Part shown: piece after piece, positions 1 to 64,000 of the stretch | Layout: each line of letters begins with the position of its first letter | Numbering within the stretch: the first letter of the stretch is position 1 | Virus record (IMG/VR): IMGVR_UViG_3300008448_000001 | Coordinates: 62,001 to 126,000 of that record | Strand: one strand, 5' to 3' | Length of the DNA stretch: 64,000 nt | Program-made: the position numbers and the translations under genes | Notes under the pieces: generated by a model | What the model was told of the DNA's origin: nothing | Seen by the model: only the letters and a program-made list of their open reading frames with translations | The model's database searches: none

Positions 1-1
1 G

Positions 2-1333
2 GGGGCAGCACAGCATCCAATTTCAGAAGCGTTTGAAACGGATAAATCACCCGAGAGCAGGCTTCAGCGGTTAAAGCAAAAATTAGTAAGCGGTTCCATT
101 GGCGGTGCAGGCGCCGGCTTAGGTGTACTACTCTCCAGGACAATTAATCGGTATTTAGACAAAGACGCAGCATCCCGTTGCTGGAAAGGTTACGAGCCTG
201 TACCGGGTAAAACTCCTTACAGCGAAGACAGTTGCAAGCCGGTTGGTTCCAAAGCAAAGAAAAAGGAAAAGAAAGCAGCAGGCTGCGGCTGTGGTGGTCA
301 AAAGTGCGACAACTGCGGCACGGCACCTTGCGAGTGCAACTCCGGCGCAGATCCTTCACGTGCGGTGAAAATTGCCGCAGCCAGGCTTATCATCAAAGTG
401 GCAGGGACGCGGGGTCTATGGGACAACGTCCACGCTAAACGGAAACGAGGCGAAAAGCCTGCTAAGCCAGGCGAGAAGGATTATCCGGACAGCAAGTCGT
501 GGAACGCCACAGTGAAGGCTGGTGCAGTCGATAAGCTCATTTCGATGCTTGCCACTGGCAGACTCAAGCGGGCAGGTATCTTTTATCGAGATCTAGAAAC
601 ACCTTCGGCGACTATCGTCAATGATGACGACCGCTACGGATTGGCCGCAATGCGGACTCAAGAACCTCGTATGTTAACGCGTTTATTTAGTAACCCGGAA
701 ACTGACGCTTTGACGGCTTTGAGTGAGCTGAAAGCGAACAAACCGGAAAGCTTAGAGCGAACTACCCTTCCTGGGCGACATCTTTCGAACGAGTTTGGAG
801 CTACGCTTCAAAAACTTTATCCTTCTCGATACCGTGACCCACAAGAAGGCGAATTATTTTCAACGTTAACAGATTTGATCGACGAGGAGCCCGAGCCTGC
901 ATCCCGTAAAGACGTACAGGCAACGCGTCGACGATATGCTCCCATGATGCATCAACGGTATGCGTCTCAAGCCGATAAAGAAATGATCAGTAAACTTTTT
1001 TCCGCTTTGGAAAAAAGCTATTCAGAGCGCAAAACGAAAGCAGCCAGCGACATTGTTGCTTTAGCTAAGATTGCAGCCGAAGGTGCTTGGACTCGCTCCG
1101 AAGGTAAAAGCGAGTCCGGAGGGCTGAACGCTAAAGGCCGAGCCAGCCTTAAAGCACAAGGGCACGACATCAAACCGCCCGTGACCGAGGATAACCCCAC
1201 CGGTGAGCGAGCTGACCGCAGGGCAAGCTTTTGCGCTAGAATGTCCGGAATGAAGCGAAAGCGAACAAGTGCTGAAACGGCAAGAGACCCGGATAGCCGC
1301 ATCAATAAATCCTTGCGAAAATGGAAATGTTAA
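2..1333 (+). CDS. 5'-truncated modular virion/internal head protein made of short phage modules (CWKGY motif, Cys-rich, GLWDNVHAKR, C-terminal AWTRSEGK...SFCARM...WKC)
   Basis: Frame of ORF 365..1333 stays open back to base 2 (…DKDAASRCWKGYEPVPGK…EKKAAGCGCGG…VKIAAA…). The modules resemble those I recall from T4-like/cyanophage head proteins and are separated by K-x-A motifs. Confidence 0.65.
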   Translation, partial: GAAQHPISEAFETDKSPESRLQRLKQKLVSGSIGGAGAGLGVLLSRTINRYLDKDAASRCWKGYEPVPGKTPYSEDSCKPVGSKAKKKEKKAAGCGCGGQKCDNCGTAPCECNSGADPSRAVKIAAARLIIKVAGTRGLWDNVHAKRKRGEKPAKPGEKDYPDSKSWNATVKAGAVDKLISMLATGRLKRAGIFYRDLETPSATIVNDDDRYGLAAMRTQEPRMLTRLFSNPETDALTALSELKANKPESLERTTLPGRHLSNEFGATLQKLYPSRYRDPQEGELFSTLTDLIDEEPEPASRKDVQATRRRYAPMMHQRYASQADKEMISKLFSALEKSYSERKTKAASDIVALAKIAAEGAWTRSEGKSESGGLNAKGRASLKAQGHDIKPPVTEDNPTGERADRRASFCARMSGMKRKRTSAETARDPDSRINKSLRKWKC

Positions 1334-2599
1334 ATGCAAAGCAAAACCCAGCCCCGGCATATCCTTGTAAGCGGTCACAGTGGTGCAGGTAAATCCACTG
1401 TGTCCGAGGCTTTGGCTAAGAAGCTCAAAATGCCTTTGCTATCGATAGACAATCACCCTGAGTTTCAAACGTTCCTGACGTCTAACCCGGCTGCAAGCCA
1501 CTTAGACCCTCGGCACGCGGAGGGTACGGCTTTTCACGATCTTATTAAGCGGTTAGCTGCTGAAACACTAGCTGAGGCCGACTCGCCTTCCGTTGTAGAG
1601 GGAACTCAGCTAACCCACTTAGAGCCAGAAGAACTGAGCAATTTTGCTGATCGCATTTATGTCCGGGGCAACGCAAGACAGGTTCAAGCTCAGCGGCTTG
1701 CAAGAGCTAAAGCAAGGTGGGATGAGAAAGGTAAAACTTGGACTAAAGATGTAACGGATCGCAAGAAAAAGCTAGGCAAAGCTGTTTATAGCTTTCACGA
1801 TCAACACGTAAAAAACTACAGTCGTATTCCTGGTACGATCAAGTACGATTGGCGTAATGCAAATAGCTTTGACGATTTGCTTACAAATCTGAAAGCTAGC
1901 CGCGAGAAAACTGCAGCAGTTCGCCAGCTGCTTTCTAAAGCGGAGCTTACGGGCTCACGTGGTAGAGCCCAGGTTCACATAGACCCGGCTGTCATTGACC
2001 CGCGTGTAAATCCGATGGCGACTTTAGCCAAGCAGGCTGCTACAATGACTTTGCGGAAAATAACCATCCGCATTGGTTTTTCCCGCAACCCAGTCGAGCA
2101 AAACAGAAAAATGTCCTGCACAGAAGTTCTCCAAGACCTGCTTTACAACTGCATCGATGCCTCCTCCATGCTTAAAAAATGCCACTGGAATGCCCAGGGT
2201 ACGATGTTTAAGCCTCTGCACGATTTCTTGGGAAGCGGCTACGAGCTTTTAGACTCGCTCACGGACGACGTTGCAGAACGTATGGCTACGCTTGACAGCC
2301 CTGCCGATAGCTCACCCGCGAAGGTGGCCGCAAAGTCAGCGTTGACCGCTTTGCCAACAAAGTTCATGCAAGCCGACAATATTTTAGTTGAAATGGACAG
2401 CCGACTTTCAACGCTTGTTGACAAATTCAAAGCGGCTATTTCTGATACGGAAGACGATCCTGTGACCAGCAACATGCTACAGGATATGACGCAGAGACTT
2501 GAGAAGTATCACTGGATGCTTCGGCGTCAGAATGAAAAGCGGGAAACGGCTTCAAAGGAAGCCGCCGCAAGGGTGTTGGCTTCTTTTATAAAGGTCTAG
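1334..2599 (+). CDS. P-loop nucleotide-kinase-like domain fused to a Dps (DNA-protecting ferritin-like) domain
   Basis: Walker A GHSGAGKST at the N-terminus. C-terminal half has the Dps signature HWNAQGTMFKPLHDFL…Y…DDVAERM and ends LEKYHWML. Confidence 0.85.
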   Translation: MQSKTQPRHILVSGHSGAGKSTVSEALAKKLKMPLLSIDNHPEFQTFLTSNPAASHLDPRHAEGTAFHDLIKRLAAETLAEADSPSVVEGTQLTHLEPEELSNFADRIYVRGNARQVQAQRLARAKARWDEKGKTWTKDVTDRKKKLGKAVYSFHDQHVKNYSRIPGTIKYDWRNANSFDDLLTNLKASREKTAAVRQLLSKAELTGSRGRAQVHIDPAVIDPRVNPMATLAKQAATMTLRKITIRIGFSRNPVEQNRKMSCTEVLQDLLYNCIDASSMLKKCHWNAQGTMFKPLHDFLGSGYELLDSLTDDVAERMATLDSPADSSPAKVAAKSALTALPTKFMQADNILVEMDSRLSTLVDKFKAAISDTEDDPVTSNMLQDMTQRLEKYHWMLRRQNEKRETASKEAAARVLASFIKV

Positions 2600-2636
2600 T
2601 AATTAGACGCTCTCGCTTAAAAACGGATTTAACGAT

Positions 2637-4370
2637 ATGTTGCAACCGGACGTTTGTCTCACAGTTGTCCTCGACGAAGCCGACAATTTCCTTGTCATTC
2701 GTCGAAGCGCAAGGAACACGCGTTCCGGTCAGTGGGAACCGCCGCTCGGCCACCGTGATCCCGGTGAGATCGCAACGTCTGCTGCTTTAAGGGAGGTAGA
2801 GGAAGAGACGGGACTTTCTGTTCGCTTGTTCAGCGGAACGCTTAACAAGCGAACGGGTGACGGTAAACGTATTCGCTTGTTCTTGGCAAGGGCAACGGGC
2901 AGTAAGCCATCGGTTAAAACTGAGCCAAGCGAGCACGATGCGCACAAGTGGTTGTCTTTAGATCAAATGAACTCGTTGCAAGACTGCCACGAAACATTGA
3001 AAACGGATATTTCAGCTTTACTCAAGGCCAACAAACAAACAAAAGAGGCTAGTATGTTTCCTGCCGCAGGACAACCGGGATTAGGATCACAATTCGCACC
3101 TCGCTTTTCCGGGACTTATCAGCCTCGGCTAGCAGGTAACCCGAATCCACTTGCGAGTGTTCAACCTCCGGACGTTACAAAGGCGGATACGGCAGGCGTT
3201 CAACAGGCTTTAGCCAAGGTTGGATCCATGTGTCGCACGGCGACCGGGGACGGGCCTAAGCGTTACAAAGTGAACCCGGAAGATACTGCCATCGGAGAAA
3301 AAGCGTTTGAAAGCCTGGATCGCTTTAAGCGAGCCGGGCTTAATAACTTTCAAGCTAGCTTTTTCAGCCGCATGGTTGAAGAAGGCCGGAGCTCGACGCA
3401 AATCAAGCAGGCGATCGAAATGACGGGCAAAAGATTTGGAAATGCCGTCGCTGGCGAACTGGCGGAAGGTTTTTCCAAGCTTGCAGGTATTGGTGCTGTG
3501 CCGGATTTTACTTCGCCTCCAAAGCCGATTTCGCCGGCAGGGATTGGCAAAGCGACGCAACCGCTTTCAAGTGGTTCGCCCGGGCCCGCTAATCCAAAAG
3601 GTACGATTGGCGGTGCTTTGATGTCGTATGCAAAAGAGCCGTACGATCACCGCAGCGAAAAACCACTTGGCGGTTATCTTCCTATGTTTCCCGGAATGCT
3701 CCGAGGAGCCTTGCCGGGGGTTATGCAGGGTGCTGGAACGGCTGCGACAGGGACTGGAGCCGCTGCGACGGGGGCTGGATCGACTGCGGGGTCCGGGGCT
3801 GGTGCGGCTGCGGGCTTAAGCGGTGGGTCGTGGCTACCTTGGGCGAGCAGCACAGCTGCAGCGGCTGCAGCTCCCGCCGCAGCTAGAACTTGGAAAGATC
3901 TCGGTAGAGAGGCTTTAGCCACCGCTGGCGGTATGTCCCTGGGTGGACTTGGTATGAGTTCAGTTATGCCGAATGTTGACGACATAACGGACAAGTTTCT
4001 CTCACACCCTAAGCTCGCCCCTTTGTTAGAACTCGCAGGAAATGTGAATTCCGGCCAGGCTTTCGACCTCAAAGGTATGTTTGAGCAAAACAAAGACTGG
4101 TTGATACCGCTACTTGCCACTATGGCGGCGGGTACGGCTGGCGGAGGCATGCTCGGGGGTTCGAGCGGAGCGCTGGGTGGTGCGATAGGCTTACCTTTGA
4201 TTTACTACCTCATGCAGAACCCGGAAGCACTGAGCCAGTTCACAGGCGGGGCCAAGGCACCGGCAGCACAAGCTCCAGCGGCACAAGCTCGACCGACAGC
4301 TGGTCCGATGCGACCAGGTGGTGCTATCGCGAATCCGGCGACCGAAACCTTTACACCGGCTTCGGAGTAA
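2637..4370 (+). CDS. NUDIX hydrolase domain fused to a long Gly/Ala/Pro-rich region with glycine-zipper helices (probable virion protein)
   Basis: Nudix box GHRDPGEIATSAALREVEEETGL. C-terminal hydrophobic GxxxG segments. Confidence 0.8.
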   Translation: MLQPDVCLTVVLDEADNFLVIRRSARNTRSGQWEPPLGHRDPGEIATSAALREVEEETGLSVRLFSGTLNKRTGDGKRIRLFLARATGSKPSVKTEPSEHDAHKWLSLDQMNSLQDCHETLKTDISALLKANKQTKEASMFPAAGQPGLGSQFAPRFSGTYQPRLAGNPNPLASVQPPDVTKADTAGVQQALAKVGSMCRTATGDGPKRYKVNPEDTAIGEKAFESLDRFKRAGLNNFQASFFSRMVEEGRSSTQIKQAIEMTGKRFGNAVAGELAEGFSKLAGIGAVPDFTSPPKPISPAGIGKATQPLSSGSPGPANPKGTIGGALMSYAKEPYDHRSEKPLGGYLPMFPGMLRGALPGVMQGAGTAATGTGAAATGAGSTAGSGAGAAAGLSGGSWLPWASSTAAAAAAPAAARTWKDLGREALATAGGMSLGGLGMSSVMPNVDDITDKFLSHPKLAPLLELAGNVNSGQAFDLKGMFEQNKDWLIPLLATMAAGTAGGGMLGGSSGALGGAIGLPLIYYLMQNPEALSQFTGGAKAPAAQAPAAQARPTAGPMRPGGAIANPATETFTPASE

Positions 4371-4405
4371 CGTATACTGCCGAGACTAAACCGCTGTGAG
4401 ATAGC

Positions 4406-4631
4406 GACTACAGGGTCGAAGGTTTGTTCAATTTGCCCTGTAGTCCTGCGCTCGAGCAGGGCGAAAGCACGACGTAGAAAAGTCCTTCGCATGCGTGCTT
4501 CGGTTAGTTGTTAGCAGTGTGTTCTGCTCCGGGTCAACCGTCTCCGTCGGTATCCTTCCCGGTCAGCCTGAAACCTCTGTTGAGGCGGTCAACAAGTTTC
4601 GACTAAGGGTTCAGCCCAGGCGCAACTAACC
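4406..4631 (-). ncRNA. Candidate structured non-coding RNA (multi-hairpin)
   Basis: Non-coding gap. Stems GACTACAGGG/CCCTGTAGTC (4406-4445) and GGTTAGTTG/CAACTAACC (4502-4631), the latter closing several inner hairpins. One helix (TTAGTC/GGCTGA) pairs only on the minus strand, via G.U pairs. Confidence 0.45.
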
Positions 4632-4801
4632 AACTCACTTTTACACTTTTTTCTGGCGACTCTCGCCGCTATAATCGGGAAGTCAGTGCTTTTGTTGCAC
4701 GTTTGACTTTTCTCGGAGGGGAAACAGTCTATGTACACTTACCTTTAAGGGGGTGATCCGTATCTCGGACAATCCCGTCTAGGTCTTGTACTTAGACGGG
4801 A

Positions 4802-5434
4802 TTGTTTCGTATAGGCTTGAACATGTGGCCTTTTAACGGCATCCGAAAGCAGCTGGAAGAGCTTAAAAAGCTTTGCTTTGTTCTACGCTGCGGGCAAGAG
4901 GTCGCTGAAAGAAGCAATCTTCTGTTCTACACGAACTTGTCTCTCCGGCTGGATCGCATCGAAAAACTCCAAAAACAACTGTTGTTTAGGCTTGGCCCAG
5001 GAAATGTTTCTATTCGAGTTACAGGGGAAACCAGTATGGCCGATGTGCTTTTGTTTGTTGTTTATCTTCCACCCAAATCTGCACCGGATGTCGTCGCTCG
5101 AGAGCTTACTGTCGAGATTGACGGCGAAACTCAGGTGTTGGAACTTGACGCGGATTCTACACAAGTTTCGGATCTTTTCGGGCTCGAAGGGTCGACCGTG
5201 TCGCTGTCGCTGGTCGACATTGACAACGCGGATAATCGATCTGGAGCCAGCGTTTTTAACACAACCCTCAAGGACACGATTGCTCCACCTAAGCCCGGTG
5301 TTCTGGGTCTGGAAGTCACCGCTGAGCGTCCGAAAGCTCCGGCGGCTGAAACTCCGAATGTCGAGGCGGACACTTCTTCCTCTTCGGATGTTGTTGACAG
5401 TGCTACTGACATTGATGCTTCTGCTAGTGAGTAG
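4802..5434 (+). CDS. Hypothetical protein, beta-rich Ig/Fn3-like domain (true start may be 4823 or 5036)
   Basis: ORF track. Beta-strand pattern ending DTIAPPKPG, followed by an acidic tail. Confidence 0.5.
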   Translation: MFRIGLNMWPFNGIRKQLEELKKLCFVLRCGQEVAERSNLLFYTNLSLRLDRIEKLQKQLLFRLGPGNVSIRVTGETSMADVLLFVVYLPPKSAPDVVARELTVEIDGETQVLELDADSTQVSDLFGLEGSTVSLSLVDIDNADNRSGASVFNTTLKDTIAPPKPGVLGLEVTAERPKAPAAETPNVEADTSSSSDVVDSATDIDASASE

Positions 5435-5451
5435 CTAACTCGGAGATTATC

Positions 5452-6732
5452 ATGTTGCAAAGTCGTATCAAAGCTGCTGCCAGCAAATGTGTTTTAAGGG
5501 CCCTTTGTAAAAAGGCAAACAGCCGCAAGCAAATGCGGGCCTTTATCGTGAAGCTGGCGGCAGATAGGCTGCAAGAAGCATACAGGTTTGCACCTCGTGG
5601 CAGCACGACGCAACGGATGTCGCCCTTTCCTGGGGCACCGGGTCGGGAATCGATTCTTCGACCATCGCTTGCAAAACAAGCTTTTGCAGGTGCGAAGGGC
5701 TCGACGGGAATGTCCGGGGCTCCTCCAGCACCTAAGGCACCAGCTATGCCATCGGCGCCAAAGCTGACAGCTGAAACCAAGTTCTTCAACCCGCAAAACT
5801 CAAATTACGCAGCAATGCGAGGCCCGGATCCTGCAAGGCTTGCACCCAAACCGCAAAGACGACCGGGCATGTCTAACCAGATCAATTACGGTACTGGGCC
5901 TAGCGGTAACCAGGTAACGGCGGACATTGTTCCTGGCGGCACGATGCCTGTTGCAAGGCCCGTGGGTGCAACAACAGCAACTAATCGCCCTTCTGACGCA
6001 GACCACAAAACCAGACAAAAACTTTTTAATGAAAACACCCGTGCAGCCAGAGAAGCGGCAGCTGCGGGTCAAGCAGCACCTGGCAGTCCGTCCCTAACCC
6101 AGTTGCTAGCTAGAATGACGCCAAGCCAAAGGCGAGCTTACAGCCGACAGTTGTACGATTCACCTGGGCAATACGCCAATCGAAATCAGATAGCCGCACA
6201 AGAGTTGGCCCGCCAAGACGCGGCAAATGCTCCACCTGCGCCAGAAGCTGCGGCTATCCCTATTCCAGAAGTTGAACCAGAACCGGCAACCCCTTTCGCT
6301 ACTCCGATCGAGACAGCACCGGAGCCGCAAAGCCTGCCTATACCGGAGCGGTCGATTTCGGCGGAAAGTGCTAGCAATTGGAGGCCACCGCCTAAACCCA
6401 ATCCTTTAGGGTTAGACGCGACTGCCGCGCCTAATTTGAACGTGGATCCAAGGGCCGCAGTCGCTTCAGCGGGACGCACTGCAGGCCAGCGACTGCAACC
6501 GACGGTAAACCCCAACTATTTGTTTGACCTGTTTTCAAGAATAAGGGAGGTCATGCCGGGTTTCGGTAACCAAGTCGAGAGCAAAGATGCTCCTTTTAGT
6601 CGCATGCTACCGCAGCAGCTTGAGCAGGCAGACAAGGACCGGTATCTTTGGCATGGCATTGATTGGTTGCAGCGCGGAACGCCTTTGGGCGACACTGCTC
6701 GAAGGCAGGAACAAGAGCAATTTCAGCTCTAG
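5452..6732 (+). CDS. Pro/Ala-rich low-complexity probable internal virion protein
   Basis: 426-aa ORF with N-terminal K-x-A cluster (IKAA, KKA, VKLA, AKQA), followed by a terminator. Confidence 0.6.
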   Translation: MLQSRIKAAASKCVLRALCKKANSRKQMRAFIVKLAADRLQEAYRFAPRGSTTQRMSPFPGAPGRESILRPSLAKQAFAGAKGSTGMSGAPPAPKAPAMPSAPKLTAETKFFNPQNSNYAAMRGPDPARLAPKPQRRPGMSNQINYGTGPSGNQVTADIVPGGTMPVARPVGATTATNRPSDADHKTRQKLFNENTRAAREAAAAGQAAPGSPSLTQLLARMTPSQRRAYSRQLYDSPGQYANRNQIAAQELARQDAANAPPAPEAAAIPIPEVEPEPATPFATPIETAPEPQSLPIPERSISAESASNWRPPPKPNPLGLDATAAPNLNVDPRAAVASAGRTAGQRLQPTVNPNYLFDLFSRIREVMPGFGNQVESKDAPFSRMLPQQLEQADKDRYLWHGIDWLQRGTPLGDTARRQEQEQFQL

Positions 6733-6755
6733 CTAAGCACGCTCCAGCCCACTTG

Positions 6756-6784
6756 AATACCCGGCACACGCCGGGTATTTTTTT
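6756..6784 (+). terminator. Rho-independent terminator
   Basis: AATACCCGGC-ACAC-GCCGGGTATT followed by a T-run. Confidence 0.85.
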
Positions 6785-6786
6785 GC

Positions 6787-6814
6787 TTGACACTTGCCAG
6801 CTTGTGGTTATCTT
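6787..6814 (+). promoter_or_regulatory. sigma70-like promoter heading the accessory/early region
   Basis: TTGACA (6787-6792), 16 bp spacer, TATCTT (6809-6814), immediately after the terminator. Confidence 0.6.
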
Positions 6815-6851
6815 GCTGGGTGTTTAGTTCGTCGTTGTGTAAAGGAAAGCT

Positions 6852-7673
6852 ATGCTTGAAGATTTATTTAAAGCGAATTGCAAGCTTGATCCGTTATCGG
6901 ATTTTGGCTTTCCCGAACGCGTTCAATGCTCTTATTCGCTTGCTCAGGTTGCAAAAGGGTGGTTTACCTTGTCTCCTTTGAAGTGTTACCCGGATAATCA
7001 ACTGGAAGACGCTCTCGACGCGATGTACCGGGAGGAGACTAAAGACGTATTCGAAGAGTTTAAGCAGCTGAAGGACATCTTTCATTTCACATTTGGTGAA
7101 CATGGTCCTTGCCTGACTGTACACGACGGTAAACTGCAGATGAAAGGTTCGGCCAGCTTGCCGATAGCAAAGCTGCTCGAGTTGCGACGAAGTGGCATGT
7201 CTGGTTTTCGTTTAATGCAAGAGTTATACCTATTACTTTTGGCGGGCGGGGTAGGCATCGCGTCGGGTCCGCAGGCCTTGCATGCAGGAGAAATTGAGTA
7301 CTCTGCTAGATTTTCAATGCCCGGTAAAACGTATACGTTAACCGTAGACGCGGCGACATTCGCATACCTCATGCGGCGGTTGTTTGGTTGGTGTGGTCAC
7401 GGTGAGTCGATGAATACAACGATAACGAGTTTTCTTCTTCGCGAAGCTGTTTCAGTGGCGAACTTGACGGTAGCAAATCAACAAGGTGTAATCGATACTT
7501 GGTGCAGAGCATACTCAGACATGAAGTTGGAAAAGGAACGGTTGCAAGATTTGCTTTCGCAGGCTAACGATGAGCTCGCTGTGCTGCGAGTAAAATTTGG
7601 CAGTAAAAAGTTAGCCACCCCGTTGACGACGATCAAAGCGAAGCGTAAAGTAACTCGCCTTCCAACTAAGTAA
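6852..7673 (+). CDS. Hypothetical protein with C-terminal coiled coil and basic tail
   Basis: 273-aa ORF with SD AAAGGA. Confidence 0.7.
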   Translation: MLEDLFKANCKLDPLSDFGFPERVQCSYSLAQVAKGWFTLSPLKCYPDNQLEDALDAMYREETKDVFEEFKQLKDIFHFTFGEHGPCLTVHDGKLQMKGSASLPIAKLLELRRSGMSGFRLMQELYLLLLAGGVGIASGPQALHAGEIEYSARFSMPGKTYTLTVDAATFAYLMRRLFGWCGHGESMNTTITSFLLREAVSVANLTVANQQGVIDTWCRAYSDMKLEKERLQDLLSQANDELAVLRVKFGSKKLATPLTTIKAKRKVTRLPTK

Positions 7674-7753
7674 CGGAAGCCCTCAAGCTTGGTAAAGTAC
7701 TAAGCGATTCAAAATCGCTTTCACGGACGAAAGCAAAGCAAGTGGGAGTGGTT

Positions 7754-8158
7754 ATGCGTAAGTTGATGTTGCTCTGTGCTTTGGTCTGCAGTTCAAATGC
7801 TTTTGCACAGTCTAGCCCGTCCGATCGCCATGTTGTTTCGAGCGGATTTGTTCTCGCTCCTGGCGAGAAGATCATCGCTGTTAACGGCGTTCCTGTAGCA
7901 CAAGAAACCGTTTGCCAAGGCAGACCTGTGGTGGCCGGAAGCGTTGCCCAGGCCAAAGCACAGCAGCAAGCTGCAGAGGGACGAATGCGGCACGTTGGAG
8001 GTGGCATGGGTGCCGGTAGCTACGAGGGCGTAGGTTTCTCGACCGTGTCAGCGGAACACGCTGTTTCTAAATGTTGCTACTGGGGGCAGCGAAAAGCTAT
8101 TGACATTGGTGTCGCTCGCGGTAGAAATGGTTGGTATGCAACAGTGATTTATCGCTAG
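7754..8158 (+). CDS. Secreted small protein, CAP/SCP-like C-terminal motif
   Basis: Signal peptide MRKLMLLCALVCSSNAFA. Motif MRHVGG…YEGVG…CCYWG…GVARGRNGWYATVIY. Confidence 0.6.
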   Translation: MRKLMLLCALVCSSNAFAQSSPSDRHVVSSGFVLAPGEKIIAVNGVPVAQETVCQGRPVVAGSVAQAKAQQQAAEGRMRHVGGGMGAGSYEGVGFSTVSAEHAVSKCCYWGQRKAIDIGVARGRNGWYATVIYR

Positions 8159-8166
8159 TTGAAACA

Positions 8167-8276
8167 AGAGCGGTCGCATGATTTGATGCAGCCAAGAGGA
8201 GGTTGAGATGTTTGCTGGTAAAACCGTTAAATCCCTAAAGCAAACTTTCACGAAGGTTTAAATCCTTCCCGCTCTT
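8167..8276 (+). ncRNA. tRNA-like element 1 (enlarged anticodon region)
   Basis: Acceptor AGAGCGG/CCGCTCT, D-stem GCAT/ATGC, T-arm GAAGG-TTTAAAT-CCTTC, 3' T-run, no CCA. Confidence 0.7.
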
Positions 8277-8280
8277 TTAT

Positions 8281-8452
8281 GGGTCGGTAGCATGTCAGGA
8301 GTCATGCACGTTTTAGCCGTTGACGCGAGGTCGGTTTGGTCGGATCCGACAGCTGAGGCGATTTAATGCGAGGCATCGCAAGCAATCACGTGGACAGTAC
8401 AACTCGCAAACGACTGGCGAGGTCCTTGGAGGTTCGAATCCTCCCCGATCCT
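8281..8452 (+). ncRNA. tRNA-like element 2 (about 120-nt insert, G3.U70 pair)
   Basis: Acceptor GGGTCGG/CCGATCC, D-stem GCATG/CATGC, canonical T-arm GGAGG-TTCGAAT-CCTCC. Confidence 0.8.
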
Positions 8453-8519
8453 TTCATGGCGAAGGCCATGGCGCGCGACACCTGCCTGATGAGTGGTGTG
8501 GATGCCAGAGCACTGGCGA

Positions 8520-8618
8520 GGATCGGCGAGCATAGCGGTAACTATGCAGACTGCTTACTTTTTTCCTTTTGGTTTCTAAGCAGTTTGTGATAAGCAGGTG
8601 AAAACCCTGCCCGATCCT
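8520..8618 (+). ncRNA. tRNA-like element 3 (long anticodon hairpin with pyrimidine-rich loop)
   Basis: GGATCGG/CCGATCC, D-stem GCATAG/CTATGC, stem GACTGCTTA/TAAGCAGTT with a 19-nt loop, T-arm GCAGG-TGAAAAC-CCTGC. Confidence 0.8.
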
Positions 8619-8736
8619 TTTTGGAAGCAAGACCCCGCGAACGACGGTGCGTGCAATTGGTCGCAGAAACCGAGAAAGCTGTAATGGCAAGTATCCGCAG
8701 AAATGCGAGTCGTGACAGCCGGAGAGACGGCAACAT

Positions 8737-8811
8737 GGATCGGTAGCTAATTTGGTCAAAGCTATGGCGCTTCAAGTGCCAAAGACGCAGGTTCGAATCC
8801 TGCCCGATCCT
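8737..8811 (+). tRNA. Normal-length tRNA-like gene with UCA anticodon (candidate opal suppressor), element 4
   Basis: 75-nt cloverleaf: GGATCGG/CCGATCC; GCT/AGC D-stem with GG in the loop; anticodon stem TGGCG/TGCCA, loop CT-TCA-AG (anticodon 8772-8774); variable AAGAC; GCAGG-TTCGAAT-CCTGC; discriminator U. Confidence 0.75.
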
Positions 8812-8908
8812 TTCCTCGATGCAGTAGCGATATACGGCGAAGCACAGGAGCGAGCAAACGATGTGAACTCACTGAAATCTCATCGGGAGGCAACAGCCTA
8901 AGTTGCGA

Positions 8909-9019
8909 GGATCGGCGGCGTGGTTACACGCTCGACGGAGGAGGAGGGAACCGGCCTTAGGCCGACCGACACGCGAAAGCTGGTAGTGCGTTCCGCAGGT
9001 GCGAACCCTGCCCGATCCT
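8909..9019 (+). ncRNA. tRNA-like element 5 (purine-rich insert)
   Basis: GGATCGG/CCGATCC, D-stem GCGTG/CACGC, T-arm GCAGG-TGCGAAC-CCTGC, 3' T-run. Confidence 0.8.
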
Positions 9020-9230
9020 TTTAAAAGCAAGTTCGGCAATCACGCCTTGAGTAAGCGTGATGTTAAGGCGGTATGCGACAACGCTCTTGGGAGTCTAACC
9101 GAACCAAAACAAGTAGTTCTTTTACGGAACGAACGGAAGCGGTGAGAAAAGACGCAACACCCTAATCAAGTGATGACGACCGACATTGGAAAGCGTGACT
9201 GCGAACCCGACAGCCGGAGTGACGGCAAAT

Positions 9231-9302
9231 GCGCTGGAAGTGACTGTGGTGGCACGCTCGGGGTTTAGCCGGGAAGCGTAGGTTCGAATCCTACCTAGAG
9301 CA
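9231..9302 (+). tRNA. Degenerate tRNA (nominal UUU anticodon, non-canonical loop), element 6
   Basis: Acceptor GCGCTGG/CTAGAGC with one mismatch, anticodon stem CTCGG/CCGGG, loop GG-TTT-AG (lacks U33), T-arm GTAGG-TTCGAAT-CCTAC. Confidence 0.55.
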
Positions 9303-9305
9303 TTA

Positions 9306-9406
9306 GAACAGGCCGCGACAAGGGGCAACTTGTCAGAAGAAACGAGCAAAACCTTTTGTGAGAGACTTCCCGGAAAACGAGTGGGTCGTAAAGCCCACCC
9401 TGTTCT
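9306..9406 (+). ncRNA. Divergent tRNA-like element 7
   Basis: Terminal stem GAACAGG/CCTGTTC stacked on hairpin GTGGG-TCGTAAAG-CCCAC. 5' hairpin GACAAG/CTTGTC. 3' T-run. Confidence 0.55.
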
Positions 9407-9457
9407 TTTAAATCACTTGGAACGTTCATTCGAACTTTCCGCTTTGAAAGGGTTATT

Positions 9458-9703
9458 ATGGCAGATGTATTGGGTCGAATAGGCGTCGGCATGGCCATGC
9501 TTGGGAAACCCGGCGAGTCAAATGAGCTCAAAGCGGTTTCATTGTTTTGGCCCAAGGCTGAACCCGTGACAGATGATCCGGAAGATCCGGTCAATTTCGA
9601 AGATCTGTTCCTAACGATTCCTTGCGCAAAAGAATTGATCTTGGATCTGCAAGGTGCGATCAACGCCTTGATCGAAGGAAAAGCTTTTAACGCTGAAGAC
9701 TAG
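9458..9703 (+). CDS. Small hypothetical protein
   Basis: 81-aa ORF with upstream GAAAGGG. Confidence 0.6.
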   Translation: MADVLGRIGVGMAMLGKPGESNELKAVSLFWPKAEPVTDDPEDPVNFEDLFLTIPCAKELILDLQGAINALIEGKAFNAED

Positions 9704-9825
9704 GCTTTTATCCCTTTTAGTTTTCTTGTTGTTCGTCTTGCAGCTTATCGTCGTTAGGCTTGCGATGTACCGTGTCGTGGAGCAACGGCTGGACATAAAA
9801 GCGGATTTAAAGACTACGGAGGTAC

Positions 9826-10524
9826 TTGATGCGGCTGCCCCTTTATGATGTTGTTGATCTTGGAACAAAGAAAGGCGGAGCCTTGGTCGAGTTCTTTAAA
9901 CGAGCTTGTCTGGTCACTTTCGGCGTTGACCCTTCGCCTTGGCAACGCAGTAGAAGCATTGGCTTTGAGCGAAAGGCGGGCGAAGGCTACTGTAACAACG
10001 TAGTTCGAGCAGGTTTCAGATTTGCCATTGCGGATTTGGCCACCGAAGAGGGGCTCGCAAATCTTCCAAAAGGGAAATACTACCTCGCTTGGCATTTCTT
10101 AGAACATCTTCCCAGCAAGCAGCACTCCGATGCGGCGGTTAAGCGTGCTTTAACGCAGGCAGAAAAGGCAGCGTGGTTTCGGTTGCCAAGCTTCGAACAG
10201 GATGAGCTACAAGGGGAAGGCGTGCTCCGGAAGCACGGCATGCGGTTCACTTGGACAAACTGGAACGGCCACACGTCCCCTTACTTGCTTAGCGACTGCT
10301 TAAAAGCGATTGAAGAGTGGGGTGCAGCTAACCCGAAGAAACGTTACCAGGTGCGGGTTAAACCCGCTCGGCGTATGCTCTCTATGCGAGACGACCGGAT
10401 TGTGCCAATCGACGCACCAGTGGACACTCGCGCGTACTCTCCGGCTTTTGGCCCCAAACCCGATTTGACTTTCAGCCAGCCCGTCGTTGCGGAGTGGGAA
10501 GTCATTGTGCAAATGATGGGCTAG
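9826..10524 (+). CDS. Class I SAM-dependent methyltransferase-like protein
   Basis: Motif I-like VVDLGTKKGG, then GVD and AWHFLEHLP (motif IV-like). Confidence 0.6.
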   Translation: MMRLPLYDVVDLGTKKGGALVEFFKRACLVTFGVDPSPWQRSRSIGFERKAGEGYCNNVVRAGFRFAIADLATEEGLANLPKGKYYLAWHFLEHLPSKQHSDAAVKRALTQAEKAAWFRLPSFEQDELQGEGVLRKHGMRFTWTNWNGHTSPYLLSDCLKAIEEWGAANPKKRYQVRVKPARRMLSMRDDRIVPIDAPVDTRAYSPAFGPKPDLTFSQPVVAEWEVIVQMMG

Positions 10525-10541
10525 GGTTAAAGTTTGTTCCC

Positions 10542-10685
10542 GGATCGGCGGCATGGCGTATCCATGACGCAGTACGGCAAAGCGTTATCTCGCAATCGGC
10601 GAAACCCTGTTAGGACACGGCGGCAGGGAGAGTCGGTGCCATCGTGAAGCGAGAATGCAGCAGGTAACCAAGCCTGCCCGATCCT
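10542..10685 (+). ncRNA. tRNA-like element 8 (isolated copy between genes)
   Basis: GGATCGG/CCGATCC, D-like hairpin CATGG/CCATG, T-arm GCAGG-TAACCAAG-CCTGC, 3' TTTT. Confidence 0.75.
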
Positions 10686-10733
10686 TTTAAGTTTGAATCC
10701 AGCAACAAGCGGCGAGGCCGAAAAGGGGTCGAA

Positions 10734-11006
10734 GTGACACACGAAGGACGCACAAGCGGTTGGGACATTCGTTTGCAATGCACAATATGCGGTTTCCGCT
10801 CGAGGTCAAATCGATACGAGGGCGATCCTCCAATGGGGCACGAGCCACCAGCAACTGTCGAGCGTGATTGCTCCAACTGCGACGCGGAAGCGAACTACCC
10901 CGAGGGCGGAGTCAAGACGGTGCATTTTGTCGATATCGCAAGCGACGCCGAGATTTCGGAAGAGCGATACAATGGATACAACCAACGGCCAAAGTGTGGT
11001 CTGTAA
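10734..11006 (+). CDS. Small zinc-ribbon protein
   Basis: CTIC…CSNC pairs. Flanked by an 18-nt direct repeat with one mismatch. Confidence 0.55.
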   Translation: MTHEGRTSGWDIRLQCTICGFRSRSNRYEGDPPMGHEPPATVERDCSNCDAEANYPEGGVKTVHFVDIASDAEISEERYNGYNQRPKCGL

Positions 11007-11032
11007 GTTTCACACAGCGGCGAGGCCGCAAA

Positions 11033-11057
11033 GCAGGTTTGAAGCCTGCCCGATACT
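11033..11057 (+). ncRNA. 3' half (T-arm plus acceptor strand) of a tRNA-like element
   Basis: GCAGG-TTTGAAG-CCTGC-CCGATAC-TTTT. No matching 5' strand found nearby. Confidence 0.5.
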
Positions 11058-11085
11058 TTTGTTTGTTTTACTTAGGAGATTGGTT

Positions 11086-11469
11086 ATGGCTATCAAAAAC
11101 ATTCCGGATGGTTGGGAGTTTGCGGGAGTTGGAAAGGTTAAGCGGGGCGAGTTTTATTTAAGCGAAGAAGGTCGTGCGCATGAGTGGACAGCAAGTGCCG
11201 AAAGCGGCTTCGTTAACTACGTCATTATCCACAAGGTCGAAAAGCCGAAGCGGTACCGCCCGTTCAAGGATACGGTAGAGTACATGCCACATCACGGCAG
11301 ACCTATTCGTAGAAGAGGCGGAAGAGGATTCGACGTCATTGTCAGTGCAGCGGATTTCACTTTGTTTGTTGCAAATGGCGACAAGATCATAGAGGTGGAC
11401 CTGCAACAGGCCTTTGATAACTGGGAATTCGTCGACGGAACCCCCTTCGGCGTTGAGGTGACGGAATGA
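11086..11469 (+). CDS. Hypothetical protein, paralog A
   Basis: SD AGGAG before ATG 11086. IPDGWE…YRPF…DGTPFGVEVTE shared with 11704..12069. Confidence 0.75.
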   Translation: MAIKNIPDGWEFAGVGKVKRGEFYLSEEGRAHEWTASAESGFVNYVIIHKVEKPKRYRPFKDTVEYMPHHGRPIRRRGGRGFDVIVSAADFTLFVANGDKIIEVDLQQAFDNWEFVDGTPFGVEVTE

Positions 11470-11703
11470 TCGACGCCAAGCAGTTGCACGAAATCCTGGC
11501 GGATTTTGATCCTACGCAAAAGCACAAAGTCTACTGAGCAAGTCAGCATTGTTCCCGATCCTTTTTGTCGCGACTCGCAAGAGGTCGACTATAGCGGCGG
11601 TAATTCAGAAGCGAACAAGGCGAAGCCTTTAAGGCAATATGGACACGGTTTCGAGTACCAGTTAACCTCGCGACTTTTTTGTTTGTTTTTACCTGGGAGA
11701 TTG

Positions 11704-12069
11704 ATGATGCAGATTGAAGGAATACCGGACGGGTGGGAGTTGGTGAGGTTTGATTACGCCACAGATGGTGAGCGGTACTTAGATGGAAGCGGGGACATTG
11801 TGCATCACCTCGGTGCAAAGCCAACGCAAGCAAAGCGGTTAATTATCCGCAAGATCGAAAAATACCGCCCGTTTGCGAATACTGCGGAAGCGGAAGTCAT
11901 GTGGGATGCAAAGCTGCAACTCAAGGAACATAGCGATGATAAGTTTAGGGTTACTGCGATTCGTGTGACTGGCGTTGTTATCGGTGCATCGTGGTATAAC
12001 TACGAGGAGGCTTTTGAAAGGTTCGAGTGCGTCGACGGAACCCCGTTTGGCGTTGAGGTGACAGAATGA
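11704..12069 (+). CDS. Hypothetical protein, paralog B
   Basis: SD GGGAG. Same N- and C-terminal motifs as paralog A. Confidence 0.75.
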   Translation: MMQIEGIPDGWELVRFDYATDGERYLDGSGDIVHHLGAKPTQAKRLIIRKIEKYRPFANTAEAEVMWDAKLQLKEHSDDKFRVTAIRVTGVVIGASWYNYEEAFERFECVDGTPFGVEVTE

Positions 12070-12317
12070 GCGATGACAAGTGTGACAGGGCGTTTGTTTA
12101 CAAATGCAGACTTTGCGGAGAACTAGAAGCAAGTGCGTTTATCTACGCTAATAAGTACGAGGTTATGCAAATAATCGCCGACGTGAACTTCAAGAGCGTC
12201 CACGTAGATAAAGTTCACCTGGGAATGAGAGTCAACTTAACCTGTATGCACTTCTGCGAAGATGGTGGAGTTGGCATTTCCGATTTTCAAGGCATTAAGG
12301 TAAAGGACTCAGAATGA
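12066..12317 (+). CDS. Small Cys/His-containing protein
   Basis: ATGA overlap with the upstream gene. CRLC and HFC motifs. Confidence 0.65.
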   Translation: MSDDKCDRAFVYKCRLCGELEASAFIYANKYEVMQIIADVNFKSVHVDKVHLGMRVNLTCMHFCEDGGVGISDFQGIKVKDSE

Positions 12318-12394
12318 GCGAGCAGCTTTTGCATTGTGCTGTGGTACTTCTTGCTTTGTGTTTCTTTTTTAGTTTTCTTCAAAAGGTGTAGTTA
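12314..12394 (+). CDS. 26-aa membrane peptide (MSEQLLHCAVVLLALCFFLVFFKRCS)
   Basis: ATGA overlap. Fills the gap exactly and forms one hydrophobic helix. Below the ORF-track cutoff. Confidence 0.45.
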
Positions 12395-12395
12395 A

Positions 12396-12695
12396 ATGTC
12401 GATTTACGAACAACTGATTTCAGCGGATGCCAACCGCCAAGGCGGGTACGATAGTTTTTCCGCCCCACTTTCGGCCAGCCCGGGAACACGGGAGATGCAT
12501 GATGTTTCCATTGTAGCGGAATGGCTGGACAGCTTGCCGCGAGCAGATATCTGTTCAGCGGGTGATGACGACGAGTTTAGCTTAAAGCCGGTTGCTGTGA
12601 TCGGTATTGACGAGGGGAAAGGTTCCGACCACACCGTCACTAGCGTTGTAGACGAGCAGTCGGGCGAAGCTTCTTCGCGTTCCGAGTCGCTTTAA
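12396..12695 (+). CDS. Acidic hypothetical protein
   Basis: ORF track, tightly packed with neighbours. Confidence 0.55.
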   Translation: MSIYEQLISADANRQGGYDSFSAPLSASPGTREMHDVSIVAEWLDSLPRADICSAGDDDEFSLKPVAVIGIDEGKGSDHTVTSVVDEQSGEASSRSESL

Positions 12696-12712
12696 CACCT
12701 TGGGGTGAGTAG

Positions 12713-13075
12713 ATGGATAAGAAGCTCGAGGATATGCTTAAGAGCCAGGTCAGCGAGCAATTCATGCGAGGCATGGTTGCCAGGATGGAAATGTCTTACT
12801 TCAAGTACGGGGACTTGAAGGACGCATATCCGGAAAAAATAGACGCCATGGAGTGCTTGCGACAAAGGCTCGAGCAATACGAAAAAACGAAGAACACGGA
12901 ATGCTTGATTGATGCAGCGAATTTCTGCATGATCGAGTTTATGTTCCCAGGGTTAGAGGGGGCTTCTTTTGTTCCGACAGATAGCGACCAATCCCCAGGG
13001 AGAGTGACGACGCTCGGAACGATTACGGATAGACCGAATGTGGTCAAGTATGTTTACGGTAGAGAAGGTGATTGA
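12713..13075 (+). CDS. Conserved-looking phage protein, possibly an all-alpha nucleotide pyrophosphohydrolase-like fold
   Basis: SYFKYG…NTECLIDAANF motif. The fold assignment is tentative. Confidence 0.5.
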   Translation: MDKKLEDMLKSQVSEQFMRGMVARMEMSYFKYGDLKDAYPEKIDAMECLRQRLEQYEKTKNTECLIDAANFCMIEFMFPGLEGASFVPTDSDQSPGRVTTLGTITDRPNVVKYVYGREGD

Positions 13076-13089
13076 AAGGAAGGTAAGTG

Positions 13090-13293
13090 ATGGAAAAGAT
13101 TGATGATGGTGGGCCAGCGTTTCCTGGCGACGCAATCGGAAGGCGAGGCATGAGCCTACGCGACTGGTTAGCGGGGAAAGCGATGGAGGGAATGCTCGCA
13201 TGTTCAAAAACAACCGGCAGCAAAAAAGACATCGCATACGACGCATATAGTCAAGCCGATGCTATGATTGCTGAAAGCAAGAAAGGTAAGTAG
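13090..13293 (+). CDS. Small widespread phage protein (GGPAFP…GMSLRDW family)
   Basis: DDGGPAFP, GMSLRDWLAGKAM and AYSQADAMI motifs. Confidence 0.8.
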   Translation: MEKIDDGGPAFPGDAIGRRGMSLRDWLAGKAMEGMLACSKTTGSKKDIAYDAYSQADAMIAESKKGK

Positions 13294-14109
13294 ATGACTG
13301 AAGACGCGAAGTACAATGAGTTGGTTTACTTGGATCTGCTCGCAAACGTTTTGAAGCGTGGGACAAGGAGAGAGGATAGGACGGGGACAGGTACGATAAG
13401 TATCTTTGGAGCACAGGCGGTTTACGACCTGTATGACTCTTTCCCGTTGCTTACGACCAAGCGTGTACCGTTTAGACACGTGGCGGAGGAGCTGTTCTGG
13501 TTTCTTAGGGGGGAGACGAATGTGAGGTCACTACAGGCCAAAGGTGTCTCAATTTGGGACGAATGGGCTGACGAGAATGGTGACCTTGGGCCGGTCTATG
13601 GCAAGCAGTGGCGAGACTTCAATGGCGTAGATCAAGTTTCTCTAATACAAAACCAGATTATTGACAATCCGAATTCCAGAAGAATTTTGCTAAGTTCTTG
13701 GAATCCGCCGGAAATTTCCGCCATGGCTTTACCGCCGTGCCACACGCTGGTGCAGTTCTACGTTTCGCCGCGGTTCAACAAACTGCATCTGGATTGCCAG
13801 TTGTATCAGCGGAGTGCCGACATGTTTTTGGGTGTGCCTTTCAACATTGCGTCCTATTCCTTGCTGACTGTTTTACTGGCGAAAACCGCTAAGCTGCTAC
13901 CGGGTCGTTTTATCCACACCCTGGGCGATGCGCACATTTACCTCAACCATGTCGAGCAAGTGGAAACGCAACTTGCTCGCGAGGTTGGCAGACCTCCGGT
14001 CCTTGGCGTCAGGACGTCACGGCCTAACGTTTGGGAGTACGTGTACAACGATCTTGTGTTGGAAAACTATCACCCACAACCGGCTATTGCCGCAAAGGTC
14101 GCGGTCTGA
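13294..14109 (+). CDS. thyA: Thymidylate synthase
   Basis: DRTGTGT, FPLLTTKRV, LGPVYGKQWR, catalytic MALPPCH, YQRSADMFLGVPFNIASY, GDAHIYLNH. Confidence 0.98.
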   Translation: MTEDAKYNELVYLDLLANVLKRGTRREDRTGTGTISIFGAQAVYDLYDSFPLLTTKRVPFRHVAEELFWFLRGETNVRSLQAKGVSIWDEWADENGDLGPVYGKQWRDFNGVDQVSLIQNQIIDNPNSRRILLSSWNPPEISAMALPPCHTLVQFYVSPRFNKLHLDCQLYQRSADMFLGVPFNIASYSLLTVLLAKTAKLLPGRFIHTLGDAHIYLNHVEQVETQLAREVGRPPVLGVRTSRPNVWEYVYNDLVLENYHPQPAIAAKVAV

Positions 14110-14117
14110 GGCTGAAT

Positions 14118-14789
14118 ATGCTTTTAAAGCACATTGTGGTTGGCTGGCACCGGGGCGGTTTGGGTTATGCCGGCCAGTTCCTTGAAGGTTGCGGTAAGTC
14201 CGTCGGCTACACTTTCGGACCGGACTTTACCCGCAGTCAGATGGAAGAGAAGCTCGAACAAGCCAGGGAGATAGAAGTATCCCCCTGGCTTGTTCCGTAT
14301 CTGGGGCATCCGCTGCTGAAAGATGTCCCGGTGACCTTTCTGCTGCGGGACCCGATGCGTGTGTTTAACAGCTTGAAGCACTTGGGGCATTTCCAACTGA
14401 ACCACAGGACGCAGGTCGAATGGTTTGCGTTCGGTCACATGCCCGATCTGGCTACGGCGTATCGTGGAAAGCCACTACAGGCGGTTGTTGCTTATCTAAC
14501 CGGCTGGCTCAAGCTTGCCAAACAGCTCGCACCGAGCTCAAGGCTACTGCAGGTAGAGGAGTTTCCTTATTCCGCTGCGTCGCATTTTGGGTGCAATGCT
14601 CGTTTTGTCCCTTACTTGGAGCCCACGGTGAACGCGTCGGAAACCTGCCAGGTGTTCACGCCAGGTCGTTTGCCGGAAAAAGTGCGAGAACCGATGCTGC
14701 AGCTTTTAAAGAAGACGGGTTACATGTACAGTATACCGGCTCCGTACGCTGGCCATCCGCATTTCATGAACACTGACTGGCACCTTTAA
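14118..14789 (+). CDS. Sulfotransferase-like protein
   Basis: N-terminal IVVGWHRGGLGY (degenerate 5'-PSB loop) and LLRDPMRVFNS (3'-PB motif). Confidence 0.5.
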   Translation: MLLKHIVVGWHRGGLGYAGQFLEGCGKSVGYTFGPDFTRSQMEEKLEQAREIEVSPWLVPYLGHPLLKDVPVTFLLRDPMRVFNSLKHLGHFQLNHRTQVEWFAFGHMPDLATAYRGKPLQAVVAYLTGWLKLAKQLAPSSRLLQVEEFPYSAASHFGCNARFVPYLEPTVNASETCQVFTPGRLPEKVREPMLQLLKKTGYMYSIPAPYAGHPHFMNTDWHL

Positions 14790-15976
14790 TGGAAACAATT
14801 CGTGTAAGCCGCTTCATGCCGCAACGTGCCCACCGCTGGGAGCGTTCGGCGTATCTTTGGTCCGAGCAAACCAACAAATACCTCTCGGATTACCGCATTG
14901 AGGTGAATCCGAACTCCAACGCTCCTTGCGACGTTCTGCTTTTCCCGCACCCGCATTACCCGGGCAAGGAGTTTGCGGCTTATTCCTTTACGGCGCCGTT
15001 GGGTGTCGACTACCGTGGCGAGCTCGATTTCCAAACCACGCCGATGATTCTTGACAGCTCTGCGGATTACCCTTACCTGACCCCGGAGCTGCTTTCGATC
15101 CTTGCAATGCCAAACGTACGGCACTATGTCCACGGCGTAGCTTACAGGGATCCGGCGGTACACCGGCGTCGCATGATTGGCAACGAGTACCATGCTCACG
15201 TTTACCAGCAGCGTTTAGTTTACAACACTGGGCCGGACATACGACCGAACAGGCCGGAAATAGCCCCGGAGATCTGGGCTAAGGTTGCACCGCTGATTCG
15301 ACCACCGACGAGACCCTTTACTGATGAGGTGTTCGAGTACATCCAAAAGCGAAGCCGGCCTTTGAAGGAAAGAAGCTTGGACATCTCGTTCAGTGGGCGA
15401 GTGACCTACGCCAAGAGTGGGACCTATTCCGTGCCGACGATGCACCGAAGACGGCTTAAACGCATGTGGGACAGCCTTCCGGGGAAAAACAAGTTCTTCT
15501 TGAGTTATGACGACGGGCGGGGGACAACCAGCGACGGGAAACCGATTCAAACGCTTAAGTACCCATACGAATACGTCGACAAGCTGCTTGACACCAAGGT
15601 TGTAATCAGTCCTTGGGGTTTTTCGGCTTGGTGTATCCGAGACCTCGAAGCACTGGCTTGTGGGTGCCTTGTCATAAAGCCGGAGTGCAGCAGCGTTCTT
15701 TTGCAGGCGGACATTTACAATCCGGCAGCAAACCTCATGATCTGGTGCGACGTGCAGTTCAACAACCTTGCTGAACAGCTCAACTACTGCTATTCGCACC
15801 TGCCACAATTGCAGGAAAGAGCAGAAAGAGGCAAAAAATTAATCTTTGATACGTACTACCCTAACGACAAGCTGTACCGAAGCTGGACGCAAAGCATGCG
15901 ATCTTTGCTGGAAAGCGCGGTGGAGAAGCCGGCTTATTCTACGTTTGCAGGAGAATTTGAAGCGGTTTACGTTTAG
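14789..15976 (+). CDS. GT-B glycosyltransferase-like protein
   Basis: DISFSG, YVDKLLDTKVVISPWG, RDLEALACGCLVI. Confidence 0.7.
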   Translation: METIRVSRFMPQRAHRWERSAYLWSEQTNKYLSDYRIEVNPNSNAPCDVLLFPHPHYPGKEFAAYSFTAPLGVDYRGELDFQTTPMILDSSADYPYLTPELLSILAMPNVRHYVHGVAYRDPAVHRRRMIGNEYHAHVYQQRLVYNTGPDIRPNRPEIAPEIWAKVAPLIRPPTRPFTDEVFEYIQKRSRPLKERSLDISFSGRVTYAKSGTYSVPTMHRRRLKRMWDSLPGKNKFFLSYDDGRGTTSDGKPIQTLKYPYEYVDKLLDTKVVISPWGFSAWCIRDLEALACGCLVIKPECSSVLLQADIYNPAANLMIWCDVQFNNLAEQLNYCYSHLPQLQERAERGKKLIFDTYYPNDKLYRSWTQSMRSLLESAVEKPAYSTFAGEFEAVYV

Positions 15977-16049
15977 TGTATAGTTCGTCGAGCCTTTTGA
16001 TTAAAATACAGGCATCAACCTTAGCTTCGCAAAACCGGAGAGCAATGGA

Positions 16050-17375
16050 ATGCCTGCTATCTACGATGTCGAAACGCTGTGCCTTCTCTATGACAAGTAC
16101 AAAGGCAATCTTGCCGAGATAGCCCGGCACATTAACCGAAGCCGTGGTTATGTGCAAAGAGTCCTCAACCGAGGTGGACGACTGAAGAAAATGCGGGAGG
16201 CCGAGCGTCCCGTGCAGCATGCAGGTAAGAAAGGCCAAGTCGTTGTCGATAAAGCATCGGAAACTGTCGGCATTTCTTACTACGGGGAGGAGGTCAAAAC
16301 CGAAGCGGATTTGATCGCGGCAGCCAAGATCGATATCAATCTTTACGAAATCGAACGCGTTGTCGTGAACAACTGGGAAGTGGCCGGCAAGCAAAAGACA
16401 AAAGATGGCATCTGGAAGACAGGTCTTTTCCAAATTAAAATCTCTCTTCGCCGCAAGTCCGACGAACGGCTCGCCCTTGAAAAGCTGCTTGAGCAAATCA
16501 AGTCAAACAGCAAGGCAAAGACCAAACCGTATCCGAAGTACTCGCGGCCAAAGAACAAGCCACGAAGGTCCCTTGAGATTTGCATCATGGATCCGCACCT
16601 TGGGATGCAGTCCTTCAAGGGCGAGAGCGATCATAACTGGTCGATGGACGAGTGCGAGAACATGTGTCTCTGGTCGGTAGATTACCTCTTATCGCAGGCG
16701 AAGGCTTATGGACCTTTCGAAGAAATTGTTTTTCCTTTCGGCAATGACTTTATGCATCATGACAACTTGTTGCATACGACTACGAAAGGAACTCCACAGC
16801 CGGAGGGCTTGGCATATACGGCGGTTTACGAACGAGCAGTAGATCTGTCTGTGCGTATCGTCGATGTTTTGCGAGAGATTGCGCCAGTTAAAGTTCTGCA
16901 GATACCTGGTAACCATGACCAGGTATCGTCGTTTACCCTAGGTCACGTGCTGAAGGCAAGGTACCACCACGACAAGGCAGTTAGTGTGGATGCCAGCCCT
17001 TCGACCTACAAGTTCTACCACTACGGCACGAACTTGCTTGGCTTTGACCACGGCCACCACATTAAGCCTGTGCGGCTTGCTGCATTGATGGCACACGAAT
17101 GCCGCGATATCTGGGGGCAGACGACCTACCGTGAGTGGCACTTAGGTGATCAGCACCGAAAGGGATCTAGCAACCCGGTAATGCTAGAAGAGCAAGGCGT
17201 GAGCGTGGAATACATGCGGGCATTGACGCCGCCGAATGCTTGGCACCGCTTGAAAGCCTTCAACTGGCAACAGCGAGGATCGACGGGTTTCATTTGGGAT
17301 TACCACACCGGTCCGCTAGCCAGAATCTACGCCAACCTTAACAGTTACACAGGGAGACCTACCGGTGCTAAATAG
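16050..17375 (+). CDS. HTH plus calcineurin-like metallophosphoesterase
   Basis: N-terminal HTH (NLAEIARHINRSRGYV). Motifs DPHLG, GNDFMH, PGNHD, DHGH, HLGDQH. Confidence 0.85.
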   Translation: MPAIYDVETLCLLYDKYKGNLAEIARHINRSRGYVQRVLNRGGRLKKMREAERPVQHAGKKGQVVVDKASETVGISYYGEEVKTEADLIAAAKIDINLYEIERVVVNNWEVAGKQKTKDGIWKTGLFQIKISLRRKSDERLALEKLLEQIKSNSKAKTKPYPKYSRPKNKPRRSLEICIMDPHLGMQSFKGESDHNWSMDECENMCLWSVDYLLSQAKAYGPFEEIVFPFGNDFMHHDNLLHTTTKGTPQPEGLAYTAVYERAVDLSVRIVDVLREIAPVKVLQIPGNHDQVSSFTLGHVLKARYHHDKAVSVDASPSTYKFYHYGTNLLGFDHGHHIKPVRLAALMAHECRDIWGQTTYREWHLGDQHRKGSSNPVMLEEQGVSVEYMRALTPPNAWHRLKAFNWQQRGSTGFIWDYHTGPLARIYANLNSYTGRPTGAK

Positions 17376-17790
17376 CTCCAGCTTAAAAACGCTTTTATGC
17401 CTTTTCGTCATGTACTTGATTGCTTTCGGGTGCTTGTTTTGGCAACCGGCAAAAATTACCCCCGAGCCGGACGATCAGATTGCAGAGAAGGTGCCGGCGG
17501 GTGTTGTCTACGAAGGCGAGCGTTCTAGCGGTTGGTCCAAGGTACGTTCAGCCTATGTTCGGAAGCACCCGACCTGCGAAGCGTGCGGTACGCTTAAGGA
17601 TTTGAACGTGCATCACGTCAAGCCGTTTCACCTGCGACCCGAGCTGGAGTTGGATCCTGGCAACTTGATTACGCTTTGCCGAGAGCATCACTTTTACATT
17701 GGGCACCGCGGGAACTGGTCGAAAGAGAATCCCAACTGCAGGCAAGATGCTGCGAATCTTCTAAAGAGTAAGGCTCTCTCCGGTCGATAG
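17365..17790 (+). CDS. HNH endonuclease with N-terminal hydrophobic helix
   Basis: CEAC…VHHVKP…NLITLCREHH. Residues 9-26 are hydrophobic. Confidence 0.85.
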   Translation: MLNSSSLKTLLCLFVMYLIAFGCLFWQPAKITPEPDDQIAEKVPAGVVYEGERSSGWSKVRSAYVRKHPTCEACGTLKDLNVHHVKPFHLRPELELDPGNLITLCREHHFYIGHRGNWSKENPNCRQDAANLLKSKALSGR

Positions 17791-17807
17791 CGTGATGCGA
17801 GGTTGCT

Positions 17808-18518
17808 GTGGAAAAAGTAAACCGGGCTTACAACAAGGTTCGAAACGAGCTTGCGGAGTTAGGCTTACTTTACGACGGCGTTTACCTTGACAACGTTCGG
17901 CTGGTAATCACGGATCAAAAAAGCGAAGGCGAACGTGGTTTTGTTTTCGAGTCGCTAGGTTGGTACAAAGAGCTTGGCTACGAAAAGGGCGTAATCTATC
18001 TGCCCAAGGATACGCCGCACAAGCCAAACAAGGTGGCTTTCACTCTCTGCGATACGATTCGGCACGAGTACGCACATGCGTGGTACTGTTTAGATCGCGA
18101 GTTCTTCGAGCAAGCTTGGTTCGCCGACTGCTTCGGCGCCGCGTATGCTGAATCCCGTGACGTTGTCTACAAGCGTTGGCTGAAAGAACTGGATGGGAAT
18201 CCGTTGTACGCCCAGGCCAAGGCCAAGTGTCGCACCAAGCGGCAAGTACAGAAGTTGTTTCACGGCTTTCTGCTCGATGAGTTCGTCACGGACTACGCTA
18301 CCACAAACCCCGGAGAAGATTTTGCGGAGACGTTCATGTTGTATTTGCGTTACCGCAACTCTTTGAGTAGATTCTTCAAAAGGCCAGGTGTTCAACGTAA
18401 AATGCTAGGTGTACACTACGCCATTCAATCCGCAGCCGGCAGGCTAAAAAAGTTGAGCGACATACAGAAAAATGCCAAAAGAAAAAGTCCGAAAGGAGGC
18501 GAACCTTGTTCTGGTTGA
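17808..18518 (+). CDS. Zinc metallopeptidase (HExxH)
   Basis: RHEYAH plus YATTNPGEDFAETF third-ligand motif. Confidence 0.8.
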   Translation: MEKVNRAYNKVRNELAELGLLYDGVYLDNVRLVITDQKSEGERGFVFESLGWYKELGYEKGVIYLPKDTPHKPNKVAFTLCDTIRHEYAHAWYCLDREFFEQAWFADCFGAAYAESRDVVYKRWLKELDGNPLYAQAKAKCRTKRQVQKLFHGFLLDEFVTDYATTNPGEDFAETFMLYLRYRNSLSRFFKRPGVQRKMLGVHYAIQSAAGRLKKLSDIQKNAKRKSPKGGEPCSG

Positions 18519-18900
18519 TAATTGCGATTACATCGTTTCCAACCTGAACAAGCTTGCGCGGCTTAAGTTCTCCGGTGTCCGCAAGTCGCCTGTGGTGGCA
18601 CTGGAGCGACTGCTGCGAAAGCAGTGCCCTGTTTCCAGGCCGGTCTCTGTCCGGTATCGCGACCTTTCAAAAGAAGATCTCTGTGGCAGATGCCTTGTTT
18701 TTGCAGATAAAGCCGGTAAGCTCAGTCGTTTTGAGATCGAGATTGATCCGAAACTTCCGGATTTAGTCGTGATTGATAGCTTTATGCACGAGTGGGCCCA
18801 CGTCATGGATTACGATCGCAATGGTTTATCTCGAAAGAGGCATCGGCAAAGCTGGGGTGTGTGTTACGCCCAGGCGTGGAGCTCTTATGCCGACGTCTAG
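18472..18900 (+). CDS. Small SprT-like HExxH metallopeptidase
   Basis: MHEWAH…RHRQSW. Confidence 0.65.
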   Translation: MPKEKVRKEANLVLVDNCDYIVSNLNKLARLKFSGVRKSPVVALERLLRKQCPVSRPVSVRYRDLSKEDLCGRCLVFADKAGKLSRFEIEIDPKLPDLVVIDSFMHEWAHVMDYDRNGLSRKRHRQSWGVCYAQAWSSYADV

Positions 18901-18922
18901 TGAATTCAACAGGTAGCAACCA

Positions 18923-19735
18923 ATGACATTAAGCAGTCCTCTCGTTTCTTGCGTTTTGCCTTTTACAAACCCTTCAAGACTGAGTCTAGTACGCAAGGCA
19001 GTTAACAACTTCATCTTTCAACGCTACACGCCTTACGAGTTGCTTATCGTTAACGGCACGGGTCAAAGCGTTCTGACAAACTCGGACATGGATTCAGAGC
19101 CGTATGTTGCGGCGGGATGCTCGGTCAAAGAGATTCAGGCCGCCTCCGGGTTGAACGCGGCACAGATGCGAAACATCGCACTGCTAGAGCACGCCAAGGG
19201 CGATTACGTTATCTGTATCGACGATGACGACTACTTCCACCCGGACCGGCTGCTGCACCAGATGGCCCATCGCCCGCCAACAGGTACTTGTTTGCTGAAG
19301 CACCAGTTGCGAGTTGATCTGACTGGCGTTCTTTTTGCAGATAGTCAAGCTGCAGACCTTGTGACAAACAGTGCGCCGAAACTGCATCTTTTGACCAAGA
19401 ACGAAGGTATCGCGTCTACCGCCTTATTTCCGCGATTGGACTTGCTTGGAAACCCTTGGACCTTTAACGAAGATTTGACTTCTGGCGAGCATATTGAGTT
19501 GGTCAATTCAATGCGACTTAATTCAGTTGTAAGCATTTTCGACAACAGACACACGCCGTTTAATGCTGGATCCAACTTGCCCTTATTGTCGGTTGCAATG
19601 TATCACGGCGGAAACGAACTGAGCTACGCGGATTTCTTTGAGCCGACAGACGCTGAACCGTCTTCCAGCTTGAACCCGGGCGACATTGAGTTTCTGAAAA
19701 CAATTCTTCGCTCTTACAACTTTCAAGTGAACTAG
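18923..19735 (+). CDS. GT2 (GT-A) glycosyltransferase
   Basis: PLVSCVLP, ELLIVN, RNIAL…AKGDYVICIDDDDYFHPDRL. Confidence 0.9.
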   Translation: MTLSSPLVSCVLPFTNPSRLSLVRKAVNNFIFQRYTPYELLIVNGTGQSVLTNSDMDSEPYVAAGCSVKEIQAASGLNAAQMRNIALLEHAKGDYVICIDDDDYFHPDRLLHQMAHRPPTGTCLLKHQLRVDLTGVLFADSQAADLVTNSAPKLHLLTKNEGIASTALFPRLDLLGNPWTFNEDLTSGEHIELVNSMRLNSVVSIFDNRHTPFNAGSNLPLLSVAMYHGGNELSYADFFEPTDAEPSSSLNPGDIEFLKTILRSYNFQVN

Positions 19736-19737
19736 CT

Positions 19738-20490
19738 ATGGCGTGGTTCGAGTCGGTCCAACGATCTATTTTAAACGTGGTAGTGATCGGCAATGATTGC
19801 TCCGGGTCGGGGTTAATACAGCATGCTTTAGCACGACACCCGAAAGCCGTTTGCCATAGCAGCCTGTTTCACCCAAACAGAGCGGTACGGAGGGAAAGTC
19901 ACGAGCGTTATTTCGGTAGACCGGAAAGCGAAAACGTGATTGACTGGTATGAGCCGGCCTCCATCAGTGTTGAGCACTATTTGAACAACAAGATCTTTGA
20001 CAATGCCTTGCGGGAAGAGTCGGTGATAGGCGTGCGGGTACCGTGCGAGACGCTGCTTAGAAACGAGCTCGACGCTTACTTCAAGCAACGCTGTGACGAT
20101 GGCAAGCTTTCCATGATCCACGTCTACCGTAACCCAATCGCTTGCTTCATTGCTCGAGAGCAGCGTCGGCTTAAAACGACAAACGCTGTGTATGTAGCCC
20201 CGCAGGAAATCACCGATTACGTCCGAAAGCACAATGTTGCAACGCTTCGACTGCGAGATATCTTTTCCGATTACTTGGAGTTTAATTTTCACGAGGTTTT
20301 GCTCGATTACACCCAGGCCGTGAAACATGTCTGCCAATTTCTTGAGCTTCCCTTTACCCCGGACCTGGTTAACCGTGAGCTTATGGCGTATCATCGAAGC
20401 AATCGCTACAGCGTCATCAACTGGAAAGAGCTACTGACAAAGTGTGACGCTGAGGTTAGGGAGCAACTGGAGAACGCTGACTTTTTTTGA
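19738..20490 (+). CDS. Sulfotransferase-like protein (Stf0-like)
   Basis: VVIGNDCSGSGLIQHALARHP, IHVYRNP, VCQFLEL. Confidence 0.65.
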   Translation: MAWFESVQRSILNVVVIGNDCSGSGLIQHALARHPKAVCHSSLFHPNRAVRRESHERYFGRPESENVIDWYEPASISVEHYLNNKIFDNALREESVIGVRVPCETLLRNELDAYFKQRCDDGKLSMIHVYRNPIACFIAREQRRLKTTNAVYVAPQEITDYVRKHNVATLRLRDIFSDYLEFNFHEVLLDYTQAVKHVCQFLELPFTPDLVNRELMAYHRSNRYSVINWKELLTKCDAEVREQLENADFF

Positions 20491-20499
20491 AAGGCAATC

Positions 20500-21129
20500 A
20501 TGCTAGTCAACAACACGTGTAGCAAACCTTGGATGTACATGGAGGTGCCAAGGACGGCAAGCACGACGATCGAGAAATGTTTGCGTGCCGTTTATCCTGC
20601 CTCTTTCGCGCTGTACCAAAAGCACTGGCCCATAAGCACTCCGGAGGTCCGATTCGCCAACTGGCGGATTACCTCTGTTCGCAATCCTTTTAGCCGTGCG
20701 GTGAGCTGCTGGCAGTTCTTCACTGTGCCTGGCACGATCAGCTTTGAAGATTGGCTTTTGCAGGTCAAGAAAGAAGGTTTTATCGAGCACAACATCGAGG
20801 CCAGGCCGCAAGCTTTCTGGCTAAGTTTAAACAGCTGGGATTTGTGGATTCGGTTTGAGTTCTTAAAAACGGATTTAGAAGCGGTTTTCAAGATACTGGG
20901 GGCTGTGAACCAGACCGTAACGCAGGCTATCCCGCACCACAACGCGATCGGCGGCCCTTGGTTTAACCGCAGGGGCAAGTCTACGGTCGGTTTGCGATCT
21001 AAGCCGTGGCACGCCTTTTACAGCGAAAACACGATTCAGCTGGTTCGAGACGTTTACGCAGTAGACTTCGAGAAGCTGCAGAATTTTTATTCTGACAAAA
21101 TTGAGGATGCAATCCGCGATGATAGTTAA
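20500..21129 (+). CDS. Sulfotransferase family 2 protein
   Basis: EVPRTASTTI (PAPS loop), SVRNPFSRAVS, RPQ, IRFE, C-terminal YAVDF. Confidence 0.85.
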   Translation: MLVNNTCSKPWMYMEVPRTASTTIEKCLRAVYPASFALYQKHWPISTPEVRFANWRITSVRNPFSRAVSCWQFFTVPGTISFEDWLLQVKKEGFIEHNIEARPQAFWLSLNSWDLWIRFEFLKTDLEAVFKILGAVNQTVTQAIPHHNAIGGPWFNRRGKSTVGLRSKPWHAFYSENTIQLVRDVYAVDFEKLQNFYSDKIEDAIRDDS

Positions 21130-21721
21130 CAAACACGACCTCACCAGAGCTCGCTACAACCACTTGGTGGATGAGCTACCGCCGCTTTCATGGGATTACG
21201 GTATTCCCGCTGAGGCTTTAAACAGCAAGCTGTCCGAAGAAGAGATTTTCGAGCTGCTTAAGGCCGCGTATCTGGCCAAGGGAAAAAGACTTGGAGGAAA
21301 GCCGTCGGAGGACGACTACCTGGCTAACGCGAGATATGAGCTTTTTCTGCAACTGCTGGCCGCTTCAGACGCCGAGCTAGTTTACTCGCACAATCAAGTC
21401 GAAAGCCGAAAGGCCGCTGTTTGCAGCGAAGAAACAAATTGGGTGGCGGAAGTTCCAACGCCGAGTGCTGCGAGGTTGCAACTGGAAGGCGTTTACCTGG
21501 TCCATGGAAACAACTGGAATGGTTTCTGCGAACGCAAGCTAGAGGTAGCAAACGGGCCAGCGACTTTCAGCCTGCCTGCAGACTATAAGCCACAGGCCGA
21601 GGCGTCCTCGATGGACGGCAACGTATTTTTCTTGGAGGCTAGATTTAAAAACTCGACAGGAACCCGGGCTGAGTCTCTTCCAGCGAGAGCAATTCCGGAG
21701 AAATTAAAAATTGATAACTAA
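21119..21721 (+). CDS. Hypothetical protein, N-terminal domain paralogous to the next gene
   Basis: LPPLSWDYGIP…IFELLKAAYL…YSHNQ. Confidence 0.65.
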   Translation: MIVNKHDLTRARYNHLVDELPPLSWDYGIPAEALNSKLSEEEIFELLKAAYLAKGKRLGGKPSEDDYLANARYELFLQLLAASDAELVYSHNQVESRKAAVCSEETNWVAEVPTPSAARLQLEGVYLVHGNNWNGFCERKLEVANGPATFSLPADYKPQAEASSMDGNVFFLEARFKNSTGTRAESLPARAIPEKLKIDN

Positions 21722-21998
21722 CGAGCATGGCGGTTCTGCTACTAGAAGCCTGCCACCAACTGGCGGAGACTACGGCATACCGGATACGGTATACGATAAA
21801 AGCCTCACCCGTGGACAAATCTTCGATATTTTGTTGGCTAGCTACCTCTCTGACGCCAACAAGCAATGGTTGAAGGTGGGTGACGACCCTTTAGAGCAAG
21901 TTAAGTTCGAGGTCGGCATGTGCGTAACGGCGGATGTCGATGCGGGTACTATTTATTGGCACAATCAACTTGACGGGCGGGAGAAAACAAAGGCATAG
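21711..21998 (+). CDS. Hypothetical protein, paralog of the upstream N-terminal domain
   Basis: LPPTGGDYGIP…IFDILLASYL…YWHNQ. Confidence 0.65.
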   Translation: MITNEHGGSATRSLPPTGGDYGIPDTVYDKSLTRGQIFDILLASYLSDANKQWLKVGDDPLEQVKFEVGMCVTADVDAGTIYWHNQLDGREKTKA

Positions 21999-22271
21999 AT
22001 TCAGACGGATACGAAACAGGTTCTATCGACTTTTTGTGTGTTTGAGGGATATAATTTTCCCTTAGTGACTTTGCCAGGGGTGCTGGCAGGTTAGAGGCCG
22101 GTTGTTGCAAGGATTTGCGACATAAAAGCCGGCTTGGCAGCTGCCAGTAGAGAATGCAGGCAGCGGGTGGTGTCTTGGTCGCACCTTATGACCGAGACAA
22201 ATGTACGTTGAATCGTACACGGTTCCGGGGAAGGGGATCCCGGAGGGTCACTTTAACACACGAGGTCAAAC

Positions 22272-22784
22272 ATGTCAGACGAAAGCCAGTCGGCGGTTGA
22301 ACCCATTTCAGCGATTCAAAAAAAGCTTCGAACGTACCGCGCCGAAAGTGCGGTGCAGTCCGAGACAATTGACTTGCCAATGTCTGAAGTTCTTCGATTG
22401 CTGACGGACATTACGGATCACTTCAGTCGTGCCGTTCAGATTGAAAGCGACGACTATCGTGAAATCACAAAACGGCTGGCAAAGATCGAGTCTGATGTTT
22501 CCCACATTCAAAGCAATGCGGCACACATTCAAAGTGACGTCAGAACGCTTTGCAAGCTTGTGCGAGACGGTAACGGACAACCGTCCTTGCTGGAGCGTAT
22601 CTCGCATGTCGAGACAACGGTGAAAACGCACAGCCACGAGCTTTCGCAGGTTGCCAACCATGCAAACGCGATCATCGCTTCGAAGTACATGACGAAAGCA
22701 CAGATTGTTGCCGGCCTGCTCGGCATGATCGTAACGGCGTTAATCTCTGCGCTTTCTTTGGCCGCTACGTTGATGAAACCTTAA
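22272..22784 (+). CDS. Coiled-coil protein with C-terminal transmembrane helix
   Basis: Heptad pattern, GNGQPSL turn, hydrophobic C-terminus. Confidence 0.7.
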   Translation: MSDESQSAVEPISAIQKKLRTYRAESAVQSETIDLPMSEVLRLLTDITDHFSRAVQIESDDYREITKRLAKIESDVSHIQSNAAHIQSDVRTLCKLVRDGNGQPSLLERISHVETTVKTHSHELSQVANHANAIIASKYMTKAQIVAGLLGMIVTALISALSLAATLMKP

Positions 22785-22785
22785 G

Positions 22786-23343
22786 ATGCTTTCAATTACA
22801 GGTCTACCCGATGAAAAGCACTTCTTCTTGTACGAGTGCGGCCATGACGCAGAAAAGCGAGCGGCGGTAGAGCTCAACGGTTTGTTGCAGGCTGCTGGTT
22901 CGGGATATCTGCTTCTAAGCGTCCCGACAGCTATGGTGCGAGGCGTGTTTGATGCCTTGCATGAGCCGGGCATTACCTTCCCGTCGGAAGTCGACGGTCT
23001 ACGGGCAGGCATTGTTGTCATGACGCCCGATGAGCTCGAGTCGGTAGGCGGTGCGAGCAAGATATCGGAACGAGGTAAGCCCTTTCGCTATCAGCTCGGG
23101 GACTTACAAGAAATGCCAGCTAAGGGGTGGGCTGGTATTTCGGCGTGTTGGCATTTGCGTGTAAAATCTCCGGAGCTTGCGAAGCTGCGTAAGTCGTACG
23201 GCTTGCCGGAAAAGATCGAAGGTCAATCCGACTTCTCGATCGTGGTTGCCTGCCGCAAGGTGGGAGTTCTGTCGGCAAATGCAGTCAGCAAGGTAGAGCA
23301 CATTAACCCAAGTATTCTCCCTGCCTGGACAAGGCCTAACTGA
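22786..23343 (+). CDS. 2H-phosphoesterase-like protein lacking both catalytic His
   Basis: Pattern YLLLSVP…AGIVVM…W.LRVKSPELAKLRKSYGL…FSIVVA resembles phage 2H proteins, but the HxS/T motifs are replaced. Confidence 0.5.
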   Translation: MLSITGLPDEKHFFLYECGHDAEKRAAVELNGLLQAAGSGYLLLSVPTAMVRGVFDALHEPGITFPSEVDGLRAGIVVMTPDELESVGGASKISERGKPFRYQLGDLQEMPAKGWAGISACWHLRVKSPELAKLRKSYGLPEKIEGQSDFSIVVACRKVGVLSANAVSKVEHINPSILPAWTRPN

Positions 23344-23351
23344 GGTAAAAG

Positions 23352-23705
23352 ATGAGCGAAGAAGTAAACGAAGAACGTGTGGATTTGTCGACCGACTTCG
23401 GTAAAAAATTGCCTGTTTTTATCGAACTTTACACCGATGCCGACGGCACGCCCATGGTTAAGCTTAAAGCTAAAGACATGGCCGATTTTACGAACGAGAG
23501 GATAATTGACTGCTTGGCGCGCTATGATAGTGATTGTCAGGGTGAGACGCCGAAGTACCTTTACCTGTCTAAAAGCGCCGCAGATATTCTATTTTTTCGT
23601 ATGCCGGATTTTGGACCGCCGTTAGAAACCGGCATGTCAAGGTACGGTTGTGAACTCATTGTCGACACCGAAAGGGCTGATTACGCGGTGGGTTATTGCG
23701 ACTAA
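23352..23705 (+). CDS. Acidic hypothetical protein
   Basis: ORF with SD GAGG. Confidence 0.6.
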   Translation: MSEEVNEERVDLSTDFGKKLPVFIELYTDADGTPMVKLKAKDMADFTNERIIDCLARYDSDCQGETPKYLYLSKSAADILFFRMPDFGPPLETGMSRYGCELIVDTERADYAVGYCD

Positions 23706-24158
23706 ATGAGCTTTCTATCCCAGCGTCTACCTGCCGAACCGGATCTAATTGCCGACGCACTTAAGTTGGCGATGGACAGCCTTGTAAAGACTGCAAGCCA
23801 AGGCTGGTACATTGCAACCTCTGACATTGCCGGGAAGGGCGTATTTGCCGCTAAGGATTACGCCAAAGGGGACAGCATTGGACTTGCTATGACGCAGGGG
23901 GACAAAGACGAGTTTGACTCCCAGTGTTGGAACATCACTGCACTTGCACGTTATTGCAATCACCAGCAGAACAGCAACGTGGAAGTGCGAAAGGAAGGCG
24001 ACCGTTTTGATTTGGTTGCTACTCGGCCTATCGAGGAAGACGAGGAGTTGGTGTCGGATTACCGACAAGTGACAAGGGCTGTTGGCCCGAGGTCAAGAAT
24101 GCAATGGGACGGCGAAGACGTGCCCAGTACTGATTTTGAAGACTACGTTGAACGATGA
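23706..24158 (+). CDS. SET-domain protein lysine methyltransferase
   Basis: GKGVFA, ARYCNHQQNSN (RFxNH-like) and ATRPIEEDEELVSDY (ELxxDY) motifs. Confidence 0.9.
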   Translation: MSFLSQRLPAEPDLIADALKLAMDSLVKTASQGWYIATSDIAGKGVFAAKDYAKGDSIGLAMTQGDKDEFDSQCWNITALARYCNHQQNSNVEVRKEGDRFDLVATRPIEEDEELVSDYRQVTRAVGPRSRMQWDGEDVPSTDFEDYVER

Positions 24159-24730
24159 AAATCTTAGAGATAGGCCCCGGTACCGTTGATGCAAAGTCCG
24201 TTGTGTTTCCGGGAGCGGATACCCTTGATGGTGTTGTCGGCAATCCGACTTACAAAGCATCGTGGGGGAAAACGGCGTTGCCGATTGAAAGTGAAACCTA
24301 CGACAGGGTATTCGCTTCACACGTTCTTGAGCATGTTCCATGGTATCGCGTTAAATTTGCGCTGACAGAAGCCCACCGCATTTTGAAACCTGGCGGTGAA
24401 TTGGAGATCTATGTGCCTGACTTCGAAGCAATTGTTCGAAGCTATCTTGCTAAGCAGTGTGGCGACAAATGGCGTGTTTTTAACCCCGACAACGATTACA
24501 TGACGTGGGTTAACGGTAGGATTTTCACGTACGGCGAAGACGCAACCGAACTCTTGTCGGCGGTGAGGCCCATACCGCAGACGCACCACAAGACTGTTTT
24601 CGACGCTAGGTACTTGACACAGCTTGTGCGGCAGTCAAACTTCAGCAGAGTAAAGACGCTTACCGCGAGAGTTCACGGCAAAGCGCACAGTGTCCCCGAG
24701 GTCGGAGTGATCGGATACAAAGCATGCTGA
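24155..24730 (+). CDS. Class I SAM methyltransferase
   Basis: ILEIGPG, YDRVFASHVLEH, RILKPGG, VPD. Confidence 0.9.
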   Translation: MKILEIGPGTVDAKSVVFPGADTLDGVVGNPTYKASWGKTALPIESETYDRVFASHVLEHVPWYRVKFALTEAHRILKPGGELEIYVPDFEAIVRSYLAKQCGDKWRVFNPDNDYMTWVNGRIFTYGEDATELLSAVRPIPQTHHKTVFDARYLTQLVRQSNFSRVKTLTARVHGKAHSVPEVGVIGYKAC

Positions 24731-25620
24731 ACTTTGTCACTTGGAATGCGTTCTTTCAAGACGTTGTCGCTTTCGAGCGAAGTCTTCCACAGTTCGATGC
24801 CGTTTGCGGTGTACCTCGCAGCGGTTTGTTTCCTGCCACGTACATTGCGACAACGCGAAACATAAGGCTTGTTGACTATAACACGTTGTTGGAACAGCCG
24901 AGCCGGGCCATGGCTGAAGCTACGGACTCCCTCAGGCAGACAAACCCACTCGTTCGAAGCGATAAACCTGTCGGCAACCGCCTGCTTGTCATTGACGACT
25001 CTTCTTCTGCCGCCAGCGTGACAATGCGGTATACCAGAGAATTGCTGGCAGCCCAGTCGCAAGATTTGAATCTAGAAGTCACTTACGCAGCGGTTTACCG
25101 AGAATCCGAAAAAAGCAAAGTAGATTTGTGGCACAAGGAGATCGCACAACCTCGAGTATTCGAGTGGAACTGGATTCGCAACTGGCGAATGACTTCGTCG
25201 CTGTTTGACATGGACGGGGTGCTGTGCGAGGACTGGGTCGGAAACGAAGTCGTAGATGGAGTTCGTTACAAGAAGCATCTGTTGGAAGCCAAGCCTCTTT
25301 ACATTCCGCAGGTTCCGATTCATGCGATAGTAACCGGACGGCTTGAGAAGTACCGTAGCGAAACCGCAGATTGGCTCATGCGACACGGGGTAGCTTACAG
25401 GTATTTGTTCATGCACCCGGCTGCAACACCGCAGGAGCGTCAGCGTGCAGGCGATCACGCGGCACGTAAAGCGGAAGTCTATACGAACCATCCTAAAGCT
25501 ATTGTCTTCGTGGAAAGCTGCTTGAAACAGTCGCAGCAGATTGCAGAAGCAACGCAACGGCCTGTTCTGTGCACAAATGGCGGTCTTTCCAGTTTCGCAT
25601 TCTTTCGCGGCCATGCTTGA
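24724..25620 (+). CDS. Phosphoribosyltransferase-like plus HAD phosphatase fusion
   Basis: GVPRSG and LLVIDDS (PRT). FDMDGVL and IVTGR (HAD). Confidence 0.8.
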   Translation: MLNFVTWNAFFQDVVAFERSLPQFDAVCGVPRSGLFPATYIATTRNIRLVDYNTLLEQPSRAMAEATDSLRQTNPLVRSDKPVGNRLLVIDDSSSAASVTMRYTRELLAAQSQDLNLEVTYAAVYRESEKSKVDLWHKEIAQPRVFEWNWIRNWRMTSSLFDMDGVLCEDWVGNEVVDGVRYKKHLLEAKPLYIPQVPIHAIVTGRLEKYRSETADWLMRHGVAYRYLFMHPAATPQERQRAGDHAARKAEVYTNHPKAIVFVESCLKQSQQIAEATQRPVLCTNGGLSSFAFFRGHA

Positions 25621-27202
25621 GATTGAAGATGCAAGGCTGGCAACCTCGCTGCAAATAGCCAACCGCGTGAACAAAGTTGCATTGTTAAACCCGCATTTAG
25701 AGGGTTTCACGCTCACGCAACTGCTGGACAAGGTTAACCAGTGGTGCTTGGCGGAAAGGCGTAAACCTTTGTGCGTGGGTTACCGAGGTACGTTCGGTAC
25801 GTTGCTTCTGCTCTCGAAGCACTTTGCGACGTTCTTCCCTGACGTTACGCTTGTCGCCTCGGTGGAGCAAGAGACGATTGAACCGGTTGCTTATCGGCGG
25901 CTGGCGAAGGATCATCCTAACGTTTGCTTCTGCACAACGTCTGCCGACGTACGGTCGGCGGAGATTGCCACCATCTTTCGTGAGATGGATGTTTTTGTGC
26001 TTGCTCCTTATGCGGATTTCAAGCACAAGCGGTTCCGGGCGTTCTTTGAAACTATTTCGGACAGTATGCTCCTGGACGACAAGCCTTGTGCGATCGTGGA
26101 CACGGTTAACGCACGGTGGAACGACCGCCGTGGAGAGTATTACATGGGGTCGAAGGTTTGGGTAACAGCTGAGCCAGACTCTCCCGACATGCGGTTTGAA
26201 AACGGGGCGTTGCTCAACCGCAGGCAGAAGCGGCGATACGACAAGCTTTGGCGGCAGGTGCACGGTTACAGTTGGAAGTCGGAAAAGGAGGCGATTGAGT
26301 GGTTGGCTTGCGAAGTTGAGCCGACGATCAGTCTCATCAACACGGCACTCTATTACTGTTACTTGCGGTTTAAGTCGGAGACAAGGCCGGACCTTTCCAC
26401 TTCGGAAAGCTGCTTTAAATGGTGCGTGGATTGGCACAATGCGTTAAATGCGTTTTTAGGGAAATCCGCATTTACGGTCCAGGAGGCTAAGGCAAGATGG
26501 TGGCCGCACAAACACTGGTGTCGGCAGCAACCTGCGATCAAAGACCTTGTTGTCGTGACATCGTTCTCGCCGTTAGAAGGACATGCGGTCGCGCAGCGTT
26601 TTGCTTTGCAGTCTTGGCTGCGGTTAGGCCTCAAGGTAATTAGCGGTAACTCGGAAGCAGAGTGCAAGTCACTGCGAAAGCGATACCCTGACGTTGAATT
26701 CCGGGAGGTAGAATCGTCCACGGCGTTTACACGCGGTACCCCGAAGATTCGAGCCCTGATGAACCTTGGAGGAAGCTCGCCGATCCTGTTAATCAATAGC
26801 GACATCTCCATCTACGGGGATCAGTCGCTCCTTGTTGACGCGGTAGCGAAGCGGCGGGCACTGGCAGGTATCCGGTACAATTGGGAAGTTCATCCTGGGC
26901 ATGGCGAGCTTGAAGCGTGCGGCATCGATGCCTTCTTACTGTTTCCGGAACAAATAGAAACGTTTCCAGATTTAGACTTGGCCATCGGGCAACCTTTTTG
27001 GGATTACTGGTTGCCGTATCACCTGGAACAAAAAGGCTTTGCTTTCGATTGGATATCGTCGCCTTACTTTTACCACCGGCAGCATTCTGTTTACTGGGAT
27101 GCCCCGGCGTATAAGAAGGGAAATGAAATCATTTGCTCGCATTACAACTGCCACGTAGATTTTGTGGCTTGGCGGCAATCTCTTCCGTTCGTTGCCACGT
27201 AA
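25613..27202 (+). CDS. Multidomain protein: methyltransferase-like N-terminus, Erv1/ALR-like middle, GT-A-like C-terminus
   Basis: LWRQVH…W…WHNALNAFLGK (Erv/ALR-like, no CxxC). ILLINSDI…GIDAF…GQPFWDYWLP (GT-like). Confidence 0.6.
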   Translation: MLEIEDARLATSLQIANRVNKVALLNPHLEGFTLTQLLDKVNQWCLAERRKPLCVGYRGTFGTLLLLSKHFATFFPDVTLVASVEQETIEPVAYRRLAKDHPNVCFCTTSADVRSAEIATIFREMDVFVLAPYADFKHKRFRAFFETISDSMLLDDKPCAIVDTVNARWNDRRGEYYMGSKVWVTAEPDSPDMRFENGALLNRRQKRRYDKLWRQVHGYSWKSEKEAIEWLACEVEPTISLINTALYYCYLRFKSETRPDLSTSESCFKWCVDWHNALNAFLGKSAFTVQEAKARWWPHKHWCRQQPAIKDLVVVTSFSPLEGHAVAQRFALQSWLRLGLKVISGNSEAECKSLRKRYPDVEFREVESSTAFTRGTPKIRALMNLGGSSPILLINSDISIYGDQSLLVDAVAKRRALAGIRYNWEVHPGHGELEACGIDAFLLFPEQIETFPDLDLAIGQPFWDYWLPYHLEQKGFAFDWISSPYFYHRQHSVYWDAPAYKKGNEIICSHYNCHVDFVAWRQSLPFVAT

Positions 27203-27317
27203 CAGTATTAGCTTTGCGTGTACTGCGTTATTTTCTCTTGCGTCAGCTGGCAGTCACTTTACGCTTTGACTATACTGCTTGACCGGGTTTTTGTTTGTCT
27301 CATGTACAGAGGTAGCT

Positions 27318-29600
27318 ATGAGTTCGTCGTCGTTGTTTGCTGGTGAAGTTGTGCGTCGTGATGGTAGTGTTGTTCCGCATAATAGGGAGAAGTTAATCTC
27401 GGCTTTTACGCGTTGTTTGGAGGCTTCCCGGGACGCAGGGGAGTCTACAACGAAGACGTGGCTTTCTGTCGGGAGCACAGTCGAGAAGTTGGCTGATGCC
27501 GCCGCTACTTTTGCGGAAGAGGCAATGGCGGAGCTTACCGATCCTGTGCCTATTGCGGAAATAAGCCGTGTTTGTTCGCGTGTTTTAATGGAGCTCAATT
27601 TGTACGAGGCAGCCGCCCGTTATTTGCGTTACAGCGACGAGAAAGATCGCAATCGCAAAAGAACATTGAGCCAGGATTTGATTGACGCTTTTGCGGTCAA
27701 CGCGAAGTACTTCAAGAACCCCATTCAATGCTTTCAGGTTCTTGACAAGTTTGCGAGGTACATTCCCGAAAAGGGTCGCCGCGAAAACTGGGAAGAAACC
27801 GTGGATCGGACTTTGAATTATTTTCTTGGACATTGCACCGAGAAAGGTTATTCGTTGTCGCAAGCAGTGTGGGACAGCCTTCGCGACGGTCTTTTGCATT
27901 TGAAAGCTTCCCCGTCGATGCGATGCGTCCAGATGGCGGGTCCTGCACTTCAACGCTGCCAGGTCGGTGTGTACAACTGTGCTTTCCAGTTTCTGCAGTC
28001 TACTGGAGATCTCGCTGAAGAGCTTTACATCTTGATGCAGGGCACGGGAGCAGGTTTTTCGGTCGAGCATGAGTACGCGGTCGAAAAGTTTCCCCGCGTT
28101 AAGCGGCAGAAGAAAAACAACGGACCTAGTGTGCACGTTGTCGAAGACACTACTGAGGGTTGGTGTGCGGCGTACAAGCTGGGGCTCGATACTTGGTTCA
28201 ACGGAGAAGACGTTGAATTTAACTTCAGCGAGGTCCGACCCGAGGGAACACCGTTGAAGACGAAGGGCGGAAGAGCGTCCGGGCCTGGGCCTTTGAAAGA
28301 CTTGCTGGATTTCTCCCGCAACAAAATACTTTCAAAGCAAGGGCGATACCTTACTTCGTTGGACTTGCACGACATCAACTGCTTTGCGCATCGTATTGTG
28401 AAGATGGGTGGTGTTCGGCGAGCCAGCGGTATCAGCATTTCCGACTTGAACGATAACGAAATGCGGGATTGCAAGCACGGAGAATTCTGGCACACGAACA
28501 GTCAGCGAAATCAAGCCAACAACTCTGCGGCGTACGAGGAGAAGCCAGACTCGGTTACTTTCCTGCAGGAATGGCTTGCCTTGGCAAAGTCGGGATCCGG
28601 CGAGCGAGGCATTTTCAATCGAGGTTCCTTCAAGCACACGTTCCCTAAGCGACGCAAGCTGCAAGGTCATGTCTTTGGCACCAATCCGTGCGGTGAGATC
28701 ATCCTGCGACACAAACAGTTTTGCAACTTGTCTATTGCGGTCGTTCGTCCCGAGGACACGCTTGCAGACATCAAGAAGAAAATCGAGCTCGCGACTATCT
28801 GGGGAACGCTCCAGTCCACGATGACAGACTTCAAGTATCTGGGCCCCGAGTGGAAGAAGAACTGCGAAGAGGAGCGACTGTTGGGTGTTGACTTGCTCGG
28901 TTTCTTGGACAATCCGCTTTTCCAGGACAACGCAGTTGCGGCTAAGGCTTTGGACGAGTTGCGAGAGTACACTATTGCAATCAACGCGGTGTGGGCAGCG
29001 CACTTCGGCATTAACCAATCTGCCGCATTGACTTGCATTAAACCTTCTGGCGACAGCAGTGTTCTGTTCGACACGGCGGCAGGCTTTAAGGGGCATCACG
29101 GCAAATTCTTTGTGCGTCGAACGCGTTCGGGCTTGTCAAATCCGTTGGCGCTTATGCTCAGAGAGGCGGGTGTTCCTTGCCACGAAGATTACGACGGAAG
29201 TGGCTATGTTCTCGAGTGGCCGATGAAGGCACCTGCGAACGGTGTATTGCTTTCCGCACAGACAGCCATGTCGCAGTTGGAACAGTGGAAGACCTTCAAG
29301 TTGCATTGGACAGAGCATAACCCGAGCGTGACAATTTACGTTCGACCTGACGAATGGTTGGCTGTCGGTAATTGGGTTTACGAGAACTGGAACATCGTTG
29401 GTGGTCTAAGCTTCATGCCTTACGACGGTGGTTGTTATTCTCTTGCTCCGTATGAAGAAATCTCCGAAGAGAACTACAACGCTCGCGTAGCGGCTTTCCC
29501 TAAGGACATTAACTGGGCAAAGCTTGTTCACTACGAGACCGAAGACATGACGGATCTTCAGCAGCAGTTTGCGTGCACGGGCGACAAGTGTACGATTTAA
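27318..29600 (+). CDS. nrdJ: Class II (B12-dependent) ribonucleotide reductase with N-terminal ATP cone
   Basis: VVRRDG ATP cone, YNCAF, GGVRRA, TNPCGEI, CNL, KPSG, EHNPS, C-terminal ACTGDKC. No intein-sized insertion. Confidence 0.93.
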   Translation: MSSSSLFAGEVVRRDGSVVPHNREKLISAFTRCLEASRDAGESTTKTWLSVGSTVEKLADAAATFAEEAMAELTDPVPIAEISRVCSRVLMELNLYEAAARYLRYSDEKDRNRKRTLSQDLIDAFAVNAKYFKNPIQCFQVLDKFARYIPEKGRRENWEETVDRTLNYFLGHCTEKGYSLSQAVWDSLRDGLLHLKASPSMRCVQMAGPALQRCQVGVYNCAFQFLQSTGDLAEELYILMQGTGAGFSVEHEYAVEKFPRVKRQKKNNGPSVHVVEDTTEGWCAAYKLGLDTWFNGEDVEFNFSEVRPEGTPLKTKGGRASGPGPLKDLLDFSRNKILSKQGRYLTSLDLHDINCFAHRIVKMGGVRRASGISISDLNDNEMRDCKHGEFWHTNSQRNQANNSAAYEEKPDSVTFLQEWLALAKSGSGERGIFNRGSFKHTFPKRRKLQGHVFGTNPCGEIILRHKQFCNLSIAVVRPEDTLADIKKKIELATIWGTLQSTMTDFKYLGPEWKKNCEEERLLGVDLLGFLDNPLFQDNAVAAKALDELREYTIAINAVWAAHFGINQSAALTCIKPSGDSSVLFDTAAGFKGHHGKFFVRRTRSGLSNPLALMLREAGVPCHEDYDGSGYVLEWPMKAPANGVLLSAQTAMSQLEQWKTFKLHWTEHNPSVTIYVRPDEWLAVGNWVYENWNIVGGLSFMPYDGGCYSLAPYEEISEENYNARVAAFPKDINWAKLVHYETEDMTDLQQQFACTGDKCTI

Positions 29601-29658
29601 AGCCTATCGCTGAAGCTGGCACGTGATACTGCCGGTGCTGTTACATCGCTGGTTACAC

Positions 29659-29696
29659 AAAACACCCTGTGCTAAAACACGGGGTGTTTTCGTTTT
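29659..29696 (+). terminator. Rho-independent terminator
   Basis: AAAACACCCTGTG-CTAAAA-CACGGGGTGTTTT then CGTTTT. Confidence 0.8.
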
Positions 29697-29707
29697 CTGG
29701 CGGCTAG

Positions 29708-29736
29708 TTGACTAACGTTTAGACGCCGATTATAGT
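29708..29736 (+). promoter_or_regulatory. sigma70-like promoter
   Basis: TTGACT, 17 bp spacer, TATAGT. Confidence 0.7.
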
Positions 29737-29772
29737 CCTTCGGGTTTGATTCTTTAACGAAAGGGTAGTGCT

Positions 29773-30810
29773 ATGCTTGATTGGAAATTTCTGACGGACG
29801 GTAGTGGGAAGCACGGTTGGACGGCTGACTCTGCGGTTCATTGTGACGATACACCTTTAAAATGGGACATTGTCGTAAACGACGCAGGCCTTTTTGTTGT
29901 TGGGGGCTCGGCGTCGGATTTCACCGATCGAAAAGAGATTTTTGAAACGCTCGTTGCCACTAAAGCTTGGTGTCAAAGGATTGAAGACACGGTCGTTGCG
30001 GAGTGCGCGAAACCGGAAGCCTTTTCCTTACCTGCCGAAGCGATTAACACGTTCTACGAGATTCAGCGGCTTAACCAGCAACGAATTGCGGCTGACGCTA
30101 AGGCCGAAGAGGACGCCAAATTTCTGAAGGCTGTTTTTGGAGTGGTCGATACCTCTACTGCAGAGGAAGCTAAGAACGCTATTGCTTCGACAGCTGTTGC
30201 TTTTGAGGAGCACGTTCAAACTACTAGTATCGATGCAAATGCCGCTTACACCGGTTGCAGTACCGAGCAATCTAAGCCTGCAACTGTAAAGTATGCCGAC
30301 AATTACGTTACTAGCACCGGAAGCTTAATGTGGTACAGGGAGGCAGACGGTAGCTTTGCAGCTTGTTCTACTGTCGTTAAAGAGAAAAAGCCGCGTTTGT
30401 GGCAAATTACAATGCGTAAAGACGGCAGATTTCAACTTGTACCTTGGCCTTCGTTTACGCTTGTTCCGCCCGAACCGTTTGATTCATTAGCTGCCGCGAT
30501 GGCGTACTGCCAGGAGCGAGAAAACCTGCTTAAAGCAGAAACCGAGAAAGCCATTACGTTTGACAAGTGCTCTCCGGGGGTTGAAGCCGCTGCAGCTAAA
30601 GCCATTAACGAGTTTGTCAAAGAGGCTACGAAAGATGCTTTGCCTAGGCCGTTTATCTTTGTGATACTGCGAACAGGGAACCCGTACTTTGACGGAAAAG
30701 CTGCGGCTTTGTTGCACACGGACTACGATAACCGCAAGCACCGTGTCCGAGTCGAGAATGGAAACATAACTTGGGTGGACCTTGGCTGCTTGGCGGCACG
30801 AAACATTTAG
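29773..30810 (+). CDS. Hypothetical protein with an internally duplicated domain
   Basis: Two copies of W.I…G.F…F.(T/S)L.A..A.CQ..E. Confidence 0.75.
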   Translation: MLDWKFLTDGSGKHGWTADSAVHCDDTPLKWDIVVNDAGLFVVGGSASDFTDRKEIFETLVATKAWCQRIEDTVVAECAKPEAFSLPAEAINTFYEIQRLNQQRIAADAKAEEDAKFLKAVFGVVDTSTAEEAKNAIASTAVAFEEHVQTTSIDANAAYTGCSTEQSKPATVKYADNYVTSTGSLMWYREADGSFAACSTVVKEKKPRLWQITMRKDGRFQLVPWPSFTLVPPEPFDSLAAAMAYCQERENLLKAETEKAITFDKCSPGVEAAAAKAINEFVKEATKDALPRPFIFVILRTGNPYFDGKAAALLHTDYDNRKHRVRVENGNITWVDLGCLAARNI

Positions 30811-30874
30811 ATTTTTCGTTTAATCTAGCTTTTTTCCAGCAGTATTGGCTAAGCTATACGCTGGAGGATGAGCC

Positions 30875-31999
30875 GTGTCAGATACCGTTGAGCCGTTTCC
30901 TGTCCTTAGTACGCAACAGGCGTTAGACCTGGGTTTGTACGAGGATTTTGCAGGAACTATCGACCACTTAGTTAAAGAGTGTTCCGCACCCGCCGAGCAG
31001 ATACGCCGAGCGGTCGGTAACCTTTTTACCGTGTCTGACCTGAGTTTTTACTGGAATCCTTGCATCAAGAAAGCCGGAATCTACGTCAGACCGGCTTTTG
31101 ACGGGCACGAGTTTGAGGCAGGAATGCGGTGTCTTCGCACGAAGATCGGTGAGTGCCACACTTTCGAAAGGCAGTTGACGCCTGTTGATCTGCAGGATTG
31201 GTGGGTGAAGGTTGCTTATTCTCCTGCTTTGCGGCGTGCCGGTGAGCTCTTGCAGTTCTTCCCCAGCAAAGACATTCCAGGGTTTGGCGGTCGACCAATC
31301 GCTTCAACGGTTGCCAGCGGTTTGCTCGGTGCGGGTTTGGGCTACGGTGCGGGTTGGCTTGGCGAACAGTTCTTGCCGGAATGGGCACAGGAAGAAGGAA
31401 CTTTGCGCAACCGTTTTGCGCTGCTGGGTGGGCTTGGTGGAGCGGGTATAGGTGCGATCCCGGGTATGATGAACTGGGCAGCTAACCGTCCTTTCAACGA
31501 CCCGATGCTCTTCAAGGGGCACGTGAACGATCGAGGCTTTGAACCTGACAGCACGCCCAGAAGCCCGCAGTTTAAAGCTGCCGTGGATTCATACGTCAAG
31601 AAATTAGCTTTTGTTCCGCATCCTACACCTGCCGGTTCGATTGGCGGTCCGTCGTTCGACGAGATGCCGCTAGTGAAGATGGACGAGCTGGGCAGAGTTG
31701 TTTGGGGAGCTAACTTAAGTCCGCAACTTACGGCGATGACCATGGGAGCCGCTTATGGTGCGTCACAGATGCCGGATCCGAATGCTGTACCTGGAAACGT
31801 CACGCCGCATCAGACGGGTTTGTTTGGCATGATGATGGGTGCGGCGGGTGGCGGAATTAAAGGTTATTTTGCGGGAAGGACGGTAGGCAGAGGGCTTGGC
31901 CTGTTGACAGGCATGCCCGAAGAGACACAAAATAGATTGGGTCAAACCGGTGCAGCTGCCGGTGTTCTTGGGACTTTAGTTCCGAAGCTTTTTAACTAG
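30875..31999 (+). CDS. Glycine-zipper virion protein
   Basis: Several GxxxG hydrophobic segments. VKVA and KKLA motifs. Confidence 0.65.
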   Translation: MSDTVEPFPVLSTQQALDLGLYEDFAGTIDHLVKECSAPAEQIRRAVGNLFTVSDLSFYWNPCIKKAGIYVRPAFDGHEFEAGMRCLRTKIGECHTFERQLTPVDLQDWWVKVAYSPALRRAGELLQFFPSKDIPGFGGRPIASTVASGLLGAGLGYGAGWLGEQFLPEWAQEEGTLRNRFALLGGLGGAGIGAIPGMMNWAANRPFNDPMLFKGHVNDRGFEPDSTPRSPQFKAAVDSYVKKLAFVPHPTPAGSIGGPSFDEMPLVKMDELGRVVWGANLSPQLTAMTMGAAYGASQMPDPNAVPGNVTPHQTGLFGMMMGAAGGGIKGYFAGRTVGRGLGLLTGMPEETQNRLGQTGAAAGVLGTLVPKLFN

Positions 32000-32009
32000 G
32001 GGTGTTGCG

Positions 32010-32549
32010 ATGGCTCTTTACGACGAAACAAAGTCGGCGATTGATGCAGTTATTGGCGAGTACAAGAAAGTCGTGGCGGACGGGAAGATCAGTATTTCCG
32101 AGGTGTTCACGCTTGTCGGGCGAGCGACGGCCACGTTTGTCAACTTGTTCCGTTCCTTGGGTCTTGGTACCGAGAGCGAGCAAAAGGAAACCGTTGTTCT
32201 GGCGATCGGTCGCTTTTACGACGAAATTGTAGCTCCGATTGACATCACCGGGATTCCGAACTTCCTGGAACCTGTCGTTGACCGCGCGATGAAAGAGTTG
32301 CTCCTTTTGTTGACTCGATCGTGGGCTGACTCGCTCGTAGCTGTTTTCAGCAAAAGCGAAATCATTGTGCGACAACAGGCTGCGATGGTTCTTCGAGATT
32401 CAGCGTTGCTGCAAAACCCGCAGGTTTCGGAACAAGTCGAAGCCGGTCCACAGGGAACATCTGGTCCGCAAGCAAGCGATGCGAACTTTGAGGCACAAGT
32501 TGTTCAGCGCATTGTCGAAGACGTGCGTTCTGCGGTTGTCATTTACTAA
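32010..32549 (+). CDS. Hypothetical alpha-helical protein
   Basis: 179-aa ORF in the operon. Confidence 0.65.
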   Translation: MALYDETKSAIDAVIGEYKKVVADGKISISEVFTLVGRATATFVNLFRSLGLGTESEQKETVVLAIGRFYDEIVAPIDITGIPNFLEPVVDRAMKELLLLLTRSWADSLVAVFSKSEIIVRQQAAMVLRDSALLQNPQVSEQVEAGPQGTSGPQASDANFEAQVVQRIVEDVRSAVVIY

Positions 32550-32560
32550 GAGGTTTATCC

Positions 32561-32968
32561 GTGAATTTGCCTACGATAATTGGAAAGTCGGACGGGGTCC
32601 TGTTCTTTGGACCCCGTTCGCACCCTAAAGCAGTTCGTTGGTGGGCTGAGCGGGGTTTAATTCATTTCGAAGACTCCCGGACGGGGCAGTATTCTGCCAT
32701 GACGGTTAAAACGTTCCTTGAGCGTTTGTCCGCAATTAACGATTTGCTTTCCAAAGGACGGCGGGTAGAGAACAAGGATTTCTTACACCCGGACGAGGTT
32801 GAAAGGCAAATGCGTTTTGTCGAGCAGGGGCTTGATCTGGCCCGCAAGGCGAAAGAACAAGGTATGCCGGACGACCCAGAAGTCCGCCGTCAAAAGGTCG
32901 CCGATCTCCCGGTTTCGGTTTTGGTTGAAAAAGCTGTTCCGCCTACTTTACACCTCGGCAACGAGTAA
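32561..32968 (+). CDS. Hypothetical protein
   Basis: SD GAGG, GTG start. Confidence 0.65.
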   Translation: MNLPTIIGKSDGVLFFGPRSHPKAVRWWAERGLIHFEDSRTGQYSAMTVKTFLERLSAINDLLSKGRRVENKDFLHPDEVERQMRFVEQGLDLARKAKEQGMPDDPEVRRQKVADLPVSVLVEKAVPPTLHLGNE

Positions 32969-32980
32969 ACGGAGTTACGT

Positions 32981-33448
32981 ATGTCACCTGAAGAGTCCTT
33001 TAAGCTGGGTTTTTACAGCCGTTGTGTCGAAGAGGGAATGTCTGCTTCGCAGATCGCCACGTTGGCAAAGCAGGCTGGAGATCTTTTCGACAAGCAGGCC
33101 GCTGGGCCAGCTGCTGCGTCGGGCTTTTTGCTTCCGGCATTGTCAAACGCTGTGGGTGGCCTCGCAAGTGCGACTAAGTCTAGCTTGGGCATGGCCCGGG
33201 ATGCCACAGGCTTGGCTAAGGAGCTATCGCCGCTTGCCTTTCTGGCGGCGGCTGTTCCTCCGACGGTTGGAGGTTTGGCGGCGGTTTTGAAGAACACTGC
33301 CACAGACATTAACGAAGAAGACGTTGGCGAGGCAAAGCAGCAAGAACTCTCGGACACTTATCGCCGCATGGCGGAGCAGCTTCGAAGGCAGCAGTCGGCA
33401 AGGCGTTTCAAGCAGAATCGTAAAGCATCAGGTCGTGTTTTCATGTAA
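32981..33448 (+). CDS. Probable virion protein (K-Q-A motifs, hydrophobic helix)
   Basis: AKQAG, DKQAA. Confidence 0.65.
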   Translation: MSPEESFKLGFYSRCVEEGMSASQIATLAKQAGDLFDKQAAGPAAASGFLLPALSNAVGGLASATKSSLGMARDATGLAKELSPLAFLAAAVPPTVGGLAAVLKNTATDINEEDVGEAKQQELSDTYRRMAEQLRRQQSARRFKQNRKASGRVFM

Positions 33449-33457
33449 AGGAAGGCT

Positions 33458-33820
33458 ATGAGCAGTTTGGTAAAGTTTTCAAACCGCAAAGATGGTAATG
33501 GACGCGGTAACGTTTACTGGAACCGGTCGGAAATCGACGGGCTTCCGTTTCGAGGTGCATCCGCGCCTTTGCTCAAAGAGGAGGAATACGCGGACCGCGT
33601 GGTACGCGTTAACGACTTCAAGAACGCAACTTTTGACACGAGCAATCCAGAGCAGAACGCGGAGTACTGCCGCGTGATGGACAGCGTTGCAAATTCTTGG
33701 TTCAATCTTATTCATATTGATCGCCACCGTAAGCCCGATGATAATGGGTATCTAATTTACATGGAATGGGTTGAGCCGTTCTTGGAAGACGGTAAGCCTA
33801 ATCTCAGCTTCGGGGTTTGA
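33458..33820 (+). CDS. Hypothetical protein
   Basis: SD AAGGA, tightly packed. Confidence 0.7.
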   Translation: MSSLVKFSNRKDGNGRGNVYWNRSEIDGLPFRGASAPLLKEEEYADRVVRVNDFKNATFDTSNPEQNAEYCRVMDSVANSWFNLIHIDRHRKPDDNGYLIYMEWVEPFLEDGKPNLSFGV

Positions 33821-33833
33821 CACAAGGTGCACG

Positions 33834-34718
33834 ATGACGGAACAAGACGCTAAGCAGCTCCTATCTCGCATAAAGCAAGCTGGAATGGACACGACCTTCT
33901 CAAATGTGGATCTCAGTAAGCCGGTTCCGCAGGCGTCTTTAAGTACGCGATTTTTGAGTGCGTTAAATCCGCTTGGCGGAAAAGCCGCACCGGTTCAAAG
34001 TTTCGAACGCGACTACGCCTCACAGCTAAACAAAGACACGGTCAGTAAGCTGCTTCAAGGCATGGTTGTGCTCGCTGGTGGCGGAGCGGCGTTGCGAGGG
34101 CTTAGCGGCCTGGGAGAAGCGTCGACCGCTCGAAAGCGAAAACAAACCGGACGGGTAGTTGAGATGCCTGTGCCGTACGCGGAAAAAGGAGCGTTTGACA
34201 GTGCGAACAAGTCTTGGTTTTCTGGTGCTACATCGCCTGTCGGTTTGCCTTACACGGCACCTGCGGCTCTTTTAGGTTTTCCGCTAGCCTTCTACGGCGG
34301 GTGGAAAGGTGTCGACGCCTTGATGGACAAGCAGCGACGGTCGCAAACGGATTCGGAGCTTGATGACGCGAAGCGAGACTACGAAGCGGCTCTTTTGGAC
34401 AGCTACAAGACAGCCAGCGACAACAGCGACAGTGTGTCGGCAAACTTGGACAGGGCCTTTGCGGGTTTACGGGAACAGTCCGAGAAGGCTGCTCTCTTCG
34501 AGAACGCTCCGGGTGCTGTTGCCGGGCTAGCCGCAGCGTACACTCTCGGATCGCTGCCGTTGGGTTATTACGTCGTGGACAAGCAGATGCGAAAGAACAG
34601 TCGAAAAGCAATTCTTGAAAAAGCTTTGCGTGAGCGGGCGAGACGTGCGGCCATGTCGCAACCTCCCGAGCTGTATGCTATTCCGGCACCTGTTTCCTCG
34701 TCGCCTGCAAGTGTTTAA
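33834..34718 (+). CDS. Probable virion protein with repeated K-x-A plus hydrophobic-helix units
   Basis: IKQA, EKGA, YKTA, EKAA. Three Gly/Ala-rich hydrophobic segments. Confidence 0.65.
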   Translation: MTEQDAKQLLSRIKQAGMDTTFSNVDLSKPVPQASLSTRFLSALNPLGGKAAPVQSFERDYASQLNKDTVSKLLQGMVVLAGGGAALRGLSGLGEASTARKRKQTGRVVEMPVPYAEKGAFDSANKSWFSGATSPVGLPYTAPAALLGFPLAFYGGWKGVDALMDKQRRSQTDSELDDAKRDYEAALLDSYKTASDNSDSVSANLDRAFAGLREQSEKAALFENAPGAVAGLAAAYTLGSLPLGYYVVDKQMRKNSRKAILEKALRERARRAAMSQPPELYAIPAPVSSSPASV

Positions 34719-34724
34719 TCGCCT

Positions 34725-37700
34725 ATGTCCAGAATAGACTCGAGCATTCTAGGTTCAAAGCCTTTCAGTTTACTGACGCCAACTCCTCAGCCTTTAAACC
34801 AGCCTGAGGAGTTGGACTTTCGTGAGTTCGGTGACACGGACGCAACGCGAAAAAGCATTTACGACAATGTCTTGTCGGCGGCTAGTTCGATCGAGCCCAT
34901 ATCGAATGCAAGGCACACGCTTCGGTTAACTGGCGTGGAATACGCTGATCCGGACACGGTTAGCAAGAAGCAGCAGAAAGAAGCTATTCTAAACGGCATC
35001 AGTGTTGGCCGAAGGCTTCGCGGGACTTGGGAGCTTCTCGACAACGAGACACAGCAGGTTCTCGACCGTAAACGTGCCGTTCTCGCTACAATTCCATACT
35101 TGACGGAACGTGGTACGTTTATCAACAACGGGACGGAGTACACGCTAAAAAATCAGCAACGGTTGCTTCCAGGCATCTACACACGTATACGGGACAACGG
35201 TGAGATCGAGTCCCACGCGAACGTTATGCCGGGCAAGGGGGTTTCGCACCGTTATTTTTTGGATCCGGAGAAAGGCGTATTTAAGATCAAGGTCGGCCAA
35301 GGCACAGTCGGGCTGACCCCCCTCTTAAAGCTCATGGGTGCCACACCGGAGCAGCTGAAGGAAGCGTGGGGCAAGGATCTTTTCGCGACTAACTACAACA
35401 ATGACGCCGCTTCGGAGTACATCAAACTCAAACAAAAGTTTTTGAATAACTCCGAAATGCAGGGAACCGAAGCGGAGCAGCGTCAAGCTTTAATCGACAA
35501 GTTTGCACGCATGGAGCTGGACCCGCAGGTGACAGCCAGAACACTAGGTCGCCCACATAAAAACATTACGCTCGATACGCTGTTAGACGTGACCCGCAAG
35601 CTTGTAAGCGTGAGCAAGAACGAGGCCGACCCGGACGACCGGGACGCGTTGACCTATCAGCAGTTTCTAGGGCCCGAGGATTTGCTTGCGGAGCGATTGC
35701 AACGCGACAAAGACGGCATTCGCCGACAGCTGCTATGGAAGGCGTCCTGGAAGGGTAACTTACAGAGCATGCCTTCTTCGTCGCTTGGAAAACAAGTTCT
35801 TTCGGCTTTGCTGACAAGCGGATTAGGTCAAGCGATCGAGGAAATTAACCCAGCAGAGCTTTACGATAAAACGACATCGGTTAGCCGACTCGGCGAGGGT
35901 GGTATTCCATCGACGGACGCTATTCCGAAGGAAGCTCGCAGCGTACAGCCAAGCATGTTTGGTTACGTCGATCCGTTGCGTACCCCGGAGTCCGGTAAAG
36001 TCGGCGTGGATACTTATCTGGCGAGAGGTGTCCGAAAGGGTAAGAACGGAAAGCTGTACGCTCAGTTTCGAGAGCTGAAGACAGGAAAACTTGTTTACCG
36101 GACACCGCAAGAAGTTGCGGATCTCACGCTTGGATTTCCCGGCAGCCAGCAGGAGGACGCCCCTCGGGTTCCCGCCATGCGAGGGGGAAAGATGCTTTAT
36201 GTGCCCAAGTCGCAGATCGACTTAGAGCTGCCCGCCATGGAGGAAGCCTTCAACCAGCTGTCAAACATGATTCCCATGAAGAGTCAGGTCAAAGGGCAGC
36301 GACTTGTGATGGCGTCCAGAATGACAACGCAGGCTTTGCCGCTAGTTGACGCGGAATCGCCTTTGGTGCAGTCTGCTGTTCCGGGTACTAACGGCAACCA
36401 AAGCTATGAGGAACTGTATTCGAAGGGGATGGGTGCGCTGCGTGCACCTCAAGCTGGCGTAGTACTCGGTGTCGACAAAGAGGGTATTCACGTTCGATAC
36501 GAAGACGGCACAAACGCAACGCACGAGCTGTATCACAATTTTCCGTTCAACCGTAAAACTTTTGTGCACCAGACATCCGCAGTGCAGCCGGGCGATCGGT
36601 TTAATCCCGACCAGCTTTTAGCCTATTCCAATTACACGGACAAGCAGGGTGCTGCGGCGTTGGGGAAAAACGCAAGAACAGCCTACATTGCCTGGCAAGG
36701 GAAGAACTTTGAGGATGCCGCGGTTATCTCTGAAAGCTACGCGAAAAAGATGAGTTCCGAGCACATGTACCAACATGACCTGGAGCTTGACGCCAAGACG
36801 GTAGCTGGCAAAGGGAAGTATGTTTCTGCGTACCCTGGAAAATACGACAAACGCATCTTAGAGAACATTGACTCGAGTGGTGTGATTAAACCGGGTACGA
36901 TCGTGCACCGGGGTGATCCGCTTATCCTTGGTTTGCGGCAAAACGAAACGGCCCACAACAAAGTGCACAAAAAGGGTAAAACCGCTTTTAGCGATGCTGC
37001 GGTGACTTGGGAGCACAATGACAGCGGCGAAGTCACTGATGTTGTCATGGGCAAGCGAGGGCCGACTGTTGTGGTTAAAATGTCGGCGCCGATGCAGGTG
37101 GGCGATAAACTTTCGGGAAGGTACGGTGACAAGGGAGTCATCGCGGACGTGATACCTGATTCGCAGATGCCACACGATTCTCAAGGTCGACCTTTCGAGG
37201 TTTTAGTGAACCCACTGGGTGTTATCACTCGGACTAACCCAAGTCAGTTGTCCGAGCTTTTTCTTGGTAAGATCGCCGAGAAGCGTGGCAAGCCGATCAA
37301 GGTCGAGGACTTTGATTCTTCGAAGGATATGAACGAATGGGTGTTGCAGGAGCTCGCCCGCGAGGGTTTAAGCGACCTAGAGGACGTTGTTGACCCTACA
37401 CGCGATCGCAAGGTCAAAGGTATTGCCACGGGCAGTCGCTTCTTCATGAAGCTGCACCACACAGCGGAAGGCAAAGGGCAAAGCCGTGGCGGTGGCTCTT
37501 ACACGATGGAAGACACCCCGGCGAAAGGCGGGGCAGAGGGTTCTAAGCGGATAGGTATGCTCGATACCAACGCGTTGCTATCGCACGGAGCTACTGCAAC
37601 GCTGCAGGACATCAGCACGGTGCGGGGGCAAAAGAACGACGACTATTGGATGCAGTTCATGTCGGGTTACAACCCGCAAGTAACCAAGGTACCGCACGTC

Positions 37701-39164
37701 TACCAGAAGTTCGTCAATCAGTTGCGAGCTGCCGGGGTTAATGTTGTCAAGCAAGGAACGCAGCTCAACATTATGGCCCTCACGGATAAAGACATCGACG
37801 AGCTCGCCGGTGACCGGGAGTTGAGCAACTCGGAGGGTGTCGACTGGGGCAGTGATCTAAAGGAGCTGCCTGGCGGTTTGTTCGACAAAGCTAAGACAGG
37901 CGGACACGGCGGAAATCGTTGGACATACATCAAGCTGCACGAGCCTATGCCTAACCCGGTCATGGAAGAACCCATTCGGAAAATACTGGGGATGACACAG
38001 AAGAAGTTCGATGCTGTGATTGCTGGCGACGACACGATCGACGGTCACGGGTCGGGTCCGACTGCGATTCAAAAAGCACTTAAAGCGATAAACCTGGACA
38101 GCGAAATCGAGAAGACGCGTGCAGTGATCTCGGCGGGCAGAGCTTCCGAGCGAGATAACGCTATCCGCAAGTTGGGGTATTTGAAGAGTGCACGAAAACT
38201 TAAGCTGCATCCTTCGGACTACATGCTTACGAAAGCTCCTGTTATGCCGCCAATGTTTCGTCCGATCAGCATGATGAGCAACGACATGCCGCTCATCAAC
38301 GACGCGAACTACCTTTACAAGGAGCTGTTCGAAGCCAACAAAAACCTTCAAGAGATTCAGAAGGCGGTGGGGGCAGATGGTTCCGGACCCGAGCGGTTGG
38401 CTACGTATCAGGCGTTCAAGGCTGTGACCGGCCTCGGTGACCCGATTAGTCAAAAGAGTCGGGACAAGAATGTACAAGGCGTGCTTAGGTCCGTGTTCGG
38501 CAGCAGCCCCAAGTTCGGTACGTTGCAACGAAAGCTTATTTCGACCACCGTGGATAATGTGGGCCGTGCGGTCATTACGCCGAACCCTGACTTGGACATG
38601 GATTCTGTGGGTTTACCGGAGGACAAAGCATTCAAGGCATACGAGAAGTTTGTCACGCGAAGGCTGGTGCGTAAAGGCATGTCCTTCAGGGAAGCAAGAC
38701 AGCAGATTGTAGATCGCACGGACTTGGCGAGAAACTCGCTGCTTGAAGAGATGGACGCGAGACCCGTTTACATAAGCCGTGCCCCGGTGTTGCACAAGTT
38801 TGGCATATTGGCGATGCGACCGAGGCTTACGAAAGGTGATACACTTCAGGTAAGCCCTTTGATTGTAAAAGGCTTCGGTGCGGATTTCGACGGTGACGCG
38901 ATGAATTATCACGTACCTAGCCTGGAGAAATCCGTCGAAGAAGCGTATGCTAAGCTGCTTCCAAGTCGTAATTTGTTTAGCATGTCTGACTTCAAGTCCG
39001 TAATGCACGCTCCGGCGAACGAATACGTCAGCGGGCTTTACCATGCGACGAAAAGCAAAAGCGAAAGGCCGGTAAGAATTTTCCGAACTATCGCCGAAGC
39101 GAAACAAGCGTACAGCCGAAAAGAAATTTCCGTTGATGACAGAATCAAAATCCTTGAAGCCTAG
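34725..39164 (+). CDS. rpoBC: Multisubunit-type RNA polymerase, beta fused to the catalytic N-half of beta'
   Basis: beta motifs GTFINNGTE, RLGEGG, PLRTPESGKVG, NFEDA, GDKLSGRYGDKGVI, NPLGV, MKLHH. beta' motifs PVMPPMFRP, GRAVI, RAPVLH and catalytic GADFDGD. Confidence 0.95.
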   Translation: MSRIDSSILGSKPFSLLTPTPQPLNQPEELDFREFGDTDATRKSIYDNVLSAASSIEPISNARHTLRLTGVEYADPDTVSKKQQKEAILNGISVGRRLRGTWELLDNETQQVLDRKRAVLATIPYLTERGTFINNGTEYTLKNQQRLLPGIYTRIRDNGEIESHANVMPGKGVSHRYFLDPEKGVFKIKVGQGTVGLTPLLKLMGATPEQLKEAWGKDLFATNYNNDAASEYIKLKQKFLNNSEMQGTEAEQRQALIDKFARMELDPQVTARTLGRPHKNITLDTLLDVTRKLVSVSKNEADPDDRDALTYQQFLGPEDLLAERLQRDKDGIRRQLLWKASWKGNLQSMPSSSLGKQVLSALLTSGLGQAIEEINPAELYDKTTSVSRLGEGGIPSTDAIPKEARSVQPSMFGYVDPLRTPESGKVGVDTYLARGVRKGKNGKLYAQFRELKTGKLVYRTPQEVADLTLGFPGSQQEDAPRVPAMRGGKMLYVPKSQIDLELPAMEEAFNQLSNMIPMKSQVKGQRLVMASRMTTQALPLVDAESPLVQSAVPGTNGNQSYEELYSKGMGALRAPQAGVVLGVDKEGIHVRYEDGTNATHELYHNFPFNRKTFVHQTSAVQPGDRFNPDQLLAYSNYTDKQGAAALGKNARTAYIAWQGKNFEDAAVISESYAKKMSSEHMYQHDLELDAKTVAGKGKYVSAYPGKYDKRILENIDSSGVIKPGTIVHRGDPLILGLRQNETAHNKVHKKGKTAFSDAAVTWEHNDSGEVTDVVMGKRGPTVVVKMSAPMQVGDKLSGRYGDKGVIADVIPDSQMPHDSQGRPFEVLVNPLGVITRTNPSQLSELFLGKIAEKRGKPIKVEDFDSSKDMNEWVLQELAREGLSDLEDVVDPTRDRKVKGIATGSRFFMKLHHTAEGKGQSRGGGSYTMEDTPAKGGAEGSKRIGMLDTNALLSHGATATLQDISTVRGQKNDDYWMQFMSGYNPQVTKVPHVYQKFVNQLRAAGVNVVKQGTQLNIMALTDKDIDELAGDRELSNSEGVDWGSDLKELPGGLFDKAKTGGHGGNRWTYIKLHEPMPNPVMEEPIRKILGMTQKKFDAVIAGDDTIDGHGSGPTAIQKALKAINLDSEIEKTRAVISAGRASERDNAIRKLGYLKSARKLKLHPSDYMLTKAPVMPPMFRPISMMSNDMPLINDANYLYKELFEANKNLQEIQKAVGADGSGPERLATYQAFKAVTGLGDPISQKSRDKNVQGVLRSVFGSSPKFGTLQRKLISTTVDNVGRAVITPNPDLDMDSVGLPEDKAFKAYEKFVTRRLVRKGMSFREARQQIVDRTDLARNSLLEEMDARPVYISRAPVLHKFGILAMRPRLTKGDTLQVSPLIVKGFGADFDGDAMNYHVPSLEKSVEEAYAKLLPSRNLFSMSDFKSVMHAPANEYVSGLYHATKSKSERPVRIFRTIAEAKQAYSRKEISVDDRIKILEA

Positions 39165-39178
39165 GGCTGGAGAAGATC

Positions 39179-39829
39179 GTGACTATTAACAAGCAATTGC
39201 TGCGCGATGCGCTTTCTAATTTACAGAAGCAGGGTTTTGTGGCTGCGGGAGACCCCGCGATGGGTGGGGCACCTCCGGCGGACCCGGCTGCAATGGGCGG
39301 AGGAGCACCTCCGATGGACCCGGCTGCGATGGGCGGTGGAGCTCCTCCTGCCGATCCGGCTGCAATGGGTGGCGGTGATCCGCTCGCGGCACTTGCGCCC
39401 ATGATTCAGCAAATGGTGCAACAAGCTGTTTCCGCTGGCGGGGGTGGGGGCGGCGGCGGTATGGCAGGCGGCGGCATCAAGCCGAAGATCGACGTTAACG
39501 TTGAACTTTTGCAAATCAAGAAGCTGCTGGCACGCATCGTTGATGCCTTAGGGATTCAAGTTCCTGCGGCAGAGATGGTTGCAACTTCCGACGACCTGAA
39601 CCAGATGGCAAGCCAACAGGGTGGGGGTGCCGCAGGCGGTGGTGCTGCTGCTGGCGGCGGTGCCTTAGGCTCCATTCAACCGATGCAACCAATGAAAGCC
39701 GCTTATGCCCGCGAAGAATGGGACTTTGGCGAAGTTTACGGCGGTCAGCTTTCTGCTGTGCAGCAGTCCCAGCAGAGCACGGCTCTAAAGGCTATCGCAG
39801 CTTTACGTCAAAGGCAAGACAGTGTTTAA
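39179..39829 (+). CDS. Gly/Ala/Pro/Met-rich low-complexity protein
   Basis: Tandem DPAAMGGGAPP repeats, GTG start. Confidence 0.7.
   Translation: MTINKQLLRDALSNLQKQGFVAAGDPAMGGAPPADPAAMGGGAPPMDPAAMGGGAPPADPAAMGGGDPLAALAPMIQQMVQQAVSAGGGGGGGGMAGGGIKPKIDVNVELLQIKKLLARIVDALGIQVPAAEMVATSDDLNQMASQQGGGAAGGGAAAGGGALGSIQPMQPMKAAYAREEWDFGEVYGGQLSAVQQSQQSTALKAIAALRQRQDSV
39250..39380 (+). repeat. About 33-bp coding tandem repeat (DPAAMGGGAPP, about 4 copies)
   Basis: Visible degenerate repeats of GACCCGGCTGCAATGGGCGG…. Confidence 0.8.
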
Positions 39830-40046
39830 CGTAGAGATTTTAGAGCGAATAGGTCAAAAGCCTATCGTTGTTCCGGCATCGCAAGTGGTTGTTCGAATGC
39901 CGGACGGTACACCGATCAGCGTCGCAGCGTTGTACGGCAGTAGTAGTTCCGTCATGGTTTCGCACTGTACGGACAAGGATTTCCAAGAAACATTGGGTAA
40001 GCTTGGAATAAAAGAGAAAGTTATAGTCACTCAGATAAAGGTGTGA
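39822..40046 (+). CDS. Small beta-rich hypothetical protein
   Basis: 74-aa ORF overlapping the upstream stop. Confidence 0.6.
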   Translation: MFNVEILERIGQKPIVVPASQVVVRMPDGTPISVAALYGSSSSVMVSHCTDKDFQETLGKLGIKEKVIVTQIKV

Positions 40047-40047
40047 A

Positions 40048-40737
40048 ATGGACGACGCAACAAATCGCTCAACCGACAAGTACTACCGAGAAAAACCGAA
40101 ACCGTTATTTCGGCAGACAAGAGAAGGGCGTGTTCGCCGCGAGAGTTCTTTTGTCTACCAGCAAGTGCAAAACGATGTTAACGCGTCGAACGACAAGTAT
40201 TACAAGTCTCCGTCGCCGACTGCGGTTCCTGTTGAAGCTTTGGCGAAACTTGCGAGGTCAAAGCTCGTTGACATTGACGACGCGTCGCAGGCGGTTACCG
40301 AAATAGCGTCTGCGTTTTCCGACAGCTATGACGCTGTTGTGCTCAACGTGTACGCGGAACAATTGGCAGGCGTTAAAGTCGCCGTCGACTTGGCAGTAGG
40401 TCGTAGCATTATCACCCGCGAACAAGCTGACAGCGTGTCATTCGCGACACGGCCTGCACCTGTCGCCGCTGCTTTGCCACAAGCCGAAGTAGGAAATGCT
40501 CCGCGAGTCGAGGTCGTCCCTGACGCGTTCGCAAAGGGTGGAAAGCGTCGACGCGGACGCAAGGCCAGCGAAGCAGTTGTCGAAGACAACGCCGGGGAAG
40601 CAGCGGGGCTTGAGGCATCGCTGGACGCTACACCGGAGACCTCGCAAGATGAACCTCAGGTAGATGAACCTCAGGTAGATGAACCTCAAACGGAAACGAC
40701 ACAGGCCGAAGTTAACGCTGACGATAGCGACGAGTAA
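40048..40737 (+). CDS. Hypothetical protein with acidic tail
   Basis: 229 aa, DEPQV repeats. Confidence 0.7.
   Translation: MDDATNRSTDKYYREKPKPLFRQTREGRVRRESSFVYQQVQNDVNASNDKYYKSPSPTAVPVEALAKLARSKLVDIDDASQAVTEIASAFSDSYDAVVLNVYAEQLAGVKVAVDLAVGRSIITREQADSVSFATRPAPVAAALPQAEVGNAPRVEVVPDAFAKGGKRRRGRKASEAVVEDNAGEAAGLEASLDATPETSQDEPQVDEPQVDEPQTETTQAEVNADDSDE
40648..40688 (+). repeat. 15-bp tandem repeat GATGAACCTCAGGTA (about 2.7 copies)
   Basis: Direct reading. Confidence 0.9.
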
Positions 40738-40785
40738 GCGGAGCAAATTTGCTTATAGTCGCAGACATGCAAGTGCGAAACAGGG

Positions 40786-40812
40786 ATGCGGCGGGGTCCA
40801 ACTCCGCCGCAT
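40786..40812 (+). promoter_or_regulatory. Strong leader hairpin before the second RNAP chain
   Basis: ATGCGGCGGGG-TCCAA-CTCCGCCGCAT, no U-tract. Confidence 0.4.
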
Positions 40813-40842
40813 TAACAAGAAGCTAGACATGGAGCTTTTTGG

Positions 40843-42807
40843 ATGGCATTAGAAACAACTGTAGGCCAGATTCTAGTAAACGACGTGTTACCGGAGGAAC
40901 TACGCGACTACAGCCGTACTTTGGACAAGTCGGCACTTAGCTCGTTGCTCAAGGATGTCGCGAGAAAGCATCCCGAGAAGTACAGGGACATCTCCTTTCA
41001 GCTCAATCAGATAGGCCGACATTCGGCACAGGAGCAGGGCGGTTTGTCTTTCGGGGCCAGGCACCTTCGAAAGAGTAAGGCAGCTGCCGCCATTCAGGAC
41101 AGGATAAAGGGTGAGTTGTTTGGCATTCTTGCCGACGACAATTTAACCGACCAGCAACGCACAGACAAAATTGTACGCGTGGTAGGTCGTGAAAGTTCTG
41201 CGCAACAGCGTGCAGTACTGGACGAGGCCGTGAAAGAAGGCAATCCTTTAGGCCTACAAGTTCTCTCGGGGTCTCGGGGTAAGCCGATGAACCTTGCCAG
41301 CTTGCTAGCCGCCGACATGCTTTACTCGGATCACCGCGACGAAGTCATACCGGTACCTGTGCTTAGAAGTTACAGCCAAGGGTTGACGCCAGCGGAGTAT
41401 TGGGCAGGCACATACGGGGCCCGCCGAGGTATTATTGCCACGAAGTTTGCTACGCAGGAAGCAGGATTTTTGTCGAAACAGCTCAATCAAGCCGGGCACA
41501 GGCTTGTTGTCGTCGACGAAGAAAGCGAGGATGAGAATCCTGGTTTGCGGGGTTTGATCGTCGATACCGATGATATGGATAACGAAGGAGCTTTGCTTGC
41601 CCAGGACACCGGTCCGTTTCACCGCAACACTCCCCTCACCCCGAAAATACTCAAGCAGCTTAAGCGACTCGGCAAGGATCGGATTCTGGTTCGCTCTCCG
41701 CTTATTGGAGGTTCACCCGAGGGTGGCGTTTATGCGAGAGATGTCGGCGTACGTGAGAAGGGCCTCCTTCCAGGCCGGGGCGAGCAAGTAGGTTTACAGG
41801 CCGCCCAGGCGCTCAGCGAACCGATTAGTCAGGGCCAGCTTTCTGCCAAGCACTCCGGGGGTGTGGCAGGGCAAGAAAAAGCTGTTGGTGGTTTTCAATA
41901 CATCAACCAACTAATTCAAACACCTAAAAAAATGCAAGGCGGTGCGGCACATTCTACTGTCGACGGCGTTGTTCAGCGGATTGAACCAGCACCTGCCGGA
42001 GGTAACTACGTCACGGTCGGTGGCGAGCGGCATTATGTGAACGCGGGCTATGAACTCAAGGTCAAGCGAGGCGACGACGTAGAAGCCGGTGACATGCTAA
42101 GCGAAGGCATCCCAAATCCGGCGATTATCACGAAGTACAAGGGTGTAGGCGAGGGTCGTCGCTATTTCGTGCAGGAGTTCAAAAAGGCGATGTCTTCCAG
42201 TGGCATGCTCGGGCATCGGCGGAACATTGAGCTGCTTGCAAGAGGTTTGATAAATCACGTGCGTCTTACCGAGGAAGTCGGTGACCATGTCGAAGACGAT
42301 ATCGTACCGTACACGACACTTGAACACACTTACAAGCCACGCGACGGTTTTCAAGCGTTGGCTCCCAAAAAGGCGGTGGGTAAATACCTGGAAAGGCCTG
42401 TTTTGCATTACACGATAGGCACTAAAGTTCGCCCGTCCATGTTAAAAGATTTTGACGATTTCGGCGTGAGCTCGCTGGAAGTCCATGACGCTCCTCCGCC
42501 TTTCGAGTCGCACATGGTTCGTGGGATGTACCAGCTGCAGCACGATCCGGACTGGCTAACGCAGATGTACGGGTCGGGTCTAAAAGAAAGCCTGCTGGAA
42601 TCTACGGCACGCGGGGCGACTAGCGAAGAACGCGGGTCTAGCTTTGTTCCAAGCTTGGCGACAGGGACGGATTTCGGCGACGTCCCGAATCGAGTTGTCA
42701 TACAACCCAAGGCACCGTACGCTTTGCCGGACGTACCGATACCTGATATACCAGAAGTTAAGGATAGTCTCATATCGTCAAAAAGTCTCACACCGAGACT
42801 CCTGTAA
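40843..42807 (+). CDS. rpoC: RNA polymerase beta' C-terminal chain (bridge helix, trigger loop)
   Basis: TTVGQ, SGSRG, GLTPAEYW…GARRGIIATKFATQEAGFLSKQL (bridge helix), GEQVGLQAAQALSEPISQ…KHSGG (trigger loop), RRNIELL. Confidence 0.92.
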   Translation: MALETTVGQILVNDVLPEELRDYSRTLDKSALSSLLKDVARKHPEKYRDISFQLNQIGRHSAQEQGGLSFGARHLRKSKAAAAIQDRIKGELFGILADDNLTDQQRTDKIVRVVGRESSAQQRAVLDEAVKEGNPLGLQVLSGSRGKPMNLASLLAADMLYSDHRDEVIPVPVLRSYSQGLTPAEYWAGTYGARRGIIATKFATQEAGFLSKQLNQAGHRLVVVDEESEDENPGLRGLIVDTDDMDNEGALLAQDTGPFHRNTPLTPKILKQLKRLGKDRILVRSPLIGGSPEGGVYARDVGVREKGLLPGRGEQVGLQAAQALSEPISQGQLSAKHSGGVAGQEKAVGGFQYINQLIQTPKKMQGGAAHSTVDGVVQRIEPAPAGGNYVTVGGERHYVNAGYELKVKRGDDVEAGDMLSEGIPNPAIITKYKGVGEGRRYFVQEFKKAMSSSGMLGHRRNIELLARGLINHVRLTEEVGDHVEDDIVPYTTLEHTYKPRDGFQALAPKKAVGKYLERPVLHYTIGTKVRPSMLKDFDDFGVSSLEVHDAPPPFESHMVRGMYQLQHDPDWLTQMYGSGLKESLLESTARGATSEERGSSFVPSLATGTDFGDVPNRVVIQPKAPYALPDVPIPDIPEVKDSLISSKSLTPRLL

Positions 42808-42890
42808 ACAGGTTTCACTTGCCAAGGGCCGGCTAAAACAGCTAAACTGTAGAACCCGTCGGCTATGTTTTCATGTTTTAAGGTCACACA

Positions 42891-43109
42891 ATGTCAGCTT
42901 TACCTCCACTGGGCGGCTTCGATCCTAAGATTGCTGGAGCCTATTTGCTTCCCCCAGCGACAGGGATGAAGAAGAAAACCAAGAAGAAACCTGTTGAAGC
43001 AGACAAAGAGAAAATGGCGAGTTTTTTCGAGGCAATCGTGACAAAAGAAACAGAGAACATGCAAGCGCATTTTTCCGGTTTTGACTTCACAGCCGGTTGG
43101 AACAAGTAG
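42891..43109 (+). CDS. Small basic protein
   Basis: 72 aa with KIA and EKMA motifs. Confidence 0.5.
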   Translation: MSALPPLGGFDPKIAGAYLLPPATGMKKKTKKKPVEADKEKMASFFEAIVTKETENMQAHFSGFDFTAGWNK

Positions 43110-43132
43110 TATTCACCTAACGGAAACGCAAG

Positions 43133-45646
43133 ATGACGACGATCAAAAAGGCGAGTATTGGCGGCAGTGGCGGAGAGACTGAGTTTGAGCAGGCTTTCTC
43201 CAGTTTGGCCTATGCTTATTTGCGAGACAAGGCACCGCGACTGCTGGATCACATGATCGGCTTTCAGCTCGTTGACCGAAATGATGACAACACGAAGGCG
43301 ATGGGTGTTTTCGGCTTTCAGTTGGGGTCGCAATGGCTTTATGCTCCCGTGTTCTTCTTGAACGGTGACCTTAAAGGCCACGAGCTCCTTTACATCAAGA
43401 ACAACGATTCGTTTGTTCCGATGAAGGAGAACTGGATCAATTACATCATGAGCCGTAAGCCGCACATTCTTGGCGAGTCGTCGGCTTCCAAGCTGCGAGA
43501 TCTCGGGGGTGTATATCCCGACGTCCGCACGCTGTCTATTCCGCCTTCCATCGGTGGCGGCAAGCGAGCTAGCGACAGCTACAGGGTGAAGCAACTGCCC
43601 AAGGCTGCCTTTGATTCGGTCTTACCGTTACTTGCTGCTTTCAAGACGCAGGCCGCCAGCTCCTTGTTCAAGATCGCCGGAGGCTCACTTAAAGGTCGCA
43701 AGCTCGATCAGTCCGCCGTCGTTGCTGAGCCGTTTAAGGTGGCTTTCGCTAAAACGGCTGCTGCGTTTGACATGAACACGGTTCTGCCGCAAAGTTCGGA
43801 GCTGCTGTTCAAAGCTTATGCTGTCGCTGAAAAGTATCCCTTGGTTAAATCCGCTTTTAACCGTTTTTACGGTGACGACTGCTTTATGCGTTGGGGTTTG
43901 GCGTGCAAGCAAAACGCCAAGCAAGCTTCGCAAAGCATCGTCAAATCGTCGGCAGCTAAGCCGTCTTCTCTTAGCGGTATGCGACTGATCCCTGACTCCC
44001 AGGGCGAAACCGTGGATCACGTCAAGGCTGGTAACCTTCGGCTTTACACCGCCGAGTCGGGTATGGCGAACCGTGTACCGGAGCTTGACGACGCTGAGCG
44101 TGAACGTTTATTGAATGACACCATGCTTATCGTCGACCATCGAAAGGGTATTCAGGTCAGCCGAACGTACAACACGCAAATCGAGCAGAAGCTTACGAAT
44201 CCTTCCGAGACGTCGCTTTACCGCGTCTTGGAGAAGCCTGGCAAGTTCAGCAAAATGCTCGTTTTGACTCACGGCAGCAGCAATCGTGGCCGCGAGCCTT
44301 TTGTGGTTGTTATCCGGTTGGGCGAAGGGGGCGAGTCGCGCAATTGGATTAGCACGCACGCGACGAATGTTTTTGCGGATCAGATAAGCGAAAGGGACGA
44401 GTGGGATTCCTGGTTTGAGTCCTTGGCAGACGCCAGTTCGCTTTCCGAAAACGGTGTTTACGTTGGTTTGGATGCAACAGGCTCGGCCACTGTTCCGTTT
44501 ACTGTGCAGGAGTCGCTGGGTGACGGTAACTATCGCGTGAACTTTCACACGCATGTTCGTTACGACAACGATCGAGGCTCGACTATGCCTCGCCTTCTCA
44601 AGGTGACCGATCCGTACACGATGGATGGCTACAACCAGCCTAGCACTTACAATGCGTTGCTTTGCGTGGACAAAGAAAACAAACGCGGTACAAAACTCAG
44701 GGCAATCGCGGGTGAGTTGCGTGTCCCAGCCGGCTTTAAATTTATGAAGCTGCCAAGTTCTGACGATAGCGGCTGCGGCTGTGGCTCGTGCGAACCGGCG
44801 GATAAAGACAGTCCGATACAGTTGGGTAGCATCGATGACATTCAGTTGCTGATTCACGAAAAGACGGCCCGGCTCAAGGTTTTCAATAACGGGACGGATG
44901 TCTTTATTGACTCGGTCCTTGGCAAGCACAGCTTTTCAAAACGTGCAGCTTTGTGGGATCTTGTCAGCGTCCACGGTATGCGGGAAGACGTTTCGCGGGA
45001 GATTCTCAAGCAAGCGGAATCACGCGGCAGTGCTGTTTACCGCATAGAGTATGCTCCCGGCTACGGTACGCAAAAAAAGGCGTATCCTAACCACAGCGTA
45101 TTGGCGGGTGGTCCCGATGCACCTGTGTATGACGACTTGGCAGACGAGAGAAGCACGGAGCAATACGGTCCGAGAACCTCGGCAAACACGCAATACGCAG
45201 GTAACGCGGTTTATCGTTTGAACCACATGAGTGCGGACCAGACTGATCCGGGAGTCTGGGATCCTTGGCAAAACTACGAGGCCCAGGACTTCGGTACTTC
45301 CATGCAGGTGGCCCAACAAGCCGGAGCGCAAGGGCAAAAGGAAGTCTTTGATACGACGATGATTTCCGGCATGCTGAAATCTGTTCGGCAAGACTCGCTT
45401 GTCGAACGGCACTTGTCGCCGCTTGTCGAATCGCTTGATTCGCTTGGGCGTTTGCTGATGAACTTTTACTGGCACGGTGAAGAGTTTGAAGACCGTTACG
45501 GCAAGGCGGATATGCCCGAGCTGGAAGATAGTCTTCGTAACGCGTTTGAGGCTATCGGTGACATCACTTTGTTCCTCAAAGAGAAGTCGGTAGAATCACC
45601 GTTTGACGAAGGAGATGTGAACTTGGACGAGCTTTCTAGGAACTAG
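43133..45646 (+). CDS. Large head-module protein
   Basis: 837 aa with many K-x-A motifs, located in the head operon. Confidence 0.7.
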   Translation: MTTIKKASIGGSGGETEFEQAFSSLAYAYLRDKAPRLLDHMIGFQLVDRNDDNTKAMGVFGFQLGSQWLYAPVFFLNGDLKGHELLYIKNNDSFVPMKENWINYIMSRKPHILGESSASKLRDLGGVYPDVRTLSIPPSIGGGKRASDSYRVKQLPKAAFDSVLPLLAAFKTQAASSLFKIAGGSLKGRKLDQSAVVAEPFKVAFAKTAAAFDMNTVLPQSSELLFKAYAVAEKYPLVKSAFNRFYGDDCFMRWGLACKQNAKQASQSIVKSSAAKPSSLSGMRLIPDSQGETVDHVKAGNLRLYTAESGMANRVPELDDAERERLLNDTMLIVDHRKGIQVSRTYNTQIEQKLTNPSETSLYRVLEKPGKFSKMLVLTHGSSNRGREPFVVVIRLGEGGESRNWISTHATNVFADQISERDEWDSWFESLADASSLSENGVYVGLDATGSATVPFTVQESLGDGNYRVNFHTHVRYDNDRGSTMPRLLKVTDPYTMDGYNQPSTYNALLCVDKENKRGTKLRAIAGELRVPAGFKFMKLPSSDDSGCGCGSCEPADKDSPIQLGSIDDIQLLIHEKTARLKVFNNGTDVFIDSVLGKHSFSKRAALWDLVSVHGMREDVSREILKQAESRGSAVYRIEYAPGYGTQKKAYPNHSVLAGGPDAPVYDDLADERSTEQYGPRTSANTQYAGNAVYRLNHMSADQTDPGVWDPWQNYEAQDFGTSMQVAQQAGAQGQKEVFDTTMISGMLKSVRQDSLVERHLSPLVESLDSLGRLLMNFYWHGEEFEDRYGKADMPELEDSLRNAFEAIGDITLFLKEKSVESPFDEGDVNLDELSRN

Positions 45647-45653
45647 GTGAAAC

Positions 45654-46322
45654 ATGGCTTCTGGCTATTCGAGAACGGTTCAGTGCGTACTCACACGCGG
45701 TGTAGCAGGCTTTGTTTCTTTGCCGGCGCCTCCGCGAGGCGAGATCGAGCGGTTGATCATTACGCAAACAGCTGGCGCTGCTACGGCGGCGACAATCAAC
45801 TTGTACGACCGCAAAGGTGCTTGCATCGCGGCAACTGATTTAGAAGTTACTGCGGCTGGATCTGTGACAGGCTCAGCCAACGTCGGAGGCTTCCTGCAGA
45901 TAACGACATCCGCAGACCACGGACGAATTGTAGGCGACCGCGTCGAACTGAAGAACTGTACGATTGCGACTTACAACGCTGTTCACACGGTTACGTCGGT
46001 TACGGCAACGAATCAAATTGTTCTAAGCGTAAGTAACACAGGAGCGGTGGCTACTGCTAATACGGCACCTGTGCTTTGGCAAACGGCTCCGCTCATACCG
46101 ACGAAGCCGCCTGTTTTAAGCTTGCTTCTCACTGATTCCGTTACGGCAGGTACGAACAAAGTGATGTTTGACATTAACCGAGCCTATGAGAACCGGGATA
46201 ATCAAAGTGTCAGCCTACGTTGCCGCCATTCGGGTCTGTGGCTCGAGTTCATCACGGCAGGCACGGCCACGTCGCTGACTTTCGAAGTCGCGGCAACCTT
46301 CCGCGCAGACACGATCGTCTAA
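45654..46322 (+). CDS. Beta-rich structural protein
   Basis: Thr/Ala/Val-rich. ITTSADHG..VGDRV module typical of phage structural proteins. Confidence 0.65.
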   Translation: MASGYSRTVQCVLTRGVAGFVSLPAPPRGEIERLIITQTAGAATAATINLYDRKGACIAATDLEVTAAGSVTGSANVGGFLQITTSADHGRIVGDRVELKNCTIATYNAVHTVTSVTATNQIVLSVSNTGAVATANTAPVLWQTAPLIPTKPPVLSLLLTDSVTAGTNKVMFDINRAYENRDNQSVSLRCRHSGLWLEFITAGTATSLTFEVAATFRADTIV

Positions 46323-46331
46323 GGTGCCAAG

Positions 46332-47339
46332 TTGAGTAGAACTTACAACGATATCCGGTTGGCCGACCCTTTCTTGCAACCATTTTGGCGGCACGAGCGG
46401 GTTCTTTCCATGTTGGCGGCGTGGCCACCGGAGCGATGCAAACGCTTTGACGACCAGTGGATTCAAGGTTACCGTTCGTATCTTTTCACCTGGAACAAGG
46501 GCGGCTCCAGGCGTACTTCGCTTTTGTATGACAATCCCGGGTTGTACTACGCTCACAACATGTTTGTAAACCGACTTAATGATCCGGAGATGTCGTTGAT
46601 CATTGAAGCCAGGCTACTTTCGGGTATGTCTTACGAGGCGATTGCCGAAGAAAACAAGACCATACCCGAGACGATTCAATGGTACGAAAAGCTTTTCTTT
46701 AACGTCAAAGAGTTTCTTCGACATCACGATTGGATTTTACGCAACGTGTTGGTACCCGCGTCGGATCGTTTCGTAGACGTTGAAAATGAGCAGGACAGCG
46801 ACAAACGACCCAGGTTCGAGATAAAGCCTCATTTCGATATGACGCTTAAATTTTTCGCTTATTACGGTGGTCCTGTTCTTTGCGACTTTATGCTCAGCGG
46901 ATTCAAGCGCGGAGTTAAGGTTGAGCGACTCGATGACGTTGAGCCTTGGCTGGACAGTCAGTGGTCCAACCAGATACGCCGCAAGAGCGCACAGGCCGCA
47001 GGGCAGTTCCGGGTAAACAACTTTAACGTGATGGAACTGTTCGTCGTACACGCTAAGCTCATCGAGATTCAGCAACGCGTCGACGACAAGCAGACTCGCC
47101 ACAACGAATTCGAGAAGCACATTAACGCCATGTTGTCCGAAATGCCGTGGGTTGTCGGCGATGAGGGCGAAAAGCTATATGCTGAAACACCTTTGGGCCT
47201 GTATGATAGACGGGCAGCTGAGCTGGATGGCTCTGAGGTTATGACAGTAGGTGCTGGCGGAAAAATCGGTACTGACCTGAAAGACGTAGACGAAAACATA
47301 TTCCGTCGCACGGAGACAAAAGATGGAAAACCTAAATAG
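46332..47339 (+). CDS. Hypothetical protein
   Basis: 335-aa ORF, TTG start. Confidence 0.7.
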   Translation: MSRTYNDIRLADPFLQPFWRHERVLSMLAAWPPERCKRFDDQWIQGYRSYLFTWNKGGSRRTSLLYDNPGLYYAHNMFVNRLNDPEMSLIIEARLLSGMSYEAIAEENKTIPETIQWYEKLFFNVKEFLRHHDWILRNVLVPASDRFVDVENEQDSDKRPRFEIKPHFDMTLKFFAYYGGPVLCDFMLSGFKRGVKVERLDDVEPWLDSQWSNQIRRKSAQAAGQFRVNNFNVMELFVVHAKLIEIQQRVDDKQTRHNEFEKHINAMLSEMPWVVGDEGEKLYAETPLGLYDRRAAELDGSEVMTVGAGGKIGTDLKDVDENIFRRTETKDGKPK

Positions 47340-48630
47340 GCAGGACGAAGAGCTGCTGATGGCAGGCGTCAAGCAAGCGGTAGCCCTGGTGGACGATCGG
47401 GGTCTTACGCCGAATGATGCCTTGCACAAGGTTGCTCAAGACCTGGGTTTTACGCCGGGTTTTCTTAAAGCAGCGTGCAACGCTTTCAACACTGGGCGAC
47501 AGCTTGCACAGTGGGAGGCCAACTCCAGTGTCCTGGACAAGCTTGCGGATTTCCCTTTGGCGGACTACTCGGAAGTGCATGACCGGATTTGGGGAAGCAC
47601 CAAGGAGAAGGTGGCACACGTGTCGACAACGTCTCCCAAGTTTCGAAGCTATGCAGACAAGCACAGTTTGCTAAAAGCGGATTTAAAGTTCACTGAGAAA
47701 GTCGCTGCCGAGTTGCCAGCCACTGCACCAGACGCCGGGATCAAGAAGGCCTTCGACGCTAAAGACTACCAACAACGGCTTATGCGCGAAGCTAACCGTG
47801 AGAAGGTTGCAGCGGAAGACCAAATGAATCTTAAGCTGCATTTACTGGTTTCTTACTTTAAAAAATCGGCTTACGACCGTTTGCCACTTGCGCAAGTGGA
47901 ACATGCTGCCGGAATCTATTACGGTGCAGCTGGTAACTCGCTTATGCAGCATGTCGCCTCACACTTCCCGAACGAGAAGAAAGCGTCAGACCATAAACCC
48001 ACGTGGTCCGGCTTCCGGGCTGTAGCGGAGCGGGGTGCGGCACCGTACACTTTGATCGACGCATGCATCAAGCAAGCGGAAGAGCTTATTTTGGCTGAAG
48101 AAAAGCTTGCCAAGCATGTCGCTGCGGCAGCTAAAGCCACGCGTTTTGCGGACGATCTGTACGCCAAACTGCGGCCCGAGGTCACGAAGCAAGCCAACCT
48201 GTCTTCGATTATCGGCGGCGTTGCCGGAGGTTTCGGCATGGGGGCTGCGAAAAACCTGGGGGAGTCGGTTGCAGAGGGTGGTAATTCCGCTCTCGAAAGC
48301 GAGATTCAAAATTTAGACAGCCCTGATCATTTGAACGAACTACGCAAAATTCGGGCGCAAACCGCTCTCACCCAGATGATGAGCGACCCGGAAAACCCTG
48401 TAAGCGAATACGAGCCTGATCAGGTTCTCAACGCGTACAATGAGCTAGTACAGCTTTCTCCTCGTTTAGCGGACCAACCTTCTGCCCTTGGCCCTTTGTT
48501 GCGTAAGCGGCTTATGGGCAACACTGAACCTTTTGAGATTGGCGAGGCGATCAAGCTCGAGGAAGGTTTACGCCGCACACAAAGTACTCCAACCCAAATG
48601 ATGCGAAATGAAGCCAGTATCCTTAGCTAA
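47323..48630 (+). CDS. Head-module protein (K-x-A rich)
   Basis: EKVA (3 times), KKSA, EKKA, TKQA. Glycine-zipper segment. Confidence 0.7.
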   Translation: MENLNRQDEELLMAGVKQAVALVDDRGLTPNDALHKVAQDLGFTPGFLKAACNAFNTGRQLAQWEANSSVLDKLADFPLADYSEVHDRIWGSTKEKVAHVSTTSPKFRSYADKHSLLKADLKFTEKVAAELPATAPDAGIKKAFDAKDYQQRLMREANREKVAAEDQMNLKLHLLVSYFKKSAYDRLPLAQVEHAAGIYYGAAGNSLMQHVASHFPNEKKASDHKPTWSGFRAVAERGAAPYTLIDACIKQAEELILAEEKLAKHVAAAAKATRFADDLYAKLRPEVTKQANLSSIIGGVAGGFGMGAAKNLGESVAEGGNSALESEIQNLDSPDHLNELRKIRAQTALTQMMSDPENPVSEYEPDQVLNAYNELVQLSPRLADQPSALGPLLRKRLMGNTEPFEIGEAIKLEEGLRRTQSTPTQMMRNEASILS

Positions 48631-49771
48631 TATTTCTTACGAACAAGGTTTAAAGCTGCTTTTGCTTCGCAAGCAAGCCTTGGACGCAGGCACAGTTCGG
48701 AGGCTTCCGCCTGCTGCCCTCGCGAACTCCTTTTTGATGGACTCAACCGGGAAGCAAGTCATCAAACAAGCTGCAGGGTTTTGGGATCAGCTGAAGGACA
48801 CTTATCAGTCTGGCATGAACAAGATCACCACGGATCCAGGGCTGCAAGCTACGCTGGGATACGGTTTGGCGGGTGCGGGATTGGGTGCCGCTGGTGCTGG
48901 CGGCCTGGCAGCAGCTCGCGGAGAGAAAAACTGGAAGCGTCGTTTGTTGCAGGGAGCCACTGCGGGCGGCTTGCTCGGAGGCGGGCTCGGACTTGCGATG
49001 AACCCTGGCAGCGTCACCAAGCCGCTGGAAGACCGTGCCGCAAGATTGACGGAACAAGGCATGCAAACTGGCGAGCTTTCGGAAGAGGACAAGAAACAGA
49101 ACTACGTCGAACAGCTTAAAGCCACAGCGAACGCAAATCCTGCGATGGGCGCTGCCGGAACCGCTGCGGCGGGTGTTGGGCTCGGTGTCGGGGCTTCTCG
49201 CGTCGCCCGTACGTTTCCGGGGATGAAACCGATTGATCACCGGTACATCGCGGAGAATTTGGTCGAAAGCTATTTGAAAGATTCGAATTCGGTTAACAAA
49301 GACTTGATAGAAAAGCTTGTAGATCCGAAAAAAATAACTGACTCGGCCTGGCTCGACCCTGCACGACAACAAAAGCAACAACAAGTTATCGAGTTTCTAA
49401 ACCAGGGGGGTCAGCAGGTGCTTGATTCGGCGACCGATCCTGCGTTTAAAACCAATTTCATCGACGCGCTTCAGGATAAATTGCCTGGAAATTTTACGGC
49501 GACCGAAGCCGGAGTGAGTTCGTTGTTTAACGATAAGGAAACGCGGGATCGAGTCGCAAAGAACTTTATCAACCGCGGTCTTCACAGTAACGCCACTGGC
49601 ACAAAGAGCCAGAGAGCGATGTTACCGACGCTACGTCGCGGAGCTCTTGGTGGAACGATCGGTGCCTTGGGCGGCATTTGGAGCCTTGTGCAGTACATGC
49701 GAGACAGGCAAGCGCAGCAGGACGCTACTGCGCAGCTCGAAGCCTTACGCGATGGAAGTGGCACCCCTTAA
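48608..49771 (+). CDS. Glycine-zipper virion protein
   Basis: RKQA, IKQA, several GxxxG helices. Confidence 0.7.
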   Translation: MKPVSLANISYEQGLKLLLLRKQALDAGTVRRLPPAALANSFLMDSTGKQVIKQAAGFWDQLKDTYQSGMNKITTDPGLQATLGYGLAGAGLGAAGAGGLAAARGEKNWKRRLLQGATAGGLLGGGLGLAMNPGSVTKPLEDRAARLTEQGMQTGELSEEDKKQNYVEQLKATANANPAMGAAGTAAAGVGLGVGASRVARTFPGMKPIDHRYIAENLVESYLKDSNSVNKDLIEKLVDPKKITDSAWLDPARQQKQQQVIEFLNQGGQQVLDSATDPAFKTNFIDALQDKLPGNFTATEAGVSSLFNDKETRDRVAKNFINRGLHSNATGTKSQRAMLPTLRRGALGGTIGALGGIWSLVQYMRDRQAQQDATAQLEALRDGSGTP

Positions 49772-49788
49772 TACTCGCAGGAGCAGGT

Positions 49789-51267
49789 ATGATTAAATTT
49801 GTATCGCCGTCAGGCTGGGAATTCGACAGGCAAATTGTTGTGCCCGTTAAAGTCAGTAGCCGAGGGCTTATCGGCAACGACAGGCGTGACTTCTTAAAGA
49901 CTGCGAGTCACGCCTTTTTGCCGCACGTCGACAATTACAAGTTTGCAAGCGACGAGATACCTGTGCATTTGATTGCACTCGGGGCGAGCGAAGCCTACGG
50001 TCCGAATCGCAACGGTGACGGTTTCAAGGAAGCGACTTGCAAAAAGTATCATGACACCTTTGTCAAGCTTGCTAAGTTTTTTCGAAACCACAAGAACAAG
50101 CCGGAACGCGGTGATCCTTTTTATGGGTATGTTAAAGCTTCTGCCTACAACGACGACATGCGACGGGTTGAGTTGCTTTGTGCGTTGAACGCCAACAAGG
50201 CGGCAGCGGATCGTAACGGTGGCCTGGTCGCCGACACCGAAGTGGAGAAGATTGCAAGGGGCGAAGACTTTCCGGTGAGCATGGCTTGTCGCGTACCGAA
50301 TGACATTTGTTCGTTCTGCAAGCACGCCGCAAAAACCCGGGACGAGTATTGCACCAGTGAGAAATGCGCCGCAGGCGGTTGCAGACACAACCTTTCGCGG
50401 TTGGTGAAAGTTGGCGGTGACTTACATCACCTGCACGTTGACAACCCTGACCCGGCTTGGTTCGACATTTCGCGTGTCTTTAGGCCAGCCGACCGTATCG
50501 CTTATGGTGCCAAGGCGGACTACTTTACAAAAGCGGCCTCTGACGATGGGATTTTTGATCTCCAAGATTGCATCAAAATGTCTTGTAACTCCACGGCACC
50601 GCTTGACGTGATCTTGTACCAGTCCGGGCAGCACGGTTTCTGGTCCGAAAAGACAGCATCTCAAATTCGACTCGGTTACGCCCTGGCTACCGCCGAGAAG
50701 ACTTCGGCGTTGCCTGACACCTTGTTGGCTGGTATAGCCACGCAAGCTTTTCCGATCGAGAAGCTTGCGGCTTTCGGTACCCCTACCTGTGACCGCCAGC
50801 TGGCGGCCTTGGCAGACCGTTGCATATTTTTAAGCCTTGCAGATTACGGCAGGCTTTCTGCTCGGTCGACGCATGTTAAAGCTGCGCAGAATGTGTTGCC
50901 GTCGATTTACGGTACGATGGCCACTGACGAGTCGTTGCCACTACGGATAGAGCAGTCGCCTTCGGTGCTGATTGATAAGGTTGCTACTTTTAAGGACGAT
51001 CTCCTGGCGACTTCTCTCGTCAAAGATTTTTCTTTTTACAAGGAATCTGTTTATCTCCGAAGCATGTTGGGCTGTTGTCGCGAGTCTCGAATACCTAAAA
51101 TCGGAAAACATGAGAAGCTTGCGGCGTGTAATTTTGAGAGTAAGGCGTTAGCTGAAGACTACGCTATGTATAAGCTGGCAGCACTTTGGCGGTCAGCCGC
51201 TCACAATCCAAACTTCCCGTTGACAGTGCGGTTCGCCGTCTGTCAGAATCAACTTTTTAGCGTGTAA
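49789..51267 (+). CDS. Prohead maturation protease (HK97/assemblin-like fold) with Cys-rich insertion
   Basis: NRNGDGF, candidate catalytic His in FRNHKN, Ser in PVSMAC, and DISRVFRPAD (E/D-x-S-x-V-x-x-PA-like). Lies directly upstream of scaffold-like and capsid genes. Confidence 0.7.
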   Translation: MIKFVSPSGWEFDRQIVVPVKVSSRGLIGNDRRDFLKTASHAFLPHVDNYKFASDEIPVHLIALGASEAYGPNRNGDGFKEATCKKYHDTFVKLAKFFRNHKNKPERGDPFYGYVKASAYNDDMRRVELLCALNANKAAADRNGGLVADTEVEKIARGEDFPVSMACRVPNDICSFCKHAAKTRDEYCTSEKCAAGGCRHNLSRLVKVGGDLHHLHVDNPDPAWFDISRVFRPADRIAYGAKADYFTKAASDDGIFDLQDCIKMSCNSTAPLDVILYQSGQHGFWSEKTASQIRLGYALATAEKTSALPDTLLAGIATQAFPIEKLAAFGTPTCDRQLAALADRCIFLSLADYGRLSARSTHVKAAQNVLPSIYGTMATDESLPLRIEQSPSVLIDKVATFKDDLLATSLVKDFSFYKESVYLRSMLGCCRESRIPKIGKHEKLAACNFESKALAEDYAMYKLAALWRSAAHNPNFPLTVRFAVCQNQLFSV

Positions 51268-51296
51268 ACGGTTAACCGTAGATCAAGGAGTATTCG

Positions 51297-52571
51297 ATGT
51301 CCAAATCTGCAAATTCGATCAATACAATCGACAAATTCTTGCAGGCTGTGAAGAGTAACGTCAAGTTTGCTGCGGAGGCTCACACCGAGCCCGGCAGCAT
51401 TGGTGGTGCTACGACTCACCCTGTCAAAGACGTTGACGATTCCACCGAGGAAGCTTCCGAAGGTTCTCGCTCTGCCGAGAACACCGCTGACGTCAAATCC
51501 GACCAAGGCAAGCCTTCTGTCGACAGCACTTCCGAAAACGTAGCGGCCAAGAAGGCTGCCGCCAAGCGAGCTGTCGACGGCAAATCCGAGGACGGTTCGG
51601 TCAACCCGCCTGGAACTGCTGCGGGCGATCAGCTTCAAATCGGCACGAAGAAGCAACCTACCGGCGAAGACCCTGCGGTTGAAACTGGCTCAGCGAAGGC
51701 TGAAAAAGAAGACGCTGCAGGTGGCCGGCTGGGCAACACGAGTCACCCTGCTCGCACAAACAACGGTGAACTCGACGGCTACAAGTATGCTTCGATGTCC
51801 GTTGAAAAGCTTGCCAGCTTGACGTCTCAACTTGGCAACAGTTTGCTGGCCGAGCTTGCTACAGTGCAAAAGCAAGCAGAGTTGACCGGGGCACAGTCAA
51901 AGCTTGACGTGAACGGTAACGGCAAAATCGAAGGATCGGACCTGGCTTCTTTGCGAAACGACGAAGGTTCCGATGACGACGAGAAGTCTGCCGTAGACGC
52001 CGCCTCTCAAGCAGGCTGGGAACTTGCCGGTTTGCTTAGCGGAAAATTTGACAAGCAAGCCGCAGACGCACTCGTGGCGCAGTCGCTTGAATCGATCATC
52101 AAGGTGGCTGCCGACGATGCGGACAAGGTTGCCGCATTCTTGCGACAGTACGGGGCAGAGCTTGACAAGCAAGCCATGGGTGAGATGCCTGCCGGCATTG
52201 ACCCTGCCGCCTTGGCTGGCGGTGGAGCCCCAGACATGGGCGCAGCAATGGGCGCCGGTGGCCCTCCGCCTGAGGGTGCCGGTGGTGGCTCGCCCGACAT
52301 GGAACAGCTTTTAGCCATCCTCGAACAACTCGGAATTACTCCGGAAGACCTTGAAGCGGCCATGGCTGCTGAAGGCGGTGCCGGTGGTGGTGGCGGCGGT
52401 GGTATGCCTCCCGGCGCACCAGCAGGTGCCCCGCCAGAGGAACCCAAAGCTGAAGAAGCACCGGGAATGGAAGTCGAAGCACGGGCCAAAGCCGCTGCCG
52501 CCAAAAAGGGCGCATCTGACAGTCGCGTCCGCGACTACATCCAAGAGGTCTTGAGCCGTTCGCGGTCCTAA
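51297..52571 (+). CDS. Scaffold/prohead core-like protein
   Basis: Acidic, low complexity, about 10 K-x-A motifs, EF-hand-like DVNGNGKIEGSD. Sits after the protease. Confidence 0.65.
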   Translation: MSKSANSINTIDKFLQAVKSNVKFAAEAHTEPGSIGGATTHPVKDVDDSTEEASEGSRSAENTADVKSDQGKPSVDSTSENVAAKKAAAKRAVDGKSEDGSVNPPGTAAGDQLQIGTKKQPTGEDPAVETGSAKAEKEDAAGGRLGNTSHPARTNNGELDGYKYASMSVEKLASLTSQLGNSLLAELATVQKQAELTGAQSKLDVNGNGKIEGSDLASLRNDEGSDDDEKSAVDAASQAGWELAGLLSGKFDKQAADALVAQSLESIIKVAADDADKVAAFLRQYGAELDKQAMGEMPAGIDPAALAGGGAPDMGAAMGAGGPPPEGAGGGSPDMEQLLAILEQLGITPEDLEAAMAAEGGAGGGGGGGMPPGAPAGAPPEEPKAEEAPGMEVEARAKAAAAKKGASDSRVRDYIQEVLSRSRS

Positions 52572-52583
52572 TTTCAATTTCAA
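52567..52583 (+). promoter_or_regulatory. Intergenic motif CCTAATTTCAATTTCAA, copy 1
   Basis: Identical 17-mer at 53611-53627. Confidence 0.6.
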
Positions 52584-52601
52584 AACTGGAGAAAATCCCT
52601 T

Positions 52602-53030
52602 ATGAACACCAAAATTGCATCCATGATGATCGAGTATATCGCCGCAAGTTCGGCGCTTACCGATCGTCTGCTTGGCGATACTCAACGTTATCGTGCTCAA
52701 GAGAAGGCGGCAGCTGCCAAGCAGTCGTCCACGCTTGAGACGATGTTGCGAAACGACTGTGTTGGGCCAAACGAGAAGCAGGCTGCTGCTTCGATGTTGG
52801 CCGACCACGGTCAAACTCTTGACCTGCTCGTCAACGCTGTTAACAAGATGGCCGAATACCGTGGGCGATCCGAGAAGATCGCAAGCGACCTTGGCCGTCC
52901 TGTGGCAGACCCTGCAGTGAAAACTGCAAGTTACGACAGCCTCAACGACCCGTTTGTTGGGCGTCATTCTTCGCAGAAGAAGGCTTCCGACCTTGCTCTC
53001 CTGCGTGTATTACGTGCACCAGGTTCCTAA
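52602..53030 (+). CDS. Small scaffold-like protein
   Basis: Helical. 7 of 9 Lys are in K-x-A. Confidence 0.7.
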   Translation: MNTKIASMMIEYIAASSALTDRLLGDTQRYRAQEKAAAAKQSSTLETMLRNDCVGPNEKQAAASMLADHGQTLDLLVNAVNKMAEYRGRSEKIASDLGRPVADPAVKTASYDSLNDPFVGRHSSQKKASDLALLRVLRAPGS

Positions 53031-53072
53031 TTCCGCATTTAGACGTCAAATCCAAATCAGGAGGATTTACAA

Positions 53073-53615
53073 ATGGCTGCTCCACGGCAAATGACCGCTA
53101 ACACTCTCAACGCGTTGAAAGGCTGGCCGCAGATGAACGCGGTTGACTACACCGCGAAGTTTTCTTCGACCATCCCTGCGGGCGACTTGCCCGTCTTGGC
53201 GGGTTCCGTTGTTTCGCTCAATTCCAGCGGCGAATTCATTCTCGGTGTGGGTAACACCAGGGTGATGCCGATGTTTTTGTTCAACAACTCGGACGATCCC
53301 GACGTCACCAACGACGGCGGCGACGCGTCTACCACTCGGGGTGTTTTCATTCCGATGTCGCCAACGGGCCAAGCAATGGCTCTCGTTGCTATTGGCGCGT
53401 ATGAGCTTGTCAGCACGGCTTATGTCGACGCTGCGTATTCAATCAACCAACCTTTGACCGCCAACCTTTCCGGCGGTGCAAACCCAGGCAAGTTGCGGGC
53501 TGGCACCATGTACACCAACATGATTGTTGGCCTTGTGTCTCGTGGCGTTGTTGACAATGGCTACGGTCAGAATGCTTTGGCTTTCTGGCCTTGCACAGTC
53601 TTCCCAACGGCCTAA
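53073..53615 (+). CDS. Probable head decoration/cement protein
   Basis: Beta-rich 180 aa directly before the MCP. Strong SD AGGAGG. Confidence 0.6.
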   Translation: MAAPRQMTANTLNALKGWPQMNAVDYTAKFSSTIPAGDLPVLAGSVVSLNSSGEFILGVGNTRVMPMFLFNNSDDPDVTNDGGDASTTRGVFIPMSPTGQAMALVAIGAYELVSTAYVDAAYSINQPLTANLSGGANPGKLRAGTMYTNMIVGLVSRGVVDNGYGQNALAFWPCTVFPTA

Positions 53616-53627
53616 TTTCAATTTCAA
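53611..53627 (+). promoter_or_regulatory. Intergenic motif CCTAATTTCAATTTCAA, copy 2
   Basis: Identical to 52567-52583. Confidence 0.6.
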
Positions 53628-53664
53628 CGAGTCTTAGACTCGATTAACCATGGAGGTTACGTTA

Positions 53665-54612
53665 ATGACTGCTACTACTGAAATGACTCGCGAAGAAAGC
53701 TTGTTGGCGAGCCAGGCGATTTTTGAAAAACTTTCTTCTGCGGATCCGTCGATGGCGAAGCAAGCCGTTGACGCCGTCAACGACTTCACCCGTACCAAAA
53801 TGCGGGAAGACGGCTTCTTCCGGCGAATCATGCCACCTATTCCGATCAGCAACGACGATCTCGATCGTCAAGTTGACACGGATAAGCCGGTTAAGATCGT
53901 CGACAAAGAACCGAACAGCCCGGCTGCGGTTTCGATTCCTTTTGCCACGCTGCCTACCAGCTTGTACATCAAGGGTGACCGTTACAAGGTTACCTTTGAC
54001 CGCATCACAACTCCGAAGTTCACCAAGGACGTCGACGAGTTGCGAACCTGGTACATGGACATTCGTCAAGTCCTCAGCGACAACGCGATTAAGGACATGT
54101 TGGCAGAAGAAGACGGCAAGTTCCTAAGCGCGGTCAACACCGCACTTGTCGGGCCGGATCTCATTGTGCCGACTTCCGGCGTTGCCCAGTACCAGACAAT
54201 CTCGGGCGGTATCACGCGGGACACCCTTTGGGACAGTCTCAAGATTTTGCCCGGAACCCCTTCGAACCTCGAAGTGCACTGCGTTCTTCTCAACAACATC
54301 ACCATCAAAGACGTTGCGAAATTCACTCGTAACGAAATGGGTGGTGACTTGTCGGAAGAAATCATGCGTAACGGCTGGACGCTCAGCGAATGCATGGGCG
54401 TTAAGTGGGTTATCACGATCAAGAAGGGGCTGGTTCCAACGAACACCATGTATCACTTTGCCGATCCGAAGTTCATCGGCAAGAGCTACATGTTGGAAGA
54501 CACCACGATGTACATTCGTCGTGAAGCTTACTTCATCGAGTTTTTCGCTTACGAATCGCTCGGTGGAACCATCGGTCACACTTCCGGTCTTGCCCGAGTT
54601 GACTTCGAGTAA
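53665..54612 (+). CDS. Probable major capsid protein
   Basis: About 315 aa, SD GGAGG. Follows protease-scaffold-decoration genes and is followed by a terminator. HK97-like order of elements (long helix …IKDMLAEEDGKFL, terminal beta strands). Confidence 0.75.
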   Translation: MTATTEMTREESLLASQAIFEKLSSADPSMAKQAVDAVNDFTRTKMREDGFFRRIMPPIPISNDDLDRQVDTDKPVKIVDKEPNSPAAVSIPFATLPTSLYIKGDRYKVTFDRITTPKFTKDVDELRTWYMDIRQVLSDNAIKDMLAEEDGKFLSAVNTALVGPDLIVPTSGVAQYQTISGGITRDTLWDSLKILPGTPSNLEVHCVLLNNITIKDVAKFTRNEMGGDLSEEIMRNGWTLSECMGVKWVITIKKGLVPTNTMYHFADPKFIGKSYMLEDTTMYIRREAYFIEFFAYESLGGTIGHTSGLARVDFE

Positions 54613-54627
54613 CAGTTGATCTACTAT

Positions 54628-54657
54628 AAGGCCCCTGGGTTTTCCCGGGGGCCTTTG
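54628..54657 (+). terminator. Hairpin/terminator after the MCP
   Basis: AAGGCCCCTGGG-TTTT-CCCGGGGGCCTT then TGT. Confidence 0.7.
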
Positions 54658-54676
54658 TGGGTCAAGGAGTATTTCA

Positions 54677-54952
54677 ATGCCTGCAGCTTTTTCTGATCCG
54701 TACACCGACGTTGGGACTACCCAGCGTCCGCCTTTTTCGCAAGTTTCTCAAGCCGTAAACGTCACCAATCCTCGCGATTTGGGCGGCGATCGAAGCTACC
54801 AGGGAACTTTGTCGCAGACGCTACGATCGGCGAGCTACTCAGCTCAACAACGTGCGGCTAAACCTTTTCCGCGAAGCCAAAACATGACACCGGGTTATGA
54901 TCCTTACGCTGTTGGCGGCGGGGTCGAGACCTACCTGGACAACGCAAACTAA
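54677..54952 (+). CDS. Small hypothetical protein
   Basis: SD AAGGAG. Confidence 0.65.
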   Translation: MPAAFSDPYTDVGTTQRPPFSQVSQAVNVTNPRDLGGDRSYQGTLSQTLRSASYSAQQRAAKPFPRSQNMTPGYDPYAVGGGVETYLDNAN

Positions 54953-54976
54953 CCTCAATTCCGTTCGGAGTATAGA

Positions 54977-55375
54977 ATGTCGAGAGAAAATCAAGCAACG
55001 CTGCCGGATCCGTCAGCAGCTTACAACACTTTGTTCGACAACGTGCATGCTCAAGTGTTCTTTGGCAAACTCGCAAGCTACGGTATTCAGCCGACTACCG
55101 AAAAAGAAGCTGGCGATTTGCTCGAGATCGCAGCTCAGCTTCGCAATGTTGACAACCCCGTCAAGCAAGCTTCCACTCGCAGCCGTTTCGGTGACGCCGC
55201 ATCGGCTTTGAACTCGGTAGTAAGTTCGACGCCTTACGGGCAAAAGCAAGCTGCAGTTGCCGAGGATCACGCAATCAAACAAGCAGCGGCCACCTTGGCC
55301 CAGGACCCAGCCGTGTACAACGCGGTTTTGGCTCTTCGGGTCCAGGAAGCTGCCGCTCTCGCGGGTAACACCTAA
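54977..55375 (+). CDS. Small internal head protein candidate
   Basis: All 5 Lys are in K-x-A (KLA, KEA, KQA three times). Confidence 0.7.
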   Translation: MSRENQATLPDPSAAYNTLFDNVHAQVFFGKLASYGIQPTTEKEAGDLLEIAAQLRNVDNPVKQASTRSRFGDAASALNSVVSSTPYGQKQAAVAEDHAIKQAAATLAQDPAVYNAVLALRVQEAAALAGNT

Positions 55376-55386
55376 GGAGAACCACG

Positions 55387-55968
55387 ATGTCCAATTCATT
55401 GTACTCGACAGTGCGAAACACTTCGGGTGTTGCTAAGACTTTTGGCTTTTTGCCGCCACACGGGCGTAGGTTGGCCGCCAACGAGGACTTCGTTGTCTTC
55501 GGTGACGTTCGAAGTATGCTCGGTCGCAACCAAGGTGCTGGCGGAGGCGTGCTCGCGAGGGCTCAAGCTTCTTTCGAGGCAGCGGTGGACAGCGGAGACC
55601 TGACGATTATTCAGACTCCGACGGTCACGCCACAAATCGTTCCAGTCACGGCTAACCGCGTGTTGACTGCGGACGATAGCGGAAAGATGTTCGTCGCCTC
55701 GGGCACTGGTGCTGTTAGCTTTACGCTTCCAGCCGCTCCAGCACTGAACGTTGAGTTCACGTTCTACAACGCTGTCAACCAGGACATGACCCTTACTTGT
55801 ACCACACCGGACATTTTGGTCGTCTTGAATGATATCGCTGCGGACACGGTCGCAATCAGCACGCTCAACCTGAAAGTCGGCGGAAGCTTCCGCGTTATCG
55901 GCAACGGTACGAAGTGGCTGGTGATTCCTACCGTGTGGGGCGGCCAGACTGTGACAACTACTTCCTAG
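55387..55968 (+). CDS. Structural protein, C-terminal beta-sandwich (decoration/fibre-like)
   Basis: VLTADDSGK…FTLPAA…GNGTKW pattern. Confidence 0.65.
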   Translation: MSNSLYSTVRNTSGVAKTFGFLPPHGRRLAANEDFVVFGDVRSMLGRNQGAGGGVLARAQASFEAAVDSGDLTIIQTPTVTPQIVPVTANRVLTADDSGKMFVASGTGAVSFTLPAAPALNVEFTFYNAVNQDMTLTCTTPDILVVLNDIAADTVAISTLNLKVGGSFRVIGNGTKWLVIPTVWGGQTVTTTS

Positions 55969-55994
55969 TAGCGGTTACGCCTGATGACAAATTG

Positions 55995-56029
55995 AAACGA
56001 CCGGCTATAATCGCCGGTCGTTTTCGTTT
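55995..56029 (+). terminator. Terminator hairpin with TATAAT in its loop
   Basis: AAACGACCGGC-TATAATC-GCCGGTCGTTT then TCGTTT. Confidence 0.7.
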
Positions 56030-56041
56030 AAAGGGGTTACA

Positions 56042-57271
56042 ATGAAGCTGAGCATTTTTACACCAACGCACGCACCCACCTATCTTCCAGAGGTGTACAA
56101 CTCTTTGAAGCTGCAGACGCTGCAGCAATGGGAGTGGTTGATACTTCCAAACGGTAAAGGTACCGCGATACCGGCGGCGATACGTGCAGATAGTCGCGTG
56201 AAAGTTGTGGAGAGCGCGGGCGATGTCTATAACGTAGGTGCGATGAAAAGGAAGCTTTGCATGGCGGCAAGTGGTGACGCCTTCGTGGAGCTGGATCACG
56301 ACGATCTGCTGGTGCCGGGTGATACTCTGGCAGCGATTCAGCGCAAGTTTGAAGCGGGAGCTGGTTTCGTTTACTCGGACAACGCGGTATTCAGATTCTC
56401 TCCGAAAGCTTCGCAAGATAGATTCCGCCCTTTCACCTGGTCTCCGCAACACGGCTGGGAAAGCTACGACATTAAGATCTACGGCAGACACCTGCAAGCC
56501 AGTCGTTGTTTCGAGGTCACGCCCAGATCATTGTCGGAGATTTACTACTGCCCGGACCACATTCGCTGCTGGGAACGCTCGGTTTATATGCAGGCCGGAG
56601 GGCACAACGCGGACTTACCGGTTTGTGACGACCACGAGTTGATGATAAAAACGTATTTAACGGGCTCACCTTTCGTGCACACGGAAGGTTGTCATTACCT
56701 TTACCGCTTGTTCGATAGCAACACGATTCACGCCAGAGCCGATCAGATCCGGAAGATTAGTCGAAATTTTCGGACAATCTATTTGCAACGTCTGATAAAG
56801 GAATGGCTTCGTCGGCACAACCTGGAGGAGCTTGATTTCTCGGTCCTTTTGAAGCAAGGCTGGGACGCAGAAAAGCACCTTTTACAGGGTTTTGGCGAGA
56901 ACACTTTCGGTCACATCGTAGCCGATACCGAGCTGCAAAAGCTGTCCGGTTTTCAAGTTCGCGAGTTTATGAACGCCGCATATTGGGCTTTGGTTCCGGG
57001 TGGGTATTTGACTATCATAGTGCCTGAGGTTCACTCTGGCATGGGCTACGCGGATGTCGAATGGAAATCGCATTTCAGTGCCACCAGTATGTACCCGTAT
57101 ACCCGTAAAGATTTCGCCCGGTCGAACGGAAATATACGCTGCCGCTTTCAGGAGATAAACTGCACTGAGCTTTATCCCTCGGAGTGGCACAAGAACAATG
57201 GTTTCAAGTTTTTGCGGTTTGAGCTTGTGGCTTTGAAAGGACAGCGGCATCCGGGTCTTCAACACATTTAA
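56042..57271 (+). CDS. GT2 glycosyltransferase with C-terminal truncated methyltransferase-like domain
   Basis: LSIFTPT, ELDHDD, CDDHEL. C-terminal WALVPGG.L.I.VP. Confidence 0.85.
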
Positions 57272-57285
57272 GGTCCTACGTACAG

Positions 57286-58824
57286 ATGGCAAACTATCTA
57301 CCGCAACCTTATTCGGACCAGCTGACTGAGATCGACCTGCTGACCACGGATGACTTTGGTCGCTTTCTTTTGACGTTCGAAGACGGTGATTCCGTTTGCG
57401 ATTACATCGGCGCAGCTAAAGGGACGACCATCGGCGCTACGGGTGCCACGGGCGTCGCTGGACCACAAGGTGCCACGGGCTTAACGGGTGCTCCAGGTTC
57501 TACGGGCTTAACCGGTGTTCAGGGGGCGACAGGTGTCGCCGGACCCCAAGGTGCTACCGGTTCTACAGGCGCCCAAGGTACGCAAGGTTCTACGGGCGCA
57601 ACCGGTGTCGGCGGACCGCCGGGTGATACCGGGGCTACTGGCATTACGGGCCCGCAAGGTGCCACAGGTTTAACTGGTTCGCAGGGATCCACCGGGGCAA
57701 CAGGTGCTGGTGGAGCTCAAGGGGCTACAGGTTTAACGGGTTCGCAGGGTTCTACTGGGGCAACAGGTGCTGGTGGAGCTCAAGGGGCTACAGGCTTAAC
57801 GGGTTCGCAGGGTTCTACTGGGGCGACAGGCGTCGCAGGTCCGCAGGGTGCCACCGGTATAGTCGGTGCCCAAGGGTCAACCGGTGCAACGGGCGCGGCG
57901 GGTGACCGCTATACGACTACGTCGGCAACGTCAAACACCATTGGTCTTGGGTCGAAAACGTTTACGGTTGCCAGCGGTTTGGCACTGAGCACGGGGCAGT
58001 CTGTCGTCGCTGCCTTTGATGGTGCGAATCGGATGGAAGGCACAGTCACGAGTTACATCGGTACAACGTTGATCGTCAACGTCACTTCCACTTTAGGTTC
58101 TGGAACGTATGCCTCTTGGAGCATAAGCTTGTCGGGTGCACCTGGGCCGCAAGGTTCGACCGGTGCAACGGGTGTCACAGGCCTAACAGGTGCTCAAGGG
58201 GCCACAGGCTTGCCCGGCGATCAGGGCGCGACAGGTGCAACAGGCGTTGCCGGTCCGCAAGGTGCTACAGGGTTAACTGGGGGCCAGGGCGCGACCGGAC
58301 CCGCCGGACCAAACAACGTATCGGGCACCACTACCACCACGTTGGTGGGCCTACTGGCTGGCAACGGCACCAACGTGTTAGTGGTCGGGATCGGTACAGG
58401 TTTGCAGTACTCAGACGACACGTTAGCCGTTTCGGGTGTTGTGCTGACCACCACGAATCAAAGCGTGGCTGGTGTTAAGACGTTTGCGGATACCTTGGAT
58501 TTGAGCGTACGAACGCTTACCGATTCCGCCACCATTGCCGTTGACGCCGCAACGTCCAACAAATTCCACATAACGTTGGGCGGTAACCGAACCCTAGCAA
58601 ACCCTACCAACGCGGTAGACGGGCGTTTGGTGATCTTCCGACTCCAACAGGACGCCACAGGCAACCGCGTGGTGGCATGGGGCAGCGACTACCGATTCGG
58701 CGGTGACCTAGCCGCCGCCAACGTGGTGTTGTCCACCGCCGCGAACATTACCGACCGAATCGCGTTCGAGTACCACGCCGCCGATGGAAAATGGGATTGC
58801 GTTAGCTACGTGAAGGGCAGTTAA
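57286..58824 (+). CDS. Collagen-like fibre protein
   Basis: Two long Gly-X-Y blocks rich in GAT/GST, with a globular C-terminal domain. Confidence 0.9.
57430..58310 (+). repeat. Collagen Gly-X-Y coding repeats, including a near-perfect 63-bp tandem unit around 57655-57830
   Basis: Direct reading. Confidence 0.85.
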
Positions 58825-58829
58825 ACAAC

Positions 58830-59291
58830 ATGAACATTACCGAGTCCGAATTACAACGTTTGATCGCGGGGGATCCGGTGGCCGCCGATTTGTTCCGCCG
58901 TGGTCAGTACGCCGATTGCGCGCACCGTTGCCGACAAATTGCCCCGAAGGTATACGCACCCGCGAAACTATCGAGAATCGGAATTCTCGGGTTGTACGCC
59001 AATGCGCCGACCGTGGCGATTGCAATTTTGGAAGCAATCGAAAACGTTGCAGCCAACAACCGTTTGTTCCGCGAGGTGTACAGTTTTATGTCGCCAGGCA
59101 CCGCGCCGGAACAGTTGCCGGACTTTGGTTTGGCACCGATCCGCGCAGCATTGACCGCACCGCAGGAACAAGGCGGGATCGGTTTGAGCCACGAACAGGC
59201 GTTGCCATTGTTGGCCGCCGGAGAGCAACCCGACGATATTACCGCGTTAGACGTTGAACGACTACCCAGGGGAACACAATGGCCACAGTAA
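58830..59291 (+). CDS. Hypothetical protein (foreign-composition cassette)
   Basis: 153-aa ORF. Confidence 0.65.
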   Translation: MNITESELQRLIAGDPVAADLFRRGQYADCAHRCRQIAPKVYAPAKLSRIGILGLYANAPTVAIAILEAIENVAANNRLFREVYSFMSPGTAPEQLPDFGLAPIRAALTAPQEQGGIGLSHEQALPLLAAGEQPDDITALDVERLPRGTQWPQ

Positions 59292-59884
59292 CAAAAACCG
59301 CACCCGCATTCGTGACCGTGGAAGCGGTTACACAGATCGCCAACGGAAACATGGGGACGTTGCGCACGTTGGATTTGACGACAAAGTTCGGCGCTACGTT
59401 GTTGGTGTGGCTCGGACGCCGAGCCGCAACCACGCCGATTCGCGCCGCATACGTGGCAATCCGAAATTCGGACAACAACACACGCGTGTTTCCCGGTCCA
59501 GCAGCGTTCGACGTTGCAAACCAGGCACCGACGACCGCCGCACCCGCCACCACGTTGTCCGCAGCCGCAGCCGCGAACCAAAACCAATTAACGGTGGCAA
59601 GCGTGGTTGGGTTTTCGGTGGGGGACGTGGTGTTGATTTCCGGTGCCAGTGGAGCGCGTGCCCAATGGGGACGAATTGCGCAAATATCCGGTTCGGTGAT
59701 TACGTTGGAACGTGACCTACGCGACGGAAACGACAACGGGGACAACGTTGTTGGGTTGGCCGACGCCCGCCGCGTTCTGTTGCCCGGTGGCGACGTGTAC
59801 GAAATCCGTTGCGTTAACTTTTCGGGTCTGGATTGCGTGTTTGCCGTGGAAGCAATAACCGACGAAGGGGAAACCATCGCGTGA
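59279..59884 (+). CDS. Beta-rich structural protein
   Basis: TTLSAAAAA…LTVASVVGFSVGDVVLI module. Confidence 0.7.
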   Translation: MATVTKTAPAFVTVEAVTQIANGNMGTLRTLDLTTKFGATLLVWLGRRAATTPIRAAYVAIRNSDNNTRVFPGPAAFDVANQAPTTAAPATTLSAAAAANQNQLTVASVVGFSVGDVVLISGASGARAQWGRIAQISGSVITLERDLRDGNDNGDNVVGLADARRVLLPGGDVYEIRCVNFSGLDCVFAVEAITDEGETIA

Positions 59885-60675
59885 AAGCGTTCGCAAGGCC
59901 GGGTTTTGATTGGTTGTTGGACGGTTGCCGGGGCATTTGGTCACCCGTGGTATCGGGAAACACCGGCGCCACCGTCCTCGATATTAACCCGACAACAGAC
60001 AACCACGGCGCGTTGTCCGGTATGACCGCCGCCCAAGCATGGCAGCAATCGACAATTGGCAACGTGTTGGCGTTTGATGGCGCTAATGATTCGGTGACAA
60101 TTGCAACCGCCGAAACACTCACAACCTACCCGTTCACCCTAGCAAACTGGGTTTATCATCCGAGTACAATACCCGACACTACCGCCGCGTTAACGTTATC
60201 GGTGGGTGTTGGGCAAACACAGTATTTTGCTATTGGTTACAGGCAGGCAACGCCGCGACCCGGTATTTTCGCGCGGAACACCACGTTTACCAATAACGCC
60301 AACTACACCACGACGTTCAACCCCGGTTGGGTATCTTTGGTTGGCGTGTTCGTATCCGCTACACGCCGTGAATTGTGGGTCGATGGCCGGTTGTTAGCCG
60401 TATCAACAACGAGCGTTCCGCAGTTGGCCAGCGTTTCATCGGTCCGATTAGGTTCCGGATTCACTCAATTGTACTACCCGCAACGGATTGCCGAAGCAAT
60501 CGTACACGCACAGCGTTGGACCCCCGAGCAAATTGCACAGTACGTCGAAGCGGGGCCGGGTGGCGCGTTAACGTTGCAGCCTCCGACCCGCCGCCGATCC
60601 AGGTATTTACCAAGCACGCCACCACCAACAAACAACCGACGACGAACATCTCGGTTGGTTTGCTACCCGGGATAG
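59881..60675 (+). CDS. LamG/concanavalin-A-like lectin domain protein
   Basis: LAFDGANDSV, FTLANWV, WVSLVGVF, LWVDG. Confidence 0.8.
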   Translation: MKAFARPGFDWLLDGCRGIWSPVVSGNTGATVLDINPTTDNHGALSGMTAAQAWQQSTIGNVLAFDGANDSVTIATAETLTTYPFTLANWVYHPSTIPDTTAALTLSVGVGQTQYFAIGYRQATPRPGIFARNTTFTNNANYTTTFNPGWVSLVGVFVSATRRELWVDGRLLAVSTTSVPQLASVSSVRLGSGFTQLYYPQRIAEAIVHAQRWTPEQIAQYVEAGPGGALTLQPPTRRRSRYLPSTPPPTNNRRRTSRLVCYPG

Positions 60676-60809
60676 ACGCCACGGATTTGACAAATGTTAA
60701 ATTTCGAAGCTTTTCAATCGAGAATCGCACAGTTACACCTGTTAAAGTGCTTGTCACGGCGATAAAAAAGCTTTGCGACTTGATTCCGGCTTTAACGTAA
60801 AGGAAAAAC

Positions 60810-61898
60810 ATGCCGTTCAGATTTCACGTTCTAGGATTGCCGCATACCGTTTCTAACCGCGATTACGTTGCTTGCGCATACACGCAAAAAGTTGTAAAGT
60901 TCGCTGAAATGATGCGACCGCACGGGCACCACATTATTCATTACGGCCACGCGGATTCTAATCTTGCGTGCGACGAGCATGTAACGGTTACGACAAACGA
61001 AGACCTGGAAATTGCGTACGGAAGCTACGATTGGCGTAAAAACTTTTTCAAGTTCAACACGGAAGATCACGCTTACCAAACGTTCTATCGCAACGCGATC
61101 ACAGAAATAGCTAAACGTAAAAAGCCGCTGGACTTCATCCTGCCGTTCTGGGGAGCTGGCGTACGCCCGGTCTGCGACGCACACTCCGACCTTATCTGCG
61201 TGGAACCTGGTATAGGTTACGCGGATGGACACTGGGCGCGTTGGAAAATTTTCGAGTCTTATGCCATTTACCATGCTTACTGCGGCATGGCGGGCGTTCG
61301 CAATTGCAAGCAAGATTGGTACGAGGTAGTGATCCCGAACTATTTCGACTTAAATGATTTCGAATACAGCGACAAAAAGCAGGATTACTTTTTGTACCTC
61401 GGTCGCGTTTACGAGGGCAAAGGCGTACACATTGCAATTCAAGTTGCCCAGAAGCTCGGCATTAAACTTGTGATTGCAGGGCAAAAGGATCCGTCTTTCG
61501 AGCTTCCAGCTTCGGTCGAATACGTTGGATACGCTGATTCCGAGACCCGCAAAAAGCTAATGCGAGACGCGAAAGCCAGCTTTGTGGCAAGTCAGTACAT
61601 CGAGCCCTTTGGCGGGGTTCAGATCGAAAATTTGCTATCCGGTACTCCTACGATTACCACGGACTGGGGTGCGTTTACGGAGAACAATCTGCACGGCGTA
61701 ACGGGCTATCGCTGCAGAACTTTTGCCGACTTTGTCGACGCTGTTCGCAACATCGATCGGATCAAACCTGAAAATTGCAGGAAGTTCGGTGAACAGTTCT
61801 CTTTGGAAAAGATTGCGCCAAGGTACAACAAGTATTTTAAAGACGTGATGAACGTCTACACGGGCAAGGAAGGCTGGTACAAGCTCGACGACGCGTAG
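60810..61898 (+). CDS. GT4-type (GT-B) glycosyltransferase
   Basis: [20 protein letters not shown]…SGTP.ITTDWG. Confidence 0.9.
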
Positions 61899-61967
61899 TT
61901 CCTGTCGCTTGCAAACAGTTGTTTGGTTTATAATTGGTGGTCAGTTAACTTTACAGGTGAGTCACGC

Positions 61968-62561
61968 ATGCTGCTCGAACTAACATTACCGCCGAACAAA
62001 ACACCTACGCTTCAGCCGTATACACGAGATACAGCTACGGCTGTTGGTTTGCCTATAACGGGAGCAGCCGTGGCCGGCAGGCCTACGCTGTATCGTTTTG
62101 ACGTAAGTTCCTTAGACGATGACGACTACGTAATGGACGTAGCGAACCCTGTCGGGCGTTTCGTGGTACGTCTCAGTGACCCGGATTACTTCATTGCAAA
62201 CGAGTGGTGGGAAATCGACATCCTGACTGATCCGGCCAGCGATCCACACAAGGTGCTTGTCGATGTCAATTACGGCGGCACAAACAACCTGCGGTACGAC
62301 TTGGACGGTGTTCCGATCGAAGACGCGACCATTGAAGTTTTCCTTTACTCGATGTACATCGCAGGCAATAAAGACGGAACGTATCGCCTTCGAGATACCC
62401 GGCAGCGTGCTAACGGTACTTGGGTTTTGCCCTTTTACTTAGATCCAGGCGTCTACGTTTTCCGTTACTACCGGTCAGGCGTTGCAGGGCCCGATGCGTT
62501 CCGGGTCGTTGTCAGCTTTGATCCGTCCGAAATTTCTGTCACTAAACTGCCTAGCGCGTAG
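61968..62561 (+). CDS. Beta-rich structural protein
   Basis: C-terminal prealbumin/Ig-like pattern (…LDPGVY.F). Confidence 0.6.
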   Translation: MLLELTLPPNKTPTLQPYTRDTATAVGLPITGAAVAGRPTLYRFDVSSLDDDDYVMDVANPVGRFVVRLSDPDYFIANEWWEIDILTDPASDPHKVLVDVNYGGTNNLRYDLDGVPIEDATIEVFLYSMYIAGNKDGTYRLRDTRQRANGTWVLPFYLDPGVYVFRYYRSGVAGPDAFRVVVSFDPSEISVTKLPSA

Positions 62562-62569
62562 GAGTACCG

Positions 62570-63556
62570 ATGCCACTTGAGGGAACACCTGTAGAGTTGC
62601 CTGTGCCCTTACCGGGAGCTGACTGCGAGCAACAGAACGTCATAAAACCTAAGCAGACCGTCGTAGATGGCTGTCCGGTTTTGCCTAAGTTGCAATGCCA
62701 CGAAGTGCAGATGGGTCAGGCCGCAAGGCTGATATGGACTTTCAAAAATCCTGAAGGCCAACCGATCAACTTGCAAGACTGTGTCAACAACTGTGCAAGC
62801 ATGTCGAGCCAAACTGCGGGAGACTTCGATGCCGTGGGAAACCCTGGTTGCGGCGTGGTCTTGCGTATGCGAGAGTTGTCCGGTTACGACCCGGTGAACG
62901 ACCCGATTGTTCAGATCGAGGCGGAAATCTTGGACATGTCCGAGGGTGTTGTTCGCGCGAACGTTTTGCCAGATTCAATCGTAAGGGCTGCCGGAATATA
63001 TTTGGAAGAGTGGTCCTTTTTCGCTCCTGACGGCAGCATGCTTTTTAGCAACCAGTGTTGCACTTTCGTTCGGCGTGGTCTTTTCGGCGTTAGCAGCGAT
63101 TTGAACATGCGTAACGTCGGGCCTCCCACGTTGGAAGAAATACGTTTGTCGATCCGCGACAATAGCGGCGCTGATAACGTACTGTTGGATGATGTCGAAT
63201 TTGACTCCGCCGAAATCATCCAGTCCGTCATGCGACCACTGCAGTACTGGAACGAGATCCCGCCTCCGCTAAATCCGCTTTTAACGACAAAGAATTTCCC
63301 GTTCAGAGAACTTTGGTTGCAAGGCATTCAAGCTTATCTTTTCGACATTGCTGCGAACCACTACCGCAGAAATCAACTGGCTTACAGCGCGGGAGGCATG
63401 GCGATCGACGACAAGAACAAGGAACAGCAATACGTTGCAGCTAGCAACCGCATGCTGCAAATGTTCCAGGACAACGTCAAGGCGAAGAAGATCGAGATAA
63501 ACATAGCAGCTTTCAGCGGTGCTATCGGATCGCCATATTCCGGCCTTTTTTACTAG
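62570..63556 (+). CDS. Probable neck/head-tail adaptor protein
   Basis: C-terminal helical domain EEIRLSIRD…RNQLAYSAGG…DDK. Located after the head genes. Confidence 0.55.
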   Translation: MPLEGTPVELPVPLPGADCEQQNVIKPKQTVVDGCPVLPKLQCHEVQMGQAARLIWTFKNPEGQPINLQDCVNNCASMSSQTAGDFDAVGNPGCGVVLRMRELSGYDPVNDPIVQIEAEILDMSEGVVRANVLPDSIVRAAGIYLEEWSFFAPDGSMLFSNQCCTFVRRGLFGVSSDLNMRNVGPPTLEEIRLSIRDNSGADNVLLDDVEFDSAEIIQSVMRPLQYWNEIPPPLNPLLTTKNFPFRELWLQGIQAYLFDIAANHYRRNQLAYSAGGMAIDDKNKEQQYVAASNRMLQMFQDNVKAKKIEINIAAFSGAIGSPYSGLFY

Positions 63557-63563
63557 GTGAAAA

Positions 63564-64000
63564 ATGACGTTAAACGGCAGCACATCTCCCGGTGTCGACA
63601 ATTCCAGCGAGGTCAAGCAAAACCGCTACATTTCGTGCGAACCACGAGCGTGCCCGTCAACATGCGAAAGCGTGTTTGACATGGTGCACGTTTCTTACTT
63701 GATACGTGGTGGCACGCGTGTAATGTGGCAGCTCTTAGACAGCTTCAACGATTTGCAGCCTTGGGTTTTTCAGCTGCAAGCCGGTCAGACGGGTAACCCG
63801 GACGCCGACGATTGGACGGACATCGGTCTTGCCGTTGAGAACACGTGCTATGCGATAGACCCGCAGCAAAGATCTTTCACGCGGTCTCTGGCCACCTACT
63901 ATCGAGTAAAGGTTACGACACCGAACCAGACGTACTTTTCTAGTCCGGTCGCGCAGACCGGGATTTTGAACGTGCGGGATTGGCGAATAGCACGTGAAAT
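63564..64000 (+). CDS. 3'-truncated structural (neck-like) protein
   Basis: ATG at 63564, open to the window end (MTLNGSTSPG…YYRVKVTT…WRIARE). Confidence 0.6.
   Translation, partial: MTLNGSTSPGVDNSSEVKQNRYISCEPRACPSTCESVFDMVHVSYLIRGGTRVMWQLLDSFNDLQPWVFQLQAGQTGNPDADDWTDIGLAVENTCYAIDPQQRSFTRSLATYYRVKVTTPNQTYFSSPVAQTGILNVRDWRIARE

What the first reader, a model, noticed from the sequence alone, without database searches (positions are those of the whole stretch)
14118..27202. Large glycan-building and sulfation toolkit
Seen: three sulfotransferase-like genes, three GT-like genes or domains, a methyltransferase and a PRT-HAD fusion lie here. Two more GTs (56042, 60810) flank a Thr/Ser-rich collagen fibre. 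Inference: the phage makes a sulfated, methylated glycan on its virion fibres (or on DNA or the host surface), possibly mimicking sulfated polysaccharides. Two of the sulfotransferases have degenerate PAPS loops.
Basis: partly seen in the sequence, partly recalled or inferred. Interest (0 to 1): 0.6.

Follow-up and report, generated by a model that had tools for sequence, protein, structure and literature searches.

The report
Phage glycosyl- and sulfotransferase gene set
An uncultured 205-kb phage carries a conserved set of sugar-adding enzymes and three sulfotransferase-fold proteins (one canonical, one variant, one missing its cofactor contacts) that probably build a sulfated glycan; no phage has been shown to do this, and the target is unproven.

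Summary
The enzymes are real, but the "13-kb toolkit" is overstated. Window 14118-27202 holds 18 ORFs. Seven or eight bear on glycans: two tight gene pairs (ST-A + GT-B-like; GT2 + ST-B + ST-C), a class I methyltransferase and an unverified GT-like C-domain. The rest are an SbcD-like nuclease, an HNH, two HExxH proteins, a 2H phosphoesterase, a SET protein and unknowns.

All three sulfotransferase folds hold up. ST-C has canonical PAPS motifs. ST-A founds a Pfam-less family with an invariant variant loop. ST-B sits in a sub-clade that lost both PAPS contacts, inside a large, mostly canonical family.

Bacterial relatives of ST-B are fused to GT2 or GT31 domains, one of them in an ABC-transporter glycan cluster. 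That ties the GT2/ST-B pair to carbohydrate.

The PRT-HAD fusion resembles a purine PRT joined to a T4-PNKP-type phosphatase, not the glycan ribofuranosyltransferases, so it probably belongs to nucleotide or nucleic-acid metabolism.

ThyA is a true thymidylate synthase, which argues against hydroxymethyl-pyrimidine DNA glycosylation.

A second, structural-module cluster (GT2-MT, GXT-collagen fibre, GT1) is syntenic in a distant relative and is the best candidate acceptor. The link between the two clusters is inferred only. The phage encodes no PAPS synthesis.

The parts
14118..14789 (+). ST-A: 223-aa sulfotransferase-fold protein of a Pfam-less, lineage-specific family. It starts 8 nt after thyA and overlaps the next gene by 1 nt.
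   Evidence: No family hit. AF2 model pLDDT 84. Foldseek top hits are sulfotransferases at E 4e-4. VIA gives Z 12.5, 11.9 and 11.9 to TPSTs, and the top 16 rows are all sulfotransferases. The family has 84 clusters, none with a Pfam domain, several on ~200-kb contigs. The G-W-x-R-G-G-L-G-Y loop, the R-D-P...N-S motif and E53 are invariant.
14789..15976 (+). GT-B-like (CgeB / Glyco_trans_1_2-type) putative glycosyltransferase, 395 aa, coupled to ST-A.
   Evidence: PF13524 at 25.3 bits against a cut-off of 25, residues 283-356. Protein-atlas neighbours score 0.95-0.97 and carry PF13524 or RXYLT1_C. Orthologues are 48-78% identical and always lie next to ST-A. No PDB sequence hit.
18923..19735 (+). 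GT2 (GT-A fold) glycosyltransferase, 270 aa, ending 2 nt before ST-B.
   Evidence: PF00535 at 30.8 bits. Weak NCBIfam hits to WcaA, TuaG, EpsD and HpsN. Invariant DDDD-Y-x-H motif. No TM segment.
19738..20490 (+). ST-B: Sulfotransfer_3-family protein, 250 aa, that has lost both PAPS-phosphate contacts. It is the most widely kept gene of the set.
   Evidence: PF13469 at 34.6 bits. The PDB profile hits only sulfotransferases (TPST1/2, SULT1C3, NodH) at E ~0.01. The family has 318 representatives at E<=1e-10. Of 137 members scored, 95 have both the loop K/R and the +8 S/T, and 32 have neither, including the window and all close kin.
20500..21129 (+). ST-C: Sulfotransfer_2-family protein, 209 aa, with canonical PAPS motifs.
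   Evidence: PF03567 at 25.1 bits against a cut-off of 22. phrog_3347 'galactose-3-O-sulfotransferase' at E 1e-4. The P-R-T-x-S-T-T loop and the R-N-P...S motif are conserved. PDB profile top hits are SULT4A1 and HS 3-OST, both weak. It co-occurs with ST-A in relatives.
24155..24730 (+). Class I SAM methyltransferase, 191 aa. Accessory: found only in some relatives and always next to the PRT-HAD gene. Substrate unknown.
   Evidence: PF08241, PF13489 and PF13649 hits. Orthologues in L008 and L020.
24724..25620 (+). PRT-HAD fusion, 298 aa: a purine-PRT-like N-domain with an intact DD motif, and a capless PNKP-type HAD phosphatase C-domain with a D-x-D-G-V motif. Probably not a glycan enzyme.
   Evidence: NCBIfam xanthine PRT at E 2e-6. 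PDB profile hits GpT-2 at E 1.4e-3 and Pnkp1 at E 0.23. VIA places the HAD domain at Z 11.7, 11.4 and 10.7 to Pnkp1 and T4 PNKP, and the PRT domain at Z 10.0-8.8 to purine PRTs. The ribofuranosyltransferases 7SHG (Z 8.0) and 8A0C (Z 7.6) sit in the general HAD background.
25613..27202 (+). Composite ORF; the likely start is 25613, and the longest ORF runs from 25541. The N-domain is conserved as a separate ~180-aa gene in distant relatives. A window-specific Erv1/ALR-like insert lies at about 26261-26560. The C-domain (26528-27199) belongs to a ~220-aa phage protein family that is possibly GT-A-like, which is unverified.
   Evidence: Alignment A5. Erv1/ALR at 24.2 bits, below the 27.6 cut-off. 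Protein-atlas leads for the C-domain. No PDB or hhalign support.
56042..57271 (+). GT2 with a methyltransferase-like C-terminal part, directly upstream of the collagen fibre gene.
   Evidence: PF00535 at 26.7 bits. phrog_6636 methyltransferase at E 6e-4. The orthologue is 65% identical and sits in the same place in G001.
57286..58824 (+). Collagen-like tail fibre, 512 aa, with G-X-T repeats. This is the candidate glycan acceptor.
   Evidence: PF01391 at 104 bits and tail-fibre PHROGs. Composition is Gly 21%, Thr 16%, Ser 7%. Relatives carry 847- to 3030-aa versions.
60810..61898 (+). GT1/GT4-type glycosyltransferase, 362 aa.
   Evidence: PF00534 at 61 bits. phrog_3408 at E 1e-195. It is 73% identical to the Synechococcus phage S-CAM7 GT. 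It is 75% identical to the G001 orthologue, which is fused there to a methyltransferase.

Best explanation
The region holds two small, tightly coupled modules of soluble cytoplasmic enzymes: ST-A with a GT-B-like transferase, and GT2 with ST-B and ST-C. They lie among unrelated replication and nucleotide genes of an uncultured ~205-kb phage that has its own multisubunit RNA polymerase.

Proposed mechanism (inferred):
- During infection the GTs use host nucleotide-sugars to build a short glycan. Relatives encode their own NDP-6-deoxyhexose genes.
- ST-C, and probably ST-A, use host PAPS to add sulfate.
- ST-B keeps the fold and many invariant residues but has lost both PAPS-phosphate contacts. 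It would act as a non-catalytic or re-purposed partner.
- The most likely acceptor is a phage structural protein assembled in the cytoplasm. The best candidate is the G-X-T collagen-like fibre, which has its own flanking GT2-MT and GT1.

Shown: the folds, the motifs, the gene coupling, the conservation and the GT-ST fusions in bacteria. Inferred: the sulfate donor, the activities, the order of steps and the acceptor. The PRT-HAD fusion, the SET protein, the 2H phosphoesterase and the nuclease genes are not part of this pathway.
For: - Sulfotransferase fold of all three proteins.
- Canonical PAPS motifs in ST-C. Invariant Arg loop and RDP...S motif in 82 ST-A family members.
- GT2 has an invariant DXD-type motif.
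- Gene coupling: -1, 2 and 9 nt between the partners.
- Synteny across more than ten contigs at 31-78% identity.
- Relatives place RmlC-like, 4,6-dehydratase/epimerase and NTP-transferase genes beside ST-A and the GT-B-like gene.
- Bacterial members of the ST-B family are fused to GT2 (P0130, P0163) or Galactosyl_T (P0162). P0130 lies in a Wzm/Wzt cluster with GT4s and a UDP-GlcNAc 2-epimerase-family gene.
- None of the ST or GT proteins has a TM segment.
- The GT2-MT, collagen fibre and GT1 arrangement is conserved inside the structural module of G001.
- Precedents: O-glycosylated G-X-T collagen region of BclA and virus-encoded glycosylation of collagen-like proteins (PMC9614988). Virion glycosylation in mycobacteriophages (Freeman 2023, cited in PMC12619734). 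Predicted sulfation of collagen-like and tail-collar proteins (PMC2938197).
Against: - No activity, donor or acceptor has been measured.
- The phage has no APS kinase. This genome also lacks the NDP-sugar genes that its relatives carry.
- ST-B, the most conserved member, lacks both PAPS contacts.
- The 14-27 kb genes sit in the replication/nucleotide block, about 30 kb from the fibre.
- G005 keeps ST-B and GT2 but has no collagen gene. G002 and G004 have collagen but no ST-A or ST-C. These are incomplete contigs.
- The GT-B-like Pfam hit is borderline.
- The complex prediction for GT2 + ST-B gave no answer.
Confidence: 0.45

Rival explanations
1. The enzymes remodel a host envelope glycan rather than the virion. 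They would act on lipid-linked LPS, capsule or EPS intermediates at the inner face of the membrane, and the host would export the product. The effect could be superinfection exclusion or altered cell-surface properties.
For: The nearest cellular relatives of ST-B are GT2-ST fusions inside an ABC-transporter (Wzm/Wzt) polysaccharide cluster. The weak named hits of GT2 are exopolysaccharide GTs: WcaA, TuaG, EpsD and HpsN. The genes lie in the non-structural part of the genome. PHROGs files the ST-C-like and GT1 families under 'moron, auxiliary metabolic gene and host takeover'.
Against: The region shows no flippase, polymerase, ABC transporter or Gtr-type membrane partner, and all the proteins are soluble. 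The set is conserved across relatives whose GC ranges from 42 to 62%, hence probably different hosts with different surface glycans. No lysogeny module was seen in the window; the lifestyle was not tested.
Confidence: 0.25
2. There is no single pathway. The span is a mosaic of independently acquired accessory genes. Some of the sulfotransferase-fold proteins, certainly ST-B and possibly ST-A, are not sulfotransferases at all but P-loop-derived binding proteins or enzymes with another donor.
For: ST-B lost both PAPS contacts but stays conserved. Content varies between relatives: ST-A, ST-C, the GT-B-like gene, GT2 and the methyltransferase come and go. Unrelated genes are interleaved. The PRT-HAD fusion points to nucleotide or nucleic-acid chemistry.
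Against: The pairs are tightly coupled and stay paired in relatives. ST-A and ST-C co-occur. GT-ST fusions in bacteria show a functional link.
Confidence: 0.2
3. The enzymes hypermodify phage DNA or nucleotides with glycosylated, perhaps sulfated or methylated, bases to evade restriction.
For: The genes lie between thyA and the class II RNR, next to an SbcD-like nuclease and a PRT-HAD fusion. Virus GTs are known to decorate DNA with diverse glycans (Pyle 2024, cited in PMC12619734).
Against: ThyA passes the thymidylate synthase equivalog cut-off (370 bits against 327) and is the only family member in the genome, so no hydroxymethyl-pyrimidine acceptor is apparent. ST-B relatives are fused to polysaccharide GTs. 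I know of no sulfated DNA base.
Confidence: 0.07

Closest known systems
Bacterial GT2-sulfotransferase fusion proteins in ABC-transporter-dependent glycan clusters (P0130, P0163; also the Galactosyl_T-ST fusion P0162)
   Same: They share the ST family with ST-B (E 8e-27 to 8.7e-18 with the ST-B profile) and show the same GT2-next-to-ST logic.
   Different: The bacterial proteins are fused, keep the canonical Arg and Ser PAPS contacts, and sit beside Wzm/Wzt exporters. The phage genes are separate, ST-B has lost both contacts, and no exporter is present.
Virion glycosylation in mycobacteriophages (Freeman et al. 2023, cited in PMC12619734)
   Same: Phage-encoded soluble GTs presumed to decorate structural proteins in the cytoplasm. 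The GT2-MT and GT1 genes here flank a structural gene.
   Different: No sulfotransferases are reported there. The 14-27 kb genes here are far from the structural genes. Nothing has been measured here.
BclA-type G-X-T collagen glycoproteins of Bacillus exosporium, and Mimivirus L230 acting on the collagen-like protein L71 (PMC9614988)
   Same: A Thr-rich collagen repeat as O-glycan carrier, 6-deoxyhexose (Rml-type) genes in the neighbourhood in relatives, and a virus-encoded enzyme acting on a viral collagen-like protein.
   Different: No homology between these GTs and the BclA or L230 enzymes was tested. L230 works through hydroxylysine, and no hydroxylase was found here. No sulfate is known in those systems: the giant-virus glycan review does not mention sulfation.
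Predicted sulfation of bacterial collagen-like and tail-collar proteins by sulfotransferases linked to 2OG-Fe dioxygenases (Iyer et al. 2010, PMC2938197)
   Same: Sulfotransferases are genomically associated with collagen-like or phage-tail-like proteins, and a protein or surface substrate is proposed.
   Different: Those operons also encode dioxygenases and PAPS synthetases. Neither was found here. That prediction is itself untested.
Bipartite ribofuranosyltransferases (gPRT + HAD phosphoribose phosphatase; T. composti 7SHG, Bcs3 CriT/CrpP, Cj1432; PMC11127046, PMC10299916, PMC12096443)
   Same: A PRT-fold domain is fused to a HAD phosphatase, an architecture that could transfer ribose-5-P from PRPP and then remove the phosphate.
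   Different: The domain order is reversed. The PRT domain is a compact purine-PRT type with a vicinal DD motif. The HAD domain is closest to the T4 PNKP and Pnkp1 3'-phosphatases (Z 11.7-10.7), while 7SHG (Z 8.0) and 8A0C (Z 7.6) lie in the HAD background.

Membership tests
PAPS-dependent sulfotransferases (Pfam Sulfotransfer_1/2/3 clan) | Sulfotransferase alpha/beta fold | tested here: met
   ST-B hits PF13469 and ST-C hits PF03567, both above their cut-offs. The ST-A model matches sulfotransferases first with Foldseek and with VIA, Z up to 12.5.
PAPS-dependent sulfotransferases (Pfam Sulfotransfer_1/2/3 clan) | 5'-PSB loop with a basic residue followed by Ser/Thr (P-K/R-S/T-G-T-T type) | tested here: inconclusive
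   ST-C meets it (P-R-T-x-S-T-T). ST-A keeps an invariant Arg, but Gly-Gly-Leu-Gly replaces the Ser/Thr residues. ST-B does not meet it, with Cys or His in place of Arg.
PAPS-dependent sulfotransferases (Pfam Sulfotransfer_1/2/3 clan) | 3'-PB motif: Arg, then Ser eight residues later | tested here: inconclusive
   ST-A (R77...S85, invariant in 82 sequences) and ST-C (R61...S69) meet it. ST-B keeps the Arg but has Ala at +8. In the wider family, 95 of 137 scored members have both the loop K/R and the +8 Ser/Thr.
PAPS-dependent sulfotransferases (Pfam Sulfotransfer_1/2/3 clan) | PAPS binding and sulfuryl transfer | not testable with these tools
   This needs protein biochemistry. The phage encodes no APS kinase.
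GT2 (GT-A fold) glycosyltransferases | Pfam GT2 domain above its cut-off, with a DXD metal/donor motif | tested here: met
   PF00535 at 30.8 bits for 18923-19735 and 26.7 bits for 56042-57271. The DDDD motif is invariant in six orthologues.
GT-B glycosyltransferases (Glyco_trans_1_2 / CgeB-like) | C-terminal Rossmann half with the family signature, at family-level score | tested here: inconclusive
   PF13524 at 25.3 bits against a cut-off of 25. Protein-atlas neighbours carry PF13524 or RXYLT1_C at 0.95-0.97. No PDB sequence hit. No structure model was made.
Bipartite glycan ribofuranosyltransferases (gPRT + PRP) | HAD domain of the PRP type and PRT domain of the gPRT/CriT type | tested here: not met
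   The HAD domain is closest to PNKP-type phosphatases (Z 11.7). 7SHG scores Z 8.0 and 8A0C scores Z 7.6, within the background. The PRT domain is closest to purine PRTs (NCBIfam XPRT at E 2e-6). The model pLDDT is only 67.6.
Phage DNA glycosylation systems acting on hydroxymethyl-pyrimidines | A dCMP or dUMP hydroxymethylase (ThyA paralogue) supplying the acceptor base | tested here: not met
   The only ThyA-family gene passes the thymidylate synthase equivalog cut-off (370 bits against 327).
Phage virion glycosylation cassettes (GTs beside structural genes) | GT genes embedded in the structural module, next to the acceptor gene | tested here: inconclusive
   Met for 56042 and 60810, which flank the fibre and are syntenic in G001. 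Not met for the 14-27 kb genes, which lie between thyA and the RNR.

The most novel reading that the evidence does not exclude
This uncultured jumbo-phage lineage makes a virus-encoded sulfated, probably methylated, glycan on its virion fibre. I know of no demonstrated case in any phage. It would do so with a new Pfam-less sulfotransferase family (ST-A) and a retained pseudo-sulfotransferase (ST-B). ST-B lost both PAPS contacts and would now serve as a scaffold or acceptor-binding partner of GT2.
Probability: 0.2. Interest if true: 0.75.

Novelty: new variant of a known kind. Interest (0 to 1): 0.5.

Why it matters
Virus-encoded glycosylation is established for chloroviruses, mimiviruses and some mycobacteriophages. 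Sulfation by a phage has not been demonstrated as far as I know, and the giant-virus glycan review does not mention it. A sulfated coat would change virion charge, adsorption, stickiness to host or environmental polysaccharides, and recognition by grazers or immune systems.

Two results stand on their own. ST-A defines an unannotated sulfotransferase-fold family with an unusual, rigidly conserved Gly-rich loop. ST-B offers a clean natural example of coupled loss of both cofactor contacts in a protein that remains conserved.

The work also corrects one part of the finding: the PRT-HAD fusion is most likely nucleotide or nucleic-acid chemistry, not glycan chemistry.

Tried and rejected
- Megablast of the region, and tblastn of ST-B, the GT-B-like protein and PRT-HAD, against 50,697 phage records: no match. 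No isolate relative exists in that collection.
- psbA search as a test for a cyanophage: none found. The host remains unknown.
- APS kinase search: only a 16-bit P-loop match.
- PDB sequence-profile searches for ST-A, the GT-B-like protein and the u553 C-domain: nothing usable.
- hhalign of ST-A against ST-B, and of the u553 C-domain against GT2: not significant.
- Idea that PRT-HAD is a glycan ribofuranosyltransferase: rejected on structural proximity.
- Idea that ST-B lost its motifs because ST-C took over: rejected. Relatives without ST-C have the same degenerate ST-B.
- Complex prediction for GT2 + ST-B: no answer, score 0.00. This is not evidence either way.
- Scan of genome contigs with the ST-B profile: a single hit, a phage-like contig binned into a Nanopelagicales MAG.
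- The 'moraphage' lineage paper (PMC12619734) is not this lineage; those phages lack RNA polymerase genes.

Full report
**Context.** The window is bases 62001-126000 of a 204,794-bp virus record with direct terminal repeats, judged complete. GC content is 52%. All convincing genes in the window lie on the + strand. The phage has no close relative among 50,697 deposited phage genomes. It belongs to an uncultured lineage of about 157-214-kb contigs from metagenomes. It encodes a fused beta/beta' multisubunit RNA polymerase. The host is unknown. No psbA was found. One late GT is 73% identical to a Synechococcus phage gene. One related contig was binned into a Nanopelagicales MAG.

**What is in 14118-27202.** The span holds eighteen ORFs, tightly packed with gaps from -80 to 73 nt and one gap of 273 nt. 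In order they are:
- ST-A (14118-14789)
- a GT-B-like protein (14789-15976)
- an SbcD/Mre11-like exonuclease with an N-terminal HTH (16050-17375; phrog_704, E 5e-65)
- an HNH endonuclease
- two small HExxH proteins
- GT2 (18923-19735)
- ST-B (19738-20490)
- ST-C (20500-21129)
- two paralogous unknowns
- a tail-anchored coiled-coil protein
- a 2H phosphoesterase
- an unknown
- a SET-domain protein
- a class I methyltransferase (24155-24730)
- the PRT-HAD fusion (24724-25620)
- a composite 553-aa ORF

A true thymidylate synthase lies just upstream and a class II RNR just downstream. Only seven or eight of the eighteen ORFs plausibly bear on glycans. The span is not one contiguous operon of glycan genes.

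**The three sulfotransferase folds.** ST-B and ST-C pass their Pfam cut-offs. Their ortholog profiles hit only sulfotransferases in the PDB, weakly.

ST-A has no family or PDB sequence match. Its AF2 model (pLDDT 84, pTM 0.85) matches sulfotransferases first with two independent aligners:
- Foldseek: HS 3-OST, a bacterial sulfotransferase and TPST at E 4e-4 to 1e-2.
- VIA: TPST1 at Z 12.5 (185 residues, rmsd 3.6 Å). The top 16 rows are all sulfotransferases. P-loop kinases reach only Z <= 8.4 and cover only the first 159 residues.

The motifs differ between the three proteins:
- ST-C has the canonical loop (Pro-Arg-Thr-x-Ser-Thr-Thr) and Arg...Ser pair.
- The ST-A family has 84 clusters, all about 223 aa, none with a Pfam domain, several on ~200-kb contigs. 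It has an invariant Gly-Trp-x-Arg-Gly-Gly-Leu-Gly-Tyr loop, an invariant Arg-Asp-Pro...Asn-Ser motif and an invariant Glu53. This is an unusual site, but it is not decayed.
- ST-B is different. An exhaustive HMMER search found 318 representatives at E <= 1e-10. Of 137 aligned members, 95 carry both the loop Lys/Arg and the Ser/Thr eight residues after the conserved Arg. Thirty-two carry neither and only ten carry one.

The window's ST-B and all its close kin (L001-L011) are in the 'neither' group. More distant phage relatives (L013, L014, L020, L025) are canonical. These counts are not phylogenetically independent. The pattern is a coupled loss of both PAPS-phosphate contacts in one sub-lineage. 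Within that sub-lineage many other residues remain invariant. The loss does not depend on the presence of ST-C.

**The glycosyltransferases.** GT2 (270 aa) passes Pfam and has an invariant DDDD motif. Its weak named relatives are exopolysaccharide GTs. The GT-B-like protein is borderline in Pfam (25.3 bits against 25). Its protein-atlas neighbours carry Glyco_trans_1_2 or RXYLT1_C.

The third 'GT-like domain' is presumably the C-domain of the 553-aa ORF. It belongs to a ~220-aa phage protein family whose nearest named atlas clusters are GT2 and DUF707 at 0.92. It has no Pfam, PDB or profile support, so I leave it unverified.

Genome-wide there are three GT2 matches, one GT1 and one TOD1/MUCI70-like GT. 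The last of these, with the third GT2, lies outside the window at genome 32.3-33.8 kb. None of the ST or GT proteins has a TM segment.

**Why these genes belong together, and to carbohydrate.**
- ST-A overlaps the GT-B-like gene by one base. GT2 ends two bases before ST-B, and ST-C follows ST-B after nine bases.
- The pairs persist in relatives down to 31-40% identity.
- ST-A, the GT-B-like gene and ST-C co-vary in presence. ST-B is the most widely kept.
- Relatives insert RmlC-like, 4,6-dehydratase/epimerase and RmlA-like nucleotidyltransferase genes next to ST-A and the GT-B-like gene. This genome lacks them.
- Cellular members of the ST-B family are domain fusions with GTs. P0130 is GT2 + ST, P0163 is GT2 + ST + ST, and P0162 is Galactosyl_T + ST. 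P0130 lies beside a Wzm/Wzt-type ABC transporter, GT4 genes, a UDP-GlcNAc 2-epimerase-family gene and a Glyco_trans_1_2 gene. This Rosetta-stone evidence ties the GT2/ST-B pair to glycan assembly.

**The PRT-HAD fusion.** The architecture is real. The N-domain has a PRT fold and an Asp-Asp motif. Supporting hits are NCBIfam xanthine PRT at E 2e-6 and a PDB profile hit to a purine PRT at E 1.4e-3. VIA gives Z 10.0-8.8 to purine PRTs. The C-domain is a HAD with an Asp-x-Asp-Gly-Val motif.

I tested the attractive idea that it is a glycan ribofuranosyltransferase of the gPRT + phosphoribose-phosphatase kind (PMC11127046, PMC10299916, PMC12096443). The HAD domain is closest to the capless 3'-phosphatases of Pnkp1 and T4 PNKP (Z 11.7, 11.4, 10.7). 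The ribofuranosyltransferases 7SHG and 8A0C score Z 8.0 and 7.6, inside the generic HAD background. The domain order is also reversed. The model is only moderate (pLDDT 67.6). The gene sits next to a 2H phosphoesterase block and the RNR. I therefore read it as nucleotide or nucleic-acid chemistry, not as part of the glycan set.

**The second cluster.** The GT2 at 56042 has a methyltransferase-like tail. It directly precedes a 512-aa collagen-like tail fibre with G-X-T repeats (Gly 21%, Thr 16%). A GT1 follows at 60810.

Relative G001 has an ST-B only 37% identical to the window's. Even so, the same order holds: the GT2 orthologue is 65% identical, the collagen ORF is 3030 aa, and the GT1 orthologue is 75% identical and fused to a methyltransferase. 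All of this lies right after a 91%-identical 320-aa protein that is presumably structural.

This is the best candidate acceptor. It has the BclA exosporium glycoprotein, the Mimivirus collagen-like protein modified by L230, and mycobacteriophage virion glycans as precedents (PMC9614988; Freeman 2023 as cited in PMC12619734). Iyer et al. predicted sulfation of collagen-like and tail-collar proteins in bacteria (PMC2938197).

The link from the 14-27 kb genes to the fibre is inference only. G005 keeps ST-B and GT2 but shows no collagen. G002 and G004 have collagen but neither ST-A nor ST-C. These three contigs are incomplete.

**Rivals.**
- Host-envelope remodelling is the main alternative. Cellular relatives of ST-B work in exported polysaccharide pathways. 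Against it, no membrane partner or exporter is seen and all the proteins are soluble.
- A 'no common pathway' reading is supported by the mosaic content and the dead-looking ST-B.
- DNA hypermodification is disfavoured. The only ThyA-family gene is an equivalog-level thymidylate synthase.

**Limits.** The complex prediction for GT2 + ST-B gave no answer. Structure jobs were capped at two, so the GT-B-like protein, ST-B and the u553 C-domain were not modelled. PAPS must come from the host, since the phage has no APS kinase.

**Verdict.** It is too generous on the extent of the toolkit, on the third GT and on the PRT-HAD fusion. The interpretation, a sulfated and methylated glycan on virion fibres, is a reasonable leading hypothesis without direct support. 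The solid new points are three:
- a Pfam-less sulfotransferase-fold family (ST-A);
- a conserved ST-B sub-clade with coupled loss of both PAPS contacts;
- GT-ST fusions in bacteria that link the phage gene pair to carbohydrate.

Noticed in passing
window 8737-8811 (+): A 75-nt tRNA with anticodon TCA, called tRNA-SeC by ARAGORN but too short for a selenocysteine tRNA. It looks like a UGA-reading suppressor. TGA still ends 13 of 61 window ORFs (TAA 27, TAG 21), so there is no sign of general TGA recoding.
   Followed up: partly
window 34725-39164 and 40843-42807 (+): A multisubunit RNA polymerase with beta and the N-terminal part of beta' fused in one 1479-aa ORF, plus a separate beta' C-terminal part. 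The nearest deposited relatives are only ~30% identical: Salmonella phage Arash and Vibrio phages D69, D181 and D148.
   Followed up: partly
window 23706-24158 (+) and 22786-23343 (+): A SET-domain protein (PF00856, 39 bits), i.e. a putative protein lysine methyltransferase, and a 2H 'Swiss Army Knife' phosphoesterase are conserved side by side across the whole lineage, more widely than most glycan genes. Their function is unknown.
   Followed up: no
window ~26261-26560 (+), inside ORF 25541-27202: A window-specific insert resembling Erv1/ALR sulfhydryl oxidases (24.2 bits, below the 27.6 cut-off). It has the Trp-His-Asn...Leu-Gly-Lys signature, but the upstream CxxC appears replaced. The insert is absent from the 441-aa orthologue in L001.
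   Followed up: partly
window 17808-18518 and 18472-18900 (+): Two small HExxH proteins, one matching Peptidase_Mx at 28.9 bits, lie between the SbcD-like nuclease and GT2. The second is kept in nearly all relatives directly upstream of GT2 or ST-B.
   Followed up: no
window 60810-61898 (+): The GT1 gene is 71-73% identical at protein level to a GT of marine Synechococcus myoviruses S-CAM7 and ACG-2014f, and 75% identical to the orthologue in a distant lineage member. It is far more conserved than the surrounding genes. This could be a host clue or recent transfer.
   Followed up: partly
L020 (JBDNFH010000146.1, 'Candidatus Nanopelagicales' MAG contig, 49,996 bp): The only hit for the ST-B profile in 185,579 species genomes is a contig with the phage's gene order: ST-C, GT2, ST-B, GT2, 2H, MT, PRT-HAD. 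It is either a mis-binned phage contig or a host hint.
   Followed up: partly
genome G000:C1 ~32304-33798 (outside the window): Another GT pair: a GT2 (24.1 bits) followed by a TOD1/MUCI70-type GT-like protein (69.6 bits). This brings the genome to at least six GT-like genes.
   Followed up: partly
window 21101-21721 and 21711-21998 (+): Two adjacent ORFs share a ~90-aa N-terminal domain (33% identity), a local duplication. Relatives have one shorter copy.
   Followed up: no
window 17365-17790 (+): An HNH endonuclease with a hydrophobic N-terminal helix overlaps the end of the SbcD-like gene. It is present in only some relatives and so is probably a mobile insertion.
   Followed up: no

What the first reader, a model, noticed from the sequence alone, without database searches (positions are those of the whole stretch)
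34725..42807. Bacterial-like RNA polymerase in two chains with an unusual fusion and split, embedded in the head module
Seen: one 1479-aa chain holds a compact beta plus beta' through the catalytic DFDGD (here GADFDGD), so both double-psi barrels are in one polypeptide. A second 654-aa chain holds the bridge helix and trigger loop. The beta' N-terminal zinc-ribbon cysteines are missing (GGLFDKAKTGGHGGNRWTYIKL), and no alpha or sigma gene is recognisable in the window. Established: phiKZ-type RNAPs are split into more, highly diverged pieces, and phage lineages with multisubunit RNAPs are known. Inference: a minimal, probably virion-packaged RNAP; the three small genes between the chains are candidate accessory factors.
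Basis: partly seen in the sequence, partly recalled or inferred. Interest (0 to 1): 0.7.

Follow-up and report, generated by a model that had tools for sequence, protein, structure and literature searches.

The report
Two-chain phage RNA polymerase with own sigma
A 205-kb uncultured jumbo phage encodes a bacterial-type RNA polymerase in two chains (beta fused to the front of beta', the rest of beta' separate), with no zinc sites, no cysteine and its own sigma factor; the design is shared by a large uncultured phage clade and by Salmonella phage Arash, but no paper I found describes it.

Summary
Window 34725-39164 encodes a 1479-aa chain made of a trimmed beta joined directly to beta' residues ~1-553 (E. 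coli numbering). It holds both double-psi barrels and GADFDGD. Window 40843-42807 encodes the rest of beta', with bridge helix and trigger loop. The beta' zinc ribbon is deleted.

- No alpha or omega gene was detected in the 204.8-kb genome.
- A conserved sigma70-family gene lies 15.8 kb beyond the window. A complex model places it on the beta' clamp helices.
- Packaging into virions is supported only indirectly: virion proteomics of a 30%-identical relative (phage Arash), position among virion-protein genes, and a complete lack of cysteine in both chains and the sigma.
- The three genes between the chains are mostly low-complexity and poorly conserved, so they are weak candidates for subunits.

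The architecture is widespread. All 150 listed 50%-identity clusters have E &lt;= 1e-116, and almost all carry the match more than 1000 residues in. It also occurs in phage Arash and Vibrio phages D69, D148 and D181. I found no paper describing the fusion and split, the zinc loss or the cysteine loss. I rate it a new variant of a known kind, of moderate interest.

The parts
34725..39164 (+). RNAP chain 1 (1479 aa): beta (residues ~1-1008) joined directly to beta' N-terminal part (residues ~1014-1479, ending near E. coli beta' 553). It holds both double-psi beta-barrels and has no cysteine.
   Evidence: Pfam Rpb2_6, Rpb2_3, Rpb1_1, Rpb1_2; PDB alignments; alignments to E. coli beta and beta'; cysteine count.
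35811..35903 (+). Counterpart of the rifampicin-resistance-determining region of beta (residues 363-393). In E. coli numbering it reads Q510G, S512G, F514A, D516E, H526K, R529S.
   Evidence: Alignment; coordinates. Insensitivity to rifampicin is an inference from known resistance positions.
37101..37139 (+). Beta barrel active-site motif GDKLSGRYGDKGV (the conserved lysines).
   Evidence: Alignment to E. coli GDKMAGRHGNKGV; coordinates.
37872..37937 (+). Site where the beta' zinc ribbon is deleted: GGLFDKAKTGGHGGNRWTYIKL.
   Evidence: Alignment with E. coli beta' 55-100. The deletion is shared by Arash, D69 and the metagenomic relatives aligned.
38301..38426 (+). Beta' clamp helices (coiled coil), the predicted docking site of the phage sigma.
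   Evidence: Aligns to E. coli beta' ~262-309. The complex model's interface residues 152-200 of the 1030-1479 segment fall here.
38877..38897 (+). Catalytic GADFDGD (three Mg-binding aspartates).
   Evidence: Relatives read NADFDGD, GADFDGD or AADYDGD.
39179..39829 (+). 216-aa ORF, Gly/Ala/Pro/Met-rich with DPAAMGGGAPP repeats, no cysteine. Only its C-terminal half is conserved, in relatives with >=~57% RNAP identity.
   Evidence: No Pfam or PHROG hit; the Atlas search gave only unnamed viral clusters.
39822..40046 (+). 74-aa ORF, probably a small folded protein. Conserved in relatives L015, L016, L017 and L020 only.
   Evidence: No family hit; the Atlas search gave nothing usable.
40048..40737 (+). 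229-aa ORF with a basic patch and an acidic DEPQV-repeat tail, no cysteine. Detectable only in the two closest relatives.
40785..40813 (+). 13-bp G+C-rich hairpin in the 105-nt gap before chain 2. A second stem follows that includes the GGAG ribosome-binding site. No U-tract follows the first hairpin.
   Evidence: Fold of 40738-40842: -43.4 kcal/mol, z = -4.9. A comparable hairpin is seen in L020 but not in L015-L017.
40843..42807 (+). RNAP chain 2 (654 aa): beta' C-terminal part starting near E. coli beta' 574. It has the bridge helix (41398-41499) and trigger loop (41779-41919), lacks SI3 and has no cysteine. The second beta' zinc site is lost (41527-41553 and 41689-41748).
   Evidence: Pfam Rpb1_5; PDB alignment; alignment to E. 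coli; coordinates.
43133..45646 (+). 837-aa conserved protein that follows chain 2 in every relative examined, with other genes between in some. Its N-terminus resembles Arash gp218, a protein detected in virions.
   Evidence: No Pfam or PHROG hit. The AF2 model (pLDDT 63.9) had no significant PDB match.
49678..51267 (+). Homologue of Arash gp222, annotated as a structural protein.
   Evidence: tblastn: 40% identity over 182 aa.
53650..54612 (+). Major capsid protein, homologue of Arash gp226.
   Evidence: tblastn: 29% identity over 301 aa, E 1.9e-33.

Best explanation
This is the catalytic core of a phage-encoded, bacterial-type RNA polymerase built from two chains.

Chain 1 is beta tethered to the first ~40% of beta'. 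It carries both double-psi barrels, so the beta lysines and the beta' aspartate triad that form the active centre sit in one polypeptide. Chain 2 supplies the bridge helix, the trigger loop and the rest of the clamp and jaw.

No alpha or omega gene is detectable. I infer that the covalent beta-beta' tether takes over part of the assembly role of the alpha dimer.

Promoter recognition is most likely by the phage's own 244-aa sigma70-family factor, encoded 39 kb downstream of chain 2. It is predicted to dock on the beta' clamp helices as cellular sigmas do.

The core and sigma are probably packaged in the capsid and delivered with the DNA to start transcription without the host enzyme. Because the genome holds only one RNAP set, newly made enzyme would then continue transcription later in infection. 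The enzyme is predicted to be insensitive to rifampicin.

Shown here: homology, architecture, conserved catalytic motifs, loss of both zinc sites and of all cysteines, conservation of the design and of the sigma across the clade.

Inferred: sigma use (model only), packaging, rifampicin insensitivity, replacement of alpha.
For: Architecture and catalytic motifs.

The design is conserved:
- It is present in 6 IMG/VR relatives (49-80% identity in chain 2) and in Arash and D69 (24-30% identity).
- More than 120 clusters of ~1470-1500-aa fused proteins occur on contigs up to ~250 kb.
- All 150 listed 50%-identity representatives have E <= 1e-116, and almost all carry the match more than 1000 residues into the protein.
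- The fused sequences form one group in a beta'N tree (support 100/99).

Genome content: a single RNAP set and no alpha or omega hit.

Sigma:
- Sigma70_r3 scores 32.4 bits against a cut-off of 25.3.
- It is a homologue of Arash gp10.
- More than 120 homologous clusters of the same length exist, some also with Sigma70_r4 hits.
- The top listed PDB fold matches of its model are sigma factors or sigma-bearing initiation complexes (E 2.8e-7, prob 1.00).
- Complex model of beta'N plus sigma: score 0.69, best of 3 controls 0.00. That mark was reached by 58 of 80 solved complexes and 2 of 110 mismatched pairs. My own alignments were used, so these counts hold only roughly. The interface falls on the clamp helices.

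Packaging:
- Arash gp206 had the most spectra in virion mass spectrometry (3516). gp216 (1210) and gp10 were also detected (PMC10585845).
- The genes sit in one co-directional block with homologues of Arash virion proteins and the capsid protein.
- There are zero cysteines in 2377 residues of core plus sigma, against 1.38% genome-wide (p ~4.5e-15). 77 of 85 fused homologues and 118 of 120 sigma homologues also have none.

Rifampicin: substitutions at E. coli beta 510, 512, 514, 516, 526 and 529.
Against: - Packaging is not shown for this phage.
- The Arash virion preparation also contained ribonucleotide reductase, RNA ligases, a kinase and a pyrophosphatase. Its authors note that abundant infection proteins may have been carried over.
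- Arash is only ~30% identical to this phage.
- Cysteine loss is an indirect signal. The capsid and portal proteins of this phage do contain cysteine.
- The complex model may pass from memory of solved sigma-core complexes, so it shows likeness rather than binding.
- The sigma lacks the aromatic residues typical of region 2.3, and the beta flap tip, the usual region-4 site, is shortened.
- I found no shared promoter motif.
- A divergent alpha-like or omega-like protein would escape Pfam scans.
Confidence: 0.6

Rival explanations
1. The enzyme is not packaged. The host RNA polymerase transcribes the early genes and the phage RNAP genes. The phage enzyme then takes over middle and late transcription, as expected for phages with separate beta and beta' genes such as the Rhizobium Kleczkowskaviridae.
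For: - There is no direct virion evidence for this phage.
- The Arash virion proteome includes many non-structural enzymes, so carry-over is plausible.
- The portal and terminase genes are far from the RNAP genes.
Against: - The genes lie in a long co-directional block with capsid and other virion-protein homologues. If that block is late, an unpackaged RNAP needed for late transcription would have to be made by another enzyme first.
- Arash gp206 has the highest spectral count in the virion preparation.
- The core and sigma are free of cysteine, unlike most of the proteome.
Confidence: 0.3
2. The phage sigma does not serve the phage core. It redirects the host RNA polymerase, as T4 gp55 or SPO1 gp28 do, and the phage core uses another, unrecognised specificity factor or none.
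For: - Phage sigmas that act on host core are common in large phages without their own RNAP (PMC7824862).
- phiKZ/AR9-type phage RNAPs work without sigma.
- The flap tip of the phage beta is shortened.
Against: - The sigma is conserved at the same length in more than 120 clusters of the same metagenomic clade, and it is present in Arash, where it is also found in the virion preparation.
- The complex model places it on the phage clamp helices: score 0.69, best control 0.00, with the caveats given.
- It shares the cysteine-free trait of the core.
Confidence: 0.2
3. This is the first reader's idea: the three small genes between the chains (216, 74 and 229 aa) are accessory subunits of the polymerase.
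For: - They are tightly packed between the two chains on the same strand.
- The 216-aa and 229-aa proteins are cysteine-free like the core.
- The C-half of the 216-aa protein and the 74-aa protein persist in relatives down to ~57% RNAP identity.
Against: - None is detectable in L018 or L019 (~50% identity), or in Arash or D69. There the space between the chains is 0.6-5.1 kb, with other genes, some on the opposite strand.
- Two of the three are low-complexity, probably disordered proteins.
- They have no family, feature or fold lead.
- Disordered, cysteine-free proteins here fit co-packaged internal virion proteins at least as well.
Confidence: 0.12
4. The genes are bacterial rpoB and rpoC carried into the record by mis-assembly or recent capture, with the frame fused by an error.
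For: Several 'phage' database records that matched are in fact bacterial rpoBC contamination.
Against: - Identity to any bacterial beta or beta' is only ~25-30%.
- The fusion, the split and the zinc-ribbon deletion recur in isolates and in hundreds of metagenomic clusters.
- The record is a complete 204.8-kb genome with terminal repeats.
- The fused sequences form their own group in the tree.
Confidence: 0.01

Closest known systems
Salmonella phage Arash gp206 + gp216 (+ sigma-like gp10), and Vibrio phages D69, D148, D181
   Same: - The fusion (1525-1527-aa beta::beta'N) and the separate ~606-609-aa beta'C are the same.
- The zinc-ribbon deletion is the same.
- A gp218-like gene lies downstream of chain 2.
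- Arash has a gp10 sigma homologue.
- Cysteine is strongly depleted.
- They group with the window's clade in the beta'N tree.
- The Arash proteins were detected in a virion preparation.
   Different: - Identity is only 24-30%.
- Arash and D69 keep the four cysteines of the second beta' zinc site; the window's clade has lost them.
- In Arash the portal gene lies just upstream, a helicase follows chain 2 and a second sigma (gp196) is present. None of this was found here.
- The Arash paper calls the proteins beta and beta' and does not mention the fusion or the split.
phiKZ / AR9-type jumbo-phage virion and non-virion RNAPs
   Same: - Both are phage-encoded relatives of bacterial beta and beta' without alpha or omega.
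- Beta' is split just after its catalytic barrel.
- A virion-packaged form starts early transcription (PMC7598289; PMC13282480).
   Different: - Those enzymes have 4-5 highly diverged pieces with beta also split, come in two paralogous sets per genome, and have no sigma homologue.
- Here beta is intact and fused to beta'N, there is one set, a sigma70-family factor is present, and the sequences are readily aligned to cellular RNAP.
Phage RNAPs with separate beta and beta' genes: mReC contigs (Weinheimer and Aylward 2020) and Rhizobium Kleczkowskaviridae such as RHph_Y65
   Same: - Both are bacterial-like phage RNAPs recognisable with cellular profiles.
- The best PHROG hits of both chains are phrog_24349 and phrog_25354, profiles of 1191 and 1216 positions, i.e. 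about full beta / beta' length.
- The RHph_Y65 beta' groups weakly with the fused clade.
   Different: - Beta' is one unsplit, unfused protein in RHph_Y65 (1127 aa).
- In the part of the mReC table I read, beta is ~900-1520 aa and beta' ~900-1390 aa, and none pairs ~1480 with ~650 aa. Exact-length searches found no such phage row either.
- mReC capsid proteins match the T4 Gp23 family, whereas the capsid protein here has no Pfam hit.
Natural RpoB-RpoC fusions of Helicobacteraceae and Wolbachia
   Same: The beta C-terminus is joined to the beta' N-terminus in one polypeptide (cited in PMC7483510). Here the join is nearly direct.
   Different: The cellular fusions contain the whole of beta', keep the zinc sites and work with alpha and omega. 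Here beta' is cut again after the barrel.
Cyanobacterial and plastid split of beta' into gamma (RpoC1) and beta' (RpoC2)
   Same: The break lies in the same inter-domain region after the catalytic barrel.
   Different: By the PDB alignments, chain 1 ends ~65 residues before the end of gamma, and chain 2 begins before the start of RpoC2. The site is therefore near but not identical, and beta is not fused in cyanobacteria.
crAss-like phage and YonO-type single-chain two-barrel RNAPs
   Same: Both barrels are in one polypeptide. The crAss enzyme is virion-associated (from my own knowledge).
   Different: Those enzymes are too diverged for cellular profiles to recognise them and lack most beta and beta' domains. 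This one keeps nearly the full bacterial domain set.

Membership tests
Bacterial-type multisubunit RNAP core (beta/beta') | Beta barrel with conserved lysines and beta' barrel with the (N)ADFDGD aspartate triad | tested here: met
   GDKLSGRYGDKGV and GADFDGD align to the E. coli motifs. Pfam Rpb2_6 and Rpb1_2 score above their cut-offs.
Bacterial-type multisubunit RNAP core (beta/beta') | Bridge helix and trigger loop | tested here: met
   Chain 2 residues 186-219 and 313-359 align to E. coli beta' 769-805 and to the trigger-loop helices. H936 is kept and SI3 is absent.
Bacterial-type multisubunit RNAP core (beta/beta') | Beta' N-terminal zinc ribbon (four cysteines) | tested here: not met
   It is deleted and replaced by TGG-HGG-N in this phage and in all relatives aligned.
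Bacterial-type multisubunit RNAP core (beta/beta') | Second beta' zinc site (E. coli C814, C888, C895, C898) | tested here: not met
   There is no cysteine at these positions, or anywhere in either chain. The site is kept in Arash and D69.
Bacterial-type multisubunit RNAP core (beta/beta') | Alpha dimer assembly platform and omega | tested here: not met
   PF01000, PF01193 and PF01192 gave no hit at E <= 1 in the whole genome, while all 14 control genomes matched. Very divergent homologues cannot be excluded.
Bacterial-type multisubunit RNAP core (beta/beta') | Initiation by a sigma70-family factor | tested here: inconclusive
   A sigma70-family gene exists and a model supports docking on the clamp helices. 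No functional test is possible with these tools.
Sigma70 family (for the 244-aa protein at G000:C1:141787-142521) | Collinear regions 2, 3 and 4 | tested here: met
   - Region 3 scores above the Pfam cut-off.
- Region-4 Pfam hits occur in several homologues.
- Region 2.4/3.0-like motifs are visible in the alignment.
- Full-length fold matches are to sigma A, B and S chains.
- Region 2 itself is below Pfam detection in this copy.
phiKZ/AR9-type jumbo-phage RNAP | Beta and beta' each split into two or more polypeptides (4-5 in all) | tested here: not met
   Beta is intact and fused; there are two chains in all.
phiKZ/AR9-type jumbo-phage RNAP | Two paralogous sets (virion and non-virion) per genome | tested here: not met
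   There is one locus each for Rpb2_6, Rpb1_2 and chain 2 in the complete genome.
phiKZ/AR9-type jumbo-phage RNAP | No sigma homologue | tested here: not met
   A sigma70-family gene is present.
phiKZ/AR9-type jumbo-phage RNAP | Presence of the enzyme in virions | not testable with these tools
   The only evidence is the proteomics of the distant relative Arash.
mReC (multisubunit-RNAP-encoding Caudovirales, PMC7481178) | Separate full-length beta and beta' genes; T4 Gp23-type capsid protein | tested here: not met
   - This enzyme is fused and split.
- No phage row in the part of the table I read, nor in exact-length searches, has lengths near 1480 and 650 aa.
- The capsid protein has no Pfam hit.
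- Membership of their phylogenetic clade was not tested with their sequences.
Arash-type two-chain phage RNAP (unnamed) | Beta::beta'N fusion of ~1470-1530 aa, separate beta'C of ~600-650 aa, zinc ribbon deleted, gp10-like sigma | tested here: met
   The group is monophyletic in the beta'N tree.

The most novel reading that the evidence does not exclude
This clade uses a self-contained holoenzyme of two core chains plus its own sigma70-type factor. It assembles without alpha or omega, needs no structural zinc and contains no cysteine. It has been shaped for storage in the capsid and passage through the tail into the cell, where it starts host-independent, rifampicin-insensitive transcription. 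It would be the smallest-known sigma-dependent bacterial-type RNAP. Cultured members (Arash, Vibrio D69) make it a workable model for how beta and beta' fold and assemble without the alpha platform.
Probability: 0.35. Interest if true: 0.7.

Novelty: new variant of a known kind. Interest (0 to 1): 0.55.

Why it matters
Phage multisubunit RNAPs are used to ask what the minimal working form of the cellular enzyme is and how it arose.

The forms studied so far are the phiKZ/AR9 type, which is fragmented and sigma-less, and the crAss/YonO type, which is extremely diverged. This type is different:
- It stays close enough to bacterial RNAP to be aligned residue by residue.
- It has nevertheless lost alpha, omega, both zinc sites and every cysteine.
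- It has tied beta to beta', cut beta' after the barrel, and kept a sigma70-family factor.

It is also very common in metagenomes, and cultured hosts exist for distant members. If packaging and sigma use hold, it offers three things:
- a simple system for studying sigma-dependent initiation and alpha-independent assembly;
- a second, independent case of a virion-borne multisubunit RNAP;
- a sequence signature (cysteine-free proteins) that may flag ejected proteins in uncultured phages.

Tried and rejected
- Near-identity DNA search of 34725-42807 against phage records found no match.
- Pfam and PHROG scans of 30+ neighbouring ORFs were almost all blank. Only ribonucleotide reductase, a glycosyltransferase, a collagen-like tail fibre, an HNH nuclease and a metallopeptidase were named.
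- Window ORF 16050-17375 gave a sub-threshold Sigma70_r4 hit. I rejected it: it shows only a weak N-terminal helix-turn-helix and no similarity to Arash sigma gp196.
- A second sigma like Arash gp196, and a helicase like Arash gp217, were not found by phmmer in the genome.
- mReC supplementary tables held none of the relatives' sample ids and no matching length pair.
- An Atlas look-up of the 74-aa and 216-aa proteins gave nothing usable.
- The 837-aa downstream protein gave an AF2 model of pLDDT 63.9 with no PDB match at E <= 0.001.
- A search for an enriched intergenic 8-mer as a promoter candidate found only T-runs and a ribosome-binding-like word. The sigma70 consensus scan around the locus was below shuffle expectation.
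- Host inference failed. Fused copies sit in MAG bins of Gemmataceae, Nanopelagicales, Methylococcales and Chloroflexota. These bins disagree with each other, so the contigs are probably mis-binned phage DNA.
I rebuilt the alignments without them and did not send those sequences.

Full report
**Setting**

The window is bases 62001-126000 of a 204,794-bp IMG/VR virus record with direct terminal repeats, rated complete. Almost all long ORFs are on the + strand. G+C is ~52% with no break around the locus. A near-identity DNA search against phage records found nothing.

**The observation**

The two ORFs are as described: 34725-39164 (1479 aa, P0001) and 40843-42807 (654 aa, P0002).

- P0001 hits Pfam Rpb2_6 (7.6e-44), Rpb2_3, Rpb1_1 and Rpb1_2 (4.4e-20). 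P0002 hits Rpb1_5 (4e-19).
- Against PDB sequences, P0001 residues ~55-1030 align to bacterial beta (best E 7e-62) and residues ~1084-1476 to the N-terminal part of beta' or cyanobacterial gamma (E ~1e-40).
- P0002 aligns to beta' ~658-1155 in Streptomyces numbering.

*The junction and the split.* Aligned with E. coli, the beta C-terminus (…VYQKFVNQLRAAGVNVV) runs within a few residues into the beta' N-terminus (LNIMALTDKDIDEL…). P0001 ends at about E. coli beta' 553. P0002 starts at about 574 (ETTVGQIL against TTVGRAIL). The split therefore removes only a short surface hairpin.

*Zinc ribbon and active site.* The zinc ribbon (C70, C72, C85, C88) is replaced by TGG-HGG-N. GADFDGD is at residues 1385-1391.

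*The beta part is trimmed.* Most of E. coli 230-420 (SI1 and part of the beta2 lobe) and SI2 are absent, and the flap tip is 8 residues shorter. The catalytic lysine motif and NFED are kept.

*Chain 2.* It has the bridge helix and both trigger-loop helices, and it lacks SI3.

1. The second beta' zinc site (C814, C888, C895, C898) is also gone in this phage and its closer relatives. Arash and D69 keep it.

2. Neither chain contains a single cysteine, and neither does the sigma described below.
   - Genome ORFs of >=200 aa average 1.38% Cys, so zero in 2377 residues has p ~4.5e-15.
   - 77 of 85 fused homologues and 118 of 120 sigma homologues are also cysteine-free.
   - Arash gp206 has 1 Cys. 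Arash gp216 has 4, the same number as the ligands of the second zinc site it retains.
   - For comparison, E. coli beta and beta' have 7 and 15.

3. The rifampicin pocket differs at E. coli positions 510, 512, 514, 516, 526 and 529. Several of these give resistance when mutated in bacteria (established knowledge). I therefore predict insensitivity; this is an inference.

**The rest of the transcription machinery**

Whole-genome scans found one RNAP set only. They found no alpha (PF01000, PF01193) and no omega (PF01192), while every control genome matched.

Sigma70_r2 gave nothing. Sigma70_r3 hit a 244-aa ORF at G000:C1:141787-142521, which is 15.8 kb past the end of the window.

- It is the homologue of Arash gp10.
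- It has more than 120 homologous clusters of the same length, some with Sigma70_r4 hits. Several are named sigma factors by JGI.
- The alignment shows region 2.4/3.0-, 3- and 4-like segments.
- An AF2 model (pLDDT 77.9) has sigma factors, or initiation complexes that contain one, as its top listed PDB matches, aligned over ~250 columns (E 2.8e-7, prob 1.00).

I folded the sigma with the beta'N segment (P0001 1030-1479). The score was 0.69, and the best of 3 controls was 0.00. That mark was reached by 58 of 80 solved complexes and 2 of 110 mismatched pairs. These counts hold only roughly, because my own alignments were used.

The confident interface is segment residues 152-200, i.e. P0001 ~1181-1229 if the tool numbered the segment from 1. 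These are the clamp helices. On the sigma side it is residues 23-60 and 88-101. Sigma-core complexes are solved, so the pass may reflect memory. It shows likeness to the canonical interface, not binding.

**How common is the design?**

- The fusion plus split is present in all six IMG/VR relatives fetched (49-80% identity in chain 2). It is also in Salmonella phage Arash (gp206, 1525 aa; gp216, 606 aa) and in Vibrio phages D69, D148 and D181 (24-30% identity).
- A search of 5.8 billion proteins listed more than 120 clusters at >=55% identity and ~1470-1500 aa, on contigs up to ~250 kb.
- An exhaustive search with the beta'N segment returned 150 listed representatives of 50%-identity clusters. 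All have E <= 1e-116, and almost all carry the match more than 1000 residues into the protein.
- Many representatives are 1800-3350 aa long because they carry one to five inteins at conserved sites. One of those sites lies directly after DFDGD.
- In a 22-row tree of the beta'N region, the fused sequences form one group (support 100/99), apart from 4 bacterial and 6 archaeal rows. The Kleczkowskaviridae beta' joins them weakly on a long branch. Sampling is thin, so this is indicative only.

**Context and packaging**

By similarity to Arash, the order here is: chain 1, three small genes, chain 2, gp218-like (43133-45646), gp222-like (49678-51267), major capsid protein (53650-54612), then tail-region genes. 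The portal is at genome 30373-32307 and the large terminase at 185951-188146 on the minus strand. The locus therefore lies in a block of virion-protein genes but not in a compact head module.

In the Arash paper (PMC10585845), gp206 had the most spectra in the virion preparation (3516). gp216 (1210 spectra) and gp10 (467) were detected too, and so were several metabolic enzymes. The authors offer carry-over as an alternative explanation.

The cysteine-free set in this genome includes the core, the sigma, two of the three intervening proteins, a 1174-aa protein three genes upstream of the sigma and a few others. The capsid and portal proteins do contain cysteine. I read this as a hint that the set is stored and delivered together. 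That reading is an inference.

**The three intervening genes**

- The 216-aa protein is Gly/Ala/Pro/Met-rich with DPAAMGGGAPP repeats.
- The 229-aa protein has a basic patch and an acidic repeat tail.
- The 74-aa protein looks folded.

Only the C-half of the first and the 74-aa protein are detectable in relatives down to ~57% RNAP identity. None is detectable at ~50% identity or in Arash or D69. The space between the chains ranges from ~0.6 to 5.1 kb with other contents. No family, feature or fold lead was found. They are therefore unlikely to be conserved subunits. Their binding was not tested.

**Comparison with what is known**

- *phiKZ/AR9 enzymes.* Beta' is split after the barrel there too, at a site said to coincide with the cyanobacterial one. 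Those enzymes have 4-5 pieces, come in two sets and have no sigma.
- *Cyanobacteria.* By the PDB coordinates, the break here lies ~65 residues before the end of cyanobacterial gamma. It is in the same region but not at the same site.
- *Cellular fusions.* Beta-beta' fusions are known in Helicobacteraceae and Wolbachia.
- *mReC.* The mReC tables list separate beta and beta' genes, and no pair near 1480 and 650 aa turned up. RHph_Y65 has an unsplit 1127-aa beta'.
- *Reviews.* Reviews from 2020, 2021 and 2026 do not describe this type, and further searches found no characterisation.

**Verdict**

The enzyme belongs with the Arash-type RNAPs. As an architecture it is a new variant of the known kind 'phage multisubunit RNAP'. 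Confidence by claim:

| Claim | Confidence |
|---|---|
| It is a real RNAP with this architecture | ~0.9 |
| It uses the phage sigma | ~0.65 |
| It is packaged in virions | ~0.55 |

Noticed in passing
window 34725-42807; G000:C1:134691-143478 (outside the window); window 32010-32549, 48608-49771, 51297-52571, 54977-55375, 61923-62561: A subset of proteins has no cysteine at all: both RNAP chains, the sigma, the 216- and 229-aa proteins, a 1174-aa protein three genes upstream of the sigma, and a few others. The proteome average is 1.38%. The trait is conserved in homologues (77 of 85 fused chains, 118 of 120 sigmas).
   Followed up: partly
homologues P0045, P0054, P0070, P0095, P0156, P0163, P0167, P0177, P0240 (relative to P0001 residues ~386-399, 458, 617-620, 797, 837, 915, 940, 1260-1267, 1391-1395): Many homologues of chain 1 carry one to five intein-like insertions of 130-750 aa. 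Most begin with Cys and end in ..GN or ..HN before Ser/Thr, and some have LAGLIDADG or intein Pfam hits. They sit at conserved motifs, including directly after DFDGD. The window's copy has none.
   Followed up: partly
L019:5164-6353; Vibrio phages D181 and D148: In L019, chain 1 is interrupted by ~1.2 kb at residue ~612-617. In D181 and D148 the gene is in two pieces around an annotated homing endonuclease. I did not resolve whether these are inteins or introns.
   Followed up: no
L017:9989-14098: In this relative, the chain 2 homologue is 1369 aa. The beta'C part is followed by an acylphosphatase-like domain and a P-loop kinase-like domain (AAA_18/AAA_33) plus DUF5661. L020 has a long Pro-rich C-terminal extension instead.
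   Followed up: partly
window 40738-40842: The gap before chain 2 folds far better than shuffles (z = -4.9). It forms a 13-bp G+C hairpin without a U-tract, then a stem that sequesters the GGAG ribosome-binding site. L020 has a comparable hairpin; L015-L017 do not.
   Followed up: partly
L027-L032 (DPANN archaeal MAGs): The peptide-pattern scan also recovered DPANN archaeal rpoB-rpoA' loci at 24-27% identity. I did not check which of the six patterns matched them. The window's DGDAMNYHVP reads more like the archaeal/eukaryotic ..EMN.HVP form (from my own knowledge) than the E. coli ..QMAVHVP seen.
   Followed up: no
P0395: A sigma homologue (47% identity) is deposited at NCBI as a hypothetical protein of Sphingorhabdus sp., on a 202,923-bp contig.
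   Followed up: no
window 13294-14109, 27279-29600, 57286-58824, 60810-61898: Other genes that could be named are a thymidylate synthase homologue (38% identity to Arash gp180), a ribonucleotide reductase large subunit, a collagen-repeat tail-fibre protein and a glycosyltransferase (phrog_3408, E 1e-195).
   Followed up: no

What the first reader, a model, noticed from the sequence alone, without database searches (positions are those of the whole stretch)
49789..55375. A Lys-x-Ala cleavage code for head maturation
Seen: K-x-A is pervasive in head-module proteins: 5 of 5 Lys in ORF 54977, 7 of 9 in ORF 52602, about 10 sites in ORF 51297, many in 43133, 47323 and the protease's own tail, and one (AKQA) about 34 residues into the probable MCP. 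Established: T4 gp21 and phiKZ gp175 cleave head proteins at short motifs ending in Glu. Inference: the protease at 49789 cleaves after K-x-A, a different specificity, so the motif predicts which proteins enter the capsid.
Basis: partly seen in the sequence, partly recalled or inferred. Interest (0 to 1): 0.75.

Follow-up and report, generated by a model that had tools for sequence, protein, structure and literature searches.

The report
Lys-x-Ala cleavage code of a phage head protease
A 205-kb uncultured phage and its many relatives load a few head-assembly proteins with the short motif Lys-x-Ala, most likely the cut site of their own T4-like head protease, so the processed proteins can be read from sequence; no cleavage has been measured.

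Summary
Of about 240 ORFs in the 204,794-bp phage genome, seven exceed composition shuffles at p<=0.0004. Six lie in the head module (window ORFs 43133, 47323, 49789, 51297, 52602, 54977). One lies outside the window, next to the terminase. Pooled, there are 84 K-x-A against 26 expected (z=11), the top of 1,600 gapped residue pairs. A-x-K, K-A and R-x-A sit at expectation, and so does the rest of the genome.

K-x-A is the top pair in 79 of 79 related loci, down to 28% protease identity, including cultured Salmonella phage Arash. The capsid protein keeps one site, K37-x-A39, in 98% of homologues and otherwise avoids the motif.

Cleavage after Ala is inferred, not measured. The motif marks processed or degraded proteins, not everything that enters the capsid. 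I rate it a new variant of a known kind.

The parts
49789..51267 (+). Prohead protease precursor, 492 aa: an N-terminal gp21-like catalytic domain (aa 1-250) and a C-terminal extension of about 240 aa. It carries 15 K-x-A sites.
50089..50091 (+). His101 codon, the candidate catalytic His, in the motif R-N-H-K-N-K.
   Evidence: It is invariant in 28 diverse homologues. It lines up with N84-H85 of T4 gp21. In homologue P0128 an intein is inserted directly after it.
50278..50280 (+). Ser164 codon, the candidate catalytic Ser, in the motif V-S-M-A-C.
   Evidence: It is invariant. It lines up with V139-S140 of T4 gp21. In homologue P0138 an intein is inserted after S-M-A.
50464..50466 (+). Asp226 codon, a candidate third triad residue, in the motif F-D-I-S.
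   Evidence: It is invariant. It corresponds by motif order to G-V-D168 of T4 gp21. The hhalign link is weak and offset by two residues. This assignment is an inference.
50530..50538 (+). K248-A249-A250 (context T-K-A-A/S), the predicted self-release site at the end of the catalytic domain.
   Evidence: K-x-A is present in 100% of 63 homologues at this column. It lies in the low-confidence linker 234-250 of the model.
43133..45646 (+). Large head-module protein of 837 aa and unknown fold, with 12 K-x-A sites, 8 of them in the first 263 residues.
   Evidence: K-x-A is 12 against 4.1 expected, p=0.0004. The family ratio is 2.48 over 82 orthologues. The site at K5 is conserved in 91%. The model has pTM 0.38 and no PDB match, so it is not shown to be a portal.
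47323..48630 (+). Head-module protein of 435 aa with 13 K-x-A sites, all in residues 1-291. The C-terminal 144 residues are free of the motif.
   Evidence: K-x-A is 13 against 4.3 expected, p=0.0002. The family ratio is 2.70. Sites at K36, K73, K219 and K289 are conserved in 78-97%.
51297..52571 (+). Probable scaffold or core protein of 424 aa: acidic, Ala-rich, lying between the protease and the capsid protein. It carries 15 K-x-A sites.
   Evidence: K-x-A is 15 against 5.1 expected, p=0.0002. The family ratio is 2.24. A conserved site at K398 (68%) lies about 25 residues from the C-terminus. The scaffold role is inferred from position and composition only.
52602..53030 (+). Small head-module protein of 142 aa; 7 of its 9 Lys are in K-x-A.
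   Evidence: K-x-A is 7 against 1.4 expected, p=0.0002. The family ratio is 3.33. If every site is cut, the fragments are 6-31 residues long.
53650..54612 (+). Major capsid protein of 320 aa with a single K-x-A.
   Evidence: It is 29% identical to the Arash major capsid protein gp226 and matches the phage G major head protein. It also hits PHROG 2522, major head protein.
53758..53766 (+). K37-Q38-A39 of the capsid protein, the predicted propeptide cleavage site. The mature N-terminus would be Val40.
   Evidence: K-x-A is present at this column in 98% of 61 homologues, directly before the conserved block D-A-V-N-D-F-T-R. It aligns with K26-E27-A28 of Arash gp226. The rest of the protein is depleted of the motif: ratio 0.37, p=0.0017 on 18 non-redundant sequences.
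54977..55375 (+). Small head-module protein of 132 aa; all 5 Lys are in K-x-A.
   Evidence: K-x-A is 5 against 1.0 expected, p=0.0002. The family ratio is 3.19 over 61 orthologues. Sites at K31 and K63 are conserved in 84-92%.

Best explanation
ORF 49789 encodes a serine prohead protease with the T4 gp21 / herpesvirus assemblin fold. Its likely triad is His101, Ser164 and Asp226.

Inside the assembling prohead it recognises an extended peptide whose P3 is Lys and P1 is Ala, and it cuts after the Ala. The wider preferences are P5 Phe/Leu, P4 Glu or a beta-branched residue, P2 Gln, P1' Ser/Ala and P2' Asp.

The predicted consequences are as follows.
- One cut removes a propeptide of about 39 residues from the capsid protein.
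- A cut at the fully conserved K248-x-A250 linker site frees the catalytic domain from its own C-terminal extension.
- Many redundant sites reduce the scaffold or core proteins (51297, 52602, 54977, much of 43133 and 47323, a 394-aa protein encoded next to the terminase, and finally the protease itself) to short peptides that can leave the head before DNA is packaged.

Shown here: the motif statistics, their conservation across the lineage, avoidance of the motif in the mature shell protein, and the protease fold and motifs.

Inferred: that the motif is a cleavage site, which bond is cut, and what happens to the fragments.
For: Motif statistics.
- Seven of 240 ORFs are enriched at p<=0.0004, and six of them are adjacent in the head module.
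- K-x-A is the top of 1,600 gapped pairs at z=11.3. Mirror and neighbouring patterns are flat, and the rest of the genome is at expectation.

Conservation across the lineage.
- K-x-A is the top pair in 79 of 79 related loci, down to 28% protease identity.
- It is also the top pair in the head module of cultured phage Arash (44 against 19.7 expected) and is enriched in Vibrio phage D69.
- The same six gene families carry ratios of 2.2-3.3. Their neighbours carry 0.6-1.1.
- A few sites are fixed: capsid protein K37 at 98%, protease K248 at 100% and K37 at 98%, ORF 43133 K5 at 91%. Most sites move between lineages. Each protein has 4-14 sites, only 2-8 alignment columns are conserved, and 29-153 columns are used somewhere in a family. 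Density is therefore kept despite positional turnover.
- The mature capsid-protein body avoids the motif: ratio 0.37, p=0.0017.

Flanking preferences.
- 3,564 sites show preferences from P5 to P2', with Pro and Gly excluded around the site.
- The 394-aa protein, which was not in the training set, has the same flanks (p=1e-6). Its family carries 4.0 times the expected K-x-A over 120 homologues.

Protease identity.
- The NRN, NH, VS and D motifs occur in the same order as in gp21.
- These residues are invariant.
- Inteins sit beside His101 and Ser164 in homologues.
- No Peptidase_S78 (HK97-type) or ClpP-type protease is detected in the complete genome; other protease families were not scanned.

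Method control and grammar.
- The same statistic returns I-x-E at rank 1 and L-x-E at rank 3 in T4 gp67, gp68, gp21 and gp22.
- The related proteases of T4 and SPN3US/phiKZ cut after a P3-x-P1 motif. SPN3US shows P4 Val and P1' Ser preferences and multiple cuts within propeptides (PMC10052503; PMC5694885).
Against: - No protein-level data exist. The Arash virion proteome was tryptic, reports no N-termini, and lists the K-x-A-rich proteins gp220-gp225 among 116 detected proteins.
- Eight motif copies lie inside the folded catalytic domain, some at conserved helices. Their conservation could be structural.
- The Pfam S77, S80 and S78 models do not detect the protein.
- The catalytic residues were not checked in three dimensions, and the hhalign link to a single gp21 sequence is negligible.
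- The protease-peptide complex prediction gave no answer.
- The loci are phylogenetically related, so the 79 of 79 result is not 79 independent trials.
Confidence: 0.72

Rival explanations
1. K-x-A is recognised by the protease, but the cut is elsewhere, for example directly after Lys with Ala at P2'.
For: Only the motif is observed, not the bond. Lys is a common P1 residue for serine proteases. The statistics cannot by themselves locate the scissile bond.
Against: All characterised members of this fold specify P3 and P1 and cut after P1. T4 cuts after I/L-x-E and SPN3US after A-x-E. The HCMV protease assay substrate contains Asn-Ala-Ser-Ser, and cleavage at the Ala-Ser bond is taken from the earlier herpesvirus literature, not read here. 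The position after Ala prefers Ser/Ala and excludes Pro, Ile and Leu, as a P1' position would.
Confidence: 0.1
2. K-x-A is a short linear binding or targeting motif, for example multivalent docking of core proteins onto the shell interior or onto each other, and not a cleavage site.
For: The motif is repeated many times in Ala-rich proteins that are probably helical or disordered. T4 uses short N-terminal capsid-targeting sequences. The Arash homologues are detectable in virion preparations.
Against: The single, 98% conserved copy in the capsid protein lies exactly at the propeptide-body junction. A 100% conserved copy lies in the linker after the catalytic domain. The mature capsid-protein body avoids the motif, which a binding motif would not require. 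T4 cleavage motifs give the same statistical signature.
Confidence: 0.08
3. The motif is a by-product of composition or of helix-forming Ala/Lys-rich sequence, or of a DNA-level signal, and has no specific function.
For: The enriched proteins are Ala-rich (14-20% Ala) and several are predicted to be helical.
Against: Shuffles keep composition. A-x-K, K-A and K-xxx-A in the same proteins are at expectation, K-xx-A is only weakly raised (44 against 26.1 expected), and R-x-A is not enriched. The DNA pattern is in frame only and uses mixed codons. Density is maintained across lineages despite positional turnover. Non-substrate Ala-rich neighbours are not enriched.
Confidence: 0.03
4. K-x-A marks lysines for a post-translational modification or for a host protease, not for the phage protease.
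For: This cannot be excluded from sequence alone. Some phages use host proteases for head-protein trimming; this is known for Staphylococcus phage 80alpha and is stated from memory, not checked here.
Against: The motif is constant across phages with very different hosts (Salmonella, Vibrio, environmental) and travels with the phage protease gene. No modifying enzyme is evident in the module.
Confidence: 0.05

Closest known systems
T4 gp21 head maturation protease (MEROPS S77)
   Different: P3 is Lys and P1 is Ala, instead of Leu/Ile and Glu. The protein is 492 aa with a C-terminal extension of about 240 aa and a Cys-rich insert between Ser and Asp. Sequence identity is about 10%, and the Pfam S77 model does not detect it.
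phiKZ gp175 / SPN3US gp245 prohead proteases (MEROPS S80)
   Same: These are giant-phage proteases that cut after a three-residue motif (A-x-E) with secondary preferences at P4 and for Ser at P1'. They cut several times within long propeptides and undergo C-terminal autoprocessing.
   Different: Their motif ends in Glu. The S80 model does not hit. The capsid protein here is a small HK97-type protein of 320 aa, not the large phiKZ type.
Herpesvirus assemblin (MEROPS S21)
   Different: Herpesvirus P3 is hydrophobic (stated from memory) and its triad is Ser-His-His. Here P3 is Lys and the third residue looks like the Asp of the phage enzymes. The fold similarity is much weaker than to gp21.
Salmonella phage Arash gp222 and Vibrio phages D69, D148 and D181
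   Same: They are the only cultured relatives found: protease core 39-40% identical, capsid protein 29% identical, same gene order. K-x-A is the top pair in the Arash head module, and the capsid-protein site aligns.
   Different: Arash gp222 is annotated only as a structural protein. The Arash paper mentions neither a protease nor cleavage. Those genomes are about 181-188 kb.

Membership tests
gp21/assemblin-fold prohead serine proteases | The characteristic protease fold. | tested here: met
gp21/assemblin-fold prohead serine proteases | Conserved catalytic His and Ser (plus Asp in the phage enzymes), in that order. | tested here: met
   H101, S164 and D226 are invariant in 28 homologues down to about 35% identity. 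They sit in the same local motifs and order as H85, S140 and D168 of T4 gp21. Inteins lie beside H101 and S164. Their juxtaposition in three dimensions was not checked.
gp21/assemblin-fold prohead serine proteases | A match to the curated family models (Pfam S77, S80, S78). | tested here: not met
   The protein and 48 homologues give no hit. The six-frame genome scan with these models also gives no hit. By sequence it is a separate, undescribed family.
gp21/assemblin-fold prohead serine proteases | The gene lies in the head module next to the scaffold and capsid-protein genes. | tested here: met
   The order is protease 49789, Ala-rich acidic 51297, small proteins, capsid protein 53650. This order is conserved in L002-L085 and in Arash.
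gp21/assemblin-fold prohead serine proteases | Proteolytic activity on head proteins. | not testable with these tools
   This needs recombinant enzyme or virion N-terminomics.
Prohead-protease cleavage motif (as T4 I/L-x-E, phiKZ A/S/G-x-E) | The motif is over-represented in the scaffold, the core proteins and the protease itself. | tested here: met
   The T4 positive control gives the same signature.
Prohead-protease cleavage motif (as T4 I/L-x-E, phiKZ A/S/G-x-E) | A conserved site at the propeptide junction of the capsid protein, and avoidance in the mature shell. | tested here: met
   The site is 98% conserved. The mature body has ratio 0.37, p=0.0017.
Prohead-protease cleavage motif (as T4 I/L-x-E, phiKZ A/S/G-x-E) | Mature N-termini mapped to the motif. 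| not testable with these tools
   No N-terminal or semi-specific peptide data exist for any relative.
Herpesvirus assemblin (S21) | A Ser-His-His triad. | tested here: inconclusive
   The third conserved residue corresponds to the Asp of T4 gp21. H60 and H88 are nearly invariant, but their positions in the structure were not examined.

The most novel reading that the evidence does not exclude
A very large, mostly uncultured clade of phages of about 180-235 kb uses a prohead protease with strict Lys(P3)/Ala(P1) specificity. The clade holds more than 3,800 protease clusters at 50% identity. Its cultured members found here are Arash and the Vibrio phages D69, D148 and D181. This would be a third cleavage code for the gp21/assemblin fold, and one that shares P1 Ala and P1' Ser with herpesviruses. 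The motif is so dense and so exclusive that the whole processed head proteome, including substrates encoded far from the head module, can be read from sequence alone.
Probability: 0.65. Interest if true: 0.7.

Novelty: new variant of a known kind. Interest (0 to 1): 0.62.

Why it matters
Prohead proteases decide which proteins stay in a phage head. Their cleavage codes are known for only a few model phages, and the codes of the two compared here, T4 and phiKZ/SPN3US, end in Glu.

This work points to a different code in a protease family that current family models do not recognise. The code is supported across thousands of metagenomic relatives. It gives unannotated "orphan" phages such as Arash a protease, a capsid-protein maturation site and a list of likely scaffold or core proteins.

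It also offers a directly testable substrate rule. The P1 Ala / P1' Ser preference narrows the gap between phage and herpesvirus maturation proteases.

The pair-enrichment test recovered T4's code without prior knowledge. It could be applied to other phage clades.

Tried and rejected
- Pfam and PHROGs scans of the ten head-module proteins gave nothing for the protease.
- A profile search against PDB sequences gave no hit.
- hhalign of the family profile against a single T4 gp21 sequence gave only a 16-column match at probability 0.13.
- The complex prediction of the protease domain with the capsid-protein peptide 26-50 scored 0.00, and the tool states that this is no evidence either way.
- ORF 43133 was suspected to be the portal. 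Its model has pTM 0.38 and no PDB match, the Atlas search gave nothing, and Arash annotates a different gene as portal. It is left as unknown.
- The 744-aa and 394-aa proteins next to the terminase have no match in cultured phages.
- A DNA-level motif was rejected, and composition or helix bias was rejected.
- Bacillus phage G, whose gp19 is a fold relative of the protease, shows only a weak echo: K-x-A is second of the pairs scored, tied with the top pair at z 3.2, and its capsid protein has no site. It is not counted as support.
- Literature searches for K-x-A or Lys-x-Ala together with prohead or maturation protease found no prior description in the held library.
- The Arash supplement holds sequences only, with no peptide-level data, and no raw proteomics deposit is cited.


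Full report
**Context.** The window is bases 62001-126000 of a complete 204,794-bp viral record with direct terminal repeats. Almost all genes are on the plus strand. The region named in the finding is a head-assembly module. ORF 53650 is the major capsid protein: it is 29% identical to gp226 of Salmonella phage Arash, it matches the phage G major head protein, and it hits the PHROG for major head protein. Upstream lie ORFs 43133, 45654, 46332, 47323, 48608, 49789, 51297, 52602 and 53073. ORF 54977 follows.

**Checking the observation.** I called about 240 ORFs over the whole genome and compared each with 5,000 shuffles of its own residues.
- Seven ORFs reach p<=0.0004. They are window ORFs 43133 (12 sites against 4.1 expected), 47323 (13 against 4.3), 49789 (15 against 4.5), 51297 (15 against 5.1), 52602 (7 against 1.4) and 54977 (5 against 1.0), plus a 394-aa gene outside the window at genome 182513-183697 on the minus strand (17 against 5.7).
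- Pooled, K-x-A occurs 84 times against 26.2 expected (z=11.3). This is the highest of all 1,600 residue pairs at gaps 0-3; the next pair has z=4.2.
- In the same proteins A-x-K is 26, K-A 32, K-xxx-A 23 and R-x-A 12 (17.9 expected). K-x-G, K-x-S, K-x-T and K-x-V are at expectation.
- The remaining 233 ORFs have 304 sites against 295 expected.
- The DNA pattern occurs almost only in frame, and all four Ala codons are used, so this is a protein-level signal.
- Composition, helix bias and nucleotide motifs are therefore excluded.

**An extended motif.** Around 3,564 sites from the six families in related phages there are clear preferences: P5 Phe/Leu (3.1x and 2.2x), P4 Glu (3.2x) or Ile/Val/Thr, P2 Gln (3x), P1' Ser (2.8x) or Ala (2.1x), and P2' Asp (2.2x). 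Gly, Pro, Asp and Asn are strongly depleted at P2, and Pro, Ile and Leu are depleted at P1'. I built a flank matrix from those relatives. It separates the K-x-A copies in the enriched proteins from the 304 copies elsewhere in the genome. It also does so for the 394-aa protein, which has no homologue in the training set (mean 1.87 against -1.12, p=1e-6).

**Conservation across a large clade.**
- The protease candidate has 1,143 hits in the 90% identity protein collection and 3,829 cluster representatives at 50% identity. Most come from contigs of 170-236 kb.
- I fetched 80 viral loci, three ENA contigs, and the Arash and Vibrio D69 regions.
- K-x-A is the top-ranked pair in 79 of 79 loci with enough orthologues, down to 28% protease identity.
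- By family, the observed/expected ratios are 2.48 (43133-like), 2.70 (47323-like), 3.18 (protease), 2.24 (51297-like), 3.33 (52602-like) and 3.19 (54977-like).
- The interleaved neighbours have 0.72 (RNAP beta'-like), 0.73 (46332), 0.75 (53073), 1.14 (capsid protein, one site each), 0.61 (55387) and 0.92 (glycosyltransferase).
- In Arash the motif is again the top pair in the head module (44 against 19.7 expected), with contexts such as E-K-A-A-A and T-K-Q-A-S.
- The 394-aa family carries 1,702 sites against 425 expected over 120 homologues.

**Two classes of site.** A few positions are fixed: capsid protein K37 (98%), protease K37 (98%) and K248 (100%), ORF 43133 K5 (91%), and ORF 47323 K36 (97%). 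Most positions move between lineages. Proteins keep 4-14 sites each, but only 2-8 alignment columns are occupied in at least 60% of sequences, while 29-153 columns carry a site somewhere in a family. Density is therefore maintained through positional turnover. This argues for continuing selection and against simple inheritance. Conversely, the mature body of the capsid protein is depleted (ratio 0.37, p=0.0017 on 18 non-redundant sequences), as is the RNAP beta'-like protein (0.71, p=0.004). A-x-K is not depleted in either.

**The protease.**
- Pfam and PHROGs do not recognise ORF 49789.
- An AlphaFold model of residues 1-250, built on 26 diverse homologues, has pLDDT 80.7 and pTM 0.80.
- Foldseek against the PDB returns the three chains of the T4 gp21 structure 5JBL at probability 1.00. 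Everything else is near probability 0.1.
- The viral model library returns phage G gp19, proteins of phiRSL1 and PaBG, and dozens of entries named prohead protease.
- N73-R74-N75, H101, S164 and D226 are invariant. They sit in the same local motifs and order as N51-R52-N53, N84-H85, V139-S140 and D168 of gp21.
- In homologues, inteins interrupt the protein directly after His101, directly after Ser164-Met-Ala, and near Asn73. Inteins typically occupy active-site motifs.
- No Peptidase_S78 (HK97-type) or ClpP-type protease is found in the genome.
- I conclude that ORF 49789 is a gp21-like prohead protease of a sequence family not yet described. Its C-terminal extension of about 240 residues follows a disordered linker that holds the fully conserved K248-A-A250 site.

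**Why K-x-A is read as the cleavage site.**
1. The characterised enzymes of this fold recognise P3 and P1 and cut after P1. T4 cuts after I/L-x-E; one example is the removal of six residues from Alt at ITE-6. SPN3US and phiKZ cut after A-x-E, with a P4 Val and P1' Ser preference and several cuts within long propeptides. The HCMV protease assay substrate is built around Asn-Ala-Ser-Ser. Herpesvirus cleavage between Ala and Ser is taken from earlier literature that I could not read here.
2. The fixed sites are where processing is expected: at the propeptide junction of the capsid protein, after the catalytic domain, near the C-termini of the protease and of the putative scaffold, and 3-7 residues from the N-termini of ORFs 43133, 51297 and 52602.
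3. As a positive control, the same blind pair statistic applied to T4 gp67, gp68, gp21 and gp22 returns I-x-E at rank 1 and L-x-E at rank 3. Both the protease and the scaffold are enriched there, as they are here. K-x-A is not among the top pairs in T4 (12 against 7.1 expected).

**Predicted outcome.** The capsid protein would lose 39 residues and begin at Val40. ORFs 52602 and 54977 would be reduced to peptides of 6-33 residues. ORFs 43133 and 47323 would keep motif-free segments of 314, 187 and 144 residues. Arrangement by arrangement, this is the T4 picture of core degradation and propeptide removal. The layout of the protease precursor recalls the herpesvirus R and M sites.

**Limits.**
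- No cleavage has been measured.
- The Arash virion proteome was tryptic, lists 116 proteins including gp218 and gp220-226, and gives no N-termini or raw data.
- The bond cut, the third catalytic residue and the scaffold role of ORF 51297 are inferences.
- Several motif copies inside the folded protease domain may be conserved for structural reasons.
- The related loci are not independent samples.
- The complex prediction was uninformative.
- ORF 43133 has no recognisable fold and should not be called a portal.
It predicts which proteins are trimmed or destroyed there.

**Novelty.** Searches of the held literature found no description of a Lys-x-Ala specificity for a prohead protease. The Arash paper mentions no protease at all. 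The mechanism class is well known. The specificity, the unrecognised sequence family and its breadth are new. I rate it a new variant of a known kind and of moderate to high interest. The main explanation has confidence 0.72.

Noticed in passing
homologues P0128, P0138, P0159 and P0161 of window 49789-51267: Inteins (Hint plus LAGLIDADG domains) split the protease in many metagenomic homologues. They sit directly after His101, directly after Ser164-Met-Ala, and near Asn73. One protein carries two inteins.
   Followed up: partly
window 50308-50382 (protease residues 174-198): A Cys-rich insert (C174-x2-C177, C188, C193, C198) lies between the catalytic Ser and Asp, which looks like a zinc-binding knuckle. 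T4 gp21 has no such insert. Distant relatives keep three Cys plus a His.
   Followed up: no
genome 182513-183697, minus strand (outside the window; L086:6513-7697): A 394-aa protein beside the large terminase has the densest K-x-A load in the genome: 17 sites, and 4.0 times expectation across 120 homologues. It has a weak DUF6582 hit. It is probably a further protease substrate encoded away from the head module.
   Followed up: partly
window 40843-42807: An RNA polymerase beta'-like protein is encoded directly upstream of the head module (PF04998 in relatives). In Arash the beta and beta' subunits are among the most abundant proteins in virion preparations. This suggests a virion-packaged multisubunit RNAP. 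The family is mildly depleted of K-x-A.
   Followed up: partly
window 57286-58824: A 512-aa protein has long collagen-like Gly-x-y repeats and is probably a fibre. It is flanked by glycosyltransferase-like genes at 56042-57271 and 60810-61898 inside the structural region.
   Followed up: no
window 51297-52571, residues about 199-229 and 300-380: The putative scaffold has a weak EF-hand/dockerin-like acidic loop (D-V-N-G-N-G-K-I-E-G-S-D) and a long Gly/Pro/Ala-rich low-complexity stretch that is free of K-x-A.
   Followed up: no
L087 (Bacillus phage G, NC_023719 8000-30000): Phage G gp19, a fold relative of the protease, has 8 K-x-A against 2.4 expected, and gp21 has 7 against 2.8. Its capsid protein gp27 has none. 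This is a weak and inconclusive echo of the motif in a distant jumbo phage.
   Followed up: partly
window 43133-45646: An 837-aa head-module protein has a well-predicted N-terminal beta domain and a C-terminal helical bundle, but no match to any solved structure. Its Arash counterpart gp218 is abundant in virion preparations.
   Followed up: partly
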